Of a stretch of 64,000 nucleotides of DNA, positions 1-64,000 are shown one piece after another. A program made the translations under genes and the position numbers. Source of the stretch: Alphaproteobacteria bacterium. Its GTDB lineage: Bacteria; Pseudomonadota; Alphaproteobacteria; UBA2966. The first letter of the stretch is position 1. The number at the start of each line of letters is the position of its first letter. The DNA lies in the NCBI GenBank assembly GCA_964291395.2, contig OZ219856.1, positions 608,001 to 672,000 of the forward strand, read 5' to 3'. A model generated the notes under the pieces. It saw only the letters and a program-made list of their open reading frames with translations, was not told where the DNA came from and did not search any database.

Positions 1-867
1 GATCACGGAGCCCTCTCGCATGCTCTCGACCATACCCGCCGTGATCAGGCGGGGTGCCGGCTTGCCCGGTATCAGCGCCGTGGTGACGATGACATCCACT
101 TCCATGGCCTGGTGGGCGAAGAGGTCCATCTCCGCCCGGACGAACTCCTCGCTCATCACCTTGGCGTAGCCTCCCTCGCCGGTTCCGTCCTCGTCGAGGG
201 ACAGCTCGAGGAAGTCCGCCCCCAGGCTCTCGACCTGCTGGCGCACCTCGGGACGGGTGTCGAAGGCGCGCACGATGGCGCCCAGGCGCACCGCGCCACC
301 GGTCGCCGACAATCCGGCCACGCCCGCGCCGATTACCAGGACCTTGGCCGGCGGCACGCTCCCTGCCGCCGTCGTCTGCCCGCCGAAAAAGCGGCCGAAA
401 TGGTTCGTCGCCTCCACCACCGCCCGGTAGCCGGCGATGTTCGCCATCGAGCTCAGGGCATCGCACTTCTGTGCCCGCGAGATGCGCGGGATCGCATCCA
501 TCGCCAGCACCGTTGCGTTGCGCGCCCGAAGCCTCTCCATCAGGTCTTCGTTCTGCGCGGGCCAGATGAAGCTGATCAGGTGGCCGCCCTCGCGCATCAT
601 GTCCGCTTCGTGCAGTCCCAGCGCCGGATGCGGCTCCGGTCCCCGCACCTTCAGCACGAGCTCCGCACTGCCCCACAGCTCGTGACGCCGCTCCACGATC
701 CGCGCACCCGCCTCCTGGTAGGCTTCGTCCGTGAACGCCGCCTCCGTCCCGGCGCCGGCCTCGACCATGACCACGTGGCCAAGCTTCTGCAGGCGCTCGA
801 CGCTCGAAGGCGTGGCCGCCACGCGGCGTTCCTCGCGATGCACCTCCTTCGGTACCCCTATCAGCAT
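1..867 (-). CDS. pntA: NAD(P) transhydrogenase subunit alpha (5' part; runs off the window start)
   Basis: Not in the ORF track. Manual translation of the minus strand from ATG 867 gives MLIGVPKEVHREERRVAATPSSVERLQKLGH...VLVIGAGVAGLSA...FDTRPEVREQVESLGADFLEL, typical of PntA. Confidence 0.92.
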   Translation of the reverse strand, partial: MLIGVPKEVHREERRVAATPSSVERLQKLGHVVMVEAGAGTEAAFTDEAYQEAGARIVERRHELWGSAELVLKVRGPEPHPALGLHEADMMREGGHLISFIWPAQNEDLMERLRARNATVLAMDAIPRISRAQKCDALSSMANIAGYRAVVEATNHFGRFFGGQTTAAGSVPPAKVLVIGAGVAGLSATGGAVRLGAIVRAFDTRPEVRQQVESLGADFLELSLDEDGTGEGGYAKVMSEEFVRAEMDLFAHQAMEVDVIVTTALIPGKPAPRLITAGMVESMREGSVI

Positions 868-1163
868 GGCCGTTTAATGCCCCGTTTCCATGGTTCCTGC
901 AGGTATTCGGCGTGTTGAGCGGTTTCGAGCGTTCTCTAACAGAAGCGTCCGGTAGAGGCGAGCATGTCGTTGGCGGATTTGTGCCGAGGGAAGGGTTTCG
1001 GGCTCCGGTCGACGGTGCCGATGCACCTGAGCAGCGCCCGTTGCGGTTCGGCGGAGGACCGGTGAACGCTCTGCCCTGACCGCTTCCCGGTCAACCCGGC
1101 GAGGAAGCCTCCCCGATTGAGCCGGGATACCGATGCGTGGGGTGAGTTCACTTGCTGCGCCTT

Positions 1164-1178
1164 GATTGCATCGCAATC
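1164..1178. promoter_or_regulatory. Palindromic operator upstream of FitA-like antitoxin
   Basis: GATTGC-ATC-GCAATC inverted repeat about 45 bp upstream of the antitoxin ATG. TA operons typically autoregulate through such sites. Confidence 0.5.
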
Positions 1179-1221
1179 GATGTGTAGATTGGACTCCCGA
1201 GGGCGAACGGAGACCAGGACC

Positions 1222-1464
1222 ATGGCGAGCATCACGATCCGCAACCTCGACGACGACGTGAAGACACGCCTGCGGGTGCGCGCTGCGGAACATCACCGCT
1301 CCATGGAAGAGGAGGCGCGGCTGATCCTGCGCGACGCGGTTGGGCGCAAGCCGAGTTCCCGGAACCTTGTCGAGGCTATACGCGCCCGGATCGCGCCGCT
1401 TGGCGGCGTGGACTTGGAGTTGCCGCCGCGCGAGCCCGGGCGCGAGCCGCCGTCCTTCGACTGA
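1222..1464 (+). CDS. FitA-like ribbon-helix-helix antitoxin
   Basis: MASITIRNLDDDVKTRLRVRAAEHHRSMEEEARLIL is the FitA/StbC RHH signature; lies directly upstream of a PIN toxin. Confidence 0.88.
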   Translation: MASITIRNLDDDVKTRLRVRAAEHHRSMEEEARLILRDAVGRKPSSRNLVEAIRARIAPLGGVDLELPPREPGREPPSFD

Positions 1465-1473
1465 GCCTGCGTC

Positions 1474-1898
1474 ATGTCCGTGCTGCTGGACACGAACGTG
1501 GTGTCCGAACTGCTGCGCCCGTCGCCCAGCGCGGCGGTGGAGAACTGGGTCGTGGAACGCCCGGCAACCGACCTGTATTTCTCGGCGGTCGGCGAAGCGG
1601 AGCTGCGCTACGGCGTCGCGATTCTGCCTGCGGGCCGACGCCGAGATGCGCTTGCCGCGGCGATCGAGGCAATCTTGCGAGAGGATTTCAACGACCGGAT
1701 TCTGCCGTTCGACAGCGAGGCGGCCCGCGCTTATGCCGACATCGCCGCCGCGCGCCGTTCCTCCGGACGGCCCGTTCCACCGGCGGACTGCCAGATCGCG
1801 GCGATCGCCCGGTCCCGCGACATGGTGTTGGCGACGCGCAACGTCGGGACTTCGAAGATATCGACATCGAGGTCGTCGATCCCTGGGTGGCCGCATGA
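1474..1898 (+). CDS. vapC: VapC/FitB PIN-domain toxin (apparent 1-nt frameshift near 1847)
   Basis: LLDTNVVSEL...E...D.QIAAIA...LATRN PIN motifs. Adding one G at GTCGGGAC restores RNVGDFEDIDIEVVDPWVAA* (TGA 1896-1898). Confidence 0.85.
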
Positions 1899-1973
1899 GC
1901 GGCACGACCGAAGCCTTCGCTCACGTCAAGATCGTCTCCCCCGGATCTCCGTTCGATCCGGAAAGCGAGCGGC

Positions 1974-2402
1974 TTAGGCCGCCTTCGGCCCGCCTTCCGG
2001 CATCTCCGGGAACGCCGGCAGGGCCGGATCCATATGGTCCCAGGACGGTGCGCGGCTGGTGTAGACGATCATCTGCGGTGCGGCGACTTCGGGATCGTCG
2101 AGGCTGGAAGCCCTCGGGAACACCATTCCGGGCATCCCGGAGTTCCGCGAATAGACCGCGCATCCGCAGTTGGGGCAGAACCCGCGGCTGACCATGTTGC
2201 CGCTGTCGGCCGGACGGTCGTAGAACGTCACCGTGCCCGAGATCGAGAACGCGGTCGCGGGAATGATGACGTGGGTGCAGTGCCCGGTGCCGCTGGACTT
2301 GCGGCAATCCACGCAATGGCAATGGCCGACCAATTGCGGGGCGGCGGAGCTTTCGTAACGCACGGCGCCGCAGAGGCAGCCGCCTGAGAATCCCTCGGAC
2401 AT
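1974..2402 (-). CDS. GFA / CENP-V family Zn-binding protein
   Basis: GGCLCGAVRY...CHCVDCRKSSG...RGFCPNCG Cys pattern. Confidence 0.9.
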   Translation of the reverse strand: MSEGFSGGCLCGAVRYESSAAPQLVGHCHCVDCRKSSGTGHCTHVIIPATAFSISGTVTFYDRPADSGNMVSRGFCPNCGCAVYSRNSGMPGMVFPRASSLDDPEVAAPQMIVYTSRAPSWDHMDPALPAFPEMPEGGPKAA

Positions 2403-2631
2403 CGCGTCCTCCCTTGGGTTTGACTTGTTTCGGGCGATAGCCTAAGCCGGATTATTCATGGCGGGTCTGACTTGTTGTGGCGGACGTAGCGTAAGCCGTT
2501 GCCATCGGGTGGAAATTCGTTGTCGAAGCGTCTTTCTTCCCGAGCGACGAAAGCGCCACGCCCACCATGACCGACGATAGGCTTCTTCTCTTCCACCTGC
2601 CAGCCGGTCGGGAACGGTTCGATCCTGCGAA

Positions 2632-3675
2632 CTATCGCCGTTCGACGGGCCATTCATAGGGCTCGGAAAAGGTCTCGCGGAAGACGGCTTCGCAAAGGTA
2701 GCGCGCGACCCGCGTACTGTTCGTTCGGGAGTGGGCGATACGCCAGCCGGTTTCGCCGATCCGCCGCCGCTTGACGTCGTCGCGCCAGAGGTCGGCCATC
2801 GCCGCCGCGCATTCGGCGCGGGAGGCGAACTCGACGACGCCGTCGTCGTAGAGCGTGGACTGCCGGGCGGAGGCCGGAGTCAACGCCACGACACCCTGGC
2901 CCAGAAGTTGCGCCATGCGATCGGAGGAATAGAGAAACGGCACCGGCGCGCCGTCGTCGATCGGGATACTCGGCGACATGGCGCCGTTCGCCAGCGTTTC
3001 GAGAAACTCCAGAGACGAGAGCCTGCGCGTGTCGAAGGCCCCGCCCTCGACGTGAAATCGAAAGCCTTCCGGCAACTCCCCTTTTATTTGCGCCAGTTGT
3101 TCCTCGCGGTTTCCATCCCCGTTGCCGAGAAAAACGGCGTCCCACGGAAGGTCGGAGGCCGGGACATCGAACACGCGCGCGGTCTCGACGGACGGATCGA
3201 CGGGGTTCGGCAGAAAGGCGATCGACCCCTCGCGGGGCGCTAGGCGCCGCAGCGCCTCGGAATCGGCGGTGGTCATGAAGGAGATGTCCACATGGGCGGC
3301 GCGGGCCGAGAAGGCGGCCATGGTTGCCGGCCGTTCCACCGAATCGACGCAGACTTGCGTCAGGCGAGTGCCGGGCGACGCCTCGCGGAGCGCGTCATAG
3401 GTATCCGTGGCGATCAGGTCGGCGTGGTGGAACAGGATCAATTGCGGGCGAAAATGACGGGCGGTTTCGACAAGCCGCTCGTTCATTCGCTTCGCGCCGA
3501 TTTTCTGGGAGGCGATGAGGGTCGCACCGCGCGCCTCGTCGCGGTCGCTGAAGCGGAGGACGAAATGGCCGGCGCGGGCAAGCCCTTGAGCCAGCTTGTG
3601 CTCCGTATTGAACCAACGTCGCTGCAGCCGTTTGCGATCGAGATAGCCGACCTGGAGTATACGGAGGGGCCTCAT
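2632..3675 (-). CDS. Glycosyltransferase (CgeB-like / Glyco_trans_1_2)
   Basis: 347 aa with FLPNPVD, VFLG and YSSDRMAQLLGQG...IGETGWRIAH C-terminal motifs; polysaccharide cluster context. Confidence 0.7.
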   Translation of the reverse strand: MRPLRILQVGYLDRKRLQRRWFNTEHKLAQGLARAGHFVLRFSDRDEARGATLIASQKIGAKRMNERLVETARHFRPQLILFHHADLIATDTYDALREASPGTRLTQVCVDSVERPATMAAFSARAAHVDISFMTTADSEALRRLAPREGSIAFLPNPVDPSVETARVFDVPASDLPWDAVFLGNGDGNREEQLAQIKGELPEGFRFHVEGGAFDTRRLSSLEFLETLANGAMSPSIPIDDGAPVPFLYSSDRMAQLLGQGVVALTPASARQSTLYDDGVVEFASRAECAAAMADLWRDDVKRRRIGETGWRIAHSRTNSTRVARYLCEAVFRETFSEPYEWPVERR

Positions 3676-3826
3676 GCGACTGACTGCTCCGGCCGGCGGA
3701 TGCTCTTGGCGGCTACTTTACAAGTAACTATATGTTTCGGATTGAGTAGAGTCTTCCGACTTCAACTTCCGGAATGTTGTCCAGTCCGGTGCTGTTCGTC
3801 CTGGTCGTGGTGTCGGCGGCGTTTTT

Positions 3827-4550
3827 CTAACGGAATTTCCTAGTTGAAGGTCTTGTTGACGGCAGGAAAATCCAGTTGCTTAGTGGCGTGCGGCTGAGAT
3901 CAACTGAGTGCGCATCGGTAAGCACGCCGCCCGCGAGCGCATAGCAGGCATAGCCGAGCGCCTCGATCCGCACGATCGTTTCCTGTGGTGGTCGTCTGGT
4001 ATGAAGCTCTTCGATTCAGCATGATCGGGCGGCAGCGGGAGATGGTCTCGCGGGCACCTTCGATCACTTGGGTCTCGAAGCCCTCCACGTCGATCTTGAT
4101 GAAGCCGATATCGCCAAGATCGAGACTATCCAGCGAGTGCACCGCAACCTTGCGGTCCGTAAAGCCGTTCAGGACGGGCTTGGTGCGCGCCAGTGTGCCC
4201 TGATTATGTGCAGCCCTGCCGCCTCGACCGTTCGGAATCCTCAAGATCGCTTCGCCGTCGTGGTCGCCTAGCGCGACGGAATGAACGGTCAGTCGGGATG
4301 ACGTGAGGCGGGAGAGCCAAGGAATGTTTGCTGGATTAGGTTCGAAGGCATGGACCGATTGCGCTAGACGAAGCAGTTCCCAGGAATACACGCCCTTGTT
4401 GGCGCCGACATCCAGCGCGACACGATCCGGTGCCACTAGGATGGGAAGATAGTTGAACTCCGGCTCGCGCTGGCGATGCCTTCGCCGCTTGTTAGCCAAG
4501 TGCCAGCTCGTCGGCACCAGATGGAACTTGATTCGATCTCGAATTAGCAC
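3827..4550 (-). pseudogene. FkbM-family methyltransferase, frameshifted near 4015
   Basis: ALDVGANKGVYS, HAFEPNP, FIKIDVEGFETQVIEGA motifs. After RCRPIML the protein continues in another frame (IEELHTRR...IEALGY...NWIFLP) to TAG at 3827-3829. Confidence 0.75.
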
Positions 4551-4613
4551 GGTGCACTTCCCTTGTTGGGGCGACGCAAACTACCCATCTAGACACCCGC
4601 CTTCCAGCTAAAT

Positions 4614-4856
4614 TTATAATTCTTTCTTGTATTCCGGTGTTTTGTTTCTCCCGGAAAAGTCGTGGTTCCGTTCGGCTAACACGAAACACTCATCGGATTT
4701 TATGGCTTTAATGCGTGTCTTCGCATCACCCGAGAGATTCAAATCGATCACGTTCACATCGAAATCAGCCGGTTTTCTGCCAAGAGAGCGGAGCATCCCT
4801 TCGAATGAAGAGAGGTATTTGTCTTCGGATGCGGAAACAATGAAAACACCGCTCAT
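4614..4856 (-). pseudogene. Short fragment, possibly N-terminus of a polysaccharide-related protein
   Basis: 80 aa (IVSASEDKYLSSFEGMLRSL...VIDLNLS) resembling a GT-associated N-terminus, truncated; low-GC segment. Confidence 0.3.
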
Positions 4857-4964
4857 CGTGAGCTCCTTTGAACCAACATCAATACCTACGTAGCATCGAA
4901 GAAAGCCGAACCGTTCGTAACGTGAAACGGGATCAAGAAACCAGCCAAAGATTCATGGAGAAAT

Positions 4965-6095
4965 CTAAGAACGGAGATATGCGGCCAAATTATCGCAAAT
5001 ACGCGAAGATGCATTACCGTCGCCATAAGGGTTTTGCGCAGAGGCAATACGGGACCACGCCTTCGCGTCGGTCAGCAGATTTTCACATGCTTCAACGATC
5101 ATTGCGCGGTCAGTTCCGACCTTTACAAGGCAGCCCGCGTCGATCCCTTCAGTCCGTTCGGTTCGGTCACGCAGTACCAGGACCGGGCGGTCCAGAGAGG
5201 GCGCTTCTTCTTGAACACCTCCTGAGTCGGTCAGGATCAGGCGCGCGCCGGCCATCAAACCGACGAAGGTGCGATAAGGTTGAGGCGGAATGATTTTCAG
5301 GTTGTGATTTGCTGCGACGGCAACCTCTTCAATTGCCGTCAGAACATTGGGATTAGGGTGGGAAAGCAGTACCACGTCGATATCCGGGTGGCGGTTGGCG
5401 ATATCGACAAGCGCGAACATCATATCTCGGATAATTTCACCGAACGCTTCACGCCGGTGCAGAGTTACCAGCACATACTCTCGATCAGATTTTCGGCGAG
5501 GCCAAAGCGCAGTTATGGCGTTGAATCCTTCGGCGTCGTTGCGCGCGACGGTGTAAAGCAGCGCATCAATCACCGTGTTACCGGTTACGATGATATGGTC
5601 ATTGGCTAAATTTTCGGTACGCAGCACGTTCGCCGCCCGCTCAGTCGGGGCGAAATGGAGATTGGCGAGCCTGGAGATTATTTGGCGATTGCCTTCCTCT
5701 GGAAATGGGGCTGACAAGGCGCCCGTACGCAATCCGGCCTCGATGTGGCCAATAGCTGTCTGATGATAATAACCCAAGAGTGCCCCAATCAAACTACTGG
5801 TGGTATCACCCTGAACGATCACCGCTTCTGGCCGAACGCGTTCGAAGACAGGTGCGAGTCCGTCGAATAGCGCTGCGCTCAGCGCCCCAAGTGACTGGTT
5901 CGGCCGCATCGCTTCCAGGTGTATCTCGGGTTCGATGGAAAAAAAATCCAGGATCGGATCGACCATTTCCCTACCGTGCTGCCCCGTGAAACAGACCGTT
6001 GGCGTAAGATTCGGGTGAGCGCGTAATCGGGTAATAACGGGGGCGAGTTTGATCGCTTCCGGGCGCGTCCCGAAGATAACGAGAACTCGCTTCAC
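4965..6095 (-). CDS. wecB: UDP-N-acetylglucosamine 2-epimerase (non-hydrolysing)
   Basis: GTRPEAIKLAP, VQGDT, HIEAGLRT, PFPEEGNR, TLHRRE, LTDSGGVQEEAP, NPYGDG motifs. Confidence 0.95.
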   Translation of the reverse strand: MKRVLVIFGTRPEAIKLAPVITRLRAHPNLTPTVCFTGQHGREMVDPILDFFSIEPEIHLEAMRPNQSLGALSAALFDGLAPVFERVRPEAVIVQGDTTSSLIGALLGYYHQTAIGHIEAGLRTGALSAPFPEEGNRQIISRLANLHFAPTERAANVLRTENLANDHIIVTGNTVIDALLYTVARNDAEGFNAITALWPRRKSDREYVLVTLHRREAFGEIIRDMMFALVDIANRHPDIDVVLLSHPNPNVLTAIEEVAVAANHNLKIIPPQPYRTFVGLMAGARLILTDSGGVQEEAPSLDRPVLVLRDRTERTEGIDAGCLVKVGTDRAMIVEACENLLTDAKAWSRIASAQNPYGDGNASSRICDNLAAYLRS

Positions 6096-7207
6096 CGGGC
6101 TGCCACACCGCGCAGGATTTCAAGCGTGCTTTCGGCAATCGCCGGCCAGGAGAACTCGGTAACAGCTTTTTGGCGAGCTGCCGCCCCGAATGCCCGACGG
6201 CACCCCGGTGCCTCTATCAACTTGCGAAGCGCCTTTCCCAGCGCCTCCGGGGCCCGGGGAGGCACCAACAATCCCGTCGAGCCGTTCTCGATCAGATCGG
6301 GGATGCCGCCCACCGTGGTGCCCACCATGCTCAGCCCACACGCCATCGCCTCAAGACCGGCAATGCTTGTCGCCTCCATGTGAGACGGCAGCACCGCGAG
6401 ATCGGCGGCACTGTAAATGCCTGCCATCTCGGTATTGGGCACCAAACCCAAGAACCGTATTCGATCGGACAGGCCGAGACCATCGAAGGTCGCCTCCATT
6501 ACCGGCCGTTCTGGGCCTTCGCCCGCAATGACCACCCGGACGCTCGTTTCCGATAGCGCACCGCAGGCTTGGGCGAAGTCATGAACGCCGTTCTTGTCCA
6601 CCAGGCGGCGGGCAAGCAGAATTACAGGCTCATCGGCACCGATGTCCCAAGACATCCGTATCCGGGCACGTGCCTCGGCGTCATGTCTAAATTTATCGGT
6701 GTCGACCCCATTGGGAATGTAGTGGACAGGACCGGTATACCCGATCTCACTCGTGGCAGCGAGCAACTCTCGGCTCGGTGCGATTATCGTGGCCAAATGC
6801 TGGAGCAGCCGCACGGTCCGAGCTCTACGACGGGGCGAAGCCGCTGAACGCTTCAGGAAGCCTGAGGAATGATTGGTGAATATGACCGGTACATCCACGC
6901 AGTTACGGGTGGCCGCCAGAGGTTTCATACCGTGCACGTGAACAACGTCCGGCCGCGCCGTAGACAAATAGCGGCGCAGCCAAGCTGTAAGTCGAAAATC
7001 GTAGAACGGCTTGCCGGATAACCAAAACCGTTCCCGGAGGATCACGGCAGTGTGTGGCGGTTCAACCATACCGTCGCGATCTTCGTCATGCGCGAAAACC
7101 GTTACGTCGTTGTTCAAGAGAGCAAGATGACGCGACAGTTCGTAAACATGGTTCGCAATGCCGCCCACGTACGGCGGGAATTCACTCGTTAGAAAAAGAA
7201 TGCGCAT
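6092..7207 (-). CDS. Glycosyltransferase family 4
   Basis: EFPPYVGGIA N-terminus, IPNGVD, and E-x7-E motif (EATSIAGLEAMACG). Its stop overlaps the wecB start. Confidence 0.9.
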   Translation of the reverse strand: MRILFLTSEFPPYVGGIANHVYELSRHLALLNNDVTVFAHDEDRDGMVEPPHTAVILRERFWLSGKPFYDFRLTAWLRRYLSTARPDVVHVHGMKPLAATRNCVDVPVIFTNHSSGFLKRSAASPRRRARTVRLLQHLATIIAPSRELLAATSEIGYTGPVHYIPNGVDTDKFRHDAEARARIRMSWDIGADEPVILLARRLVDKNGVHDFAQACGALSETSVRVVIAGEGPERPVMEATFDGLGLSDRIRFLGLVPNTEMAGIYSAADLAVLPSHMEATSIAGLEAMACGLSMVGTTVGGIPDLIENGSTGLLVPPRAPEALGKALRKLIEAPGCRRAFGAAARQKAVTEFSWPAIAESTLEILRGVAAR

Positions 7208-7277
7208 GGATCGTCATTGAGGTGTGTGCTCATCGCATTGGCCAAAGCCACTCGTGCCATTCGTACCGTGTTCAGAG

Positions 7278-7580
7278 TCAACCGACCTTCGTCGAACGGA
7301 GGAGAGGCGGCGCCCTAGTCTCCAGCGTCGACTGGTCGAAGCGGCTGGAAGCATGATCGATATCGAAGCCGATCACCTCGCTGCCGGTGTCCGGATCGAC
7401 ATTGAGCCCATCCGACACCTCCCGGATCTCTTGACGCAAGCTGGAGGTATCGTCGGTAAGGCAAACGAAGCGAAACGGCAGAGATAGATGCCGGATGGTC
7501 ATCCCGCACAATCGGTTGACGTAGTGAGGACCGTACAGCGTTCCCCACTTCATGCAAATGACGTTCACCGGTGAAGGCAT
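7278..7580 (-). pseudogene. Chimeric remnant: glycosyltransferase N-terminus fused to a DUF2283-like C-terminus
   Basis: VNVICMKWGTLYGPHYVNRL...FVCLTDD (GT N-terminus) switches abruptly to REVSDGLNVDPDTGSEVIGFDIDHASSRFDQSTLET (DUF2283-like). Confidence 0.55.
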
Positions 7581-7637
7581 GCGCACGAATCTACAGGACC
7601 GGCGGCGCCCTTCGCGCCGGGTTCGTTCCAACGCTTG

Positions 7638-7673
7638 TCCGGCCGCATCGAGACCATAGGGATACGGCAGCGT
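7638..7673. repeat. 36-bp direct repeat, copy 1 (duplicate of the GT9 3' end)
   Basis: tccggccgcatcgagaccatagggatacggcagcgt matches 11006-11041 at 33/36 positions. Confidence 0.85.
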
Positions 7674-7876
7674 GCGTGCCCGTGAGCCAGAGGCGCCGCT
7701 GATCCCCGAAACGCTGCGGCGTGCAGTCGGCGACCGGCTCAACGGGCCTCAGCGTCGTGTCCCGCAACCGCTGCCTGATTGTCGTCGCCAGTTGTTGTCC
7801 GCAACTCCCCTCGGAAGTACAGTGATGTCCCGACGACACACACACGCTTGCATGGTCAAGCGAACAGGAGGACGGA

Positions 7877-8932
7877 ATGATGAGTACCATCAAGGCACTC
7901 TTGGTCCGGTTTTGCTGTGTGGTGTTTTCATCTCTATTCGTCGTGACGGCATCCACCGCCCAGGACGAGAGGCTGTTCACCCTGGGCACCGGAAATCCCG
8001 AGGGTACGGCACTGACGAACGTCACCGTTCAAGTTTTTCAGCCGTCGTTGCGCAAGCATTCAAATGGCAATTTGGACGTGAAGGTCTTCTTCAACGGATC
8101 ACAGTGCAGTGAACAGGCCTGCGGTGAGCACGTGCGTCTGGGTCAGCTCGATATCGGCCAGGTATCGTCCGGCAACATGGGGGCGTTTGGATCGACGTTC
8201 AACATGGTAGTGCTGCCCTACTTGTTCAAAGACAGGCCCTCGGCAAGCCGGGTTCTGAATGATTGGTTGGTAAAGGAAATGCGCAAGCGTGTGGAGGGTG
8301 AAATGGGTTTCTACCTCCTGGCGTTGACGCCTGCGGGCGGTTTCCGGCACCTCGACAATTCGGCGCGGGAGGTCCGTGTCCCCGCCGACCTCAGGGGCAT
8401 AAAGATCCGCGTCACCAAGAGCCCCACGGAATTCAGCCTGATCAAATCCTGGGGCGCTACAGCCGTGCCTTACGACTGGCCTCAGCTCTATCACGGGTTG
8501 CAGACCGGGGTGGTCGAAGGGATGTATATCCCCGATCCGTACTTCTACAACATGAAGTTCCACGAGGTTGTTGGCCACATCACCCACACGGGTGGCGCCA
8601 TCGTGGTCTACTCCCACATCATGGATGCCAAGAGGTTCCGGGCCCTGCCGGAGGCATCCCAGAAAGCCATCAACATGGCTGCGGACGATATGCAGCGCGA
8701 GAGCTTTGCCATCGATGCCGCGTGGATCAAGAAGAAAGAATCGGAGGTGCCGCCAGGTCGTGTCGCAGTGTACAAGCCGACGCCGGACGAGATGAAGCTC
8801 TGGTACAAAGGTGCGACGGACGCTTGGCTCGCGGTCAAGGGATCGTTCGACACTGCGCTCGCTCGCCGGATTCTTGAGGATCAAGGCCAGACCGGGTTGA
8901 TCGAAAATCTCGAGGAGGCCGGGGCTTTGTGA
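7877..8932 (+). CDS. TRAP transporter substrate-binding protein (DctP family)
   Basis: Signal peptide; LPYLF, GFRHL, PADLRGIKIRV, LQTGVVEG motifs. No DctQ/DctM adjacent. Confidence 0.9.
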   Translation: MMSTIKALLVRFCCVVFSSLFVVTASTAQDERLFTLGTGNPEGTALTNVTVQVFQPSLRKHSNGNLDVKVFFNGSQCSEQACGEHVRLGQLDIGQVSSGNMGAFGSTFNMVVLPYLFKDRPSASRVLNDWLVKEMRKRVEGEMGFYLLALTPAGGFRHLDNSAREVRVPADLRGIKIRVTKSPTEFSLIKSWGATAVPYDWPQLYHGLQTGVVEGMYIPDPYFYNMKFHEVVGHITHTGGAIVVYSHIMDAKRFRALPEASQKAINMAADDMQRESFAIDAAWIKKKESEVPPGRVAVYKPTPDEMKLWYKGATDAWLAVKGSFDTALARRILEDQGQTGLIENLEEAGAL

Positions 8933-9225
8933 CGTCCTCCAAATGGGATCGCTGAAGCTGGCCGAGCGGGACAGGAAGCCGGCAAGCGCAATAGGCAGTT
9001 GCCGACTTCCTGTCCATGCTTGGTTTCGAAGGCGATACCTTCGATCTCATGATGGTTCAGGCTCAAGTCCAGTGACCTGAACCCCTTGGCTTCCGCATTC
9101 ATGAGGAGGTCCTGGTTCTGCATAGCGCATTGTCGATGGATACGCACGCGCGCGGCACCTGGCCCAACCAGGGGCCCGCCCCACTCCAACCGATAGGCTT
9201 TGCCACGAACTATGGGTTCAGATGA

Positions 9226-10821
9226 CTAGTCCGTGTCCTGAAGAATCAAGTCCGCCGCTTTCTCGCCAATCATGATCGAGGGCACATTGGTGTTGCTGGA
9301 GGTGTGGAAAGGCATCACGGAGGCGTCCGCCACACGCAGGCAGGCAATACCGTGAACACGAAGTTGCGGATCGACTACGGCATCCCGATCGGTGCCCATG
9401 CGGCAAGTGCCGATCGGATGATGCGAAGACTGTCCTGTCTCGAAAATGTAGTCCTTGAGCTCGTCGTCCGTCGCAACCTTCGGTCCGGGTCTGGTCTCAC
9501 GCACGATTACCGACCGGAAGGCTGACTGGCGGCTGATCCGGCGTGCCAGCTTTACCGCCTGAATGGTCTTGGTCAGGTCGGTCTCATCTGCCAGATAGTT
9601 GGCGCGCAGCGCCGGCGCCGTGTTCGGGTCCGGCGAAGTGAGGTGTACGTATCCGCGCGAGGCGGGATAAAGAAAATAGGCGCCGAGCTGAAACCCGGAA
9701 AATGGGTCAAGATCCTTTCCCAGGTTGCGGACCGGCCCGCTGAACAACTGGCACTGGATGCGGATGTCGGGATAGGGTGCCGTGGCATTGCCGCGGGCGT
9801 ACGCCATGACCTTGAAACTATTGGTGATGAATAGACCGCGCCGGAAGAGCAGCCAGCGCACCATCTCACGTCCACCACGCCAGCGGCTCCGCAGCATGTC
9901 GTTCACCGTGACAGCCCGATCGGTTTCGAACGTGACGCGAGGATGCAGATGATCGCGCAGATTCTCGCCGACACCGGGTAGGTGCTTGACCACCGGGATA
10001 CCGAACTTGCCGAGAATCTCGCCGTTGCCGATTCCCGATAGCTCAAGCAGGTGAGGCGAATGATAGGTTCCGGCTGAAACGATCACCTCCCGCCGCGCCA
10101 CGGTGGTATGCTGCCGACCGTCCACCCTGAAGGCGATTCCCGTCGCCCGGTTGCCGTCAACAGTCACCCGGTCCACCGGCAGATCTAAGCGAACGGTAAG
10201 GTTGGCGCGTCCCTTCGCCGGACGGATGTACCCATCGACGACGCTGGAGCGCATGCCGCGGCGCGTATTCATCTGAATGCGGCAGACACCTTCGCTGAGC
10301 TGACCGTTGTAATCCGCGATTGCCGGCATGCCCATTTCCCTGCACGCCGCCACGAAGGCTTCGGAGATCGGGTCGTCGATATTGATCTCCGTGACGGGGG
10401 TGGGTCCGCCCCGTCCCCGCACGGCCGGATCACCGAACGGGCAGTCCTCCAACCGCTTGAAATACGGCAGGACATCGTAATAGCCCCAGCCCGGGCAACC
10501 GGCATCCCGCCATTCGTCATGGCGCCGTGGCTCGCCGCGGACATAGAGCATGCCGTTGACGGAGCTGGAACCGCCGAGCACGCGCCCATGCGGCCATTCG
10601 ATCGAACGGCCCCCGAGCTCGGGTTCTGACCAGTAGCGCCAGATCGCCCGGTCGATCATCAGCTTGCCGATGCCGAGGGGGACCTTGAACCAGTAACTGT
10701 CGGGCTTCCCGCCCGCTTCGACGAGCAGAACGCGAATGTCGGGTCGCTCGCTCAGGCGGTTGGCGACAGCGCATCCGGCCGAGCCCGCGCCCACCACGAT
10801 ATAGTCGTAGGTCTCATCCAT
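9226..10821 (-). CDS. GMC oxidoreductase (choline dehydrogenase-like)
   Basis: YDYIVVGAGSAG, GRVLGGSSSVNGMLY, GVGENLRDH, HPIGTCRMG, RVADASVMP...NTN motifs. Confidence 0.92.
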   Translation of the reverse strand: MDETYDYIVVGAGSAGCAVANRLSERPDIRVLLVEAGGKPDSYWFKVPLGIGKLMIDRAIWRYWSEPELGGRSIEWPHGRVLGGSSSVNGMLYVRGEPRRHDEWRDAGCPGWGYYDVLPYFKRLEDCPFGDPAVRGRGGPTPVTEINIDDPISEAFVAACREMGMPAIADYNGQLSEGVCRIQMNTRRGMRSSVVDGYIRPAKGRANLTVRLDLPVDRVTVDGNRATGIAFRVDGRQHTTVARREVIVSAGTYHSPHLLELSGIGNGEILGKFGIPVVKHLPGVGENLRDHLHPRVTFETDRAVTVNDMLRSRWRGGREMVRWLLFRRGLFITNSFKVMAYARGNATAPYPDIRIQCQLFSGPVRNLGKDLDPFSGFQLGAYFLYPASRGYVHLTSPDPNTAPALRANYLADETDLTKTIQAVKLARRISRQSAFRSVIVRETRPGPKVATDDELKDYIFETGQSSHHPIGTCRMGTDRDAVVDPQLRVHGIACLRVADASVMPFHTSSNTNVPSIMIGEKAADLILQDTD

Positions 10822-11000
10822 GCCGGCCCGTCGTCCGTATCCCCGTCACCGAATCGAAGAAGTGCCCATCGATTCGAGAATTCTTCCGCAGGACAACTAT
10901 AGTTACATCGGTGAACAGTAGCCTGAAGTTGTGCAAGGAATACCGCGCCATGACGGAGCCCGGCGTACAGGGAAACGAACGCGAGAGTTGGCTTGCGGAA

Positions 11001-11957
11001 TCATCTCCGGCCGCATCGAGACCACAAGGATACGGCGGCGTCGCATACCGCGGCGACCGTGAGACTCCCCATCAGGCTGCCGGTGGTCCGACGATCGTAG
11101 CCCGGTCGGTTGATCAACTCGTCGCAGCTTTCCGGGGTGCGCACCACGCCGGCATGCGGCCCCCACGGCGCGTAATGCTCTTCCCGGCTTGGACCGAACA
11201 GGCCCAAGGTCGGGATTCCCGCCGCGGCGGCCATGTGCATCAAGCCGGAGTCGTTGCCGACAAACAGACTGCAATGGCGAAGAATCGCGAACGCGGTCAG
11301 CAGATCGGTTTTTCCGACCAGATCGATGCGTTGTCGGGCCGGAATTCGCCGGAGCGTGATGTCGGCGTGCTCACGCTCGCCCGCCGCGCCGAACACCGCG
11401 ACTTTGGCGTCGGGCAGAATCCCCTCGGGGTCTGTGAGAGCCTTCGCGACCTCCGCGAATCTTGCGGGATCCCACTGTTTACCGCGCCAGGTGGCGGTCG
11501 GCGCCAAGGCGAGGACGTGTCCGTCCGGCGGCAAGTGGCGCCGCGCCCGCGCGTCATGGTCTTCGGTGATCCACAGCCGCGGCGCCGGCGGCGGCGTCAG
11601 GTTCAAGAACGTTGCCAAGCGCTCGACACGATGCATGTCGTTGCCGCCCCGACCCAGCACGCGGCGTTCGCGGGCCCACACCAGGCGTGACACCAGTGAA
11701 TTGCGCAGGTCGACGACCAGGTCCCAACGGGTCCGAAGGCACTTGCGCCACAACGACCACCAGTGCATCGCCGCGGGACGCTTCTTCAGGACGATCACAT
11801 GATGGATCCGTGACACCGTTTCGAACAGCGGCGCCGCGGCAGGTCCGCAAGCTATGGAAATCTCGGCTTGCGGGTGATCGTCCAGCAAAGCGCCCAGAAT
11901 TCCCGTCGAAAGGACCGCATCGCCGATCCGCGTGTTGGTGATGAACAGAATCTTCAT
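11001..11957 (-). CDS. Glycosyltransferase family 9 (heptosyltransferase-like)
   Basis: RIGDAVLST, KQW, DLVGKTDL, FVGNDSGLMHMAAA, GLFGP motifs. Confidence 0.9.
   Translation of the reverse strand: MKILFITNTRIGDAVLSTGILGALLDDHPQAEISIACGPAAAPLFETVSRIHHVIVLKKRPAAMHWWSLWRKCLRTRWDLVVDLRNSLVSRLVWARERRVLGRGGNDMHRVERLATFLNLTPPPAPRLWITEDHDARARRHLPPDGHVLALAPTATWRGKQWDPARFAEVAKALTDPEGILPDAKVAVFGAAGEREHADITLRRIPARQRIDLVGKTDLLTAFAILRHCSLFVGNDSGLMHMAAAAGIPTLGLFGPSREEHYAPWGPHAGVVRTPESCDELINRPGYDRRTTGSLMGSLTVAAVCDAAVSLWSRCGRR
11006..11041. repeat. 36-bp direct repeat, copy 2 (GT9 3' end)
   Basis: tccggccgcatcgagaccacaaggatacggcggcgt; see copy at 7638-7673. Confidence 0.85.
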
Positions 11958-12003
11958 TCAAGGACGACTTCGCGGTCGCAGGCGTGCATGCTGGCCAAGG
12001 GCG

Positions 12004-12234
12004 TCAGGCGTCCGGTACGCCGTAGTCGGGAATGGTGGCTATGCCGAGAGCGCTCGCTGCTTCGTGGACGCGTCGATCCAGCGTTGCGAGGGACGCTCCG
12101 ACGGCGTTGAGCAGGCCTGTGAGCGGCCCGTGGCTCGCCCGCTTTCCGGTCTCGCCGCCGGATGCGCCTACCCGCCCGGGGTCGGCGTAGTACGCTTCTA
12201 CTGCCGCCGCCGGTTTCGTGTCCGTGCCCGTCAT
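12004..12234 (-). pseudogene. Chimeric remnant: possible restriction-modification enzyme N-terminus fused to a PIN-toxin C-terminus
   Basis: MTGTDTKPAAAVEAYYAD..RV.ASGG.TG.R.S.GPL..LLNAVGA recalls type ISP/IIG RM N-termini (from memory). LATLDRRVHEAASALGI matches VapC C-termini, as in LATLDRTLAAAAQAVGL of the 58586-59002 VapC. Confidence 0.45.
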
Positions 12235-12343
12235 CGCCTTTGTTGTGCCCCGGCATGGCGCGGTGCGCAAGCACCCGAGCGGATCGACAGCCTCCGGCGC
12301 TTCATACGGTTTCGGACCGGACCGAACCGGTGCGTCCGGGCGC

Positions 12344-13399
12344 CTAGCGGGCCGCACTCTTCGCGTTCCGAAGACGCCGCAACAGCTCACCGTGATCGGG
12401 GGGGATCCGGTAAGGCACACAGCGCGCGATATCTTCGTCCAGGCTCTCCCATTGGAGGATGTCGAGCTGGTCCGGCGTGAACCGGTCGAAGACGCGGGAA
12501 TCGCCCATCTGCGTGATCGGGTTGCAGGATCCGCGCGTGAAGGCCACCGCCGGCGCGATCTCGGGCGTGAGGATGTGCTCCAGAAACGCCAGTGCGGGAG
12601 CCGTATCGCCCCCGTGGTCGACGACCGACGTCACCTCCAGGAACACGATGGCGCCCCTGCCGCCGACCGGCCCCGAACGCGGGGTGACGGCGCGAACGTT
12701 GCGCTGGCCGTCGCGGCGGGCGGGAGAGGCGGTGTACATGCCGCCGGACAGATAGAAACCGATGGTCCCGTCGACGAGCGCTCGGTTCATCTCGATGTGA
12801 TCGGCGGTGATCAGCGCCGCTCCCGAGAACCATTGCCGGGCCTTGGCTTCGAAGGTGTCCAGCTGCTCCGCCGGGAGAGTGCCGAAGGGGTCGAGGCCGG
12901 CGGCGAAACAGACGTGGAAGATGTTGAAGTCGTCATACTCGAGGACTCCGTACCGTCCCCTATTGACCGGGTCGTCCGCCAGCAGAAATCCTTCGGACTC
13001 CGCCGTATCCCGCGCGATGCTGTCCTCGTTGATCACCATGTTGAACGGGCCGAAGCGCTGGCAGACGCCGATGACGTCGCTTCCATCCCGGCTGCGGGTC
13101 CACCGGTAGAGGTGATCGAACTGCGGCAGCAGGCGCCCGTATTCGGCCGCGAACCGGTCTTGGGGGAGCGCCCGGATCGCACCCGCCGGGTAAAGCACTT
13201 CGCGCGCGAACGGGTTGTTCAGATTGACGACGTCCCAGGATGATCGCTCCGGCCCGACGACGCGGTCGGCCGTATCCGCGTCGGAAACGATGGTCTCGGC
13301 GTGCACGGAATACCCGTGCCGTCCGGTGAACGGTTCGACGACGTTCGGGTCCTCGTATCCTTCCCAGCAGAGGATGTTGAGATCGGCGCGTTCCGGCAT
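12344..13399 (-). CDS. PotD/PotF-like solute-binding protein (no signal peptide seen)
   Basis: LNILCWEGYEDP...WDVVNLNNP...AFLEHILTPE pattern of polyamine-type SBPs. Confidence 0.7.
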   Translation of the reverse strand: MPERADLNILCWEGYEDPNVVEPFTGRHGYSVHAETIVSDADTADRVVGPERSSWDVVNLNNPFAREVLYPAGAIRALPQDRFAAEYGRLLPQFDHLYRWTRSRDGSDVIGVCQRFGPFNMVINEDSIARDTAESEGFLLADDPVNRGRYGVLEYDDFNIFHVCFAAGLDPFGTLPAEQLDTFEAKARQWFSGAALITADHIEMNRALVDGTIGFYLSGGMYTASPARRDGQRNVRAVTPRSGPVGGRGAIVFLEVTSVVDHGGDTAPALAFLEHILTPEIAPAVAFTRGSCNPITQMGDSRVFDRFTPDQLDILQWESLDEDIARCVPYRIPPDHGELLRRLRNAKSAAR

Positions 13400-13431
13400 C
13401 GGCGGGTCAGGCGTTCGTGGCGTCGGTATGT

Positions 13432-13638
13432 CTAGCGGGAACGGATGATGTCGAACCGCGCGCCGTGCCTTGGAACCAGGTCGCGAATGCGCAATTCGAG
13501 ATGGCTCAGCGGCCGGCAACTCGAAAAGAAAATGTGCCTTCGGCCGAAACTGCTCTGCTCGCGCACGTCCAGGAGCGCGAGTTCCCCGCCGTCGTTGATC
13601 TGCGCCTTGAGGTCGGGCGCGCTTGTGCTCTTGGGCAT
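13432..13638 (-). pseudogene. Truncated rhodanese-related sulfurtransferase (N-terminus only)
   Basis: DLKAQINDGGELALLDVREQSSFGRRHIFFSSCRPLSHLELRIRDLVPR, then premature end; downstream of the CDO-like gene. Confidence 0.7.
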
Positions 13639-13676
13639 GGGTTCGGGGATTGAAGGAAGGGCGTGCGGTCGGGTCG

Positions 13677-14285
13677 CTATGCCGCGGCGCCGGACTTGTC
13701 GTCGTAGCGATCGACCGTGCCCGCTTCCAGATCGAAGCCGAGCCGATCGGTGACCGCGTCGAGGGACTTTCCGTACATGTGAAGGTGGAGTGTCGGCGTG
13801 TCGCCCACGACCGCGATGCTGTGGATGTCGTCCGGCATCATCGCCACGCCCACGCCCGGTCTGACCACGACTTCGTCGGTTTGCCGCAGGGCCGCCTTTC
13901 CGGGGTCGGAGCCGTCGTCCGTGCGCTCGTAGAACCGGTTGATCTCCTCGCCTTCGACCGCCGCAACGATCGCCCACGTCGTGTGGTTGTGCGGATCGGT
14001 GAGCTTTCCGGGCTTGATGGAGTTCATGTAAAGCGCGAAGCGCCTGTCCGAATCCTCCGACAGGAGGTAGCGGATGTTGGGGGTATCGCCTCCCGGCGGC
14101 GGAAAATCACTCTTCGGAAAGAGCTCCTTCCTCGCGGCGAGCTTGTAGAGTTCCTCGCGCATGTCGTTCAACGCCTCGCGTGTGACGCCCTGGGCTCTCT
14201 CGATTTCGCGAACGCGCGCCAGCATGTCCGCAACCGCGGCAGCCCGTTGGTCCGCGATCGAATTGCTCGCCTCGGCGACGGTCAT
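13677..14285 (-). CDS. Cysteine/thiol dioxygenase-like cupin
   Basis: PHNHTTWA...DIHSI...LHLHMYG (3-His facial triad); GGAG RBS before ATG 14285. Confidence 0.8.
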   Translation of the reverse strand: MTVAEASNSIADQRAAAVADMLARVREIERAQGVTREALNDMREELYKLAARKELFPKSDFPPPGGDTPNIRYLLSEDSDRRFALYMNSIKPGKLTDPHNHTTWAIVAAVEGEEINRFYERTDDGSDPGKAALRQTDEVVVRPGVGVAMMPDDIHSIAVVGDTPTLHLHMYGKSLDAVTDRLGFDLEAGTVDRYDDKSGAAA

Positions 14286-14481
14286 GGTCCACTCCCTGCA
14301 AAGGATCGTCGTTCGGGTCATTATACCGCAACGGAGCGGCTCGGGACCTTGCGGAAACTCGTTGATAGAGGTTGAAGAATCGGCATGAATTGGGTGTAAG
14401 AAGGGGCCGGTGGATGCGCAGGGCGCGGCGCGGCATCCGGTGACGACCGACACGTGAGGCGCGGCCGCGGAGGGACTCGGG

Positions 14482-14850
14482 ATGCCGATCGTACGCGTGG
14501 ATATTCCCCGGGGGTACACGGATGCCCACAAGGAACGGCTTCGTCGGGGCATCAGGCAGGCGGTCGACGAAGCGCTGGATCCCGCTCAAGAGGAGAGGTT
14601 CCCGGAAACGAGGAAATGGATCTACGTCTCCGTTCACGAAGCCTTCGGCGAAATCGGGGACGGACTGCCCACGGTGACCATCGACACCGGACCGGGCCGG
14701 TCCCGGGAACGGAAAGACCTGTGCGCCAAGCTGATCTGCGACGTATTCGAAACCTACATGAATACCCGGGACGTCTACGTCCTGCTGAGGACGACGGAAG
14801 CCGCGGATCATCTGACCGGAGCCGGCGCCCTTCCCGAATGGAATCCGTAG
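14482..14850 (+). CDS. Tautomerase superfamily protein (4-OT-like, two beta-alpha-beta units)
   Basis: N-terminal catalytic Pro (MPIVRVDI) and a second GRSRERK unit. Confidence 0.75.
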   Translation: MPIVRVDIPRGYTDAHKERLRRGIRQAVDEALDPAQEERFPETRKWIYVSVHEAFGEIGDGLPTVTIDTGPGRSRERKDLCAKLICDVFETYMNTRDVYVLLRTTEAADHLTGAGALPEWNP

Positions 14851-14906
14851 TCGCCTGAACCCGAAGATCCCGGCGCCCCTGCACCAATCCGACCGGAGAC
14901 GCAATC

Positions 14907-15812
14907 ATGTCCGACCTCGAGATCGTCGATCCGCACCATCACTTCTGGGATCTCGATGCTCTCCACTATCCGTGGCTGACGGATCAACCGCTGCCGAGCT
15001 TTCCGTTCGGCGATTACGACGTCCTGCGGCGCAACTATCTGCCCGAGGACTACCGGCGGGACGCGGAAGGGCACAACGTCGTCAAGACGGTCCATGTCGA
15101 AGCGGAACGGCACGTCGGCGACCCGCTGGATGAAACGAATTGGCTGACGCACCTCCATGAGAGAACCGGCGTGCCGAATGCGATCGTGGCGTGGGCGCCC
15201 CTGGTACGCCCCGACACGGAGGAGATCCTCGCCCGGCAGGCCGATAATCCGCTGGTCAGAGGCATTCGGACCAAACCCAAGGTCTCCGAATCGCCGGACG
15301 AGTCGGTCGCGGGAGACCCGGGCACCATGCAGGACGACCTCTGGCTCGGCGATCTGGCCCTCTTCGAGAAATACGGACTGTCCTGGGACATGCGGGTGCC
15401 GTATTGGCATCTCGGGGAAGCCGCCGAAGTCGCCCGCTCGCTGCCCGGCGTCCAGATCATCCTCAATCACGCGGGTCTTCCGTGGGACCGCAGCGACGAG
15501 GGCCTGGAGAGCTGGCGGCAAGGGATGGAAGCCGTCGCCGCGTGCCCGAACGTCACGACCAAGATTTCCTTCCTGTTGGTGCCGGACAGCGCCTGGAACG
15601 ATGATCAGAACGCGCGTGTTATCCGCGACGCCATCGAAGCCTTCGGCGTCGACCGCAGCATGTTCGCCAGCAACTACCCCGTCGACCGGATGCGGGCGTC
15701 GTTCGACACCATCTACTCGCTGTTCAAGCGGACGGCGGCCGACTTCGCCATCGAGGACCAGCGCAAGCTGTTCTCCGAGAACGCGATGCGGATATACAGG
15801 ATCGACGCCTGA
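14907..15812 (+). CDS. Amidohydrolase_2 family protein (lactonase-like)
   Basis: IVDPHHHFWD, IILNHAG, KIS, RSMFASNYPVD motifs. Confidence 0.85.
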   Translation: MSDLEIVDPHHHFWDLDALHYPWLTDQPLPSFPFGDYDVLRRNYLPEDYRRDAEGHNVVKTVHVEAERHVGDPLDETNWLTHLHERTGVPNAIVAWAPLVRPDTEEILARQADNPLVRGIRTKPKVSESPDESVAGDPGTMQDDLWLGDLALFEKYGLSWDMRVPYWHLGEAAEVARSLPGVQIILNHAGLPWDRSDEGLESWRQGMEAVAACPNVTTKISFLLVPDSAWNDDQNARVIRDAIEAFGVDRSMFASNYPVDRMRASFDTIYSLFKRTAADFAIEDQRKLFSENAMRIYRIDA

Positions 15813-15990
15813 GGAGGCCCGGACGCCGCGAAAACCGGGTCCGATCTGGTTTTCCGAACGGTTTCAATTGGTTAAGAGATATCCGCGGCAAGCCAAGCGT
15901 GGCGGTCCTTGATACTGGACAAATCTACTCTACTTTAATATATACCTGACGAAATCCCTCAGGATTAATCATCTGACTCGGGCACCCGCC

Positions 15991-16488
15991 ATGTTGAGAC
16001 TCGGACGAATGACGGATTGAGCACGGGGTAAGCGTCCTTCACGCCGTGATGGTGATGGGCCACATGGCCCATCGCCACGGCGAGCTGCAGACGACGTCGG
16101 ACGTCGTCCTGTCCACGGGTCTTCCCGTGCCGACCGTCGGCAAGCTGCTGCATCGTCTGGCGGAGCTGGAATTGCTCACGGCCATTCGCGGCCGGAACGG
16201 CGGTTACCGGATGGATCGTCTCACGACGGACATCTCCGTCGCCGAAATCATCGCCGGATTCGAAGGTCCCGTCGCCTTGACCGACTGTCTGCCCGCGGGG
16301 GGCGGGCTCTGTGATTTCGAGGACCGCTGCCAGGTCGGCGGCCGATGGACCACCGTGGCCGAGGCCGTCCAGCGGGTTCTCGACGACTTGACCCTGGCGG
16401 ACATGCTTGGCCGCGCGCCGCGTGGCGTCGGCGGACCGGTCGCGACGGGCGGCCGGGTCCCGATGCCCGGGCCTATCGGGTTCGGGCC

Positions 16489-16492
<4 letters not shown>
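15991..16492 (+). pseudogene. SUF-system Rrf2/IscR-like regulator interrupted by a 22-nt insertion
   Basis: MLRLGRMTD-[16019-16040 insert]-YAVMVMGHMA...RGRNGGY...C.x5.C.x4.C. Removing the insert restores the frame. Confidence 0.8.
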
Positions 16493-17949
<1,457 letters not shown>

Positions 17950-17983
17950 GCGCCGCGGTCCCTTGTACGGAACGGAAGAAGGA

Positions 17984-18736
17984 ATGCTGGAGATTCGAAA
18001 TCTGCATGCCCGCGTGGACGAACGGGCGGTCCTCAAGGGGATCGATCTGACGATCGCGCGAGGCGAAATCCACGCCGTCATGGGTCCGAACGGTTCCGGG
18101 AAGAGTACGCTCGCGTACGTGCTGGCGGGACGGGACGGATACGAGGTGACCGAAGGGACCGTTCATTACCAGGGCACCGACCTGCTGGACCTCTCGGTTG
18201 AGGAACGCGCGCGCGAGGGAGTCTTTCTCGCCTTCCAGTATCCGGTCGAGATCCCGGGAGTCGCGGGCACGACGTTCCTGCGTACGGCCGTGAACGCGCT
18301 GCGCAAGCATCGAGGCGAGAAAGAGCTCGATGCCATGCAGTTCGTGAAGTTCGTGCGGGAAAAACAGGCTGAGCTGAACATCTCGGACGACATGCTGAAG
18401 CGCCCGGTGAACGTCGGGTTCTCCGGCGGCGAGAAGAAGCGGAACGAGATTCTCCAGATGGCTCTGCTCGAGCCGAAGTTCGCGATGCTCGACGAGACCG
18501 ATTCGGGCCTCGATATCGATGCCCTGAAGACGGTTGCCGACGGTGTCAACGCCTTGCGGGACCCGGCCCGGTCGATGCTGGTGATCACGCACTACCAGCG
18601 CCTTCTCGACTACATCGTGCCCGATCGCGTGCATGTTCTCGCCCATGGCCGGATCGTCAAGTCCGGGGGCAAGGAACTGGCATTGGAACTGGAGAAGGAA
18701 GGATACGGCGCACTGGCGGGCGCCGAGGCCGCTTGA
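17984..18736 (+). CDS. sufC: Fe-S cluster assembly ATPase SufC
   Basis: GPNGSGKST, LAFQYPVEIPG, FSGGEKKRNE, LDETDSGLD, ITHYQRLL motifs. Confidence 0.97.
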   Translation: MLEIRNLHARVDERAVLKGIDLTIARGEIHAVMGPNGSGKSTLAYVLAGRDGYEVTEGTVHYQGTDLLDLSVEERAREGVFLAFQYPVEIPGVAGTTFLRTAVNALRKHRGEKELDAMQFVKFVREKQAELNISDDMLKRPVNVGFSGGEKKRNEILQMALLEPKFAMLDETDSGLDIDALKTVADGVNALRDPARSMLVITHYQRLLDYIVPDRVHVLAHGRIVKSGGKELALELEKEGYGALAGAEAA

Positions 18737-18745
18737 GGCCATGGG

Positions 18746-20104
18746 ATGAGAGTCCAGGATATGTCGCGTCGGATCACGGCCGAGTTCCCGTTCGTCGAGC
18801 GCTTCGACGAGGTGGCTGCGGGGCTGCCCGGCGCGGGGCTCCACTGGCTCGATGCGCTGCGCCGCGACTCCCTGGACGCGTTCAACCGGGTCGCCTTGCC
18901 GTCGACGCGCGTCGAGGCCTGGAAATACACCAACCTCAAGGACTTTGCGAAAACTCCGTTCGACATCGCCGTCTCGGGGGAAGGGGGCCCGTCGATCGAT
19001 CTCGATGCGGCCGGCGTGGGGGGACCGGACGCGGAGCATCGGCTGGTGTTCGTCAACGGCCGGTTCGACGCCGGCCGATCCCGTGCGGGGTCGGCACCCG
19101 GGGGCCTTACGGTGCTGAGCCTGGGTGAGGCGTTGAGATGCCAGGCCCGGGTCGTGCGGCCGCACATTGAACGCCTCTCTCCGTTGGAAGACGAGGCGCT
19201 GCTCGCCCTCAACACGGCGTTCATGATGGATGGTTGCGTGGTTGTCGTCGACGACGGGGCGACGGTCGACCGGCCGATCGAGTTGATTTTCGTGAGCGAT
19301 GCGCGGTCGCCGACCAGCGCCCATCCGCGGAACCTCGTTGTCGCCGGTGCCGGCAGCCGCGTGGCCTTGACCGAGACGCATGTCGGCATCGGGCCGTCGG
19401 AGTACTGGTCCAATCCGGTGACGGAGGTTGTCGTGGCCGCGGGCGCGTCCGTTGTCCACCGCAAGGTCCAACGCGAATCCCCGCGCGCCTATCACTTGGC
19501 GAACACCCGCGTGACGTTGGCGGAGCGGGGAACGTATCGCGCTTTTCTGATGTCGGTGGGAGCCGGCCTTTCCCGGTGCGAGATCGAAGCTAGGCTTGAG
19601 GGTGAAGGCGCCGATTGTCGGCTCGACGGGATCTACCTCGCGAGAGACCGCCAGCACACGGATATCACGACCCGCATCGTCCATGCCGAACCCGGAGGCA
19701 GCAGCCGGCAGCTGTTCAAGGGTGTGCTCGACGGTCGGAGCCACGGAGTCTTCCAGGGGCAGATCTCCGTCAGTCCGGACGCCCAGCGCACCGACGGTCA
19801 CCAGCTCAACAAGACCCTCCTGCTCTCGAACGAAGCGGAGATCGACACGAAGCCGGAACTGGAGATTTACGCCGACGACGTGAAATGCAGCCACGGCGCC
19901 GCGGCCGGTCAATTGGACGGGCTCGAGTTGTTCTACCTCCGCTCGCGCGGCCTCGACGCCGAAGAGGCGCGTCAGGTGCTGATCAGGGCCTTCATCGCCG
20001 AAGTCGTGGAGGCGGTGGAGGACGAACCGTTCCGGAACCATCTCAACGCATCGATCGACGGCTGGCTGTCGCACGAGGCCGCCGCCCGGGAGACGGGCAC
20101 ATGA
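18746..20104 (+). CDS. sufD: Fe-S cluster assembly protein SufD
   Basis: EAWKYT, FQGQI, KPELEIYADDVKCSHGA, FYLRSRG motifs. Confidence 0.95.
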   Translation: MRVQDMSRRITAEFPFVERFDEVAAGLPGAGLHWLDALRRDSLDAFNRVALPSTRVEAWKYTNLKDFAKTPFDIAVSGEGGPSIDLDAAGVGGPDAEHRLVFVNGRFDAGRSRAGSAPGGLTVLSLGEALRCQARVVRPHIERLSPLEDEALLALNTAFMMDGCVVVVDDGATVDRPIELIFVSDARSPTSAHPRNLVVAGAGSRVALTETHVGIGPSEYWSNPVTEVVVAAGASVVHRKVQRESPRAYHLANTRVTLAERGTYRAFLMSVGAGLSRCEIEARLEGEGADCRLDGIYLARDRQHTDITTRIVHAEPGGSSRQLFKGVLDGRSHGVFQGQISVSPDAQRTDGHQLNKTLLLSNEAEIDTKPELEIYADDVKCSHGAAAGQLDGLELFYLRSRGLDAEEARQVLIRAFIAEVVEAVEDEPFRNHLNASIDGWLSHEAAARETGT

Positions 20105-21376
20105 GTCAGGCGGTTGCGGAAACGACACTGGACGGCGCAAACCGCGCGAACCTGCCGGCATACGATGTCGACGAGGTGCGGGCCGATTTCCCGATCCTGT
20201 CGCGGGAAGTGCACGGCAAGCCGCTGGTTTTTCTCGACAGCGGCGCCAGCGCTCAAAAGCCGCGCGCCGTGATCGACGCCGTCTCCGCCGTCTACGAGGG
20301 GGAATACGCCAATATCCACCGGGGCGTGCACTATCTCAGCGTGCGGGCGACGCAGCTCTATGACGAGTCCCGCGAGAAAGTTCGGGCGTACCTCAATGCG
20401 GCGAAGACCGGCGAGATCGTGTTCACCAGGAATACGACCGAGGCGATCAATCTCGTGGCCAGCAGCTTTACGGGCCGAGCGCCTTCGGGAGGGGGACGAG
20501 ATTCTGCTGACCGAGCTCGAGCACCACGCCAATATCGTGCCCTGGCAACTCGCGGCCGGACGTGCCGGCGCCGTGGTCCGGGCCGCGCCGGTGGATGACG
20601 ACGGCCTCGTCGATCTCGAGAAGTTCGAGGCGATGCTCACCCCGCGCACGAAGATGGTGGCGTTCACGCATACCTCCAACGTGCTGGGAGTCGTCACGCC
20701 GGCCAAGGAGATGACCCGTCTCGCGCACGAAAAGGGCATCCCCGTTCTCATCGACGGGGCGCAGAGCGCGGTACACCTCAGCGTCGACGTTCAGGATCTG
20801 GACTGCGATTTCTTCACCTTCACCGGCCACAAGCTCTATGGCCCGTCGGGCATCGGCGTGCTGTACGGCAAGTCGAACCACCTCGAGGCCATGCCGCCCT
20901 ACCAGGGCGGCGGCGACATGATCGAATACGTCACGTTCGAGAAAACGACGTTCGCCAGGCCGCCCGAACGGTTCGAGGCGGGGACGCCGCATATCTCGGG
21001 CGCGATCGGGCTCGGGGCGGCCATCGATTACGTCAATGCATTGGGGCGTGACGCCGTGGCGGCGCACGAGCACGGCCTGCTCCAGTACGCGACCGCGCGG
21101 CTTTCGGATATACCCGGTGTCAGGCTCTTCGGCGCCAAGGGCGAGAAGGCCAGCATCGTCTCCTTCCTGCAAGACGACGTGCATCCGCACGACGTGGGCA
21201 CGATTCTGGACCAGGCCGGTGTTGCGGTCCGCGTTGGCCACCACTGCGCGCAGCCGCTGATGGACAGGTTCGGCATTTCCGGCACCGTGCGTGCCTCGAT
21301 CGGTCTCTACAACACGCGCGAGGAAATCGACAAGCTCGCGGATTCGCTCCACCACGTGAAGGAGATTTTCGGCTGA
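20101..21376 (+). CDS. sufS: Cysteine desulfurase SufS (apparent frameshift near 20470)
   Basis: FLDSGASAQKP...NIHRG...FTRNTTEAINL in one frame; EHHANIVPW, TGHKLYGP, RFEAGTP, RVGHHCA in the next. Confidence 0.92.
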
Positions 21377-21842
21377 TGCTGGACGACCTTCGGGAGCTCT
21401 ATCAGGAGGTCATCCTCGATCACGGCAAGAACCCGCGGAACTATGGGAAGCCGGACGAGGTGAGCCACCGTGCGGACGGACACAATCCGCTGTGCGGCGA
21501 TCGCATCTCCGTCTACCTCGATGTCGACGCGGAGGGCGTGGTGCGTAACGCCGCGTTCGACGGGCGCGGCTGTGCGATCTCGCAGGCCTCCGCGTCGCTG
21601 ATGACGGAAATCGTCTCCGGCAAGACGCTGGGGCAGGTCGATGCACGTTGTTCCGGAATTTCCACGAGATGTGTACGTCCGATGGCGACGTGGAGACGGA
21701 CGGGAGCCTCGCCGACGAGATGGATCGCCTTCAGGTGCTGTCCGGAGTGCGCCAGTACCCGATCCGGGTGAAGTGCGCGACCCTCGCCTGGCATACGATG
21801 AACGCCGCGCTCCAAGGCGAAGCCGAAGCGACGACCGAATAG
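21376..21842 (+). CDS. sufU: SUF NifU-family protein SufU (apparent frameshift near 21645)
   Basis: [25 protein letters not shown], then [17 protein letters not shown] in a shifted frame. Confidence 0.9.
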
Positions 21843-21849
21843 GCCCGTG

Positions 21850-22278
21850 ATGCAGGAAGAGCCGGAACGGAGAGACCCTCACCACGGTCCGTCGCTCATG
21901 GACTTCATGCCGGAGCGGCCGGCACCGGGGTCGTTCGTCGCGCGGTCGGGGTCCCCGAGGTCCGAAGATGCGGGGCCGACTCCCGGCGAGGACGCTCTGA
22001 TCGAGGCGATGCAGACGGTCTACGACCCGGAGATCCCGGTCAATGTCTACGACCTCGGTCTCATCTACGGTTTGGCATTGGCGGAAAACGGCGATGTCGA
22101 CATCGAGATGACGTTGACGGCGCCCGGTTGTCCCGTGGCCGGCGTACTGCCGGGCTGGGTCGCCGACGCGGTGGCCGCGGTCGACGGAGTCGGGGAAGTC
22201 GAGGTGACACTGGTGTGGGATCCGCCGTGGACCCCGGATCGCATGTCGGACGATGCGAAACTCGCGCTGGATTTCTGA
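21850..22278 (+). CDS. SUF-associated DUF59 (SufT-like) protein
   Basis: VYDPEIPVNVYDLGLIY, MTLTAPGCP, WDPPWT motifs. Confidence 0.9.
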   Translation: MQEEPERRDPHHGPSLMDFMPERPAPGSFVARSGSPRSEDAGPTPGEDALIEAMQTVYDPEIPVNVYDLGLIYGLALAENGDVDIEMTLTAPGCPVAGVLPGWVADAVAAVDGVGEVEVTLVWDPPWTPDRMSDDAKLALDF

Positions 22279-22290
22279 GGGTTTGCTGGA

Positions 22291-22644
22291 ATGGAGTCGA
22301 AGGGAATGATGGGTCGGGAATTGTTCAAGCTGACGGATGCCGCGGCAGACCGGGTGAAGCACCTCATTGACGAGGGGGATGGCGCCGGCGCGGTGCTGCG
22401 CATCAGCGTGAAGACCCAGGGGTGCTCGGGCCTCGCGTACGCCATGGAATACACGGACGCGCCGCTTCCCATGGACGAGCTCGTCGAGGACAAGGGCGTG
22501 AGGATCTGCGTCGATCCTCTGGCCACGATGTATCTCGCCGGCACCGAGATGGATTACATCGAGGACAAGCTGAGCTCCGGCTTCGTATTCAACAACCCGA
22601 ACGAAAAGGGCCGTTGCGGCTGCGGCGAATCGTTCCACGTTTAG
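22291..22644 (+). CDS. sufA: Fe-S cluster assembly accessory protein (SufA/IscA)
   Basis: GCSGLAY...F.NPN...CGCGESF. Confidence 0.92.
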   Translation: MESKGMMGRELFKLTDAAADRVKHLIDEGDGAGAVLRISVKTQGCSGLAYAMEYTDAPLPMDELVEDKGVRICVDPLATMYLAGTEMDYIEDKLSSGFVFNNPNEKGRCGCGESFHV

Positions 22645-22730
22645 CCGGCATCCGGCGGTTGCTCTGGACGTCTCCCCTTCCTGCGACACCCAGTCCCCCG
22701 ATACCGCTTTCCCACCCGTAGCCGGGTGTC

Positions 22731-25083
22731 ATGACCAACTTCCACATCGGACAGCCGCTGCGGCGGGTCGAAGACGGGCGCTTCCTCACCGGTGCCGGGA
22801 CCTACGTCGACGACATCGGTCTGCCGGACATGGCGCATGGCGCCGTGCTGCGGTCGCCCCACGCCCACGCACGGATTCTCTCTATCGACACGGCCCCGGC
22901 GCTCGCCGCGCCGGAGGTTCTCGCGGTCTATACCGCCGCCGATCTGATCGCGGCGGGTCTCGGTGCGATCGAAACGCGGACGGTGCTGAACAGCCGCGAC
23001 GGCACGCCGCTCGCCAAGCCGGCGCGGCCGATTCTGGCGGACGGCCGCGTGCGGTTCGCCGGTGACGCCGTCGCATTCGTCGTGGCCGAGAGCGTTGCGG
23101 CCGCTAGAGATGCCGTGGAGTCGATTGAGGTCGATTACGAACCGCTTCCCGCAACCACCGAGCCGCGTGCCGCGCTCGAGCCCGGGGCGCCACTGGTGTG
23201 GGATGAGGCGGAGGGAAACCTGTGCCTCGACTTTGAGGCGGGCGACCCGGAAGCGGTCGACGCGGCGTTCGCCGCCGCCGCGCACCTCACCCGCATCGAA
23301 ATCCTCAACCAGCGCGTGTCGGTCGTTCCTTTGGAGCCGCGCGGCGCCGTCGGCGAGTACGACTCCGCGACGGAGTCCTTTGACGCTCACGGCGTCGACT
23401 CAAAACGTGCACGTCCTCCGTGATCAGCTTGCCGCGGAAATATTCGACGTTCCCGCCGAGACCGTGCGCGTGAAGGCGGTGGATGTCGGCGGCGGGTTCG
23501 GCACCAAGAATTCCCTCTATCCGGAGTATCCGCTGGTGCTGTTCGCGGCGCGGGAGCTCGGGCGGCCGGTCAAATGGAGCGCCGATCGCTCCGAGAGTTT
23601 CCTGAGCGACAATGACGGCCGGGGTCAGTGGAGCGAGGTATCGCTCGCCCTCGACGAGGGGCACCGTTTCCTGGCCCTTCGCGTGCGCTCCGTGGGCGAG
23701 GCCGGCGCCTACCTCGCCGCCAACAGCGCGAGCATCGCCACCGCAGGCACGGTGCGGACGGTCGGCGGTCACTATCGGATCGGCGCGCGCCATTTTCGCT
23801 CGAAGGTCGCGTTCACCCACACCTCGCCGACGGACCCCTATCGCGGCGCGGGCCGGCCCGAGGCCACGTACCAGATCGAACGGGTCGTCGATGCGGCCGC
23901 CGACGAGCTCGGCATCGACCGTGTCGAGCTCCGGCGCCTGAATGTCGTCCGGCCCCGCGAGTTGCCCTACGACAACGGCCTCGGCCATACCTTCGATGCC
24001 GGCAACTTCCCTGAGGTCCTCGATCGCGCGCTGAAACTGACGGCGTGGCCGGAGGCGGGACGCGGCGCGGCGCCTGGCGAATCGGGGCCGCTCCGCGGCA
24101 TCGGCATGAGTTTCTGGCTGGCGCCCACCGGGGGACCGCCCAGGGAGTACGCGGCGCTCCGCTTCGCCGAAGACGGGTCCGTCGTGCTCGCGGTCGGAAG
24201 CCAGTCCACGGGCATGGGGCACGAGACGACGTTTCCTCAGCTCGTCGCGACGTGGCTCGGCATTCCCTACGACGCCATTGCCTATCGTCAGGGCGATACC
24301 GGCCTGACGCCCTTCGGCGGCGGACATTCCGGTTCGCGCACGCTCGGTATGACGGGGTCGGCCATCAGGGTCGTCGCGGACCGCGTCATCGAGAAGGCTA
24401 CGCTTGTCGCCGCCCACCTGCTGGAGGTGGCGCCGGCCGACGTGCGCTTCGCCGACGGCGAGTTCGTCGTCGCGGGGACCGACCGCCGCGTCACCATGAC
24501 GGACGTCATCCGGGTGTCTTTCGATTCCTCGCGGTGTCCGGACGGATTCGAGGGCCCGCTGGACGACGAGGAAATCTATGAACGGCCCTGGATCTCCTAT
24601 CCCAACGGCTGTCACGTCGCCGAGATCGAGATCGATCCGGACACCGGCGTGATCACGACCGTCGGTTACCATGCGGTCGAGGATGCGGGTCCGATCGTCA
24701 ATCCGATGACCGCGGAAGGCCAGATCATGGGGGGTGTCGCCCAAGGGATCGGACAGGCGGTCACGGAGGGCGTCGCCTACGAACCGGACAGCGGGCAGCT
24801 CCTGACCGGATCCCTGATGGATTACTGTCTGCCTCGCGCCGATGATCTTCCGAACATGCGGATCCGTTTCTTCGAGGATGCTCCCTCCACGAACAACCTG
24901 CTCGGCATCAAGGGCGTGGGGGAAGCGGGATGCGTCGGCGCGCCCCCGGCCGTGGTCAATGCCGTATTGGATGCCCTTCGTCCCTATGGCATACGCGGTC
25001 TCGACATGCCTCTGACGCCCGACAAGATCTGGCGTGCCATCCGCGCGGCGACGAGCGCGGACCGGAGAGGTCCGCAGTCCTGA
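22731..25083 (+). CDS. Xanthine dehydrogenase family molybdopterin-binding subunit (CoxL-like); apparent frameshift near 23380
   Basis: RVEDGRFLTG, RSPHAHA, VGGGFGTK, PYRGAGRPEA, GMGHET, GSRT, EGQIMGG, KGVGEAG motifs. Frame changes at TCCTTTGACG. Confidence 0.85.
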
Positions 25084-25140
25084 GCGACGAGAACCGCCGG
25101 GGCGGTTTCGGTCGAGCCGGAAGCGCCGTAGATTGGGCCT

Positions 25141-26202
25141 ATGAAGCTCCTCGTTCTCCCCGGTGACGCCATCGGGCCCGAAATCGTCGGCGCCGCGCTC
25201 GATGTCCTGAAGGCCGCCGACAGCGCGTTCGGCCTCGGCCTCGAGCTCGAGGAAGCCCCGGTCGGTCTCGATGCCCTGGAGCGGCTGGGCACGACCCTTC
25301 CCGACGAAACTCTCGACCGCGTCTTCGCCAGCGACGGGGTGATCCTGGGGCCGCAGCACAATGTCGCCTACCCGCCGCCGGACAAGGGCGGGAGGAACGT
25401 TTCGGCGACGATCCGCAAGCGTCTCGACCTCTTCGCCAACGTCCGGCCGAGCCGCGGACGCCCCGGTGTGCCGGCGCCGGCGCCCGGCATCGACGTGGTC
25501 ATCGTGCGGGAGAATACCGAGGGCTTCTATGCGGATCGCTCGATGGCCCTGGGATCGGGCGAGTTCATGCCGACGGACGATGTGGCGCTGGCGGTCCGCA
25601 AGATCACCCGCGAAGGCTCGCGCCGTGTCGCCGAGGAGGCCTGCCGCATCGCCGCGTCGCGCAGCCGCAGGCTCGCGGTCGTGCACAAGGCGAACGTCCT
25701 GAGCCTGACCGACGGGTTGTTTCGGGACACGGCGTTTTCCGTGGCCGGGCAGCACGGCGGACTGGAGGTCGAGGAATACCTCGTCGATGCCATGGCGGCC
25801 CTTTTGGTTCGCCAACCCGATGCGTTCGATGTGATCGTGACGACCAACATGTTCGGGGACATCCTGTCCGATCTGACCGCTGAACTGTCGGGCGGCCTGG
25901 GACTGGGGCCATCGATCAACGCGGGCCGGGAACGTGCCATCGCCCAGGCGGCCCACGGCGCGGCGCCCGATATCGCCGGGCGGGGTGTCGCCAATCCGAC
26001 GGCCATGATTCTTTCGGTCGCCATGCTGTTGGACTGGCTGGGACTGAAACACGGTCGGGACGATTTGCGGCGGGCCGCCGGCGGCATGGACCGTGCGGTC
26101 GACGGGCAGCTCGCCGACCCGGAGGGCCGGACCGCCGATCTCGGCGGCCCGCTGGGGACCGCGGCCTTCGGATCCGGGGTCGCTTCGCGGATCAGCGCCT
26201 GA
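25141..26202 (+). CDS. Isocitrate/isopropylmalate/tartrate dehydrogenase family protein
   Basis: GDAIGPEI, RENTEGFY, VHKANVL, NMFGDILSD, HGAAPDIAG..ANP motifs. Confidence 0.9.
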   Translation: MKLLVLPGDAIGPEIVGAALDVLKAADSAFGLGLELEEAPVGLDALERLGTTLPDETLDRVFASDGVILGPQHNVAYPPPDKGGRNVSATIRKRLDLFANVRPSRGRPGVPAPAPGIDVVIVRENTEGFYADRSMALGSGEFMPTDDVALAVRKITREGSRRVAEEACRIAASRSRRLAVVHKANVLSLTDGLFRDTAFSVAGQHGGLEVEEYLVDAMAALLVRQPDAFDVIVTTNMFGDILSDLTAELSGGLGLGPSINAGRERAIAQAAHGAAPDIAGRGVANPTAMILSVAMLLDWLGLKHGRDDLRRAAGGMDRAVDGQLADPEGRTADLGGPLGTAAFGSGVASRISA

Positions 26203-27823
26203 CGATCGGCGCCGGGTTCCCTTCGATCATCACGTTGATGCAGGCGGGCTTGCCGCTGGCGTGAGCCCGCGCCAGCGCTGCGGGGAGCTGTCCCGGCCGG
26301 GTCACGAGTTCTCCGTGCGCGCCGAGCGCCTCCGCGACCAAGTCGTATCGCGTCGGCAGCAGTTCGCAGCCGTGCACCCGATTTTCTCCGTAGTCGCGGA
26401 TCTGGATCTGATGTTCGGCGTTCCAGCGAGCGTCGTTGCCGACGACGGCGATCAGCGGGAGATCGCAGCGGATCGCGGTGTCTAGTTCGGCGAGGTGGTA
26501 CCCGAAGGCGCCGTCCCCCGAAATGGAGATGACCGGCGCCTCCCTCTCGACCGTGCAGGCCGCAAGGCCGAAGGGGATGGCGGAACCGATTGACCCCGCG
26601 ACGCCGTTGATGATGCGCCGTTCCGAGTCGAGCATGCTCTGCGACCACTGGCCGATCTCGCCTCCGTCGCACACGAGCACGGTGTCCGGATTCTCCGCCA
26701 TGAATTCCCGAACGCCGCGACAGAAATCGAGCGCGTGGAGCGCTCCGTCACCGTTTGCCGTCGTGGTCTCCCAGTCGGGAGGACGATAGTCCACGGCGGC
26801 GCGTACCTCGGCGCGCCAAGCGTCGTCGCCGCACGCCGAACCGAGCGCCGCGAGTTCCGCGGCCGCCGCCGAGGGGGTCGCCACGCCGCTCAGGATCAGG
26901 CGTTCGCCCATGTCCCGCGCCACGCGGCGGATCAGTTCGACATCCGCGTCGAGCATGATGAATTTGCAGGCCGGATCGAAGGCTGGCGCCTCGCCGAACC
27001 GAAGCGTGAAATCGAGGGGCTTGCCGAGCAGCACCAGGAGATCGGTCTGCCGGACGACCTCCGCGATGGCGCCGAGCGCGGGATCATTGAGCCCGCGCGG
27101 GCTCTCCATCCCGATCACGGGAACGTTCAGGGTGTCTTCCAGCTTCCGTGCCGCGGCCCGGCCCGGCCGGGAGCAGAGAGTCGGGCCGCCGACGATCACG
27201 GGGCGTTCCGCCGCGGCGATGGCGGAGAGCGCCGCGGACGCCGCCGTCTCGCCCAATGGAGAGGCCGCGGGTTCGAAGGCGGATCCTTCCGGCCACAGGG
27301 ACGGCTCGTCAGCGAGTTCCGCGTCGAGGACGTCGGATGGCAGGCTGAGGTGGACGGGTCCCGGGCGTCCCGAAGCGGCGGTCCGGGCGGCGCGCGCGAG
27401 ATCGTGGCCCAAGTCCGCCGCCCGCCCGACCGTCCAGGAGTCCTTGGCGACGGTCGCGGCCATCGCCGCCTGCGGCAGTTCCTGAAATCCGCCCCGGCCG
27501 ATCTCGTGGGTGGCGGCGTGCCCCGACAGCAGGATCATGGGGGTTTCCGAGGCCATGGGGGTGCAGAGAGCCGCGGCCGCGTTGGTATGACCCGGCCCGC
27601 CCGTGACGAGGGCGACACCGACTCTGCCGGTCAGACGGGCCCAGGCGCTTGCCATGAACACCGCGGCTGCCTCCTGGCGGACGTGAAGGAGCTCCAGCCT
27701 CGTGCCGATCGCGGCGTCGTAGATCGACATGATGTGGTTTCCCGACAGCGAGAAAATCGTATGCATTCCCGCTTTTTCGAGTGTCCGGGCCACGATGTCG
27801 GCTCCGCGCAGGGTCTTCGTCAT
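26192..27823 (-). CDS. Thiamine pyrophosphate-dependent enzyme (acetolactate synthase-like superfamily)
   Basis: VRQEAAA (catalytic Glu), GPGHTNA, GFQE, GDGAFGY...VGND TPP-binding motif. Confidence 0.88.
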   Translation of the reverse strand: MTKTLRGADIVARTLEKAGMHTIFSLSGNHIMSIYDAAIGTRLELLHVRQEAAAVFMASAWARLTGRVGVALVTGGPGHTNAAAALCTPMASETPMILLSGHAATHEIGRGGFQELPQAAMAATVAKDSWTVGRAADLGHDLARAARTAASGRPGPVHLSLPSDVLDAELADEPSLWPEGSAFEPAASPLGETAASAALSAIAAAERPVIVGGPTLCSRPGRAAARKLEDTLNVPVIGMESPRGLNDPALGAIAEVVRQTDLLVLLGKPLDFTLRFGEAPAFDPACKFIMLDADVELIRRVARDMGERLILSGVATPSAAAAELAALGSACGDDAWRAEVRAAVDYRPPDWETTTANGDGALHALDFCRGVREFMAENPDTVLVCDGGEIGQWSQSMLDSERRIINGVAGSIGSAIPFGLAACTVEREAPVISISGDGAFGYHLAELDTAIRCDLPLIAVVGNDARWNAEHQIQIRDYGENRVHGCELLPTRYDLVAEALGAHGELVTRPGQLPAALARAHASGKPACINVMIEGNPAPIVRR

Positions 27824-27967
27824 GATTGCTCCGTCAAGTGATCGTGGGGGCGCGAGCGGGCGACGGCGGACTCGGTCGCCCCCGTCCCTTATATCCCATC
27901 CTCGCTCCATTCATGCCATCCTTCAGCCCTTCAACGGATCGCTCGGCAACGGAGAGGGGACGTCGAC

Positions 27968-28732
27968 ATGGCGAAATTGGAAGGCAAGATGGTTCTCGTG
28001 AGCGGGGCCTCGCGCGGCATCGGCAAAGCGATCGCGCTCAAACTGGCGGAGGAGGGGGCGTCGCTCTACCTGGTCGCGGATGAGACGGAGGACGAGTTGC
28101 AGGCGGTCTGCGCGGAATGCGGCGACCTGCACGGTGCCGTGGACGTGCGCTACGGCATCATGGAGCTCTCGGAGGCGGACGCCGGCGTGCGTATGGTGAA
28201 GGCCTGCCTCGAGGAGTTCGGGCGCATCGACGTGCTCGTCAACAACGCCGGCGTGCGTCGGCGCGCACGTTTCGGCGAATTCACCCAGGACGACTATGAG
28301 TTCGTCCAGGCGGTCAACATCCGGACGCCTTTCTTCGCCAGCCAGACCGCGCTGCCGGCCATGCGGGAACAAGGCGGCGGCCGCATCATCAACATCACGA
28401 GCCAGATGGGATCGGTGGCCTTCGACGGACTCGCCCTCTACGGCATGAGCAAGGCGGCGCTCATCTATCTGACGCGCGCGATCTCTTTCGACTGGGCGCG
28501 GGACGGCATACAGGCGAATTGCGTCAGTCCGGGCCCCATCGCCACGCAGTACAACGTCGACCGACTCGAGGACGATCGGGCGATGTGGGACAAGCTCGAA
28601 CGCGGCACGACCATCGGCCGCTTCGGCAAACCCGAGGAGATCGCCGAGGCGGTCTGCTTTCTGGCCACGTGCGAGACCGAATTCATCCAGGGCCACGACC
28701 TGGTCGTCGACGGCGGCTGGACCAGCCATTGA
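27968..28732 (+). CDS. SDR family oxidoreductase
   Basis: SGASRGIG, NNAG, YGMSK, VDGG motifs. Confidence 0.92.
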   Translation: MAKLEGKMVLVSGASRGIGKAIALKLAEEGASLYLVADETEDELQAVCAECGDLHGAVDVRYGIMELSEADAGVRMVKACLEEFGRIDVLVNNAGVRRRARFGEFTQDDYEFVQAVNIRTPFFASQTALPAMREQGGGRIINITSQMGSVAFDGLALYGMSKAALIYLTRAISFDWARDGIQANCVSPGPIATQYNVDRLEDDRAMWDKLERGTTIGRFGKPEEIAEAVCFLATCETEFIQGHDLVVDGGWTSH

Positions 28733-28823
28733 CGCCCGGCGGCGTTTCGCGGTCGCCCGACGGTTGGTGTACATAGGGGTCGCGTACGTGGAGCGCGTAC
28801 CGGCGTCGCGAGGAGAGGTGGGT

Positions 28824-31505
<2,682 letters not shown>

Positions 31506-31514
31506 GGGCCGGGG

Positions 31515-31549
31515 GCGGAGAGCCGGGCTGAATCCGCCCGGCTCTCCGC
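31515..31549. terminator. Hairpin between convergent genes (probable bidirectional terminator)
   Basis: 14-bp perfect stem gcggagagccgggc/gcccggctctccgc with a 7-nt loop. Confidence 0.7.
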
Positions 31550-31555
31550 GTCCGG

Positions 31556-33067
31556 CTACGCCGGCACGAACGTTCCGTGAAATCCGAGGGGCAGCGGGTA
31601 GGGCAGGGCGGCCCAGGCCAGAGGCCCGTCGGCAAGACGTGAAGCGTCGAATACGGAAATCCGCGTCACCCGTTCCCTGAGATCGAGCGCCGTGCCGACG
31701 AGCCAGCCGTCGGTCTCGTCCACGGCGTCGCGACGCGGCACGAAGACATGCTCCTCCGCGATGAACCAGTCGCCGTAGTCGAACGAATCGGCGAGGCCCG
31801 CCTCGATGTCGATGCGGGCGACCCGGCCGAGGCCGCTGATCTCCGCGCCGCCGGTGAGGGCGTAGACCTGACGATAGCGCCGGCCGACCACGGCGGGGGC
31901 GACACGCGGAAATTCGGCGGAGACGCTGGAGATGTCCTGCACGGCATCGCCGCTTGCGTTCAGTGTCACCTGGGCGAAACGGGTCGGCTCGGTCGGCGCC
32001 CGGAACTCGCCCCGCATGACGTGACGCAGGGTCTCCGTCAACACCGTTGCGTCGGGGGCGACACAGTAGTCGAAGCGGATGTTCCCGGTCGGGTCCTCCC
32101 AGGCATTGCCCAAGTGGAAAGCGAAGCCGGCGGGCAACCGGTACCAGCGCCTATCGGAGAAATCGTCCTTGGCCACGACGAGGACGCGGGTGTCCAGTTC
32201 CGGACGCCAGACGTGCGAGTCGAGGAACGACACATCCGGACCGAACACCGTTTCATCGTAGACCAACGGGGGAAGCACGAAGACGAGATGCCGCGCCGTC
32301 ACCACGAAGTCGTGCACCATGCCGAGGTGCTCGACGGGCACCGCACCCGTCTTGCGGAGCCGGCCGTTCGAGGCGATGTGATAAAGCACGAGCAGTCCCC
32401 GGCTCACGACGTTGCCGAAGTTCCACAACGTGCCGTCGGGCTCGGCCTTGGGGTGCGCGGAAAAGGCGATGCCTTTCAGATCCTCGCTCCAGGTCTTTCG
32501 GCCCAACGTTTCGAGTGTGGATGCCTCGATCCGGTGCGCGGATCCCCCTTCCCACAGCGCCAACAGTTCGCCGCCATGGTGGCAGATGCTGATGTTGGCG
32601 GTATTGAGGTCGTCGGGGCCGCGAAGCGGGGGTGAATCCCGACCGGTCGTGCCGAATGCCGGAAACCGATGGCGGCCGGCCCTTTCTTCGGCCATGTATT
32701 TTGCCGTCTCGATTATTCGCCCTTGGTGGCTGACGTTCCCTTCGTCGAAGCGGAACGCCTGCACCATCCCGTCGCCGTCGAACCAGTGGCGGTAGCGGTG
32801 CCCGGCCCGTTCGTGGCGGGCCGGTCCGTTGCGATAGAAGGTTCCCGTCAGGCCCGGTGGCAGGGCGCCGGTGACCGGGAGGTTGGGGGCGGCCAGTCGC
32901 GGTTCGGTGACGCCCTGCCAACCCAGGAGGCGCGGATTCTCGGCCAGTGCCGAATCGAAGGCTCGTTTCCAGGAGGTTGCCGACAACGCCCGCGTGCCGA
33001 GGGGTCCGAGGGCGCCGACCACGGGTGCCAGGGCGAAGGCTCGCAGCAGGTTTCGTCTCGTGAGCAT
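31556..33067 (-). CDS. Carotenoid oxygenase (RPE65/CCO) family protein with Tat signal
   Basis: MLTRRNLL twin-arginine leader; LTGTFYRNGP, HWFDGDGM, FSAHPK, MVHDF, FHLGNAWE, EFPRV, EHVFVP, LPLGFHGTF (four Fe-His). Confidence 0.9.
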   Translation of the reverse strand: MLTRRNLLRAFALAPVVGALGPLGTRALSATSWKRAFDSALAENPRLLGWQGVTEPRLAAPNLPVTGALPPGLTGTFYRNGPARHERAGHRYRHWFDGDGMVQAFRFDEGNVSHQGRIIETAKYMAEERAGRHRFPAFGTTGRDSPPLRGPDDLNTANISICHHGGELLALWEGGSAHRIEASTLETLGRKTWSEDLKGIAFSAHPKAEPDGTLWNFGNVVSRGLLVLYHIASNGRLRKTGAVPVEHLGMVHDFVVTARHLVFVLPPLVYDETVFGPDVSFLDSHVWRPELDTRVLVVAKDDFSDRRWYRLPAGFAFHLGNAWEDPTGNIRFDYCVAPDATVLTETLRHVMRGEFRAPTEPTRFAQVTLNASGDAVQDISSVSAEFPRVAPAVVGRRYRQVYALTGGAEISGLGRVARIDIEAGLADSFDYGDWFIAEEHVFVPRRDAVDETDGWLVGTALDLRERVTRISVFDASRLADGPLAWAALPYPLPLGFHGTFVPA

Positions 33068-33077
33068 GGCGGGTCTC

Positions 33078-33575
33078 CTAGTAGCCCAGAGTGGCGGTCG
33101 TGGACAGGGGACCGTCGCCTTCGGAGATCTCGACCGCGGCGGCATCGAACGAAGGCGGACCCGCGAAGCCCCGCGCGTCTCGGCTGAAGGCGTAGCCTTC
33201 CTTGGGAATGCCGATGAAGTTCACATCCAGCTCGTCGTTGTCGTTCTCGTCATGGAAGACGGCCACGGCAAAGCGGCCCGGCGGCAGGTCCGCGAAAACG
33301 AATTCCAGGGCGCCAAGCCCCGCCGTTCGCCATTGGGCGGCGACGGTGCCCGACGCATCCGGGAACTTGACGTCGGGCACCGGTTTGTGCAGCGCGACCC
33401 TGACTTTTCCTCGGTCGCTGCGGATTCCATCGATGGTGACGCGAAGCTCCGAGGCTTGCGCGGTTCCGGAAGCGCTCAATGCGGCGAAGAAAAGGATGCC
33501 GCCCGCCGTCAACGCGAACGCGGTCCGGCGGAGGTGATTTCGACGACGCGGGGGCAATTGCGTTGTTCGGGCCAT
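33078..33575 (-). CDS. DUF2141 family exported protein
   Basis: Signal peptide; PGRFAVAVFHDENDNDELD..FIGIPKEGYAFS....F.GPPSF. Confidence 0.85.
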   Translation of the reverse strand: MARTTQLPPRRRNHLRRTAFALTAGGILFFAALSASGTAQASELRVTIDGIRSDRGKVRVALHKPVPDVKFPDASGTVAAQWRTAGLGALEFVFADLPPGRFAVAVFHDENDNDELDVNFIGIPKEGYAFSRDARGFAGPPSFDAAAVEISEGDGPLSTTATLGY

Positions 33576-33606
33576 GAGAATTTCCTCCTCTGTTGGTCGT
33601 GCTCGT

Positions 33607-34203
33607 CTATGGGCGTTGTTGCTGGCCTGCGCCGCCGCCGACCGCCTCGGGCGCGGCGTCCAGATCGCGCAGCTTGCTCAGGGTTTCGTCGCACCAGGAG
33701 ATCTGTGCGTCCACTGCGTGCCTGCCGTAGCTGAGGGTCATCAGCCAGTAGGGCAGATCGGGGTGCCCGGCGTGCCGACGCCGGGTGTCGCGTTCGATCG
33801 CGGCGTAGGTCTCGAGCCGGGCAACGGCTTCCTCCCGGCGCCGCTCGACATGACGGATGCTGACCGCTGACGGCGTCGACCGGCCGAAAAAGAGCTTGAG
33901 CAGAAGCTCGTTGCGTCGTCGTTCGGGTTCGGGCGGTTCCTCCAGCCACTCGGCGAGGACGAGGCGGCCGCCATCGGTGAGGCGGTAGGCTTCGCTCGGC
34001 CGTCCGTCCGTGGACTTGGGTTCGTCGGCTTCCACGAGTCCCGACGCCGCGAGGCGCTTCAGGATCGGATAGATCTGGCCGTAGCTCTCGTTCCAGAAAT
34101 GGCCGATGCTGGCATCGACCGCCTTCTTGATGTCGTAACCGGACATCGGGCGCCAGGTCAGGAATCCCAGTATCGCTTTGTCTGTTCGGCTGCGCCGGGC
34201 CAT
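33607..34203 (-). CDS. PadR family transcriptional regulator
   Basis: AILGFL..PMSGYDIKK...FWNESYGQIYP.L...Y.LT..G...NELLLKLFF. Confidence 0.92.
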   Translation of the reverse strand: MARRSRTDKAILGFLTWRPMSGYDIKKAVDASIGHFWNESYGQIYPILKRLAASGLVEADEPKSTDGRPSEAYRLTDGGRLVLAEWLEEPPEPERRRNELLLKLFFGRSTPSAVSIRHVERRREEAVARLETYAAIERDTRRRHAGHPDLPYWLMTLSYGRHAVDAQISWCDETLSKLRDLDAAPEAVGGGAGQQQRP

Positions 34204-34240
34204 CGCCCACTCCGCGGATGAGGGTCGGGGCTGAAGGCTG

Positions 34241-34290
34241 TTATATCTATTAATTATATCTATTAGATATATTCCGGATGATTATGTCAA
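34241..34290 (-). promoter_or_regulatory. Sigma70-like promoter and probable PadR operator
   Basis: Minus strand TTGACA-N17-TCTAAT (34290-34262) overlaps palindrome TATATCT-ATT-AGATATA (34255-34271) and a 12-bp direct repeat TTATATCTATTA (34241, 34254). Confidence 0.7.
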
Positions 34291-34303
34291 GGAGTCACTC
34301 ATG

Positions 34304-34375
34304 CACAACCTGTCTCGCTTAGCCTCGCCTAGTCCCGGCTTGTCTCGCTTCGCTCCGCCGGGTTGGGCGGGGAGC
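34304..34375 (-). repeat. 72-bp intergenic repeat element, copy 1
   Basis: Reverse complement matches 54483-54554 at 64/72 positions without gaps. Confidence 0.85.
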
Positions 34376-34493
34376 AGGGGAGCGACGCCGCTTCTCCGGT
34401 CCGCAACCCAATGATGCCTGCCTGAGATTCGCGTCCTGATATACTGGGGAGGCTGGTCGTCGCGGGCCGGACCGCACCCGAGGGTGTCGAAAC

Positions 34494-37208
34494 ATGCACA
34501 GCCTACCCCGCCTGCCGTCGTGGTTGATCACGGCGCTGGCCGTGATTGCAGGCCTCGTGACCCTGTTCAAGGTCGTCGATTGGATCGCCCAGTACCTGTG
34601 GTTCGACACGCTCGGCTTGGTCAGCGTTTTCTGGACCTTCCGGCTCCTGAAGACAGGCTTGTTCCTCGCGGCGTTCCTGTCGATCCTCGCCTATTTCTGG
34701 GCCAACCTTCACTACCTGGCGTTGCGGCTCGATATTGCGGTTGTCGTCAATACGCTGATCAACCAGCTCGCGGGGCGGGCCCTGCCCGCCAATGCTTACC
34801 GGCCTCCCGATGCGAGCGGCTCCGGCCCCAAGGAGAGAACGCCGGACATTTTCATCGTCGCGGCGGTCGTCCTCGCGCTGCTGTTCGCCCTCGCGCTCTC
34901 CGAGCAATGGGAGGCCTTGCTGCGCTACGTTTGGTCGCTGCCGGTCGGCGAAGCTGATCCCATATTCGGAAACGACATCGGGTTCTATCTGTTTGAGTTG
35001 CCGTTCCTGGAGGCGACCCAGAACTTCCTCATCACGGCCACCTTCGTCGGCGCAGCGTTCGTGCTGGGGACGTACGCCTATGCGGGCGCCTTGAAATTCT
35101 CGATCGGTGACGGAATCGACGCGCCGCCGGAGGTCCTGAAGCACATCGTGATCAACGTGATCCTGTTCCTGCTGGTTTTGGCCTGGGGCTTTTACCTCGA
35201 CCGCTTCGATTTGCTTCAGTCGGACCGCGGCGCCGTCTACGGGGCGGGGTACACCGATTTTCACGTCGTGCGTCCCACGCTGGTCGTGGTGATCGCGGTC
35301 ACCATCGCGCTTGCCGGGGCCTTGATGTTTCCCCGGCAACTCGGACGCGCGGCCGTCGCGCTGGTCGTCGTGGTCGGCTATCCCGCCATTCTGCTGCTCA
35401 CGCTCGTTGTCCTGCCGTGGGGCGTTCAGAGCTTCGTCGTGGAGCCGAACGAGCTCGAGCTCGAAGAGCCGTACCTCCGGCATAACATCGCGTTCACGCG
35501 CCGCGCCTACCAGCTCGACCACGTGGCGGAACGCACGTACGAGGCGGTGACCGGCCTGAAGCTTCCGGCGCTCCTGCGCAACGACGAGACCATCGACAAT
35601 CTCCGGCTCTGGGACTGGCGACCCATTGCCCAGACGTTTCGGCAGCTACAGCAGATCCGGACCTACTATGAATTCGGCGACGCCGACGCGGATCGTTACC
35701 TGATCGACGGCAAGTACCGCCAGGTGTTGCTGTCGGCCCGCGAGCTCTCCGAGGAACTTCCTGCGGATACCTGGCTGAACCGCCACCTCCAGTACACGCA
35801 CGGCTACGGCTTGGCGATGAGCCTGACCTCGACGATGAGCGAGCAAGGCGCGCCCGAGCTCGTCATCAAGGATCTGCCGCCCGTGGCGGAGGGGGGCCTG
35901 AACGTCTCGAATCCGGCCATCTACTACGGCGAGAGGACCAGCGAGTACGCCGTGGTGGCGACGGACGTTCCGGAGTTCGACTACCCGAGAGGAGACGAGA
36001 ACGTCTACGCGTCATACGAAGGCCGCGGCGGCGTCGGTCTCGGTTCCTTCTGGAAGCGGCTGGTCTTCGCCTGGCAGCAACTGGACGTCAATATCCTGCT
36101 CACCGCCTACACCCGCGAGGACAGCCGTATCCTGCTATGGCGTCAGGTCGAGGAGCGTATCGGCCTGATCGCGCCTTTCCTGCGTCAGGACCAGGACCGT
36201 TACATCGCGGTCAGCGACGGACGGTTGTTCTGGATCCAGGATGCCTACACGGTAGCGTCCGGCTACCCCTACTCCGAGCCGTTCGAGGATGACCTCAATT
36301 ACATCCGCAACGCCGTCAAGGTCGTGGTCGATGCCTATCACGGCGACGTCGAATTCTATGTGGTCGATCCCGAGGATCCGATCCTGCGCGTGTACCGGGA
36401 GGCGCTGCCGGCATTGTTCACCGATTTCGATGAAGTCCCCGACGACCTGCGCCGGCACCTCCGCTATCCCATCGACCTCTTCGATATCCAGGCGGAGAAG
36501 TACAACATCTATCACATGACCGTGCCCCAGGTGTTCTACAACGGCGAAGACATGTGGGAGGAGCCGTGGGAGACCTATGGCGGCAGGCGGATTCGCATGC
36601 AGCCGTATTATGTCCTCGTGCGGTTGCCGGGCGAGGACCGGCTCCAGTTCCTGCTGATGACCCCGCTGACGCCGCGAAACCGCGACAACATGATCGGCTG
36701 GATGGCCGCCCGCAGCGACTTCCCGGGCTACGGCGAGGTGCTGGTCTACAAGCTGCCGAAGGACCATCTGGTCATCGGGCCGATTCAGATCGAGGCCCTG
36801 ATCAACCAGGACACGGACATCTCGCAGCGGCTTTCGCTCTGGGACCAGCGCGGCTCCCGGGTCATTCGTGGCAATCTGCTGGTGATTCCGATCGAGAGCT
36901 CGTTCATCTACGTGGAGCCCGTCTATCTCATCTCGGAGGGAACGGACATCCCGCAGCTCAAGCGTATCATCGTAAGCGATGGCGAGAAGCTGGCGATGGA
37001 GCGGACGTTGGAGGAGGCGCTGGAGGCGGTCTTCGGAGAAGAGCGGCCACGGACCGCGGACGCCACGGTCGATGCGCGCGCTGCCGATCCCGAAGACCTG
37101 GTGGGGGCCCGAGCAGCCTATTCGGAAGTGGAGGCCGCGTTGCGTGCCGGCGATTGGGACGCCTTCGGCCGGGCGATGGAGGCTCTCGGGAGCCGCCTCG
37201 GGGAATAG
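34494..37208 (+). CDS. UPF0182 family membrane protein
   Basis: DPIFGNDIGFYLF.LP, GAGYTD, PNELELEEPYL, RLWDWRP, QQIRTYYEF, YTHGYG, NYIRNAVKVVVDAY, HLRYP, YVEPVY motifs. Confidence 0.92.
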   Translation: MHSLPRLPSWLITALAVIAGLVTLFKVVDWIAQYLWFDTLGLVSVFWTFRLLKTGLFLAAFLSILAYFWANLHYLALRLDIAVVVNTLINQLAGRALPANAYRPPDASGSGPKERTPDIFIVAAVVLALLFALALSEQWEALLRYVWSLPVGEADPIFGNDIGFYLFELPFLEATQNFLITATFVGAAFVLGTYAYAGALKFSIGDGIDAPPEVLKHIVINVILFLLVLAWGFYLDRFDLLQSDRGAVYGAGYTDFHVVRPTLVVVIAVTIALAGALMFPRQLGRAAVALVVVVGYPAILLLTLVVLPWGVQSFVVEPNELELEEPYLRHNIAFTRRAYQLDHVAERTYEAVTGLKLPALLRNDETIDNLRLWDWRPIAQTFRQLQQIRTYYEFGDADADRYLIDGKYRQVLLSARELSEELPADTWLNRHLQYTHGYGLAMSLTSTMSEQGAPELVIKDLPPVAEGGLNVSNPAIYYGERTSEYAVVATDVPEFDYPRGDENVYASYEGRGGVGLGSFWKRLVFAWQQLDVNILLTAYTREDSRILLWRQVEERIGLIAPFLRQDQDRYIAVSDGRLFWIQDAYTVASGYPYSEPFEDDLNYIRNAVKVVVDAYHGDVEFYVVDPEDPILRVYREALPALFTDFDEVPDDLRRHLRYPIDLFDIQAEKYNIYHMTVPQVFYNGEDMWEEPWETYGGRRIRMQPYYVLVRLPGEDRLQFLLMTPLTPRNRDNMIGWMAARSDFPGYGEVLVYKLPKDHLVIGPIQIEALINQDTDISQRLSLWDQRGSRVIRGNLLVIPIESSFIYVEPVYLISEGTDIPQLKRIIVSDGEKLAMERTLEEALEAVFGEERPRTADATVDARAADPEDLVGARAAYSEVEAALRAGDWDAFGRAMEALGSRLGE

Positions 37209-37295
37209 GGGCGCAAGGAGTCATTCCAACCCGTCGGTCCTGCAAGGGATAGCGTTCGGAGTCCGGCCTCCGAGTCTGCCGGCAGGACGCGAGCG

Positions 37296-38336
37296 TTATC
37301 CCGCAAGTTCCGCCAGCAGGCGCACGTCGTCGGCCGTGCGGGCGTCGACCGCCAAGGCGCTGATGTGTCGCCGGGCGGCGGCCTCGCGCCAGCGCCCGAG
37401 CAGCTCCGCGATGCGTTCCGCCGGCCCTACGAGAGCGAGGTCGTCGATCAGGTCGTCGGGGACGGCCGCGGCGGCGTCGTGTCGCTTGCCGGCGAGGTAG
37501 AGATCCTGAATCTCGGCTGCTGCGCCCCCGTAACCGATCGCCCGCACGTAATCGGCGTAGAAATTCCGTTCGCGGTGGCCCATCCCGCCGACGTAGAGCG
37601 CGAGCTGCTCGCGGACCGGCTGGCGGCAGGCCTCTAGGTCATCCCCTACGATGAGCGCGACATAGGGGATGATGTCGAACTTGGTGAGGCTTTTGCCGCC
37701 ACCCGCTGCCGCGAACCCCTGGTTGAGCGGTTCCTCGAAGACATCGAACCGCTCCGGCTTCATGAAGGCGAGCAGCATGCCGTCGGCGATCTCGGCGCTG
37801 AGACGGACTCCCGCCGGAGTCATGGTTCCGGTGACGATCTCGAGCGAGGGGTCTCCGTGAACGATGCTCTTCAGCGGCTTGCCGAGCCCGGTCGTGCCCT
37901 CTCCCGTATTCGGGATCCGGTAGTGGTACCCCTCGTGCATGAGCGGTTTTTCCCGGGCCAGCACCTTTCGAACGATTTCGATGTACTCGCGGGTCCGCGT
38001 CAGGGGGCGGCCGTACGCGACGCCGTGCCAGCCTTCGATGACCTGAGGGCCCGAGGGGCCGATGCCGAGAACGAAGCGGCCGCCGGACAGATCGTGGAGC
38101 GTCATCGCGGTCATGGCAGCCATGGCCGGGGTCCGCGCCTGCATCTGCATGATGCCGGTGCCGACCCTGATGCGCGACGTCTGTGCCAAGATCCAGGCAG
38201 CCGTCGACACGGCGTCCGACCCGTAGGCTTCCGCGGTCCAGATGCACGCGTATCCCGCGTCCTCCGCCGCTCGGATGCGCTCCATGTCGATCGATGCCCG
38301 GGTGCCCGAGTAGCCGAGCAGAAGATGCAGCTCCAT
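37296..38336 (-). CDS. LLM class oxidoreductase, probably F420-dependent subfamily
   Basis: WTAEAYGSDAV, ARTPAMAAMTAMTL, SGPQVIEGWHG, ALYVGGMG...NFY motifs. Confidence 0.8.
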   Translation of the reverse strand: MELHLLLGYSGTRASIDMERIRAAEDAGYACIWTAEAYGSDAVSTAAWILAQTSRIRVGTGIMQMQARTPAMAAMTAMTLHDLSGGRFVLGIGPSGPQVIEGWHGVAYGRPLTRTREYIEIVRKVLAREKPLMHEGYHYRIPNTGEGTTGLGKPLKSIVHGDPSLEIVTGTMTPAGVRLSAEIADGMLLAFMKPERFDVFEEPLNQGFAAAGGGKSLTKFDIIPYVALIVGDDLEACRQPVREQLALYVGGMGHRERNFYADYVRAIGYGGAAAEIQDLYLAGKRHDAAAAVPDDLIDDLALVGPAERIAELLGRWREAAARRHISALAVDARTADDVRLLAELAG

Positions 38337-38358
38337 GACAGGACTCCTAGGTCGAGTC

Positions 38359-38763
38359 CTACTCTACCGGCCTTTCCAGACCGGTTGGCGTTTTTCCGAG
38401 AAGGCGCGCGTGCCCTCCTGCAGATCCTCGCTCGCGTAGAGCGTGTTGACGGCGGGGATGCCCTTGCGGTGCATCAGGTCGAACGCCTCCTGCACTTTGA
38501 GACCCTCGGTCATGCGGATGGTCTCCTTGATCGCCGCGAATACCAGCGGCGGCCCATCCGCCAGGAGATCGGCCACCTCCCTCGCTCTGTCCATCAGCCG
38601 ATCGGCCGGCAGGACCTCGTTCACGAGACCCCAGCGCGCCGGCCTCCGCGGACTCGATTGCTGCTGCGGCAATTTGCTCGGGGGTGACCGGGATCGGCGG
38701 GTGCCTGTTCGTGGTGTCGCCCGCGCCCGTGACGGCGCAGGTGATGAACGCCTCCCAGTTCAT
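38359..38763 (-). pseudogene. Deletion-fusion remnant: BKACE (CdhC-like) N-terminus joined to carnitinyl-CoA dehydratase/enoyl-CoA hydratase C-terminus
   Basis: [17 protein letters not shown]...[19 protein letters not shown] (BKACE), then out of frame WGLVNEV...[11 protein letters not shown]...[25 protein letters not shown]. Confidence 0.8.
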
Positions 38764-38837
38764 CGCAGAGATCTCCTTACGACGCAGACTCGACGCCCCT
38801 TGCGTAATGGAATTCGGTACCTGGAAGGCATTCGGAA

Positions 38838-38864
38838 TCGACAAATTATCGGCCATTCCCGACG
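38838..38864 (-). promoter_or_regulatory. Putative GlxA-family (CdhR/GbdR-type) binding site
   Basis: Minus strand CGTCGG-N15-TGTCGA, upstream of the cdhC-like remnant; degenerate match. Confidence 0.35.
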
Positions 38865-39055
38865 CCTTTCGCGGCAGCCGGGAGGTTTTTATCGCGAGGT
38901 CGCGGCCGGGGTATCCCAGGACGGCCGTGGCCTGTCGGGCGCGTTGGTTGAGCAGCGGCAACCGGTCGTCGCGTGGTGCTTGTTCGCGAGGTGTCGAGTC
39001 TGGTATGCGGCAACATGATCGTCGTTGCCGCGAGCTCACGCGAGAGGAGCGGGCC

Positions 39056-40519
39056 ATGAAAAATTTCCCGGAGCAGAAGCTCTTCATCGATGGCGGTTAC
39101 GTCGCCGCCACGAGTGGCCAGACCTACGAGGACATGAATCCCGCGACCGGCGAAGCGCTCTGTACCGTCCAGGTCGCCGGCGCCCAGGATGTCGACCGAG
39201 CGGTCGGCGCGGCCGCACGCGGGTTCGAGACGTGGTCGGGGATGGCGGGCGCGGAGCGGGGCCGCATTCTGATGGAGGCGGTCCGTCTCCTGCGGGTGCG
39301 TAATGACGAGCTCGCCGAGATCGAGGTGCTGGATACCGGCAAGCCGATCTCGGAGGCCCGATCGGTCGACGTCGCCTCGGGTGCGGACTGTATCGAATAT
39401 TACGCAGGGCTGGCGCCGTCGCTCCATGGCGAGCATTTCGACCTCTGTTCGGCGTTCGCCTACACGCGGCGCGAGCCCCTCGGAGTTTGCGCCGGGATCG
39501 GTGCCTGGAACTACCCGATCCAGATCGCTTGCTGGAAGTCGGGACCGGCTCTGGCGTGCGGCAACGCGATGGTATTCAAGCCTTCCGAGGAAACGCCATT
39601 GACGGCGGCGCGGCTCGCCGAGATCTACACCGAGGCCGGCGTGCCGGACGGCGTCTTCAATGTCGTGCAGGGCAAGACGGAGACGGGCCGGGCGCTCACG
39701 CGTCATCCGGACGTCGCCAAAGTGTCGCTCACCGGCGGCGTCGACACGGGCAGGATCGTGATGGCCGACGCGGCGCCGTCGGTGAAGCACGTAACATTGG
39801 AGTTGGGTGGCAAGTCGCCGCTTATCATCTTCGCTGACGCCGATCTGGACAACGCGGTCTCCGCGGCCTTGATGGCGAACTTCTATACGCAGGGCGAGAT
39901 CTGCTCCAACGGAACGCGAGTGTTCGTCGAGAGCTCGATCCACGATCCGTTCATTGAGCGGCTGCTGCCGCGAGTCGAAGCGATGAAGGTGGGCGACCCT
40001 TTGGATCCCGAAACGACAGTCGGCTCACTGATCAGCCGCGAGCATCTCGACAGGGTGATGGGCTACATCGAGACCGGGAAGCGCGAGGGCGCCGACCTCG
40101 TCATTGGCGGCAGGCGGGCGGACGAAGAGGCTCTGGAATCGGGGAACTTCGTGATGCCGACTGTTTTCGACCGCTGCGAGGACGATATGACCATCATGAA
40201 GGATGAGATCTTCGGTCCGGTCATGGGCGTGCTCACATTCGACACCGAGGACGAGGCGGTGGAGCGTGCCAACGCGACCGAGTTCGGACTCGCCGCCGGC
40301 GTGTTCACCCGAGATCTCGCCCGTGGCCATCGGGTCGTCGCCCGTCTGGAAGCGGGGACCTGCTGGATCAACAACTACAACGTCACCCCCGTCGAGGTGC
40401 CCTTCGGCGGCTACAAGCATTCCGGCCTCGGGCGCGAAAACAGCCTTGCGGCCATCGAACACTACACCCAGCGGAAGAGCGTCTACGTGGAGTTGGGCGA
40501 CGTCGACGCCCCATTCTGA
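39056..40519 (+). CDS. betB: Betaine aldehyde dehydrogenase
   Basis: [55 protein letters not shown] motifs; GAGGAG RBS. Confidence 0.9.
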
Positions 40520-40546
40520 GCATGCAGCGAATTCGAGGAGAGTGTC

Positions 40547-41392
40547 ATGAGCGGTAGCGGCGATCGTTTTCTGGACGGGCGCTCGGCGATGGTCACGGGC
40601 GGCGCCTCGGGCATGGGCCGGGCCATGGCGCTCGCTTTCGCGGAGGCCGGCGCCGACGTGGCCGTCGGCTCGCTGCTGTCGGATCGCTCCGGGACCGTGG
40701 CCGATGGGGAGGTCGCCTACCTTCCGGGACGGGGCGAGCTCGACGCCACGGCCCGGGAGATCGAGGCTTGTGGCGGGCGGGCGCTGGCGATGGGGCTCGA
40801 TGTGACGTCGATGGAGTCCGTCGAAACGTTCTTCGCCGCGGCCGTCGAAGCCTTCGGCAAGGTCGACATCCTGGCCAACGCCGCTGGCATCACGGCCGAG
40901 CAAACCATCGTCGGGCACACGGACGTCCTGTGGCAGAAGGTGCTCGACGTAAATCTCAGCGGCACCTACCGCAGCATCAAACTCTGCCTGCCCGGGATGA
41001 TCGAACGGGAGTGGGGCCGCATCGTCAACATCGCCTCGACGGCGGCTTCCGTCGGCGCGCCCACGTCGGGCGCCTACTGCGCCTCCAAGGCCGGGGTCGT
41101 AGGCCTGAGCCGCTGCGTCGCTCTTGAGGGCGCGGCCCACGGAGTGACCTGCAACACCATCAGCCCCACGTGGGTCGAGACCGGTTTCGGCAGGGACTGG
41201 ATGAGCGGCATCGCCGAGAGCCAGGAGGGCCGCCCAGGCGAGGCTTACATCGCCGACGTGAAATCCGCTAACCCGCAGGGACGCCTCATCCAACCCTCGG
41301 AGATCGGCGCGCTTGCGCTCTATCTCTGCCGCGAAGAAGCCGTTGGCGTCACCATGCAGGATTTGACGATCTCGGCCGGTTCCCTCTGGTGA
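40547..41392 (+). CDS. SDR family oxidoreductase
   Basis: TGGASGMG, NAAG, YCASK motifs. Confidence 0.9.
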   Translation: MSGSGDRFLDGRSAMVTGGASGMGRAMALAFAEAGADVAVGSLLSDRSGTVADGEVAYLPGRGELDATAREIEACGGRALAMGLDVTSMESVETFFAAAVEAFGKVDILANAAGITAEQTIVGHTDVLWQKVLDVNLSGTYRSIKLCLPGMIEREWGRIVNIASTAASVGAPTSGAYCASKAGVVGLSRCVALEGAAHGVTCNTISPTWVETGFGRDWMSGIAESQEGRPGEAYIADVKSANPQGRLIQPSEIGALALYLCREEAVGVTMQDLTISAGSLW

Positions 41393-41504
41393 CGGGAGTT
41401 CCGGCCTGATCGTCGTCGGCGCCCGTTCCGCGACCGCGGGTTTTCGGTACCCGCAAGAGCCGCATTTTCCTTCCATGCCTCGGTGTCTCTGCGGGTGAAC
41501 ACCT

Positions 41505-42368
41505 CTACCGCTCGCTCTCGAGTGACGCGATGTGCAGCAGCCCCTCTCGGGCGAGCGCGACCGTGTCCGGGTCGGCAGGATGCGCGGAATGCATCATATA
41601 GGCCGGCCGCTTCAAGGTCGGGGCGCCGGTCACGCGATAGAGCCGCTTCTCGGCAAGGTAGGGCCGCACGACTCGCAAGGGGAAATATCCCGACCCGCCG
41701 TTGTCGAGGATGTATTGCAGCCCGATGGCACCGAGACCGACGGAGATCGCCGAAGCCTCGACGTCGGGAAATGCCTTGGCGAGTTCCGCGCGATAGTCGT
41801 CGCCCCAGTCCACGTAGATGTAGTCCTCTACCCAGCCGGAGCTGATCCTGCGCTTGCGGGTCGACACCATCACAAGCCGCTCCTCCAGGAGGGTCTCGAT
41901 GACGACCCCGGACATCGTGCGCGGATAATAGAGGACAATGAGGTCCAGAAGGCCGTCCGACAACTGGCGCATCAGGCTGGGAGAATAGTCGGTCTCCACG
42001 TGAAGCGCGACGTCCGGCGCCTGACTCCGCATCCACGGCAGCCATCGCGCTACCAGCCGCTCCCACAGGCTCACCTGTGTGCCGAGGCCGAAAAGGGTCC
42101 GATACCCTTCGGGCAGAGCGACCTGCTGCCGCCCCTGCTCCCAACCTTGAACCACGGACGCGGCGTATCGTTCGAAGCGCCGGCCAGCACCGGTCAGCTC
42201 GACCCCCGTCCGGCTGCGCCGGAATAGCTGGCGGTCGAGCCGCCCTTCCAGCGCCTTGATCCGTGCGCTGACCGTCGACTGGCTGACGTTCAGATTGTCG
42301 GCAGCCTGGTTGAAATTGCCCGTCGCGGCGATCTCGAGGAAGGTCCGCAGCTGCTCGATGTTCGCCAT
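41505..42368 (-). CDS. LysR family transcriptional regulator
   Basis: LRTFLEIAATGNFNQAADNLNVSQSTVSARIKALE HTH. Confidence 0.93.
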   Translation of the reverse strand: MANIEQLRTFLEIAATGNFNQAADNLNVSQSTVSARIKALEGRLDRQLFRRSRTGVELTGAGRRFERYAASVVQGWEQGRQQVALPEGYRTLFGLGTQVSLWERLVARWLPWMRSQAPDVALHVETDYSPSLMRQLSDGLLDLIVLYYPRTMSGVVIETLLEERLVMVSTRKRRISSGWVEDYIYVDWGDDYRAELAKAFPDVEASAISVGLGAIGLQYILDNGGSGYFPLRVVRPYLAEKRLYRVTGAPTLKRPAYMMHSAHPADPDTVALAREGLLHIASLESER

Positions 42369-42388
42369 GGCGCCGAATCCGGTGACAG

Positions 42389-42403
42389 ATCGAGAATCTC
42401 GAT
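42389..42403. promoter_or_regulatory. LysR-type T-N11-A operator in the divergent promoter region
   Basis: Palindrome ATCGAGA-A-TCTCGAT just upstream of lysR, followed by an AT-rich tract. Confidence 0.6.
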
Positions 42404-42515
42404 TATTTCAATTTATTAAATTCGCTTTCCAAATCAACCTAAATGTCAAACATTACATGTCAGGACTGGTCGAAAGACGACGAAGACTTGATTTGGATGT
42501 GGTGGGGAGCGTGAC

Positions 42516-43781
42516 ATGCAGTCACCCGTAGTATTGGCTACTCGAGTACTTGGTAAAGCGGCGCCTGCCCTTCATGTCAATCCCGCGTTGGCACGCTCCG
42601 TTCCGTCGACGGTCTCGCCCGTCGGCCCCTCCCTGGGACTGTCGGCAGATGGGGTCAGATCGGTTCGTGCCGTGGATCGGTCCCTCGAAGTGATCTGGAA
42701 CGACGGGCGGTCCCATGCCTTCCCGTTGATCTGGCTACGGGACAACTGCGATTGTCCGCGCTGTCTGCATCCGGACACGCAGGAGCGGACATTCGATCTC
42801 CTCACCGTTCCCGAGACGCCGCGCGTCGCCAGTGCCGGACTCACGGGCCAGGGAACGGTGATGGTGCTGTGGGGCGACGACGGTCACACCAGCAAGTATG
42901 AGTCGGACTGGCTGCGCCGGTATGCCTTCGAGCCGCCGGGTAACGACCTGACTCGGCCCGACGCGGTGCTCTGGGACGCCAACCTGTCCGGCCGTGTGCC
43001 CCGGTTCGATTATGGGTACGTCATGGATAGCGAGCAGGGCCTGGGGGCCTGGCTTTCCACATTGCTGAGTCACGGCATCGCAGTCGTCGCCGGCATGCCG
43101 GGCCGCGACCGAGAAGTCGTTCGGGTAGCCGAGCGAATCGCCTACGCGCGGCGTTCCAACTTCGGCGAGCATTTCGAGGTTCGGGCCGAACCCAACCCGA
43201 TCAACAATGCCTACACCGCGCTCAAGCTTCAGAACCACACGGATCTCTGCAATTGGGAGCGGCCGCCGGGATACCAGTTTCTCCACTGCCTTGAGAACAC
43301 CGCGACCGGCGGGGACTCCACCCTGGTCGACGGATTCCGGGCCGCCGAGGCGTTGCATCGCGCGGACGCCGATGCCTTTCACGTACTGTCGGCCACGCCG
43401 GTGGTGTTCCGTTTCCACGACACCGTCTGCGATCTGTGGTTCCGCGCTCCGATCATCGGATTGGACGGCTCGGGACGCTTCAAGCAGATCCGCTTCAACT
43501 TCGGGCTCTTCGGTGTTCAGGCCCTGCTGTCCGACGAGACGGCAGCGCTCTACACGGCCTATCGGAAGTTCGCCCGGCTCGTTCGCGATGACCGCTACCA
43601 GATCCGCTTCAAGCTCGAACCGGGCGACCTGCTCACCTTCGATAATTGGCGGGTGCTGCACGGACGTCTGGCCTACCAGCCGTCGACCGGCAGACGGCAC
43701 TTGCAGGGATGTTACGTGGACCGGGACGAGATATTGAGCCGCCTGCGCATGTCGCTTTCGGCTGTCACGGATGCCGCCTGA
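42516..43781 (+). CDS. Gamma-butyrobetaine hydroxylase-like Fe(II)/2-oxoglutarate dioxygenase (TauD/TfdA)
   Basis: WLRDNCDCPRCLH Zn domain; NAYT...HTD, STLVDGF, FDNWRVLHGR...RHLQGCY. Confidence 0.85.
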   Translation: MQSPVVLATRVLGKAAPALHVNPALARSVPSTVSPVGPSLGLSADGVRSVRAVDRSLEVIWNDGRSHAFPLIWLRDNCDCPRCLHPDTQERTFDLLTVPETPRVASAGLTGQGTVMVLWGDDGHTSKYESDWLRRYAFEPPGNDLTRPDAVLWDANLSGRVPRFDYGYVMDSEQGLGAWLSTLLSHGIAVVAGMPGRDREVVRVAERIAYARRSNFGEHFEVRAEPNPINNAYTALKLQNHTDLCNWERPPGYQFLHCLENTATGGDSTLVDGFRAAEALHRADADAFHVLSATPVVFRFHDTVCDLWFRAPIIGLDGSGRFKQIRFNFGLFGVQALLSDETAALYTAYRKFARLVRDDRYQIRFKLEPGDLLTFDNWRVLHGRLAYQPSTGRRHLQGCYVDRDEILSRLRMSLSAVTDAA

Positions 43782-43846
43782 CTACTGATCCGCCGATTCC
43801 AGGACCTTTTCGCCGCGTGACCTGCGCTCCTCGCGCTTGCGCCCCG

Positions 43847-44798
43847 TCAATCCGAGATAGAACGTGAGCGGCCGTCCTCCGGCGGTAGCAGACCCGTGAT
43901 GACGCGCGCCAGCGTGCTCTTGCCGCTGCCGGACTCGCCCACCTCGGCGATCGTGCGCTGGCGGCCGATCTCAAGGTCGATGTTCTCCAGCACCCGCGCC
44001 GACCCGCTGTAGCTTGCGGAAACATCCTCGATGCGCAGCAGCGGCTCCTCGGACGGCGGGTCCGCGTCGGGCTTGCCGTCCGTGCGCACGGCGAGGAGTC
44101 TCTGGGTTTAGTCCTCCTTGGGGTGGTTGATGATCTGATCGGCCGTGCCTTCCTCCACGAGGTTGTCGTAGCGCAGCACCATGATGCGATCCGCCATCTG
44201 CGTCACGACCGCGAGGTCGTGGGTGATGTAAATGGCGGCGGTATCGAACTGCTTCACCGCGTCCTTGACCGCGGCCAGCACTTCGATCTGGGTCGTGACG
44301 TCGAGGGCCGTGGTCGGCTCGTCGAAGATGATGAGATCGGGCCGGCACGACGTGGCCATGGCGGTCATGACGCGCTGGAGTTGACCGCCGGAGACTTGGT
44401 GAGGATAGCGCTAGCCGATCTGTTCGGGGTAGGGAAGCTGAAGCCGGCGATAGAGGTCCTTGGCGTCGGCCTCGGCGCGGGATTTCACCCCGTGATGGAC
44501 CGGCGCTTCGGCGAACTGGTCGATCAACCGGTGCGTGGGGTTGAGAGCCGCCGTCGAACACGATGTCACCGCCCGACAGGCGGCACCCGGGGCGTGCATA
44601 ACCCGTAGCGGCAAGGCCGATGGTCGATTTTCCGGCACCCGATTCGCCGATCAATCCGAGCACCTCGCTCCGGTGTAGCACCACGTCCACGCCATGGACG
44701 ATCTCGTTCCATTGCTCGTCGGCCTGCCCCTCGATACGGAGCCCCGTCATCTTCAGCGGGGGTTCGGGGGTATCCGTGGTGGCTGCGTCGTCATTCAT
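43847..44798 (-). pseudogene. Degraded oligopeptide-type ABC ATP-binding protein (dual NBD)
   Basis: Fragments GESGAGKST, YPHQVSGGQ, DEPTTALDVTTQ, YITHDLAVV and a second GESGSGKST, spread over several frames with deletions and stops. Confidence 0.8.
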
Positions 44799-44843
44799 CT
44801 TTCAGTCCGGCCGTTTGATGGAGGAATCAGTCGACGATTAAGT

Positions 44844-45660
44844 TCACGCCCGCCGTGAACCGCTCTGGACGAACCACCACCGTTCCGTGCACTTGAAGCC
44901 GTCCATCGACCAGTTCGCCGCCATCTGCCCGTGGCCGATCTTGTCGGAGAGGCCCGTGACGTAGTTGGCGAACATCGGCACGAGAACACCGCCGTCGTCT
45001 CTGACGATCGCCTGCATCTCCTCATACATGCCGCGGCGCTTCGTCTCGTCCAACTCCGCCCTCGCGGTCAGCAATAGCTCGTTGAACCTGTCGTGCTTCC
45101 AGAAACCGTCGTTCCAGTTCGCGTCCGCCGAATAGGCGGTCGAGAACATCCAATCCTCGGCCGCCCGCCCCAGTACACCGCGCAATAGGGCTTCTTCATC
45201 CAGACGTTGGCCCAATAGCCATCGTCAGGCTCACGGACCACGTTGATGTTGATGCCGGCCTTGGCCGCGTGCTCCTTGTAGAGAACGGCGGCGTGTCGGT
45301 CCGCATCGTGAACGCGTAGTGTTGCGTGCCGCTGGTCTCGACGATCTTGATGCCCTTGCGGCGCTTGAGCAGGTGCGCCGTCTTGAGATCGACCCGGTCC
45401 ATGGCGTCGGTCTCGCCCGTGGTCAGCGCGCTGGTGCGCGCCGCCACGACGTCGTTGGCGTCGACGGTCTTGCCGTTGTGAAACTCTACGCCGCGGCGCA
45501 GGTTGAATTTCCACGTCCTGGCGTCGTCCGAAACGTCGAACCCCTCCGCGAGTTCGGGGAGCAGGTCGCCGTTCTGGCCGACCTCCATCAGGTTGCTGCG
45601 GGCGGCGCTGCCCACGACCTGCCTGTAGAGGTTCTCGAACGTCGCGGATCGAGCGAGTCC
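44844..45660 (-). pseudogene. Degraded family-5 ABC solute-binding protein
   Basis: Fragments LLPELAE..W.FNLRRGVEFHNGK, REPDDGYWANVWMKKP, MFSTAY...ERWWF; internal deletions and no permease genes. Confidence 0.75.
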
Positions 45661-45761
45661 GTGGTCGATCCGTGTCCCAGTCCACAACGGAAGCGGCCAA
45701 TCGATGTGCTGCGAAAACCGGCAAATCTAATTGCTAGCGACAGGCCGCTTTGAAGCAGGAG

Positions 45762-45788
45762 CGTCGCAATCGGAAGGGCAGGGGTCGC
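45762..45788 (+). promoter_or_regulatory. Putative GlxA-family AraC regulator binding site
   Basis: CGTCGC-N15-GGTCGC direct repeat (21-bp period), with a further TGTCGC at 45824, between the ABC remnant and the metF-like gene. Confidence 0.5.
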
Positions 45789-45871
45789 GCACGGGGCAGT
45801 ATGCGGACGGTCTTCGATTATTTTGTCGCCGCTTCGGGCGATGACGGTCCGGACTCGTCCATCTCCGTCGA

Positions 45872-46843
45872 ATGAGGTGTGCCATGGTGGTCTTGTTTCC
45901 GGCGAGCCCGATCTGGGGACGCGATGGAGAGGCACATGTGCGGGAGCCGGACGGGCTGCGCGCGCTGCTCGAGAACCGCTCCATCGAAGTGACCCCCGCG
46001 CAGGCCTCCGATAACGCCGTCGACCAATTCCTTGCACGGGAAACACGCGTCTTCGTCCCCTGGCTGCCGGGCGCCGTGGCGGATGAGACGATCGCCGCTG
46101 CGGTCGCACTGCGGGAGCGGGGCATGGTGCCGGTCCCCCACATCGCGGCGCGGGGAATGCCGGATGCCGGCTCATTGGATCGGCTGTTGCGGCGTTTGAG
46201 GTCCGAGGCGGCGGTCGATCAGCTTCTCGTCATTGGCGGCGATGTCACATCGCCGAGGGGCCCTTTCGGTTCCGCCTTGCAGCTTCTCGAAACCGGTCTG
46301 CTGTCCGAACACCGCATCACGCGTGTCGGCATCGGCGGATATCCCGAAGGTCATCCTCACGTCTCCGACGGTGAACTACTGGACGCGTTGATTCGAAAGC
46401 AGGATCACTCTGTGCGAGCAGGACTCGACGTGTTCGTGATCACCCAGTTCGCCTTCGGTGCCGCGCCCGTGATCGATTGGCTGCGGCGGGTGCGTGCGAC
46501 CGGCGTGCGCTTGCCCGTTCACGTGGGCGTGCCCGGCCCGGCCCGCGTCGGCACCTTGATGCGCTATGCGAAGATGTGCGGTATCGGCCCCTCCGTGAGA
46601 CTGCTGTTGCGCCACGGCAAGGGGTTTGCCAGCGCGGCGCGCGTAGCGGATTCCAGCCGCATGGTCCTCGACCTCGCGGCGTACGCTGCCGCACACCCGG
46701 AGGTCGGGCTCGGTTCCCTGCACATCTATCCGTTCGGTGGGCTGAAGCGCACCGCTGGCTGGATCGAGAGCCTTGCGTCCATGTCGGAGGATCGGTGTCA
46801 GGCCCGCGCAAACGACGGATGTGGGATTCCCCAACCGTTCTAA
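45872..46843 (+). CDS. Methylenetetrahydrofolate reductase-like protein
   Basis: SIEVTP, PVPHIAAR, LVIGGD, GYPEGHP, ITQFAF, HIYPFGG motifs; start uncertain. Confidence 0.8.
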   Translation: MRCAMVVLFPASPIWGRDGEAHVREPDGLRALLENRSIEVTPAQASDNAVDQFLARETRVFVPWLPGAVADETIAAAVALRERGMVPVPHIAARGMPDAGSLDRLLRRLRSEAAVDQLLVIGGDVTSPRGPFGSALQLLETGLLSEHRITRVGIGGYPEGHPHVSDGELLDALIRKQDHSVRAGLDVFVITQFAFGAAPVIDWLRRVRATGVRLPVHVGVPGPARVGTLMRYAKMCGIGPSVRLLLRHGKGFASAARVADSSRMVLDLAAYAAAHPEVGLGSLHIYPFGGLKRTAGWIESLASMSEDRCQARANDGCGIPQPF

Positions 46844-47826
46844 AGGCCGTTGACCCGCGCCTGACGTGGTGTCACGCCGTAAAACTGCCGGTAGCACTTG
46901 GCGAAGTGCGAGGCGGAGACGAATCCGCAGGCCATCGCCACGTCGACGATGGCCATGTCGGTATGCAGCAGTAGCTTGCGCGCCCGGTCGAGACGCAGTT
47001 GCATGTAGTAGCGGTTGGGAGGGCGCCCCACGTGCCGCTGGAACAAGCGCTCCAGCTGGCGGCGGGAAACACCGACGGCCGCCGCGAGCTCCTCCTGGGA
47101 GAGCGGCTCTTCGAGATGGGTTTCCATCATGTGGATGGAATCGATCAGCTTGCGGTTGTCGACGCCGAGGCGGACGGCCAGGGGCATGCGCTGGTGGTCC
47201 TGTCCTCCGCGCACGCGGTCGAGGATGCATTCCTCGGAGACGCGGGTCGCCAACTCCTCGCCGTGCTCCGCGCGGATGAGATGGAGCATCAGGTCAAGAG
47301 CCGCCGTTCCGCCGGAACAGGTGAAGCGGTTGCCGTCGATCTCGAACAGATCGTCGGTGACTTCGATGTCCGGGTAGGTCTCCCGGAAGCTCGGAATGTT
47401 TTCCCAATGCAGGGTACAGACCTTGCCTTCGAGCAAACCGGCGCGGGCCAGCACGTGCGCGGCCGTGCATAACGCCCCGATATCGGTGCCCTGGCGGTCA
47501 AGGCGCCGCAGCCACGCGAATGTGTCCGGATTGTTGTAGACCTCGGCGCCGACTCCGCTGACCAGGATGAGAGTCGGAATCTGCCGTATCGCCATCCCGC
47601 TATCGATCTCGGATATGGCGAAATGGGGATTGACCGAGATTCCGTTGCTGGCGGTGACGGGACCCCCGTCGCCGGAAATGAGCATCCACTCGTAGAGGGC
47701 CTTTTCGCTGAGGCGGTTGGCCAGGCGCAACGGCTCGATCGCCGACGCGAAGGCGATCATCGAGAAGCTCGGGACCATGAAGAACCCGATGACCTCAGGC
47801 GTTTTTCCGGACGGTACCCCGAACAT
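46840..47826 (-). CDS. GlxA family (GATase1-AraC; GbdR/CdhR-like) transcriptional regulator
   Basis: FSMIAFASAIEPLRLANR, CTLHWEN, TCSGGTAALD, SRRQLERLF, GFVSASHFAKCYR motifs. Confidence 0.93.
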   Translation of the reverse strand: MFGVPSGKTPEVIGFFMVPSFSMIAFASAIEPLRLANRLSEKALYEWMLISGDGGPVTASNGISVNPHFAISEIDSGMAIRQIPTLILVSGVGAEVYNNPDTFAWLRRLDRQGTDIGALCTAAHVLARAGLLEGKVCTLHWENIPSFRETYPDIEVTDDLFEIDGNRFTCSGGTAALDLMLHLIRAEHGEELATRVSEECILDRVRGGQDHQRMPLAVRLGVDNRKLIDSIHMMETHLEEPLSQEELAAAVGVSRRQLERLFQRHVGRPPNRYYMQLRLDRARKLLLHTDMAIVDVAMACGFVSASHFAKCYRQFYGVTPRQARVNGL

Positions 47827-48006
47827 CGCTTCACCGGCCTGCGGATTTCACGGTCTGGCCCTCAGGGCCGCGGAAAAAGTAGAGCAAAAACAGGCGGGTG
47901 CGTAGCGAAATGTTTTCCAACGACTTGTTCCGCTCGGGGCTCGACAGCATCATCGGGATGAGACACGAATGGGTTCGGCTGTAGTCTGGAACGGTCCCTC
48001 GATCCG

Positions 48007-48924
48007 ATGCATCCCGGTGGGGGCACGGTTGTGACGGAACCGCCCGGAGGACACTTGTTCGACACGGCCTTCAGAAGATCGCTGCTTCTCCTGTGCATCG
48101 GATCGAGCGTCATGTGCGCGGCGATGGGCGTCTGGTACTGGATGACGTCGGGAACGACGTTCGCGGAACTGGCAACCGCTCGGGGCATGGACCCGGACGA
48201 GTACTGGCGGCCGGAGTTCGCCTATGCCGTGACGGTGGCGGCCTTGGGCGGCCTGCTCAATGGTTTCACCGGCTTCGGATCAAGCCTCGTCATGATTCCG
48301 TTGCTTACGTTCGTCTACGGTCCGGCGGAAGCCATCGCCGTCGGCATCGGCCTCGCCACCCTCGGATACGTATTGCTGCTTCCCGAAGCGATGCGTGACG
48401 CGGACTGGCCGGACGTCATTCCGGCGAGCCTCATGGGGTTCGTCTTTGTTCCCATCGGCATCTTCCTCCTGTTCGTCGTCGATCCCGGCGTCACCCGGCG
48501 TCTGATGGGCGCAATCGTCATTCTGGTCGCGCTCGTCATGATTCGCGGCTGGAACTACGACGGTCGCCGCAACATGCTGACAAGTGCGGCGGCCGGGTCG
48601 TTCACGGGCTTCACCACGGGTTTCTTCGGCATGGGCGCCCCGGGGGCGAGCATCTACTATCTGTCGGGACGCATCGGAGCTGCCGTTCAGCGCGCCAATA
48701 TCCTGATCGTCCTCGGGGTCATGGCGGCCCTCACCATGGTTGGGGTCACGCTCGCAGGCGGTGCGGATTGGGGCTCACTCGTTCTCGGCGTTTTGCTGAT
48801 CCCGCCGTTCGCATTGCCCACGTGGCTCGGCGCCTGGTTGTTCAGACGGACATCCAACGAGGTCTACCGCCAGGCGTGCTTGTGGCTGCTGATCGTCATG
48901 GGCCTCGCGGTGATCTTCCTGTAG
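48007..48924 (+). CDS. Sulfite exporter TauE/SafE family protein
   Basis: GLLNGFTGFGSSLVMIPLL and G...GFFGMGAP repeat motifs; multi-TM. Start uncertain. Confidence 0.8.
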   Translation: MHPGGGTVVTEPPGGHLFDTAFRRSLLLLCIGSSVMCAAMGVWYWMTSGTTFAELATARGMDPDEYWRPEFAYAVTVAALGGLLNGFTGFGSSLVMIPLLTFVYGPAEAIAVGIGLATLGYVLLLPEAMRDADWPDVIPASLMGFVFVPIGIFLLFVVDPGVTRRLMGAIVILVALVMIRGWNYDGRRNMLTSAAAGSFTGFTTGFFGMGAPGASIYYLSGRIGAAVQRANILIVLGVMAALTMVGVTLAGGADWGSLVLGVLLIPPFALPTWLGAWLFRRTSNEVYRQACLWLLIVMGLAVIFL

Positions 48925-48986
48925 CGTGGTGCGCGCCATAGCTGGCAGAATTAAGCGACCGACCTGCCGGTCGGCGTGCTCCGTTC

Positions 48987-49919
48987 ATGGCCGTCATCGT
49001 AGAAGTCATCCTGCCGATCTTCGCTATCATGCTGGCGGGTTATGTGGCTGCACGTACCCGCTTGCTCATGGAGGATGCCAGCGAAGCCATAAGCCAATTC
49101 GTCTATTACGCGGCGGGCCCGGCCCTGGCCTTCATTTCCCTGTACCGCACGTCCCTTGAGGAATTCTTCAACTGGGCGTTCCTCGGCGCGCTTGGTGGCG
49201 GCATGGCGGTGACCTTGTGCTTCAGCCTGCTGGTCGCCGTTCGCTTCTTTCCGGGAAGTCTCACCGCTTACGGCCTGCACGGCATGTGCACCATGTATCC
49301 GAGCACTGGCTACGTCGGCATTCCGCTGCTGCTCATCGCCTTTGGCGACGCGGCCCTCGTCCCGGCGATCATCGGCGCCGTCATTACCGGGGCATTCTTC
49401 CTACCCATATCCATCATCTTCGCCGAGATCGACCGGGGCAAAGGCCGATCCCGAAATCTGCTCCGGCCCTTTGCCGGCGCGTTGGCGAGCCCTCTGGTGA
49501 TAGCGGCGGTGGCCGGTCTCGGGGCCTCGGGCAGCGGCCTGCAGTTGCCGACCGCGGCCGTTACCTTCTTCGACATGCTGAGCGGTGCCTTCGGGCCGTG
49601 CGCCCTGTTCGCCGCCGGGCTCTTCATGGGTGGCCGCAAGGTTCAGGCCGACCTGAAGGAGGTGACATGGCTGGTGGTCGTGAAGCTGGCGATACAACCT
49701 CTGATAACCTGGTGGCTGGCACATCAGGTTTTCGGCCTCGACGGTATCTGGGCGGCAGCAGCCGTCATCCATGCCGCTCTTCCCACGGGCGTGCCGGTAT
49801 TCGTCGTGGCACAACGTTACGGCACTTATGTCGAACGCTCGGCCGCGGTCGTGGTTGTCTCGACCGCGATTTCGGTATTCACCCTGTCGGCGTTGCTGAT
49901 CATACTGGACGTGAAATAG
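48987..49919 (+). CDS. AEC family transporter
   Basis: ILPIFAIMLAGY, FVYYAAGPAL, GYVGIPL, KLAIQPL, ALPTG motifs. Confidence 0.88.
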   Translation: MAVIVEVILPIFAIMLAGYVAARTRLLMEDASEAISQFVYYAAGPALAFISLYRTSLEEFFNWAFLGALGGGMAVTLCFSLLVAVRFFPGSLTAYGLHGMCTMYPSTGYVGIPLLLIAFGDAALVPAIIGAVITGAFFLPISIIFAEIDRGKGRSRNLLRPFAGALASPLVIAAVAGLGASGSGLQLPTAAVTFFDMLSGAFGPCALFAAGLFMGGRKVQADLKEVTWLVVVKLAIQPLITWWLAHQVFGLDGIWAAAAVIHAALPTGVPVFVVAQRYGTYVERSAAVVVVSTAISVFTLSALLIILDVK

Positions 49920-50152
49920 CCGCATGCGCCCCAGGTGCAGTCGGGGCCGTCTGCCCGAAGGGCGGGGCGCGAAGGTCGTGTCATTGGATTTCGGTCGGCT
50001 GTACCCTCCAGACCGTTGTCATTGCCTGCGACGATTGGGCGGCGCAATCCGAATAGGGAACGTCGCGCAAGGACAAGTCCGAGGCAGAGTTGGGCTCAAG
50101 GATGCTGACGCCGCATGAGGCGGTGGAGCCCGCGTATCGGGGGAGGACGGCG

Positions 50153-52597
50153 ATGAAGTCTGAGGCGCGAGTCGTGGTGATCGGTGGCGGCGTGAACGGG
50201 GTCAGCGTCCTCTACCACCTGGCCAAGAAGGGGTGGACGGACGTCGTCCTGCTCGAGCGGACGGAGCTGACGGCGGGTTCGACTTGGCACGCGGCCGGTC
50301 TCTTGCCCCTCTTCAACATGAGCTATTCGGTCGGTCAGCTGCACCAGTATTCGGTGGAGCTCTACAAGACCCTGGAGGAAGAGACGGGCCAGGACGTGGG
50401 ATTCCACGTCAACGGCAATCTCCGCCTGGCGACCAACCGCGACCGCATGGACGAATACCGCAGCTACCAGTGCACGGCGGAGACCATCGGTGTCGACTGC
50501 CACCTCATCGGGGTCGACGAGATCAAGAAGCTCTGGCCGCTCTGCAACACGGAAGGTCTGGTGGGCGCGCTCTGGCATCCGACCGACGGACACATCGCCC
50601 CGGCCGATGTCACCATGGCCATGGCACGCGGCGCCCGTAACATGGGCGCGGAGATTCACCAGCAGACCGAAGTGACGGGAATCGAGCGCTCCGAATCGCT
50701 CGAATGGATCGTCAAGACGGTGCAAGGGAACATCCGCTGTGAGCACGTCGTGTGCGCGACCGGCAATTACGCCCGCCGGACCGCGAGCTGGGTGGGTCTC
50801 GAAATCCCCTCCGTGCCCGTCGAGCACCAGTACATCGTCACCGACGAGGTGCCCGAACTGAGGGCGTACCGCGAGGCCGGAAACGGCGAGCTGCCGGTGC
50901 TGCGCGAATCGGACGCCTCCTACTATTTCCGCGAGGAGCGGATGGGCTGGTTGCTCGGTCCCTACGAGCGCGGCGCGCCGGCCTGCTTCGTCGACGGGGT
51001 TCCTGCGACCTTCGAGAAGGATCTGTTTCCAGGCGATCTCGATCGCCTGCTGCCTCACGTGGAGGCCGCGGCCCGGCGCGTGCCCTCTTTTGAGAACGCC
51101 GGCATCAAGCAGATCATCAATGGGCCGATCCCTTATACGCCCGATGGCAATCCGATGGTCGGGCCGGCCTTCGGGCTTCCCAACTTCTGGCTCTCCGAAG
51201 GCCACAGTTTCGGGATCACCGCGGCTGGCGGCGGCGGCTGGCAGGTCGCCGAATGGATGATCGAGGGCGAGCCCAGCGTCGATATGATTGGCGTGGATCC
51301 GCGGCGATTCGGGGTGGTTTCCAAGAATTTCGCCAAGCTCAAGAACACGGAAGCCTACGAGCACGTTTTCATCATCCACTATCCGATGGAGGAACGCCCC
51401 GGGTGCCGTCCGGCAAAGGCGCCGCCCAGCTACGAGCGGATGGACCGCATGGGCGCGGTGTGGGGCCAGCGATTCGGCTGGGAGCGACCGAACTGGTTCG
51501 CACCGGAGGGGGTCGAGCGCAAGGACGCGTATTCCTTCCGCCGGTCCAATTGGTTCGAGCACGTCGGCAACGAGGTGCACGCGACCCGGGACCGGGCGGG
51601 ACTCATCGAGCTGTCGTCGTTCTCCAAGTTCGAAGCCGAAGGCCCCGGGGTGCGGGAGTGGCTGGATCGCCTCGTCGCCAACAACATCCCCAGAGGCGTC
51701 GGCCGCATTTCGCTCGCCCACGCCCTCAACCCGTCGGGCTCGATCCGGTCCGAGTTCACCATCACCCGCCTCTCCGACGGTCCCTGGGGCGAGCGTTTCT
51801 TCCTCGTGAGCGCAGGCGCCGCGCACGACTATGACCTCGACTTTCTCACGAAGCTGCTCCCCGGGGACGGCTCGGTTTATCTCAAGGATGTGACGACGCA
51901 GTACGGGGTGTTCGTTCTTGCCGGTCCGGAGGCGCGCAATATCCTGCAGCGGCTGGCGGACGCCGATGTCTCGAACGAGGCGTTTCCCTGGCTGACCGCC
52001 CGGGAGATTCCCGTCGGTTTCTGCCCCAGCGTGCGGACCTTGCGGGTGAACTTCGTGGGATCTCTGGGATGGGAGCTTCACCACCCGATCGAGTACCACA
52101 ACCACCTGTTCGACGCATTGATGGAGGCGGGTGAGGCTCAGGGCATCGGTCTCGTCGGGATGCGGGCGATGGACTCCATGCGCCTCGAGAAGTCGTATCG
52201 GCTGTGGGGAACCGACCTCAATCAGGAGAACACCATCTTCGAGGCCGGTCTCGAACGGTTCGTCCGGTTGAACAAACCGGCCTTCACGGGTCAGGAGGCG
52301 TTGATCGAGCAACGGCGGGCCGGCGTTCCCAACACTTTCTGCACGATCGAGATCGACGCAGACGACGCGGACTCGTTCGGCAACGAGCCGGTCTTCATGG
52401 ACGACGAGGTCGTCGGACGAGGAACCGCGGGCGGCTACGGCCACTACGTCAAGAAATCCCTCATGCTCGGATACGTCCGCTCCGATGCGGCGAAAGTCGG
52501 TCGCGACTGCCGAGTCCGGGTGCTCGATCAATTGCGCCCGGCGCGGATCATCTCCGACAGCCCTTACGATCCGGAAAACGCGGCCCTGCGTGCGTAA
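50153..52597 (+). CDS. Dimethylglycine dehydrogenase-like FAD oxidoreductase (GcvT family)
   Basis: VIGGGVNG, LTAGSTWHAAG, INGPIPYTPDG, GWERPNWF, SMRLEKSY, PYDPENA motifs; GGAGG RBS. Confidence 0.9.
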   Translation: MKSEARVVVIGGGVNGVSVLYHLAKKGWTDVVLLERTELTAGSTWHAAGLLPLFNMSYSVGQLHQYSVELYKTLEEETGQDVGFHVNGNLRLATNRDRMDEYRSYQCTAETIGVDCHLIGVDEIKKLWPLCNTEGLVGALWHPTDGHIAPADVTMAMARGARNMGAEIHQQTEVTGIERSESLEWIVKTVQGNIRCEHVVCATGNYARRTASWVGLEIPSVPVEHQYIVTDEVPELRAYREAGNGELPVLRESDASYYFREERMGWLLGPYERGAPACFVDGVPATFEKDLFPGDLDRLLPHVEAAARRVPSFENAGIKQIINGPIPYTPDGNPMVGPAFGLPNFWLSEGHSFGITAAGGGGWQVAEWMIEGEPSVDMIGVDPRRFGVVSKNFAKLKNTEAYEHVFIIHYPMEERPGCRPAKAPPSYERMDRMGAVWGQRFGWERPNWFAPEGVERKDAYSFRRSNWFEHVGNEVHATRDRAGLIELSSFSKFEAEGPGVREWLDRLVANNIPRGVGRISLAHALNPSGSIRSEFTITRLSDGPWGERFFLVSAGAAHDYDLDFLTKLLPGDGSVYLKDVTTQYGVFVLAGPEARNILQRLADADVSNEAFPWLTAREIPVGFCPSVRTLRVNFVGSLGWELHHPIEYHNHLFDALMEAGEAQGIGLVGMRAMDSMRLEKSYRLWGTDLNQENTIFEAGLERFVRLNKPAFTGQEALIEQRRAGVPNTFCTIEIDADDADSFGNEPVFMDDEVVGRGTAGGYGHYVKKSLMLGYVRSDAAKVGRDCRVRVLDQLRPARIISDSPYDPENAALRA

Positions 52598-52796
52598 AGC
52601 GAACCGTGCGTCGGTCATGGCTGGGGCGCTTGGGCTCAGGGCGCCATAGAGGCCGCGCCGCGGCCCGCCCCCCGGCGCGCCCACGCGTCCTGGACCGCGG
52701 TTGCAGCCCGCGCCGCGCCGCCGTAACCTTTTCGGCGATTGCGGCGGGACCGATTGCCAAGTCGTGGCCGATGGATGGAACCGGAGGGACGCATCG

Positions 52797-52970
52797 ATGA
52801 GCGACGGAAACCAGAATGGTGGCGAGGACGGCGGTGGAGAAGGCCGGGACCCTCGAGATCAATCCTTCCTGAGCCGGCACGGGTGCCTCATCACGATCGT
52901 CGTCGTCTTGCTCATCGGCGCGGCGGCGGGTCTGTGGGGATTCATCTCATGGCTCGAACGCGGGAATTGA
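52797..52970 (+). CDS. Small single-pass membrane protein (57 aa)
   Basis: GGAGGG RBS; acidic/Gly N-terminus, then TM helix GCLITIVVVLLIGAAAGLWGFISW. Confidence 0.55.
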   Translation: MSDGNQNGGEDGGGEGRDPRDQSFLSRHGCLITIVVVLLIGAAAGLWGFISWLERGN

Positions 52971-52998
52971 TCTTGGCCAAACGGTCTCCGTTTCCGGC

Positions 52999-54042
52999 GT
53001 GAAGGTATCCGTCCGCACGCGCGGCGAGTCGTTCGAATTCGATTGCGCCGAGGGGGAGAAGATCCTCCATGCCGGCCTTCGTGCCGGTATCGGTCTCCCC
53101 TACGAGTGCGGCAGCGGCACCTGTGGAACCTGCAAGGCCGAGGTGGGCAAGGGCGAGATCGACGAGGGCTGGCTCGACGCGCCGGGCCGGGCCTACGTCA
53201 AATCCGAAAAATCGGAGTTCCTCATGTGCCAGGCCACGGCGCTCGGCGACTGCGCCATCGGCGTGCGCGCCAACGTCGCACGACTGGCCGGCGATATCCC
53301 GGTACCCGAGGCGATGACGGGGCGCATCACGAAAGTCGAAGGACTCACCCACGACGTTTGCCGCGTCGCGATCACGATCGACGGTCCGGTTTCCTTCAAC
53401 GCGGGCCAGTTCATGCTCGTCGGCACCGCGGCCGTGGAGGGCCAGCGTGCCTACTCGATGGCCGACTATCGAACCTCGACGGACCGACTCGCGTTCGTCG
53501 TCAAGCAGGTCCCGGAGGGCGGATTCACCGACTGGCTGTTCGCCGAGGACCGGACCGGAGCCGAGCTCAGTCTCTTCGGGCCGCTCGGCGTCGCGACCTA
53601 TGCACCTTCGTTGCCCAACGACCTCGTCTGCATCGCCGGCGGCTCGGGTCTCGCGCCGATGCTGTCGATACTCGACCACGCGATCGAGGCGGGACATTTC
53701 GAGGCTTACGAAGGGGATTTGTTCTTCGGTGTCCGCACGGAACGCGACATCTACCTTCTCGACCACCTCAAGGCCTACGCGGGCCATGATCCGGAGAGGC
53801 TGAGGGTTACGGTCGTCCTGTCGGATGCCGCGCCGACGGCGGAACTGGTGGCGGCACATCCGGAACTCCGGTTCGACGAGGGCTTCGTGCACGAAGCCGC
53901 GATGCGCCGCATGACCGGACGCTGGGACGGCGTGATGGCCTACCTCGCGGGCCCGCCGCCGATGGTCGACGCGACGCTGCGGGCCCTGGTCATGGAGGCG
54001 AGGTTGACTCCGTCGGCGATCCGTTACGACAAGTTCAGTTGA
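52999..54042 (+). CDS. 2Fe-2S/FAD/NAD oxygenase reductase (MsmD-like)
   Basis: EKILHAGL...LPYECGSGTCGTC...LMCQ ferredoxin domain, RAYSMA, IAGGSGLAP, YLAGPPPMV, YDKF. Confidence 0.88.
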   Translation: MKVSVRTRGESFEFDCAEGEKILHAGLRAGIGLPYECGSGTCGTCKAEVGKGEIDEGWLDAPGRAYVKSEKSEFLMCQATALGDCAIGVRANVARLAGDIPVPEAMTGRITKVEGLTHDVCRVAITIDGPVSFNAGQFMLVGTAAVEGQRAYSMADYRTSTDRLAFVVKQVPEGGFTDWLFAEDRTGAELSLFGPLGVATYAPSLPNDLVCIAGGSGLAPMLSILDHAIEAGHFEAYEGDLFFGVRTERDIYLLDHLKAYAGHDPERLRVTVVLSDAAPTAELVAAHPELRFDEGFVHEAAMRRMTGRWDGVMAYLAGPPPMVDATLRALVMEARLTPSAIRYDKFS

Positions 54043-54127
54043 GCCTTGCCGGAGGCGGCGGCCCGTTGTGAAGAGCAGGCCGGGCCGCTAGGTTCCGGCG
54101 GTGAACCAGGGCGCGGAGGTGATCCAC

Positions 54128-54457
54128 ATGAGCTGGCAACGGGTTTGCGCCGTCGACGATGTCGACGAAGAAGAACTGCACGAGTTCGAGATCGGCGATA
54201 TCACCATCCTCGTTGCCAACGCCGGCGGGGAATTCTTCGCCTATCCCCCGTTTTGTCCGCACCAGGAGACGCCGCTCTCCCTCGGCATGATCGACGGCGA
54301 TACGCTCACCTGCATCAAGCACCTCTGGCAGTGGAACATGAAGACCGGCGAGATGCGGGAGAATGCCGAGAGTCCGCTGCTCCTCTATGAGGTCAAGGTC
54401 GAGGACGGCGCCGTGCTCGTGAATCTGGAGAAAGAGCTCAGGTACGACTACCAATGA
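54128..54457 (+). CDS. Rieske ferredoxin (MsmC-like)
   Basis: PPFCPHQETPL...LTCIKHLWQWN...EL.YDY; GGAGGT RBS. Confidence 0.88.
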   Translation: MSWQRVCAVDDVDEEELHEFEIGDITILVANAGGEFFAYPPFCPHQETPLSLGMIDGDTLTCIKHLWQWNMKTGEMRENAESPLLLYEVKVEDGAVLVNLEKELRYDYQ

Positions 54458-54482
54458 CACGCGGGCCCGCAGAATGGTGCCG

Positions 54483-54554
54483 GCACCCCGCCCAACCCGG
54501 CGGGGCGAAGCGGGACAAGCCGAGACTAGGCGAGACTAGGCGAAAAAGGTTGTG
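54483..54554 (+). repeat. 72-bp intergenic repeat element, copy 2
   Basis: Contains 10-nt units cgggacaagc/cgagactagg/cgagactagg/cgaaaaaggt; inverted copy at 34304-34375. Confidence 0.85.
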
Positions 54555-54664
54555 TCGCCGTTCACCGCGATTGCGGCATTCTCCAGAATGTCGTATCGTT
54601 GCGCGTTAGGTCAGAATTATTGACCTAAGGATCGAGGAAACGCCTTACATTCCGGGGATTTAGC

Positions 54665-55900
54665 ATGGCGCGTACAGCTGAAGAACACCTCTCTCCGCCC
54701 AGTGTTCAGAGTGACGCCTACGTCCACTCGTCCGTCTATACCGATCCGGACATCTTCGCGGAGGAAGAAGAGAAGATCCTGCGCCGCACTTGGAAATTCG
54801 TCTGCCACGTCAGCGAAGTCGCGGCGGTCGGCGACTTCCGAGCCCACCAGTGGACCGGCGTACCGCTGGTCACCGTGCGCGGCAACGATGACGGGATCCG
54901 CACCTTCGTGAACACCTGCTCGCACCGCGGCGCCAAGATCGTGCGCGAGCCGGCCGGCAACATGAAGCACATGACGTGCTTCTTCCATATGTGGGAATAC
55001 GACCTGTTCGGCAACTGCACCTATCAACCCCGCGGGGAAGCCTACGAGGAGTTGGGCCCGGCCAGGGAAGACCTCTCGCTTCGCGAGATTCGCACGGACG
55101 TTTTCGCCGGCCTCGTGTTCATCAACTTCGACGGCAACGCGGAATCGTTGCGCGACTACATCGGCGAGGCGGGGGAGCCCTTCGAGAAGATCTTCAACAA
55201 CCACGAGCTGGAGGTCTTCCACTACAACCAGACCCACGTGCGCGGGAACTGGAAGGCCTGGTATCTCACCAATTGCGACCTCTATCACGAATGGTCCCAC
55301 CTGGTGAACCGTACCACCAGCGTGTTGACTCCGGGCTATCACGACCGCCCCTGGCGGATACAGCGGAACGGCCACGGGTACAGCGCGCAGCGGATCGACG
55401 GCAGTCCGTTCCAGGTCGAGTACAAGAAATACAAGAGCTGGAAGAACCGCAACGACCTCGTGTTCGAGGGTCTGGCGCCGGGCGAGTTCCGGGTTACCGA
55501 TATTTTCCCGAATCTGTCGGTCTTCTTCCGCGCCACCTGCATCCGCCTCAACCATTCGACGCCGATCGCACCGGGTCACACGGTCATGGAGGAGCGCGGG
55601 CTCGGCATCAAGGGCGAGTCGAAGGAGGATCGCAGAATCCGCTCGAAGCAGTTCGTCCAGATCTGGGGGCCGTTCAGCCGCAACGCATCGGAGGACTGCG
55701 CCTACGTCGAGGCGACGCATGCCTGCCAGGAGAACGGAGCGAATCCCTACGACCTGATGTCCCGCGTGGAGTACTTCGACGACGGGACGCACGAGCGCAC
55801 CCACAGCGACACCTACCTGCGTCACTTCTATGGAGAGTGGGGAAGGCTCATGGGACGGCCCGCCAACAATCCCAGGAACTTCATGGCGGCGGCCGAGTAG
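54665..55900 (+). CDS. Rieske oxygenase alpha subunit, methanesulfonate monooxygenase MsmA-like (short Rieske spacer)
   Basis: CSH-x17-CFFH; EVFHY, TNCDLYHEWSH, RGLGIK, IWGPFSRN..ED, RHFYGEWG..M.R...NP...AAE, recalled as MsmA-type motifs. Confidence 0.8.
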   Translation: MARTAEEHLSPPSVQSDAYVHSSVYTDPDIFAEEEEKILRRTWKFVCHVSEVAAVGDFRAHQWTGVPLVTVRGNDDGIRTFVNTCSHRGAKIVREPAGNMKHMTCFFHMWEYDLFGNCTYQPRGEAYEELGPAREDLSLREIRTDVFAGLVFINFDGNAESLRDYIGEAGEPFEKIFNNHELEVFHYNQTHVRGNWKAWYLTNCDLYHEWSHLVNRTTSVLTPGYHDRPWRIQRNGHGYSAQRIDGSPFQVEYKKYKSWKNRNDLVFEGLAPGEFRVTDIFPNLSVFFRATCIRLNHSTPIAPGHTVMEERGLGIKGESKEDRRIRSKQFVQIWGPFSRNASEDCAYVEATHACQENGANPYDLMSRVEYFDDGTHERTHSDTYLRHFYGEWGRLMGRPANNPRNFMAAAE

Positions 55901-55958
55901 CGCTTTGAATTCCGGAGCGGGTCCCGAAGGCCCGCTCCGTCGGATTCGACTGACTGCG

Positions 55959-56417
55959 ATGACGATCACCGACGATCAGATCAGGAATTTGATCCATAAA
56001 TCGTGCCGGCTTCTCGATGCCGAGGAGTTCGACGACTACCTCGATCTCTATACGGAGGAGTTCGAGTACAGGATCACCAACTACTCCCGCGAAATCCGCA
56101 AGGAGCAGGAGTGGATGGACGTCAGCCGGGGCGAAATGAAGGGGCTGCTGGCCAACGTGCCCCTGCACTTTCGTTTGCTCGGCAGCTTCATGCGTCACGC
56201 CACGGTCTACGAGATCGAGCGCGACGGCGCCGATACCGCCAAGGCGCTCACGTACGTGACCATCTATTACACGACACCCGAGGGCGCGACGAGCGTCTGG
56301 GCGGTCGGTCGCTACCACGACGTGATCGACGTCTCCGGAGATACGCCGCTGATCGCCGATCGGAACATGAAGCTCGAGACCCGCGAGGTGGGCATCGGCA
56401 CCCATCTGCCGATGTAG
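55959..56417 (+). CDS. Oxygenase beta subunit, MsmB-like
   Basis: LI.KSC.LLD...F..Y....YS.EIRK...W...RHATVY...AVGRYHD.ID.SG..P...LETR..GIG.H.P. Confidence 0.78.
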   Translation: MTITDDQIRNLIHKSCRLLDAEEFDDYLDLYTEEFEYRITNYSREIRKEQEWMDVSRGEMKGLLANVPLHFRLLGSFMRHATVYEIERDGADTAKALTYVTIYYTTPEGATSVWAVGRYHDVIDVSGDTPLIADRNMKLETREVGIGTHLPM

Positions 56418-56537
56418 ACGCCGGCGCGCAGGCGCTTCAGGATGACGTCGCGCTCAGGCTCGGCCGCCGCTCGTAGGCCAAGGCTGCCGTGCCGCCGTCA
56501 TGCCGGCGGCAGTTGAATTCAGTGGGAGGGTGATCCG

Positions 56538-56969
56538 GTGAAACCGACCGAACGCATGGAGATGGAGTGGGAGCTGCGGCGCCTCAACGACGACTACGTC
56601 CGCTACGCCGACAGGCAGGATTTCGATTCGTTCGTCACCCTGTTCACGGGGGATGCCGTGCTCGAGATCGGCGGCGTCGAGCGCCATGGCCACGACGCCA
56701 TCAAGGGTCATTTCGCCGATCGCGAACAGATGGTGACTCGCCACTTCTGCACCAATTACTGGTACGAGCCGGTCGACAAGGACACGGCCCGGGGCGAGGT
56801 CTACCTCGCCGTCTATCGCTGTGCGGGTCCGCACACCGAGGCCGACGGCCCGATCCCCTATGACCGGCCCGACTGGATCGGTGAGTATCACGACACGTAC
56901 GTGCGCACGGCCGACGGCTGGAAGTTCTCCGAACGCCGCCTCAGGGTCCGCTTCGAGAAGGTGCCGTAG
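56538..56969 (+). CDS. SnoaL-like / NTF2 family protein
   Basis: Y.RYAD......LFTGDA...TRHFCTN...GEYHDTYVRTADGWKFSER. Confidence 0.85.
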   Translation: MKPTERMEMEWELRRLNDDYVRYADRQDFDSFVTLFTGDAVLEIGGVERHGHDAIKGHFADREQMVTRHFCTNYWYEPVDKDTARGEVYLAVYRCAGPHTEADGPIPYDRPDWIGEYHDTYVRTADGWKFSERRLRVRFEKVP

Positions 56970-57024
56970 GGATCGGGCTCGGCGGCCCGCCTCCCTTCTC
57001 CGGTGCTCCGGCGGTCGTGCCGGC

Positions 57025-58344
57025 CTAGCGCACCGCCTGCTTGGGGATCTCCTTCTTCGGGTCCTTGAAGGGCACCGGAACGACTTCCGCATCCACGGGC
57101 CCGTCTTCGGCCGGCAGCACCGCCTTCAGCCGGGTGCCGGTCCTGGCGTAGGCGGCGGGCAGGGTCGCGAGGGCGATGTTGGTGTTGTGGGTCGGCGACC
57201 AGAAGGCGCTGGTGATGTAACCGATCTCCTGGCCCGAGCGGCTGGTCACGTACCAGAAATCCTCGTTGTACCAGGTGATGGGGCTGCCCCCGATCTTCAG
57301 GCCGGCGAGCTTCTGCTTCACGCCCGTCTTCTTGATCTTCTGAAGCGCCGACTTGCCGATGAAGTCGTCCTTCGAGAAATCGACCTGCCAGCCGAGGCCG
57401 ACCTCGAACGGGTTGGTCTCGATGTCCATGTCCTGGCCGTAGGACAGGATGCCGGCTTCCAGGCGGCGGATGTGGCTCGGGGCGATGACCCGCAGGTTGT
57501 ACTGCTCGCCCGCTCTCTTGATCGCGTGCCACATCTCGTCGGCATGGCGTGTGGCATCGCGCAGGTAGATCTCGTAGCCGACCTCGCCGGAGAACCCCGT
57601 TCGTGAGATCACGACCTTCGACCGACCGAGTCTGGCGTGCATCAGGCCGTAATAGGGGATGTTGAGGACCTTGCGCCCGAACAGCTTGGTCATCAGCTTG
57701 ACGGACTTGGGACCCTGGATCTGCACCGGCGAGACGTCGATCTCCCTGATCGTCACGTCGTGGCCCGAAAAGGCGTTGACGCCCTGCGCCCACAGCAAAA
57801 CGTCCGAATCCGAGATGCTGAACCAGAATTCGTCCTCCGCGACCCGCAGCAGCACCGGGTCGTTGATGATGCCGCCCTCGTGATTGCAGAGGATGACGTA
57901 GCGACACATGTTCGTCGGCAGCTTCTTGTGGACGTCGCGGGTGATCAGCAGGTTCACGAACTCCGCGGCGTCCGGCCCCTTGACCTGTATCTGCCGCTCC
58001 ACCGCGACGTTCCACATCGTCACGTGCCTGGTGAGGTATTCGTACTCCTTCATCAAGCCGCCCTGCATCATGCTGACGTAGGCCCGCGGATGATACATGT
58101 GGTTGTAGACGGTGTAGGCCCAGCAGCCTTCCTGATGGGAGAGGTGCCAGTAGGGGCTCTTGCGAGCCCGGGTCGAGATCAGCATGCGGGCTTCGCTGTT
58201 GCCGCTCTGGCGCAGGTTGACGGGAACGCTGCGCTTCTTGATATCGATGACCGGCGGACGCTTGACCTTGGGTTTGCGGGCGGTCTTCGGTGCCCTGACG
58301 GTCTTGGCTGTGGAAGATTCGAGAAGCATGGATCTTGGTGCCAT
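57025..58344 (-). CDS. GcvT-family aminomethyltransferase / THF-dependent demethylase (DmdA-like clade)
   Basis: TVYNHMYHP, WNVAVERQIQVKGPDA, NDPVLLRV, WFSISDSD, SRTGFSGEVGYEIY, RLEAGILSYG, PFKDP motifs. Confidence 0.85.
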   Translation of the reverse strand: MAPRSMLLESSTAKTVRAPKTARKPKVKRPPVIDIKKRSVPVNLRQSGNSEARMLISTRARKSPYWHLSHQEGCWAYTVYNHMYHPRAYVSMMQGGLMKEYEYLTRHVTMWNVAVERQIQVKGPDAAEFVNLLITRDVHKKLPTNMCRYVILCNHEGGIINDPVLLRVAEDEFWFSISDSDVLLWAQGVNAFSGHDVTIREIDVSPVQIQGPKSVKLMTKLFGRKVLNIPYYGLMHARLGRSKVVISRTGFSGEVGYEIYLRDATRHADEMWHAIKRAGEQYNLRVIAPSHIRRLEAGILSYGQDMDIETNPFEVGLGWQVDFSKDDFIGKSALQKIKKTGVKQKLAGLKIGGSPITWYNEDFWYVTSRSGQEIGYITSAFWSPTHNTNIALATLPAAYARTGTRLKAVLPAEDGPVDAEVVPVPFKDPKKEIPKQAVR

Positions 58345-58537
58345 GGCGACGACCCCTGTGAACGACGGACATTCTGGACTCGGAAGGGACGCGCGACCGC
58401 GCGTCCCTTTCCTGTCGTTCGAAATATCCGCTGCCCCGGTGCCGGCGTCTGTTCCCGGCGCGACACGCGGGGCGCCAGGAACAGCACAAACGCGACGAGT
58501 CCGGCAGGAGCGATCGGCTCGAGCGGGGACCCGCTGC

Positions 58538-58588
58538 GCAGGGGGCGGAATTCGCCGACGGACGTGCGTCCCGCCCGCCGTCGCGCTA
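58538..58588. repeat. 51-bp structured direct repeat, copy 1 (includes the vapC stop codon)
   Basis: gcagggggcggaattcgccgacggacgtgcgtcccgcccgccgtcgcgcta; 49/51 identical to 59484-59534. Confidence 0.9.
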
Positions 58589-59002
58589 CGCGCCGCCGGG
58601 TGCATCCAGCCCGACGGCCTGTGCCGCAGCGGCCAGCGTCCGGTCCAGGGTCGCAAGGGGCAGCCGCATGCGCAGCGCGAGCTCGAGATACATGGCATCG
58701 TAGACGGAGAGGCTGTGCTCGCCGGCGAGAGCGAGCGCCGGACCCCATGCGCGGGATGCGGATACGGGGTCGATCTCGATGGGCAGCGCTTCCAGACTGG
58801 CGCACACGGCAGGCCACTCGTCCGCGCGAAGGCGGCCGCGTTTGGTAGCTGCGAGCAGCACACTGCCGACCTCGACCGGCCAGAGGGAGGGGACGAAGGC
58901 GCGGTCGTCGATGAGCGAGTCCCGCAAGCGGGCCGTCGCCTCGGTCGCCTCGTCGGGGAACACCCATGCCATGGCGACCGAGCAGTCGAGGACGAAGGGC
59001 AT
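58586..59002 (-). CDS. vapC: VapC PIN-domain toxin
   Basis: FVLDCSVAMAW.F.DE, VPSLW..EV, YDAMYLELA, LATLD motifs. Confidence 0.9.
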   Translation of the reverse strand: MPFVLDCSVAMAWVFPDEATEATARLRDSLIDDRAFVPSLWPVEVGSVLLAATKRGRLRADEWPAVCASLEALPIEIDPVSASRAWGPALALAGEHSLSVYDAMYLELALRMRLPLATLDRTLAAAAQAVGLDAPGGA

Positions 59003-59253
59003 CAGTACCTGCGCGCTTCCTCGACGATGCGGCGCACCGACAGTCCTCCGAGGCTGTGGGTCTCCTGGAACGCTCTCAGGGTGTCGATCGCGCTCCGCAC
59101 CTTGGCGGCATCGCGCTGCCGGAAGGGAATGAGTTCGGCCACCGGGCGGCTGTGCCTGGTGATGACGAAGCGTTCGCCCGCCTCGACGCGCTGGAGCAGC
59201 TTGGGCAAATGGGTCTTGGCCTCGAATGCGCCGATCTCGGACACGGCATGCAC
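59002..59253 (-). CDS. Phd/YefM family antitoxin
   Basis: IGAFEAKTHLPKLLQRVEAGERFVITRHSRPVAEL; translationally coupled to vapC. Confidence 0.92.
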   Translation of the reverse strand: MHAVSEIGAFEAKTHLPKLLQRVEAGERFVITRHSRPVAELIPFRQRDAAKVRSAIDTLRAFQETHSLGGLSVRRIVEEARRY

Positions 59254-59276
59254 CTCCTGAATAACGTTCCGTTCAC

Positions 59277-59293
59277 ACCAGTCTCAGACTGGT
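59277..59293. promoter_or_regulatory. Palindromic TA operator
   Basis: ACCAGTCT-C-AGACTGGT perfect inverted repeat upstream of the antitoxin. Confidence 0.65.
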
Positions 59294-59460
59294 CCAAAGA
59301 GGTGTCGCGGTCAAGTGACCAGCTTGCCCATTCAGAGATGGTGGCGGGCCGTCATTCCTGTCGGCTGAATTGCAGGGTCGTCTTCAGTAGCCAGGCAAAC
59401 TGGCAGGGTTTGACGTCGATCTCGTCGGCGCGGCGGCGCTTCGCGTGGCTGTCGTAGAAT

Positions 59461-59534
59461 GGGCGGAATTCGCCGACGGACGTGCAGGGGGCGGAATTCG
59501 CCGACGGACGTGCGTCCCGCCCGTCGTCACGCTA
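59461..59534. repeat. 51-bp direct repeat copy 2 (59484-59534) plus 25-bp tandem partial copy (59461-59485)
   Basis: gggcggaattcgccgacggacgtgc is repeated in tandem, followed by the rest of the full unit. Confidence 0.9.
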
Positions 59535-59561
59535 TTCTGAAGATGCACCGGGAGGTAGAAA

Positions 59562-59966
59562 ATGACTGACTCCGGCTTCGTCGTGGACCGCCCCGACGTC
59601 AAGGGCTTCGGGGCGCCGGTTGCCGACTACAGTTCCGTCGTCGGCGTGCGCGGGGGCCGTATTCTCTTCATCGCCGGCAAGGGGCCCGTCGACGAGAACG
59701 GCGTGACCGTGAGCGACGACGTGGAAACCCAGATCCGGCAGGCCATGGCCAACATGAGGGCGGCTCTCGAGGTCGCGGGCGCCGGGCTCGAGCACGTCGT
59801 CAAGGTCAACGCCTACTTCACGACCAAGGCTGCCGTTCCCTTCTGGAAGCAGGTCCGGCTGGAGAATTTTCCGGTCGATTTTCCGGCGGCTACCGCGGTG
59901 ATCGTCGCCGGTCTCGCGGTCGACGACTGGCAGGTCGAGATCGAGGCCTACGCGGCGGTCCCCTGA
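59562..59966 (+). CDS. RidA/YjgF family protein
   Basis: YS, LFIAG, Q..Q...N....L..AG.....VVKVN, PAATAV.V..L......VEIEA; GGAGGT RBS. Confidence 0.88.
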   Translation: MTDSGFVVDRPDVKGFGAPVADYSSVVGVRGGRILFIAGKGPVDENGVTVSDDVETQIRQAMANMRAALEVAGAGLEHVVKVNAYFTTKAAVPFWKQVRLENFPVDFPAATAVIVAGLAVDDWQVEIEAYAAVP

Positions 59967-60111
59967 GCGGCGCCGACGGGTCCGGGCCTCGCCGGATCGG
60001 CGTTTGGATTTCCGGGGAGGTTCGAGTAAAACCGGAACCGTTCCGGCGGAACGGCGGCGGCGATGTCGACGCCGCCGTCGCGGGCAGAGTAGCGAACCGG
60101 AGGGACCACGC

Positions 60112-61563
60112 ATGAGCACGCAATCCGACGACGCCCATCCCGGCTTCAGCCGCGGCGGGGGCCAGGCCTACAGGGGCTACGAGAAGACCGGGGTCCTGCC
60201 CGAGGATGCCGAGCTGACGCATACCGATCCGGGAACGCCCATGGGCGCTCTCATGCGCCGCTTCTGGCAGCCGGTGTGCCTGTCCGAGGAGTTGACCGAC
60301 GTGCCGCGCGCGATTCGCATCCTGGGCGAGGACCTCGTGGCGTTCCGCGACAAGTCGGGGCGCGTCGGCGTTCTCCACCGGCACTGCGCCCACCGCGGCG
60401 CCTCGCTGGAGTACGGGATCATCCAGGAGACCGGCATCCGGTGCTGCTACCACGGCTTTCATTGGAACGTGGACGGGACTCTCCTCGATGTGCCCGGCGA
60501 GCCGGACGGCGGCGAGCGCATGTCCGGGATCGTCGGCCAGGGCGCCTATCCCGCGTTCGAGCGCTACGGCATGGTGTTCGCCTACATGGGCGACTACGAG
60601 GAGATGCCGAGGTTCCCGGACTGGGAGTTCTTCCGCACCTACGGGGACCTGGAGTTCGCCTCCTACTCCAACATCTACCCGTGCAACTGGCTTCAGGTGT
60701 TCGACAACATCCCCGACCAGATGCACACCTCCCAGCTCCACAGCCCGCACATGCGCGTGATCGGCGACGACGACGACGGGAGCTATCCGGCGACCGCCTT
60801 CAATCCGGTCTTCGCGCAGATTCCGGTCATGGAATACGCCTCGGTCCGCGACGACACGGCGATGATCTTCAGCGCCGGGCGCCGGGTGGGCCGGGACAGG
60901 GTCTGGGTGCGTCTCAACGACGTCATCCTGCCGAACCTCACTCTCCATCCCTATACCGCCGAGGATGGGCGCGAAGCCCGCTACTTCCATCGCGTCTACA
61001 TGGCGCGCTGGTACGTCCCCGTCGACGACGAGAACAGCATCGTCTTCGGCATCCGCATGTTCGGCGAGTCGGTCGACCCCTTCGGCGTGGGCGACAAGTC
61101 CAAGTGCGGATACGACATGGCCGACTTCCTCGACGGGCAGACCGGCGCGCGGCCCCGCGAGGTGGCGCAGCGCCTGCCCGGCGACTGGGATGCCGTGACC
61201 AGCCAGCGGCGGATCGCCCGGCACGCGATGGAGAACCCGACCAAGGAGGACGTCGGGGTCTACATGAACCGGAAGAACCTGCGCCAGGCCGTTCGCGGCG
61301 AGAACCCGTACATGGCGCAGGAGGCCGTTCACGCGCGCGCCAACGCCGGTCGGCGGAACTACGTCTACACCAACAACACGGTGCTGGACATCCCGGTGCA
61401 GGACGGCCGGGACGACGGCGAGCTCGTTCGCGAGGTCTGCCGGAAGGTGCTGGAGATCGCGGTCGCGGGCGACGCCCACGAGGGCGCCGAGCGCGACGCC
61501 TTCATCGAAGGCGCGCTGAGGGACTACGAGCGGTCCTTCGCCGCCGCCGCGGCGGCGGAGTAG
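60112..61563 (+). CDS. Rieske non-heme iron oxygenase alpha (phthalate 4,5-dioxygenase-like family)
   Basis: PGTPMG.LMRRFWQPV, HCAHRGASL...CCYHG, CNWLQV.DN..D.MH....H. Confidence 0.88.
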   Translation: MSTQSDDAHPGFSRGGGQAYRGYEKTGVLPEDAELTHTDPGTPMGALMRRFWQPVCLSEELTDVPRAIRILGEDLVAFRDKSGRVGVLHRHCAHRGASLEYGIIQETGIRCCYHGFHWNVDGTLLDVPGEPDGGERMSGIVGQGAYPAFERYGMVFAYMGDYEEMPRFPDWEFFRTYGDLEFASYSNIYPCNWLQVFDNIPDQMHTSQLHSPHMRVIGDDDDGSYPATAFNPVFAQIPVMEYASVRDDTAMIFSAGRRVGRDRVWVRLNDVILPNLTLHPYTAEDGREARYFHRVYMARWYVPVDDENSIVFGIRMFGESVDPFGVGDKSKCGYDMADFLDGQTGARPREVAQRLPGDWDAVTSQRRIARHAMENPTKEDVGVYMNRKNLRQAVRGENPYMAQEAVHARANAGRRNYVYTNNTVLDIPVQDGRDDGELVREVCRKVLEIAVAGDAHEGAERDAFIEGALRDYERSFAAAAAAE

Positions 61564-61574
61564 GAGCCGGAATT

Positions 61575-61609
61575 CGTTCGGGGTCGGACCTCGGGTACGA
61601 CCCCGAACG
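61575..61609. terminator. Hairpin between convergent genes
   Basis: cgttcggggtcg / cgaccccgaacg 12-bp stem. Confidence 0.65.
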
Positions 61610-61611
61610 TT

Positions 61612-62517
61612 CTACCCGCCGTCCAGCTCGCGGACCAGGTCGGCGACCGCCTGTCCGATCTCGTCGGGGCTGTCTTCCTGGACGTAGTGGACTCCCGGAA
61701 CGACGATCTCCCGCGTATTGGGCAGATTGCGGCAGAAGTCGATGCGCGGCCCCTGGATGAGGCCGCCCGGCCGGCCCCGGATGAAGACCTTGGGGAGCCG
61801 CGTCTCCTGGAGCCACGCGGCGTTGGCCTCCACCGTGGCGACGACGTCGGCCGGCTCGCCCGAGATCGGCAGGTTGCGCGCCCAGGTCAGCGTCGGGCGC
61901 CGGCCTTCTCCCGGTTCGGCGAAGGGCCGGCGGTAGGCGTCCATCTCCTCTTCGGTGACCCGGCGCAGGGTGCGCGAGGGGATGCGGGTCTCCACGAACA
62001 TGTTCTCCTCGAGGATCATCCGCTCGCCCTCGGGAGAGCGCAGGCGTTCGAACCAGCGGCGCGTGGAGTCGGCGTCCTCGGGGTTCTCGGGGAATTCCTC
62101 CCAGGTGAAGGGGGTCACGATGGCCTCGAAGTGGACGATCCCGCCCATGCGGCCGGCGTGGCGGCGCGCCCAGTCGAAGGCCAGCACCGAGCCCCAGTCC
62201 TGCCCCACCATGACGACCCCGTCGCCGAGGTCGAGCGCGTCGAGCAACCCGTCGAGATACTCCCGGTGGACGGCATACCGGTAGGCCTCGTCGTCGGACG
62301 ACGGCAGCTTGTCCGACTCCCCCATGCCGATGAGGTCCGGCGCGATGCAGCGCGCCACGGATGCCACGGGCGGGATGACGTTCCGCCACAGGTAGGATGA
62401 CGTCGGGTTCCCGTGCAGGAACACCACGGGCCTCCCGGCCCCGGTCTCGACGCAGGCCATGGAGCGGCCGAGGACGGTGACGCGCCGGCGCGGGTGAGGG
62501 TCCCCGGTCGAGATCAC
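61612..62517 (-). CDS. Haloalkane dehalogenase (HLD-II / LinB-DhaA-like)
   Basis: FLHGNPTSSYLWRN, APDLIGMGES, QDWGS nucleophile, EAIV acid, HYVQED base. GTG start overlaps the upstream TGA. Confidence 0.88.
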   Translation of the reverse strand: MISTGDPHPRRRVTVLGRSMACVETGAGRPVVFLHGNPTSSYLWRNVIPPVASVARCIAPDLIGMGESDKLPSSDDEAYRYAVHREYLDGLLDALDLGDGVVMVGQDWGSVLAFDWARRHAGRMGGIVHFEAIVTPFTWEEFPENPEDADSTRRWFERLRSPEGERMILEENMFVETRIPSRTLRRVTEEEMDAYRRPFAEPGEGRRPTLTWARNLPISGEPADVVATVEANAAWLQETRLPKVFIRGRPGGLIQGPRIDFCRNLPNTREIVVPGVHYVQEDSPDEIGQAVADLVRELDGG

Positions 62518-63230
62518 TCCTGCACGAACTCCTCGACGCGCGGCTGGATCTCGTCCCAGGCCTTCGACTCGTCGCCGTGGAAACGGTCGTCGTCGGGGGT
62601 CTTGTAGGCGAAGATGTTCTCCGGCTCGACGATGGTGTAGTCGTAGTAGCCGAGGCGCCCCACCGGCCGCAGCTTCCTCATGTCGATCAGCCCCTCGTCG
62701 GTGATCACCTCGTCGGCGACGTGGATCTGGACGACGTGGCCGATGACTATCGCGGCCCGACTGCCGTCCTGCGGCGTGGGCATGTCGATGGTCTGTATGT
62801 GCTTGCATTCCATGGCGATCGGAGAGTCCTTCAGGCGCGGCGGCCCGACCTTCTCGCACGGCACGCCCTCCAGCCCGGCCTCCTTCATCTCGTCGAAGCT
62901 CCGGGGCGAATGCTTGGATGTGACGACCATCTGGTCGAGGAGCTCGGCCGTGCACATGTTGTAGACGAACTCGCCGGTGTCCTCGGCGTTGGTGAGCGAG
63001 TCCTTGCTTTCCCGGGTTCCCGGCTTGAAGTAGTTGGGGCAGAAGATGACGCAGGGCGGGGAACCGCTGACCTGCGCGAAGAAGCTGAACGGTGCCAGGT
63101 TGAAGTCGCCGTCCGGGCTCACCGTGCTGATCCAGCCGATCGGCCGCGGCACCACGAGGGCGTTGTAGACCGTGTGTTTGAACGGCGGCGGACGCATGCC
63201 GACTTCGTTCGGATCGAAATGCACCATCAT
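62514..63230 (-). CDS. Flavin reductase family (FMN-binding split barrel) protein
   Basis: VVPRPIGWIST, NLAPFSFF, KDSLTN, MECK, RLGY.DY motifs. Confidence 0.88.
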   Translation of the reverse strand: MMVHFDPNEVGMRPPPFKHTVYNALVVPRPIGWISTVSPDGDFNLAPFSFFAQVSGSPPCVIFCPNYFKPGTRESKDSLTNAEDTGEFVYNMCTAELLDQMVVTSKHSPRSFDEMKEAGLEGVPCEKVGPPRLKDSPIAMECKHIQTIDMPTPQDGSRAAIVIGHVVQIHVADEVITDEGLIDMRKLRPVGRLGYYDYTIVEPENIFAYKTPDDDRFHGDESKAWDEIQPRVEEFVQE

Positions 63231-63629
63231 GCTGCTCCCGAAGTTCGCTTGTGCGCGGCGTTTATAGGCCAACAGCGGCGAGAAGTCAGCCATGTCGACG
63301 TAATGATTCGTGGACCGACGGCGAAGACGCCGGAGCCACGACGGACGAGCGCGGCAGGGCGAAGCTCAAGGGCCTGCGAAAGTCCATCAGCGGCCGCAAC
63401 GCGGTCTGAGCGCCCACGACCCGCGCCAGAGTCGGACCCGAGGTCCGGCGCGACTCCGTTTCGGACTTCATCATGTCGATACGATCGTGCGTGCTCTCGC
63501 CCCCCTTTGTGAGCCGGTCGACATATCCTTCCGGATCCGGTCGATGCCGCGCGGTTGCGGGTGATCCGACGCGCTATCCGGATAAGGCGCCGGAGGCTCC
63601 GCCCGAGCCGGAGGCGAATTGCCGCACTG

Positions 63630-63767
63630 ATACACGGCCGGTTGCCTGGACCGCCGCGATGGGGCAGTTTGCCATTCTGTTCGAGGAGCGTTTTCGGGCC
63701 TCAGCGCGCTGAGGCCCGAAAACGCAAATGCCCACCAAGCGGCTTACACAGACATTCGGGCATACCC
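63630..63767 (+). mobile_element. IS256-family remnant (transposase C-terminus plus right end)
   Basis: RPVAWTAAMGQFAILFEERF resembles the IS256 transposase C-terminus. The terminal cttacacagacattcgggcataccc resembles an IS256 IR (GGG...TGTGTAAG on the minus strand). Confidence 0.6.
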
Positions 63768-63924
63768 AAAGAACTTTCTCACACGCAGAGCCCCGATGCG
63801 CATATCCTTTGTGAGAACTTCGGGTTAGGGTGGGGTTCTCAGCACAAGCTCCAGCCTGCCGATCGCCTTCGGATCGCCGACCAGCGCTACGCGCGCTGCG
63901 GCCACATTCGAAGGAGGTCTCTCC

Positions 63925-64000
63925 ATGTCAGAGCAGCATGCACCCACGGCGCGCGGCGAACGCCTGCACAAATGGATCATGTATGGCTCCATCGTCGGCG
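63925..64000 (+). CDS. Start of a probable membrane protein (runs off the window end)
   Basis: AAGGAGGT RBS then MSEQHAPTARGERLHKWIMYGSIVG. Confidence 0.5.
   Translation, partial: MSEQHAPTARGERLHKWIMYGSIVG

Follow-up and report, generated by a model that had tools for sequence, protein, structure and literature searches.

An intact Rieske oxygenase gene set of the MsmA-related family, with a candidate role in osmolyte demethylation, in a sponge-symbiont bacterium

Described relatives and the gene set

The MsmABCD systems of Methylosulfonomonas methylovora, Marinosulfonomonas and Filomicrobium combine a Rieske/non-haem-iron large subunit and a small subunit with a ferredoxin of the Rieske type and a Fer2-FAD reductase, their genes standing in the order A-B-C-D. 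They hydroxylate a methyl carbon, after which formaldehyde is set free spontaneously, and the system described here may by analogy follow the same course. MsmA-annotated proteins with a short Rieske spacer (n = 17) from Methylibium, Methyloversatilis, Ralstonia and Thiobacillus were pointed out already in 2015, with no function demonstrated (Henriques and De Marco 2015, PMC4433239); by that description, our protein resembles them as a member of a broad MsmA-like group with an ordinary spacer.

The quaternary-amine Rieske monooxygenases GbcAB/BmoAB, CntAB and Stc2 attack a betaine N-methyl or N-alkyl group in an O2-dependent manner, a reaction that we suppose by analogy for the present system as well. 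Unlike the latter, they belong to another Rieske subfamily and lack both a beta subunit and a separate ferredoxin. Wargo et al. 2008 are said to have placed GbcAB under the control of a GbdR-type regulator.

The window, a stretch of 64,000 nucleotides, derives from a sponge-symbiont bacterium and carries an intact O2-dependent Rieske oxygenase gene set in the order D-C-A-B, that is reductase, Rieske ferredoxin, alpha and beta (52999-56417, all on the + strand). The initial annotation had described these co-oriented genes between a 57-aa membrane ORF and a SnoaL protein; both flanking genes are present, and the four components are intact and backed by Pfam. The features of the locus are as follows.

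45872..46843, + strand: MTHFR/MetF-like protein (Pfam MTHFR, E 8e-8)
46840..47826, - strand: GbdR-like AraC/DJ-1 transcription regulator (Pfam DJ-1_PfpI and HTH_18)
48007-48924, + strand: TauE/TSUP-family permease (Pfam TauE, 92.6 bits)
48987-49919, + strand: AEC-family transporter (Pfam Mem_trans, 122.6 bits)
50090..52597, + strand: dimethylglycine-dehydrogenase (DMGDH)-like flavoprotein (Pfam DAO, FAO_M, GCV_T and GCV_T_C)
52797..52970, + strand: small ORF for a single-helix membrane protein of 57 aa, the helix at its C-terminal end (translation; no Pfam match)
52999..54042, + strand: NAD(P)H-dependent reductase, MsmD/BenC type (Pfam Fer2 54.4, FAD_binding_6 30.4 and NAD_binding_1 58.9 bits)
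54101..54457, + strand: Rieske-type [2Fe-2S] ferredoxin, MsmC type (Pfam Rieske, 61.7 bits)
54665..55900, + strand: oxygenase alpha subunit (Pfam Rieske, 51.9 bits; Ring_hydroxyl_A, 33.2 bits, cut-off 24.9)
55953..56417, + strand: oxygenase beta subunit (Pfam SnoaL_4, 54.1 bits; Ring_hydroxyl_B, 35.7 bits, cut-off 27)
56538..56969, + strand: SnoaL_4 protein, beta-subunit-like (Pfam SnoaL_4, 72.4 bits)
57025..58176, - strand: DmdA-like GcvT-family THF-dependent methyltransferase (NCBIfam DmdA, 323.4 bits, cut-off 410)

The regulator gene, divergent from the operon, scores 382.8 bits against NCBIfam GbdR, below the cut-off of 480. The DMGDH-like protein matches human DMGDH (5l46) over its full length (E 1.4e-197), and the product of the DmdA-like gene, which is convergent with the operon, matches Pelagibacter DmdA (3tfh, E 4.5e-66). 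In the reductase, a plant-type [2Fe-2S] domain at the N-terminus precedes the FAD and NAD domains (159.6 bits against NCBIfam BenC, cut-off 430), and the SnoaL_4 protein scores 32.5 bits against the AndAd small subunit model (cut-off 230). An ABC ATPase and an SBP_bac_5 protein at 43.8-45.7 kb are fragments only, and no SsuA/NMT1-type ABC transporter adjoins the oxygenase genes, in agreement with the earlier remark that no msmEFGH transporter is adjacent. Comparison with three orthologous loci indicates purifying selection: dN/dS lies at 0.08-0.10 in alpha, 0.06-0.15 in beta and 0.11-0.36 in the reductase, and the conserved stretch of the small ORF gives 0.18-0.30; the value for the DMGDH-like gene is 0.06-0.16. 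From this observed gene content, the genes are predicted to encode a working three-component Rieske oxygenase.

Family placement, paralogues and electron supply

In the phylogeny that the initial annotation had proposed, alpha falls inside the MsmA-related family, a 93-row clade on a long stem with an SH-aLRT of 99, and outside the 26-spacer (true MsmA) clade, sharing 35-40% identity with the x26 proteins. It is a paralogue within the MsmA family, distinct from the methanesulfonate enzyme. The motifs CSHRGAKIVREPAGNMKHMTCFFH (x17, CSH-x17-CFFH, as seen before) and WYLTNCDLYHEWSH are read straight off the translation, and the Rieske centre comprises C85/H87 and C105/H108. The short spacer had been regarded as a special feature; x17, however, occurs in 112 of the 119 motif-bearing homologues among the matches listed, and represents the usual spacing of Rieske proteins, from which x26 is derived.

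A canonical x26 msm-type alpha-beta-ferredoxin locus lies elsewhere in the host genome and has TauE, transporters and a Mo enzyme of the sulfite-oxidase type as its neighbours. Its alpha subunit belongs to a tight clade (x26 in 118/119 homologues among the matches listed, 68-93% identity). Both paralogues are present in 5/5 congeners, and all six genomes of the genus keep the x26 form. The window locus further differs from MsmABCD in gene order and in having neither an msmEFGH-type transporter nor a sulfite oxidase nearby.

A second methanesulfonate monooxygenase isoenzyme would agree with the identical set of components and with the automatic JGI names of the homologues, but the position of alpha outside the x26 clade, the canonical paralogue retained throughout the genus and six fixed changes at family-conserved positions make this highly improbable. 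Because alpha is excluded from the x26 clade and coexists with the canonical paralogue, a substrate other than methanesulfonate is the natural reading; that earlier proposal is thus upheld, the low identity to x26 proteins adding to its support.

The window clade forms one 50%-identity cluster whose nearest other representative is 44% identical, and was found in none of 35 other relatives sampled. Its fixed changes are L155F, D157G, E201L, D296N, G338S and D381S, each at a position where 85% or more of 82 other family members agree and 13/13 window-clade sequences differ from them. Four acidic residues are lost, E201L sits near the iron site, and D296N affects the position that anchors the substrate in terephthalate dioxygenase (TPADO). 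Judged from sequence, these substitutions suggest a functional shift.

The host genome encodes eight MsmA-like oxygenases, and eight paralogues of the beta subunit; the closest paralogue of the ferredoxin (48.6%) is that of the canonical msm-type locus. The reductase, in contrast, is the sole homologue of its kind (tblastn, E<0.01), with one orthologue per congener, so that the eight oxygenases probably share it. In one congener (G001), moreover, alpha/beta lie apart from the block that holds gbdR, the DMGDH-like gene, reductase and ferredoxin. Together, the sole reductase and this separation render doubtful the former view of one dedicated four-component system.

The iron site and structural comparison with aromatic-acid oxygenases

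An AlphaFold2 model of alpha (pLDDT 93.2) finds its best structural match in TPADO (TphA2A3). The model shares the alpha3beta3 Rieske fold and the iron ligand positions of TPADO and NagGH (TM 0.76-0.84), and the relationship extends over the full length in sequence (E 2e-29) and profile (E 9e-55) comparisons; Stc2 and CntA structures match less well. The predicted iron ligands H208, H212 and D344 align with H210/H215/D356 of TPADO, and this triad and the Rieske ligands are invariant across the family alignments. Differences from TPADO and NagGH include an H-x3-H in place of an H-x4-H spacing and the replacement of the R309 anchor: position 296, aligned with R309 in both single-sequence and profile alignments, carries asparagine, in a residue mapping with only 25-26% identity beneath it. 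Position 296 shares a predicted strand (residues 292-302) with R294, which is invariant. TPADO operates with a single reductase and no separate ferredoxin.

These likenesses bear on an aromatic-acid oxygenase of the TPADO/NagGH kind, ring-hydroxylating or otherwise, that would act on a (hetero)aromatic carboxylate, perhaps an N-methylated one like trigonelline or homarine, with the folate genes as mere neighbours. Terephthalate dioxygenase and salicylate 5-hydroxylase are the closest solved structures; both the window and the orthologous loci L001-L004 carry LigXa-like Rieske, alpha/beta hydrolase and flavin reductase genes further downstream; and a sister paralogue in the same genome (L079) is surrounded by amidohydrolase (Amidohydro_2), VanA-like and CoA-ligase genes. 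The L079 context, together with DmpFG beside a betaproteobacterial clade of the family, allows for an aromatic or other carboxylate substrate. Yet the low identity to TPADO, the loss of its carboxylate anchor, the lack of a ring-cleavage or diol-dehydrogenase gene at the locus and a GbdR-like regulator, as opposed to the IclR, LysR or AraC-XylS regulators of aromatic pathways, lead us to regard such an enzyme as unlikely.

Conserved neighbours and the proposed reaction

Across orthologous loci the conserved neighbours are the GbdR-like regulator (86-91% identical in L001, L002 and L093), the MetF-like gene (74-76%, at the same position in these three), the DMGDH-like gene (88-91%, with its upstream block also conserved) and the DmdA-like gene, which adjoins alpha/beta in 6/6 loci (the window and L001-L005); RidA follows in 4/6 loci. 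Beta orthologues are 88-92% identical. A homologue of the small ORF, 76-87% identical over its C-terminal 34-40 residues, lies always immediately upstream of the reductase in L001, L002 and L005, and one is also present in L093. Inspected betaproteobacterial members, unlike the window clade with its GbdR and DMGDH-like genes, have an IclR, TRAP and DmpFG context and fall outside its 50%-identity cluster.

The TauE and AEC transporter genes are absent from the five orthologous loci L001-L005. Conserved intergenic blocks flank the pair, a species-specific insertion at an insertion hot spot; L001 carries sdaA (L-serine dehydratase) and a cupin gene after gbdR at this place. The SnoaL_4 protein, with no paralogue in the host genome and no counterpart in any of 77 loci, is likewise species-specific. 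Since TauE, AEC and SnoaL are confined to this species' locus and the hot spot, the genomic context says little in favour of sulfur metabolism: of the C1/sulfur neighbourhood initially described, all genes are present, but only the C1/THF part is conserved. What stands of the earlier interpretation is the non-methanesulfonate substrate and the folate context, whereas its points on the spacer, the sulfur context and the dedicated system lack support or call for correction.

A desulfonating monooxygenase that acts on a sulfonate other than methanesulfonate, such as isethionate, a C2-C4 alkanesulfonate or N-methyltaurine/taurine betaine, would hydroxylate the sulfonate-bearing carbon and release sulfite for export by TauE. 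Its family membership in common with MsmA, the TauE gene heading the gene string in this species, the SsuA/NMT1-type ABC transporters or TauE beside several other short-spacer clades, and Arg294 as a possible anion anchor speak for it. We nevertheless consider it somewhat unlikely, given that TauE is absent from the orthologous loci, that the locus, in contrast to the canonical one, has neither a sulfite dehydrogenase nor a sulfonate ABC transporter, and that the conserved partners are demethylases linked to folate, with a GbdR-like regulator over them. The TRAP, TTT or SsuA/NMT1-type ABC transporters that adjoin other family clades fit small anionic substrates.

The oxygenase system is co-located with the DMGDH-like gene, with which it is probably co-transcribed under the GbdR-like regulator, and the MetF-like and DmdA-like genes stand at its flanks. 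We tentatively infer an O2-dependent demethylase/hydroxylase whose substrate would be a small osmolyte, a carboxylate or sulfonate methylated on N or S. In the host genome (98.1% complete), no MttB/MtgB family member was found and no GbcA-type glycine betaine monooxygenase reaches the cut-off (best 156 bits against 670; alpha itself, 80.5 bits). A BHMT-like S-methyltransferase and a sarcosine oxidase are encoded elsewhere, so that glycine betaine breakdown is not dependent on the window oxygenase. Against an osmolyte demethylase, the loss of four acidic residues brings no evident advantage for binding a cationic trimethylammonium group. Also counted against it are the G001 split, the cobalamin biosynthesis context of a Methyloligellaceae homologue (77% identical) and the lack of a conserved betaine transporter (BCCT or OpuAC) at the locus.

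In the proposed demethylation, electrons would pass from NAD(P)H through the Fer2-FAD reductase and the Rieske ferredoxin to an alpha3beta3 oxygenase, which would hydroxylate a methyl carried on nitrogen, or possibly on sulfur, in a small osmolyte whose carboxylate or sulfonate may be anchored by Arg294. The foremost candidate for this substrate is glycine betaine, dimethylglycine or a closely related compound. Breakdown of the hydroxymethyl intermediate would yield formaldehyde and the demethylated product, and flavin-dependent and THF-dependent demethylases would deliver the remaining methyl groups to the folate pool. By comparison with R. pomeroyi MetF2, the MetF-like protein may oxidize methyl-THF to methylene-THF; in that species, MetF2 and SdaA belong to the group of proteins that N-osmolytes induce most strongly (PMC12478193).

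Gene content and enzyme class

Six intact genes lie on the forward strand between 52797 and 56969, and the small ORF is the only one of them without a Pfam match above the gathering score.

52797-52970, +, small ORF of 57 aa with a membrane helix at its C-terminus
52999-54042, +, reductase of 347 aa (Pfam Fer2, FAD_binding_6 and NAD_binding_1)
54101-54457, +, ferredoxin of 118 aa (Pfam Rieske)
54665-55900, +, alpha, the Rieske oxygenase large subunit, 411 aa (Pfam Rieske and Ring_hydroxyl_A)
55953-56417, +, beta, the small subunit, 154 aa (Pfam SnoaL_4 and Ring_hydroxyl_B, the latter at 35.7 bits against a cut-off of 27)
56538-56969, +, SnoaL_4 protein of 143 aa

Measured against the orthologous loci, the five genes of known family and the small ORF's conserved C-terminal portion have dN/dS of 0.06-0.36, with the strongest constraint on alpha (0.08-0.10). 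Intact reading frames, Pfam domains and dN/dS bear out the gene set of the initial annotation, and both motifs it had read in alpha, CSH-x17-CFFH and WYLTNCDLYHEWSH, are present in the translation. To judge by their conservation, the genes are real and functional. All six proteins score below the cut-off of every curated NCBIfam model, and therefore no curated name can be transferred to them; the best model for alpha is AndAc (116 bits against 750). The GbcA/BmoA glycine betaine monooxygenases were rejected as an identity for alpha, since NCBIfam GbcA scores 80.5 bits against 670 and matches the N-terminal half only. An Rfam scan of 40000-64000 (E up to 0.1) returned zero matches, and scans of 47500-59500 found no signal for either promoters (1 promoter-like site against 1.9 expected) or terminators (5 terminator-like sites against 7.4 expected).

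In the family alignments, alpha residues C85, H87, C105, H108, H208, H212 and D344 are invariant, and H208/H212/D344 align with H210/H215/D356 of terephthalate dioxygenase (TPADO). Alpha is thus predicted to carry the Rieske Cys2His2 centre and the 2-His-1-carboxylate iron site of alpha-beta Rieske non-haem iron oxygenases. An AlphaFold2 model of alpha (pLDDT 93.2) finds TPADO and the salicylate 5-hydroxylase NagGH as its top structural matches (TM 0.76-0.84), and these are also the closest solved proteins by sequence (E 2e-29) and profile (E 9e-55); none of the matches in the structure searches is titled methanesulfonate monooxygenase. The modelled fold, together with the adjoining beta gene, places alpha among the alpha-beta type oxygenases. 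Separate genes for a Fer2-FAD-NAD reductase and a Rieske ferredoxin, as assigned by Pfam, make this a three-component electron transfer system. The pairing of a plant-type 2Fe-2S plus FAD reductase with a Rieske ferredoxin corresponds to 'class III' in Batie's scheme.

Placement within the MsmA family

With E up to 1e-10 as the limit, a word-indexed search recovered 135 alpha homologues, and many of them bear the automatic JGI name 'methanesulfonate monooxygenase large subunit' (MsmA). The Rieske motif is present in 119 of the 120 listed homologues, and the spacer between its two halves is x17 in 112, x18 in 4, x19 in 1 and x26 in 2; the 'short' spacer on which the initial annotation laid stress is therefore the ordinary state of the family. 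Among 1.84 billion cluster representatives, 56 match alpha at E up to 1e-30; the cluster of the window alpha stands apart from the others, the next representative is 44% identical, and the organism itself is known from metagenome assemblies only.

According to the accessible text of Henriques and De Marco (PMC4433239), every strain proven to grow on methanesulfonate has x26, non-MSAMO oxygenases have spacers of 16-18 residues, and 'MsmA' proteins with n = 17 in Methylibium, Methyloversatilis, Ralstonia and Thiobacillus are without evidence of function, so short-spacer relatives had, on that text, already been published. In the literature outside subscription journals and supplements, we found no paper that gives a short-spacer member a function. 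The accessible text of a SAR116 paper names msmA only beside dmsABC and has no bearing on this locus.

In a quick IQ-TREE search on 105 alpha sequences, with support by SH-aLRT only, the window alpha and the x26 proteins join in a 93-row clade (SH-aLRT 99; stem 1.76), which upholds the proposed kinship with MsmA. Within it, the x26 rows group in a small clade of their own (98), with two other paralogues from the source genome, G000, as its sister. The window alpha falls in an 8-row clade (support 100) whose sister is yet another G000 paralogue, and the two are nested in a 72-row clade (96) distinct from that of the x26 proteins. The window alpha is 35-40% identical to the x26 proteins, and a 42-sequence family alignment contains 39 invariant columns. 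Full-length homology and monophyly argue that alpha belongs to a broad MsmA-related family of alpha3beta3 Rieske oxygenases. MsmA in the strict sense was rejected on two counts: the defining motif in the accessible text of PMC4433239 is CXH-X26-CXXH against CSH-x17-CFFH here, and the window clade falls outside the x26 clade. Nor is the locus arranged as msmABCD beside a divergently transcribed sulfonate ABC transporter, msmEFGH; its order is D-C-A-B, and no SsuA/NMT1-type transporter lies within the 38-64 kb region of the window.

The G000 genome (4.16 Mb in 3 contigs, 98.1% complete, 9% contamination) contains 26 matches to alpha (E up to 1e-10), including eight full-length MsmA-like genes. 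The x26 spacer occurs in one of the eight, at C1:1613090-1614316, whose pair with beta spans C1:1613090-1614838. This gene belongs to a canonical-type msm locus outside the window.

C1:1603000-1616000, locus L090: TauE, OpuAC-type ABC transporter, sulfite-oxidase-type Mo enzyme, TRAP transporter, x26 alpha, beta and Rieske ferredoxin

A reductase gene is absent from L090, and DUF1302 genes come after the ferredoxin. The x26 alpha has 1207 homologues at E up to 1e-30, with x26 in 118 of the 119 newly listed (68-93% identical), so tight a clade that it resembles a group of orthologues. In each of the five other species of the genus, the x26 gene (92-96% identical) occurs alongside a window-type alpha (86-94% identical). 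The retention of both paralogues together in six genomes argues for different jobs, and it makes methanesulfonate itself a highly improbable substrate for the window system. Window-type alpha at E up to 1e-150 is found in 0 of 7 sampled genomes from other genera of the family, 0 of 10 from the order and 0 of 18 from the class; one Methyloligellaceae assembly has a copy (77% identical), which sits among cobalamin and envelope genes and yields no functional hint.

By its sequence relationships, the window system is a conserved three-component Rieske oxygenase of the MsmA family and not a methanesulfonate monooxygenase. The core of the initial proposal, the same architecture with a different substrate, holds to this extent: the window clade lies outside x26, and an x26 paralogue coexists with it. 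Automatic pipelines label hundreds of short-spacer proteins methanesulfonate monooxygenase, and in the window clade at least one clade so labelled is a distinct paralogue beside the real enzyme; metagenomic 'msmA' counts that are blind to spacer or clade will therefore be too high.

Thirteen sequences of the window clade were set against 82 other members of the family and 14 x26 proteins. Six positions at least 85% conserved in the others (L155F, D157G, E201L, D296N, G338S and D381S) are fixed otherwise in all, or in 11 of 13, window-clade sequences, and four of the six have lost an acidic residue. Position 201 lies seven residues N-terminal to the first iron ligand, His208, and corresponds in the alignment to the Glu of the TPADO W-K...E-N...D-x-Y-H stretch. 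Position 296 aligns with TPADO Arg309 by both single-sequence and profile alignment, with a +2 offset between chain index and published numbering derived from the iron ligands; this mapping, like the other residue assignments here, was made by sequence alignment only, at about 25% identity. Arg309 is described in the accessible text of PMC9060491 as the conserved carboxylate anchor of that subfamily. Arg294, invariant in the family, stands two residues before 296 on the same predicted strand (292-302); it should therefore face the same side, and is likely an anion anchor. The six substitutions may be read as signs of a changed active site in the window clade.

Conserved neighbours and candidate substrates

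The genes around the six are as follows.

45872-46843, MetF-like protein, a distant MTHFR relative
46840-47826, GbdR-like regulator (gbdR); GbdR model score 382.8 bits, cut-off 480
48007-49919, TauE and AEC transporter genes
50090-52597, DMGDH-like protein; match to human DMGDH, E 1.4e-197
57025-58176, convergent to alpha and beta, DmdA-like GcvT-only protein; match to Pelagibacter DmdA, E 4.5e-66, and 323 bits on the DmdA model against 410

The window was compared with five orthologous loci (L001-L005), all from uncultured Alphaproteobacteria. All six loci keep alpha and beta next to the convergent DmdA-like gene, and the DMGDH-like gene, small ORF, reductase and ferredoxin lie 5' of alpha in four; the L003 record begins within the reductase. 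At L004, in genome G001, a block of MetF-like gene, gbdR, DMGDH-like gene, integrase-type transposase, small ORF, reductase and ferredoxin sits 2.4 Mb off and is followed by purine genes. There alpha and beta adjoin sulfatase/TTT genes, which we do not count as context because they follow a rearrangement.

Only the window has the SnoaL gene and the TauE and AEC transporter genes. The TauE/AEC spot holds an L-serine dehydratase and a cupin gene in L001 and is empty in L002 and in a further locus, L093. A conserved block of ~90 nt 5' of the DMGDH-like gene (window 49900-50089) is shared by the window, L001, L002 and L093. The window and L001 also share a separate conserved block adjoining gbdR (47827-48006). 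Either block may be a promoter or a site where a regulator binds. As both flanking blocks are conserved, the spot is an insertion hot spot at which the DMGDH-like gene retains its own upstream region, and TauE cannot bear the weight first placed on it. Upstream, in this species only, are a betaine-aldehyde dehydrogenase gene above its cut-off and a gamma-butyrobetaine/TMAEP-dioxygenase-like gene below both cut-offs.

Two further differences from L001 were seen. Block 37296-45700, which also has a luciferase-like monooxygenase, an enoyl-CoA hydratase fragment, an SDR, a LysR regulator, and ABC ATPase and SBP_bac_5 fragments that look like decayed transporter genes, is missing there, and the MetF-like gene has UPF0182 as its immediate neighbour. 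The DmdA-like gene and RidA are direct neighbours in L001; in the window a Phd/YefM antitoxin and a PIN-domain protein (58586-59253, -), apparently a toxin-antitoxin pair, come between them.

In R. pomeroyi, the accessible text of PMC12478193 counts a MetF paralogue and an L-serine ammonia-lyase among those proteins that respond with the strongest induction to carnitine, choline and glycine betaine. By analogy, the conserved partners of the window locus look like N-osmolyte demethylation into the folate pool, not sulfur metabolism. The reading that we tentatively favour, at somewhat less than an even chance, is O2-dependent demethylation of a small methylated carboxylate or sulfonate osmolyte as part of a betaine route of the GbdR type. 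Should a betaine or some other methylated osmolyte prove to be the substrate, a second reaction class would be added to the MsmA family, and sponge symbionts would acquire an O2-dependent route for host-derived methylated compounds.

In G000 the best GbcA score, 156 bits, falls short of the 670-bit cut-off, and searches found no member of the MttB/MtgB family. The genome does encode a sarcosine oxidase beta subunit above its cut-off, with a BHMT-like S-methyltransferase near it, and five DMGDH-like paralogues; glycine betaine is thus a candidate substrate and not a necessity. A second pair of DMGDH-like (46% identical) and DmdA-like (44% identical) genes (L092, C3:1194658-1198478) adjoins acyl-CoA dehydrogenases, a thiolase, a hydroxyacyl-CoA dehydrogenase/hydratase and a CoA-transferase, and this recurrence suggests a demethylase module.

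Other short-spacer clades adjoin TRAP, TTT or SsuA/NMT1-type ABC transporters, TauE and IclR regulators, with DmpF/DmpG-type aldolase-dehydrogenase pairs beside members in Betaproteobacteria and Roseovarius, which points to small anionic substrates of several kinds. These surroundings leave room for another sulfonate as the window substrate, which we consider unlikely, and for an aromatic or other carboxylate, less probable still. The order IclR, alpha, beta, TRAP DctPQM, DmpF/DmpG-type aldolase-dehydrogenase, reductase, ferredoxin recurs at L011, L012, L014, L015, L025, L039, L041 and L063 (Betaproteobacteria, Roseovarius, Ectothiorhodospiraceae). No ring-cleavage gene is visible in the annotated clusters of this arrangement, which could represent a pathway acting on a small aliphatic acid.

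Habitat and electron supply

Fourteen runs contain 50% or more of the words sampled from the stretch, most of them labelled sponge metagenome and drawn from at least six studies; the best-matching run may be the source sample. Four RNA-library runs (two studies) contain contigs with near-identical pieces of alpha, the ferredoxin, the small ORF/reductase start and the DmdA-like gene. DNA may be present in such libraries, and contigs reveal neither transcript nor strand; these pieces are therefore no proof of expression or co-transcription, and uncovered stretches carry no meaning.

A tblastn search of the whole of G000 with the window reductase (E below 0.01) matched only itself. Each congener has one reductase orthologue, split by the record start in one of them, and another congener adds a weak partial match (30% identity). 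L090, the canonical msm-type locus without a reductase, encodes the only close paralogue of the ferredoxin (48.6% identical). Eight alpha/beta pairs and one reductase suggest, among homologues of this reductase type, a common reductase for all eight, and it is doubtful that the reductase and ferredoxin serve the window oxygenase only. The self-contained four-gene unit of the initial annotation accordingly gives way, the reductase having no other homologue in G000 and alpha/beta lying apart from it in G001. One reductase apparently serving eight oxygenases offers a testable case of shared electron supply in a Rieske-rich genome.

A broader and rather doubtful proposal is that this sponge-associated genus recruited an MsmA-family oxygenase as a non-orthologous betaine N-demethylase, acting on glycine betaine or a sponge-derived analogue and replacing the GbcAB type. 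It would be tied to the GbdR/DMGDH/MetF2-like folate route, and its reductase-ferredoxin pair would be the sole electron hub for all eight MsmA-like oxygenases, including the true methanesulfonate monooxygenase.

G000 is very rich in Rieske oxygenases generally, with 28 matches to the LigXa-like protein encoded at 60004-61563 as well as the 26 to alpha. At L005:5179-8762 (UBA2966; genome G003) a second alpha-beta pair, its alpha 67% identical to that of the window, stands in tandem and is followed by D-serine-dehydratase-like, DUF3291 and amidohydrolase genes.
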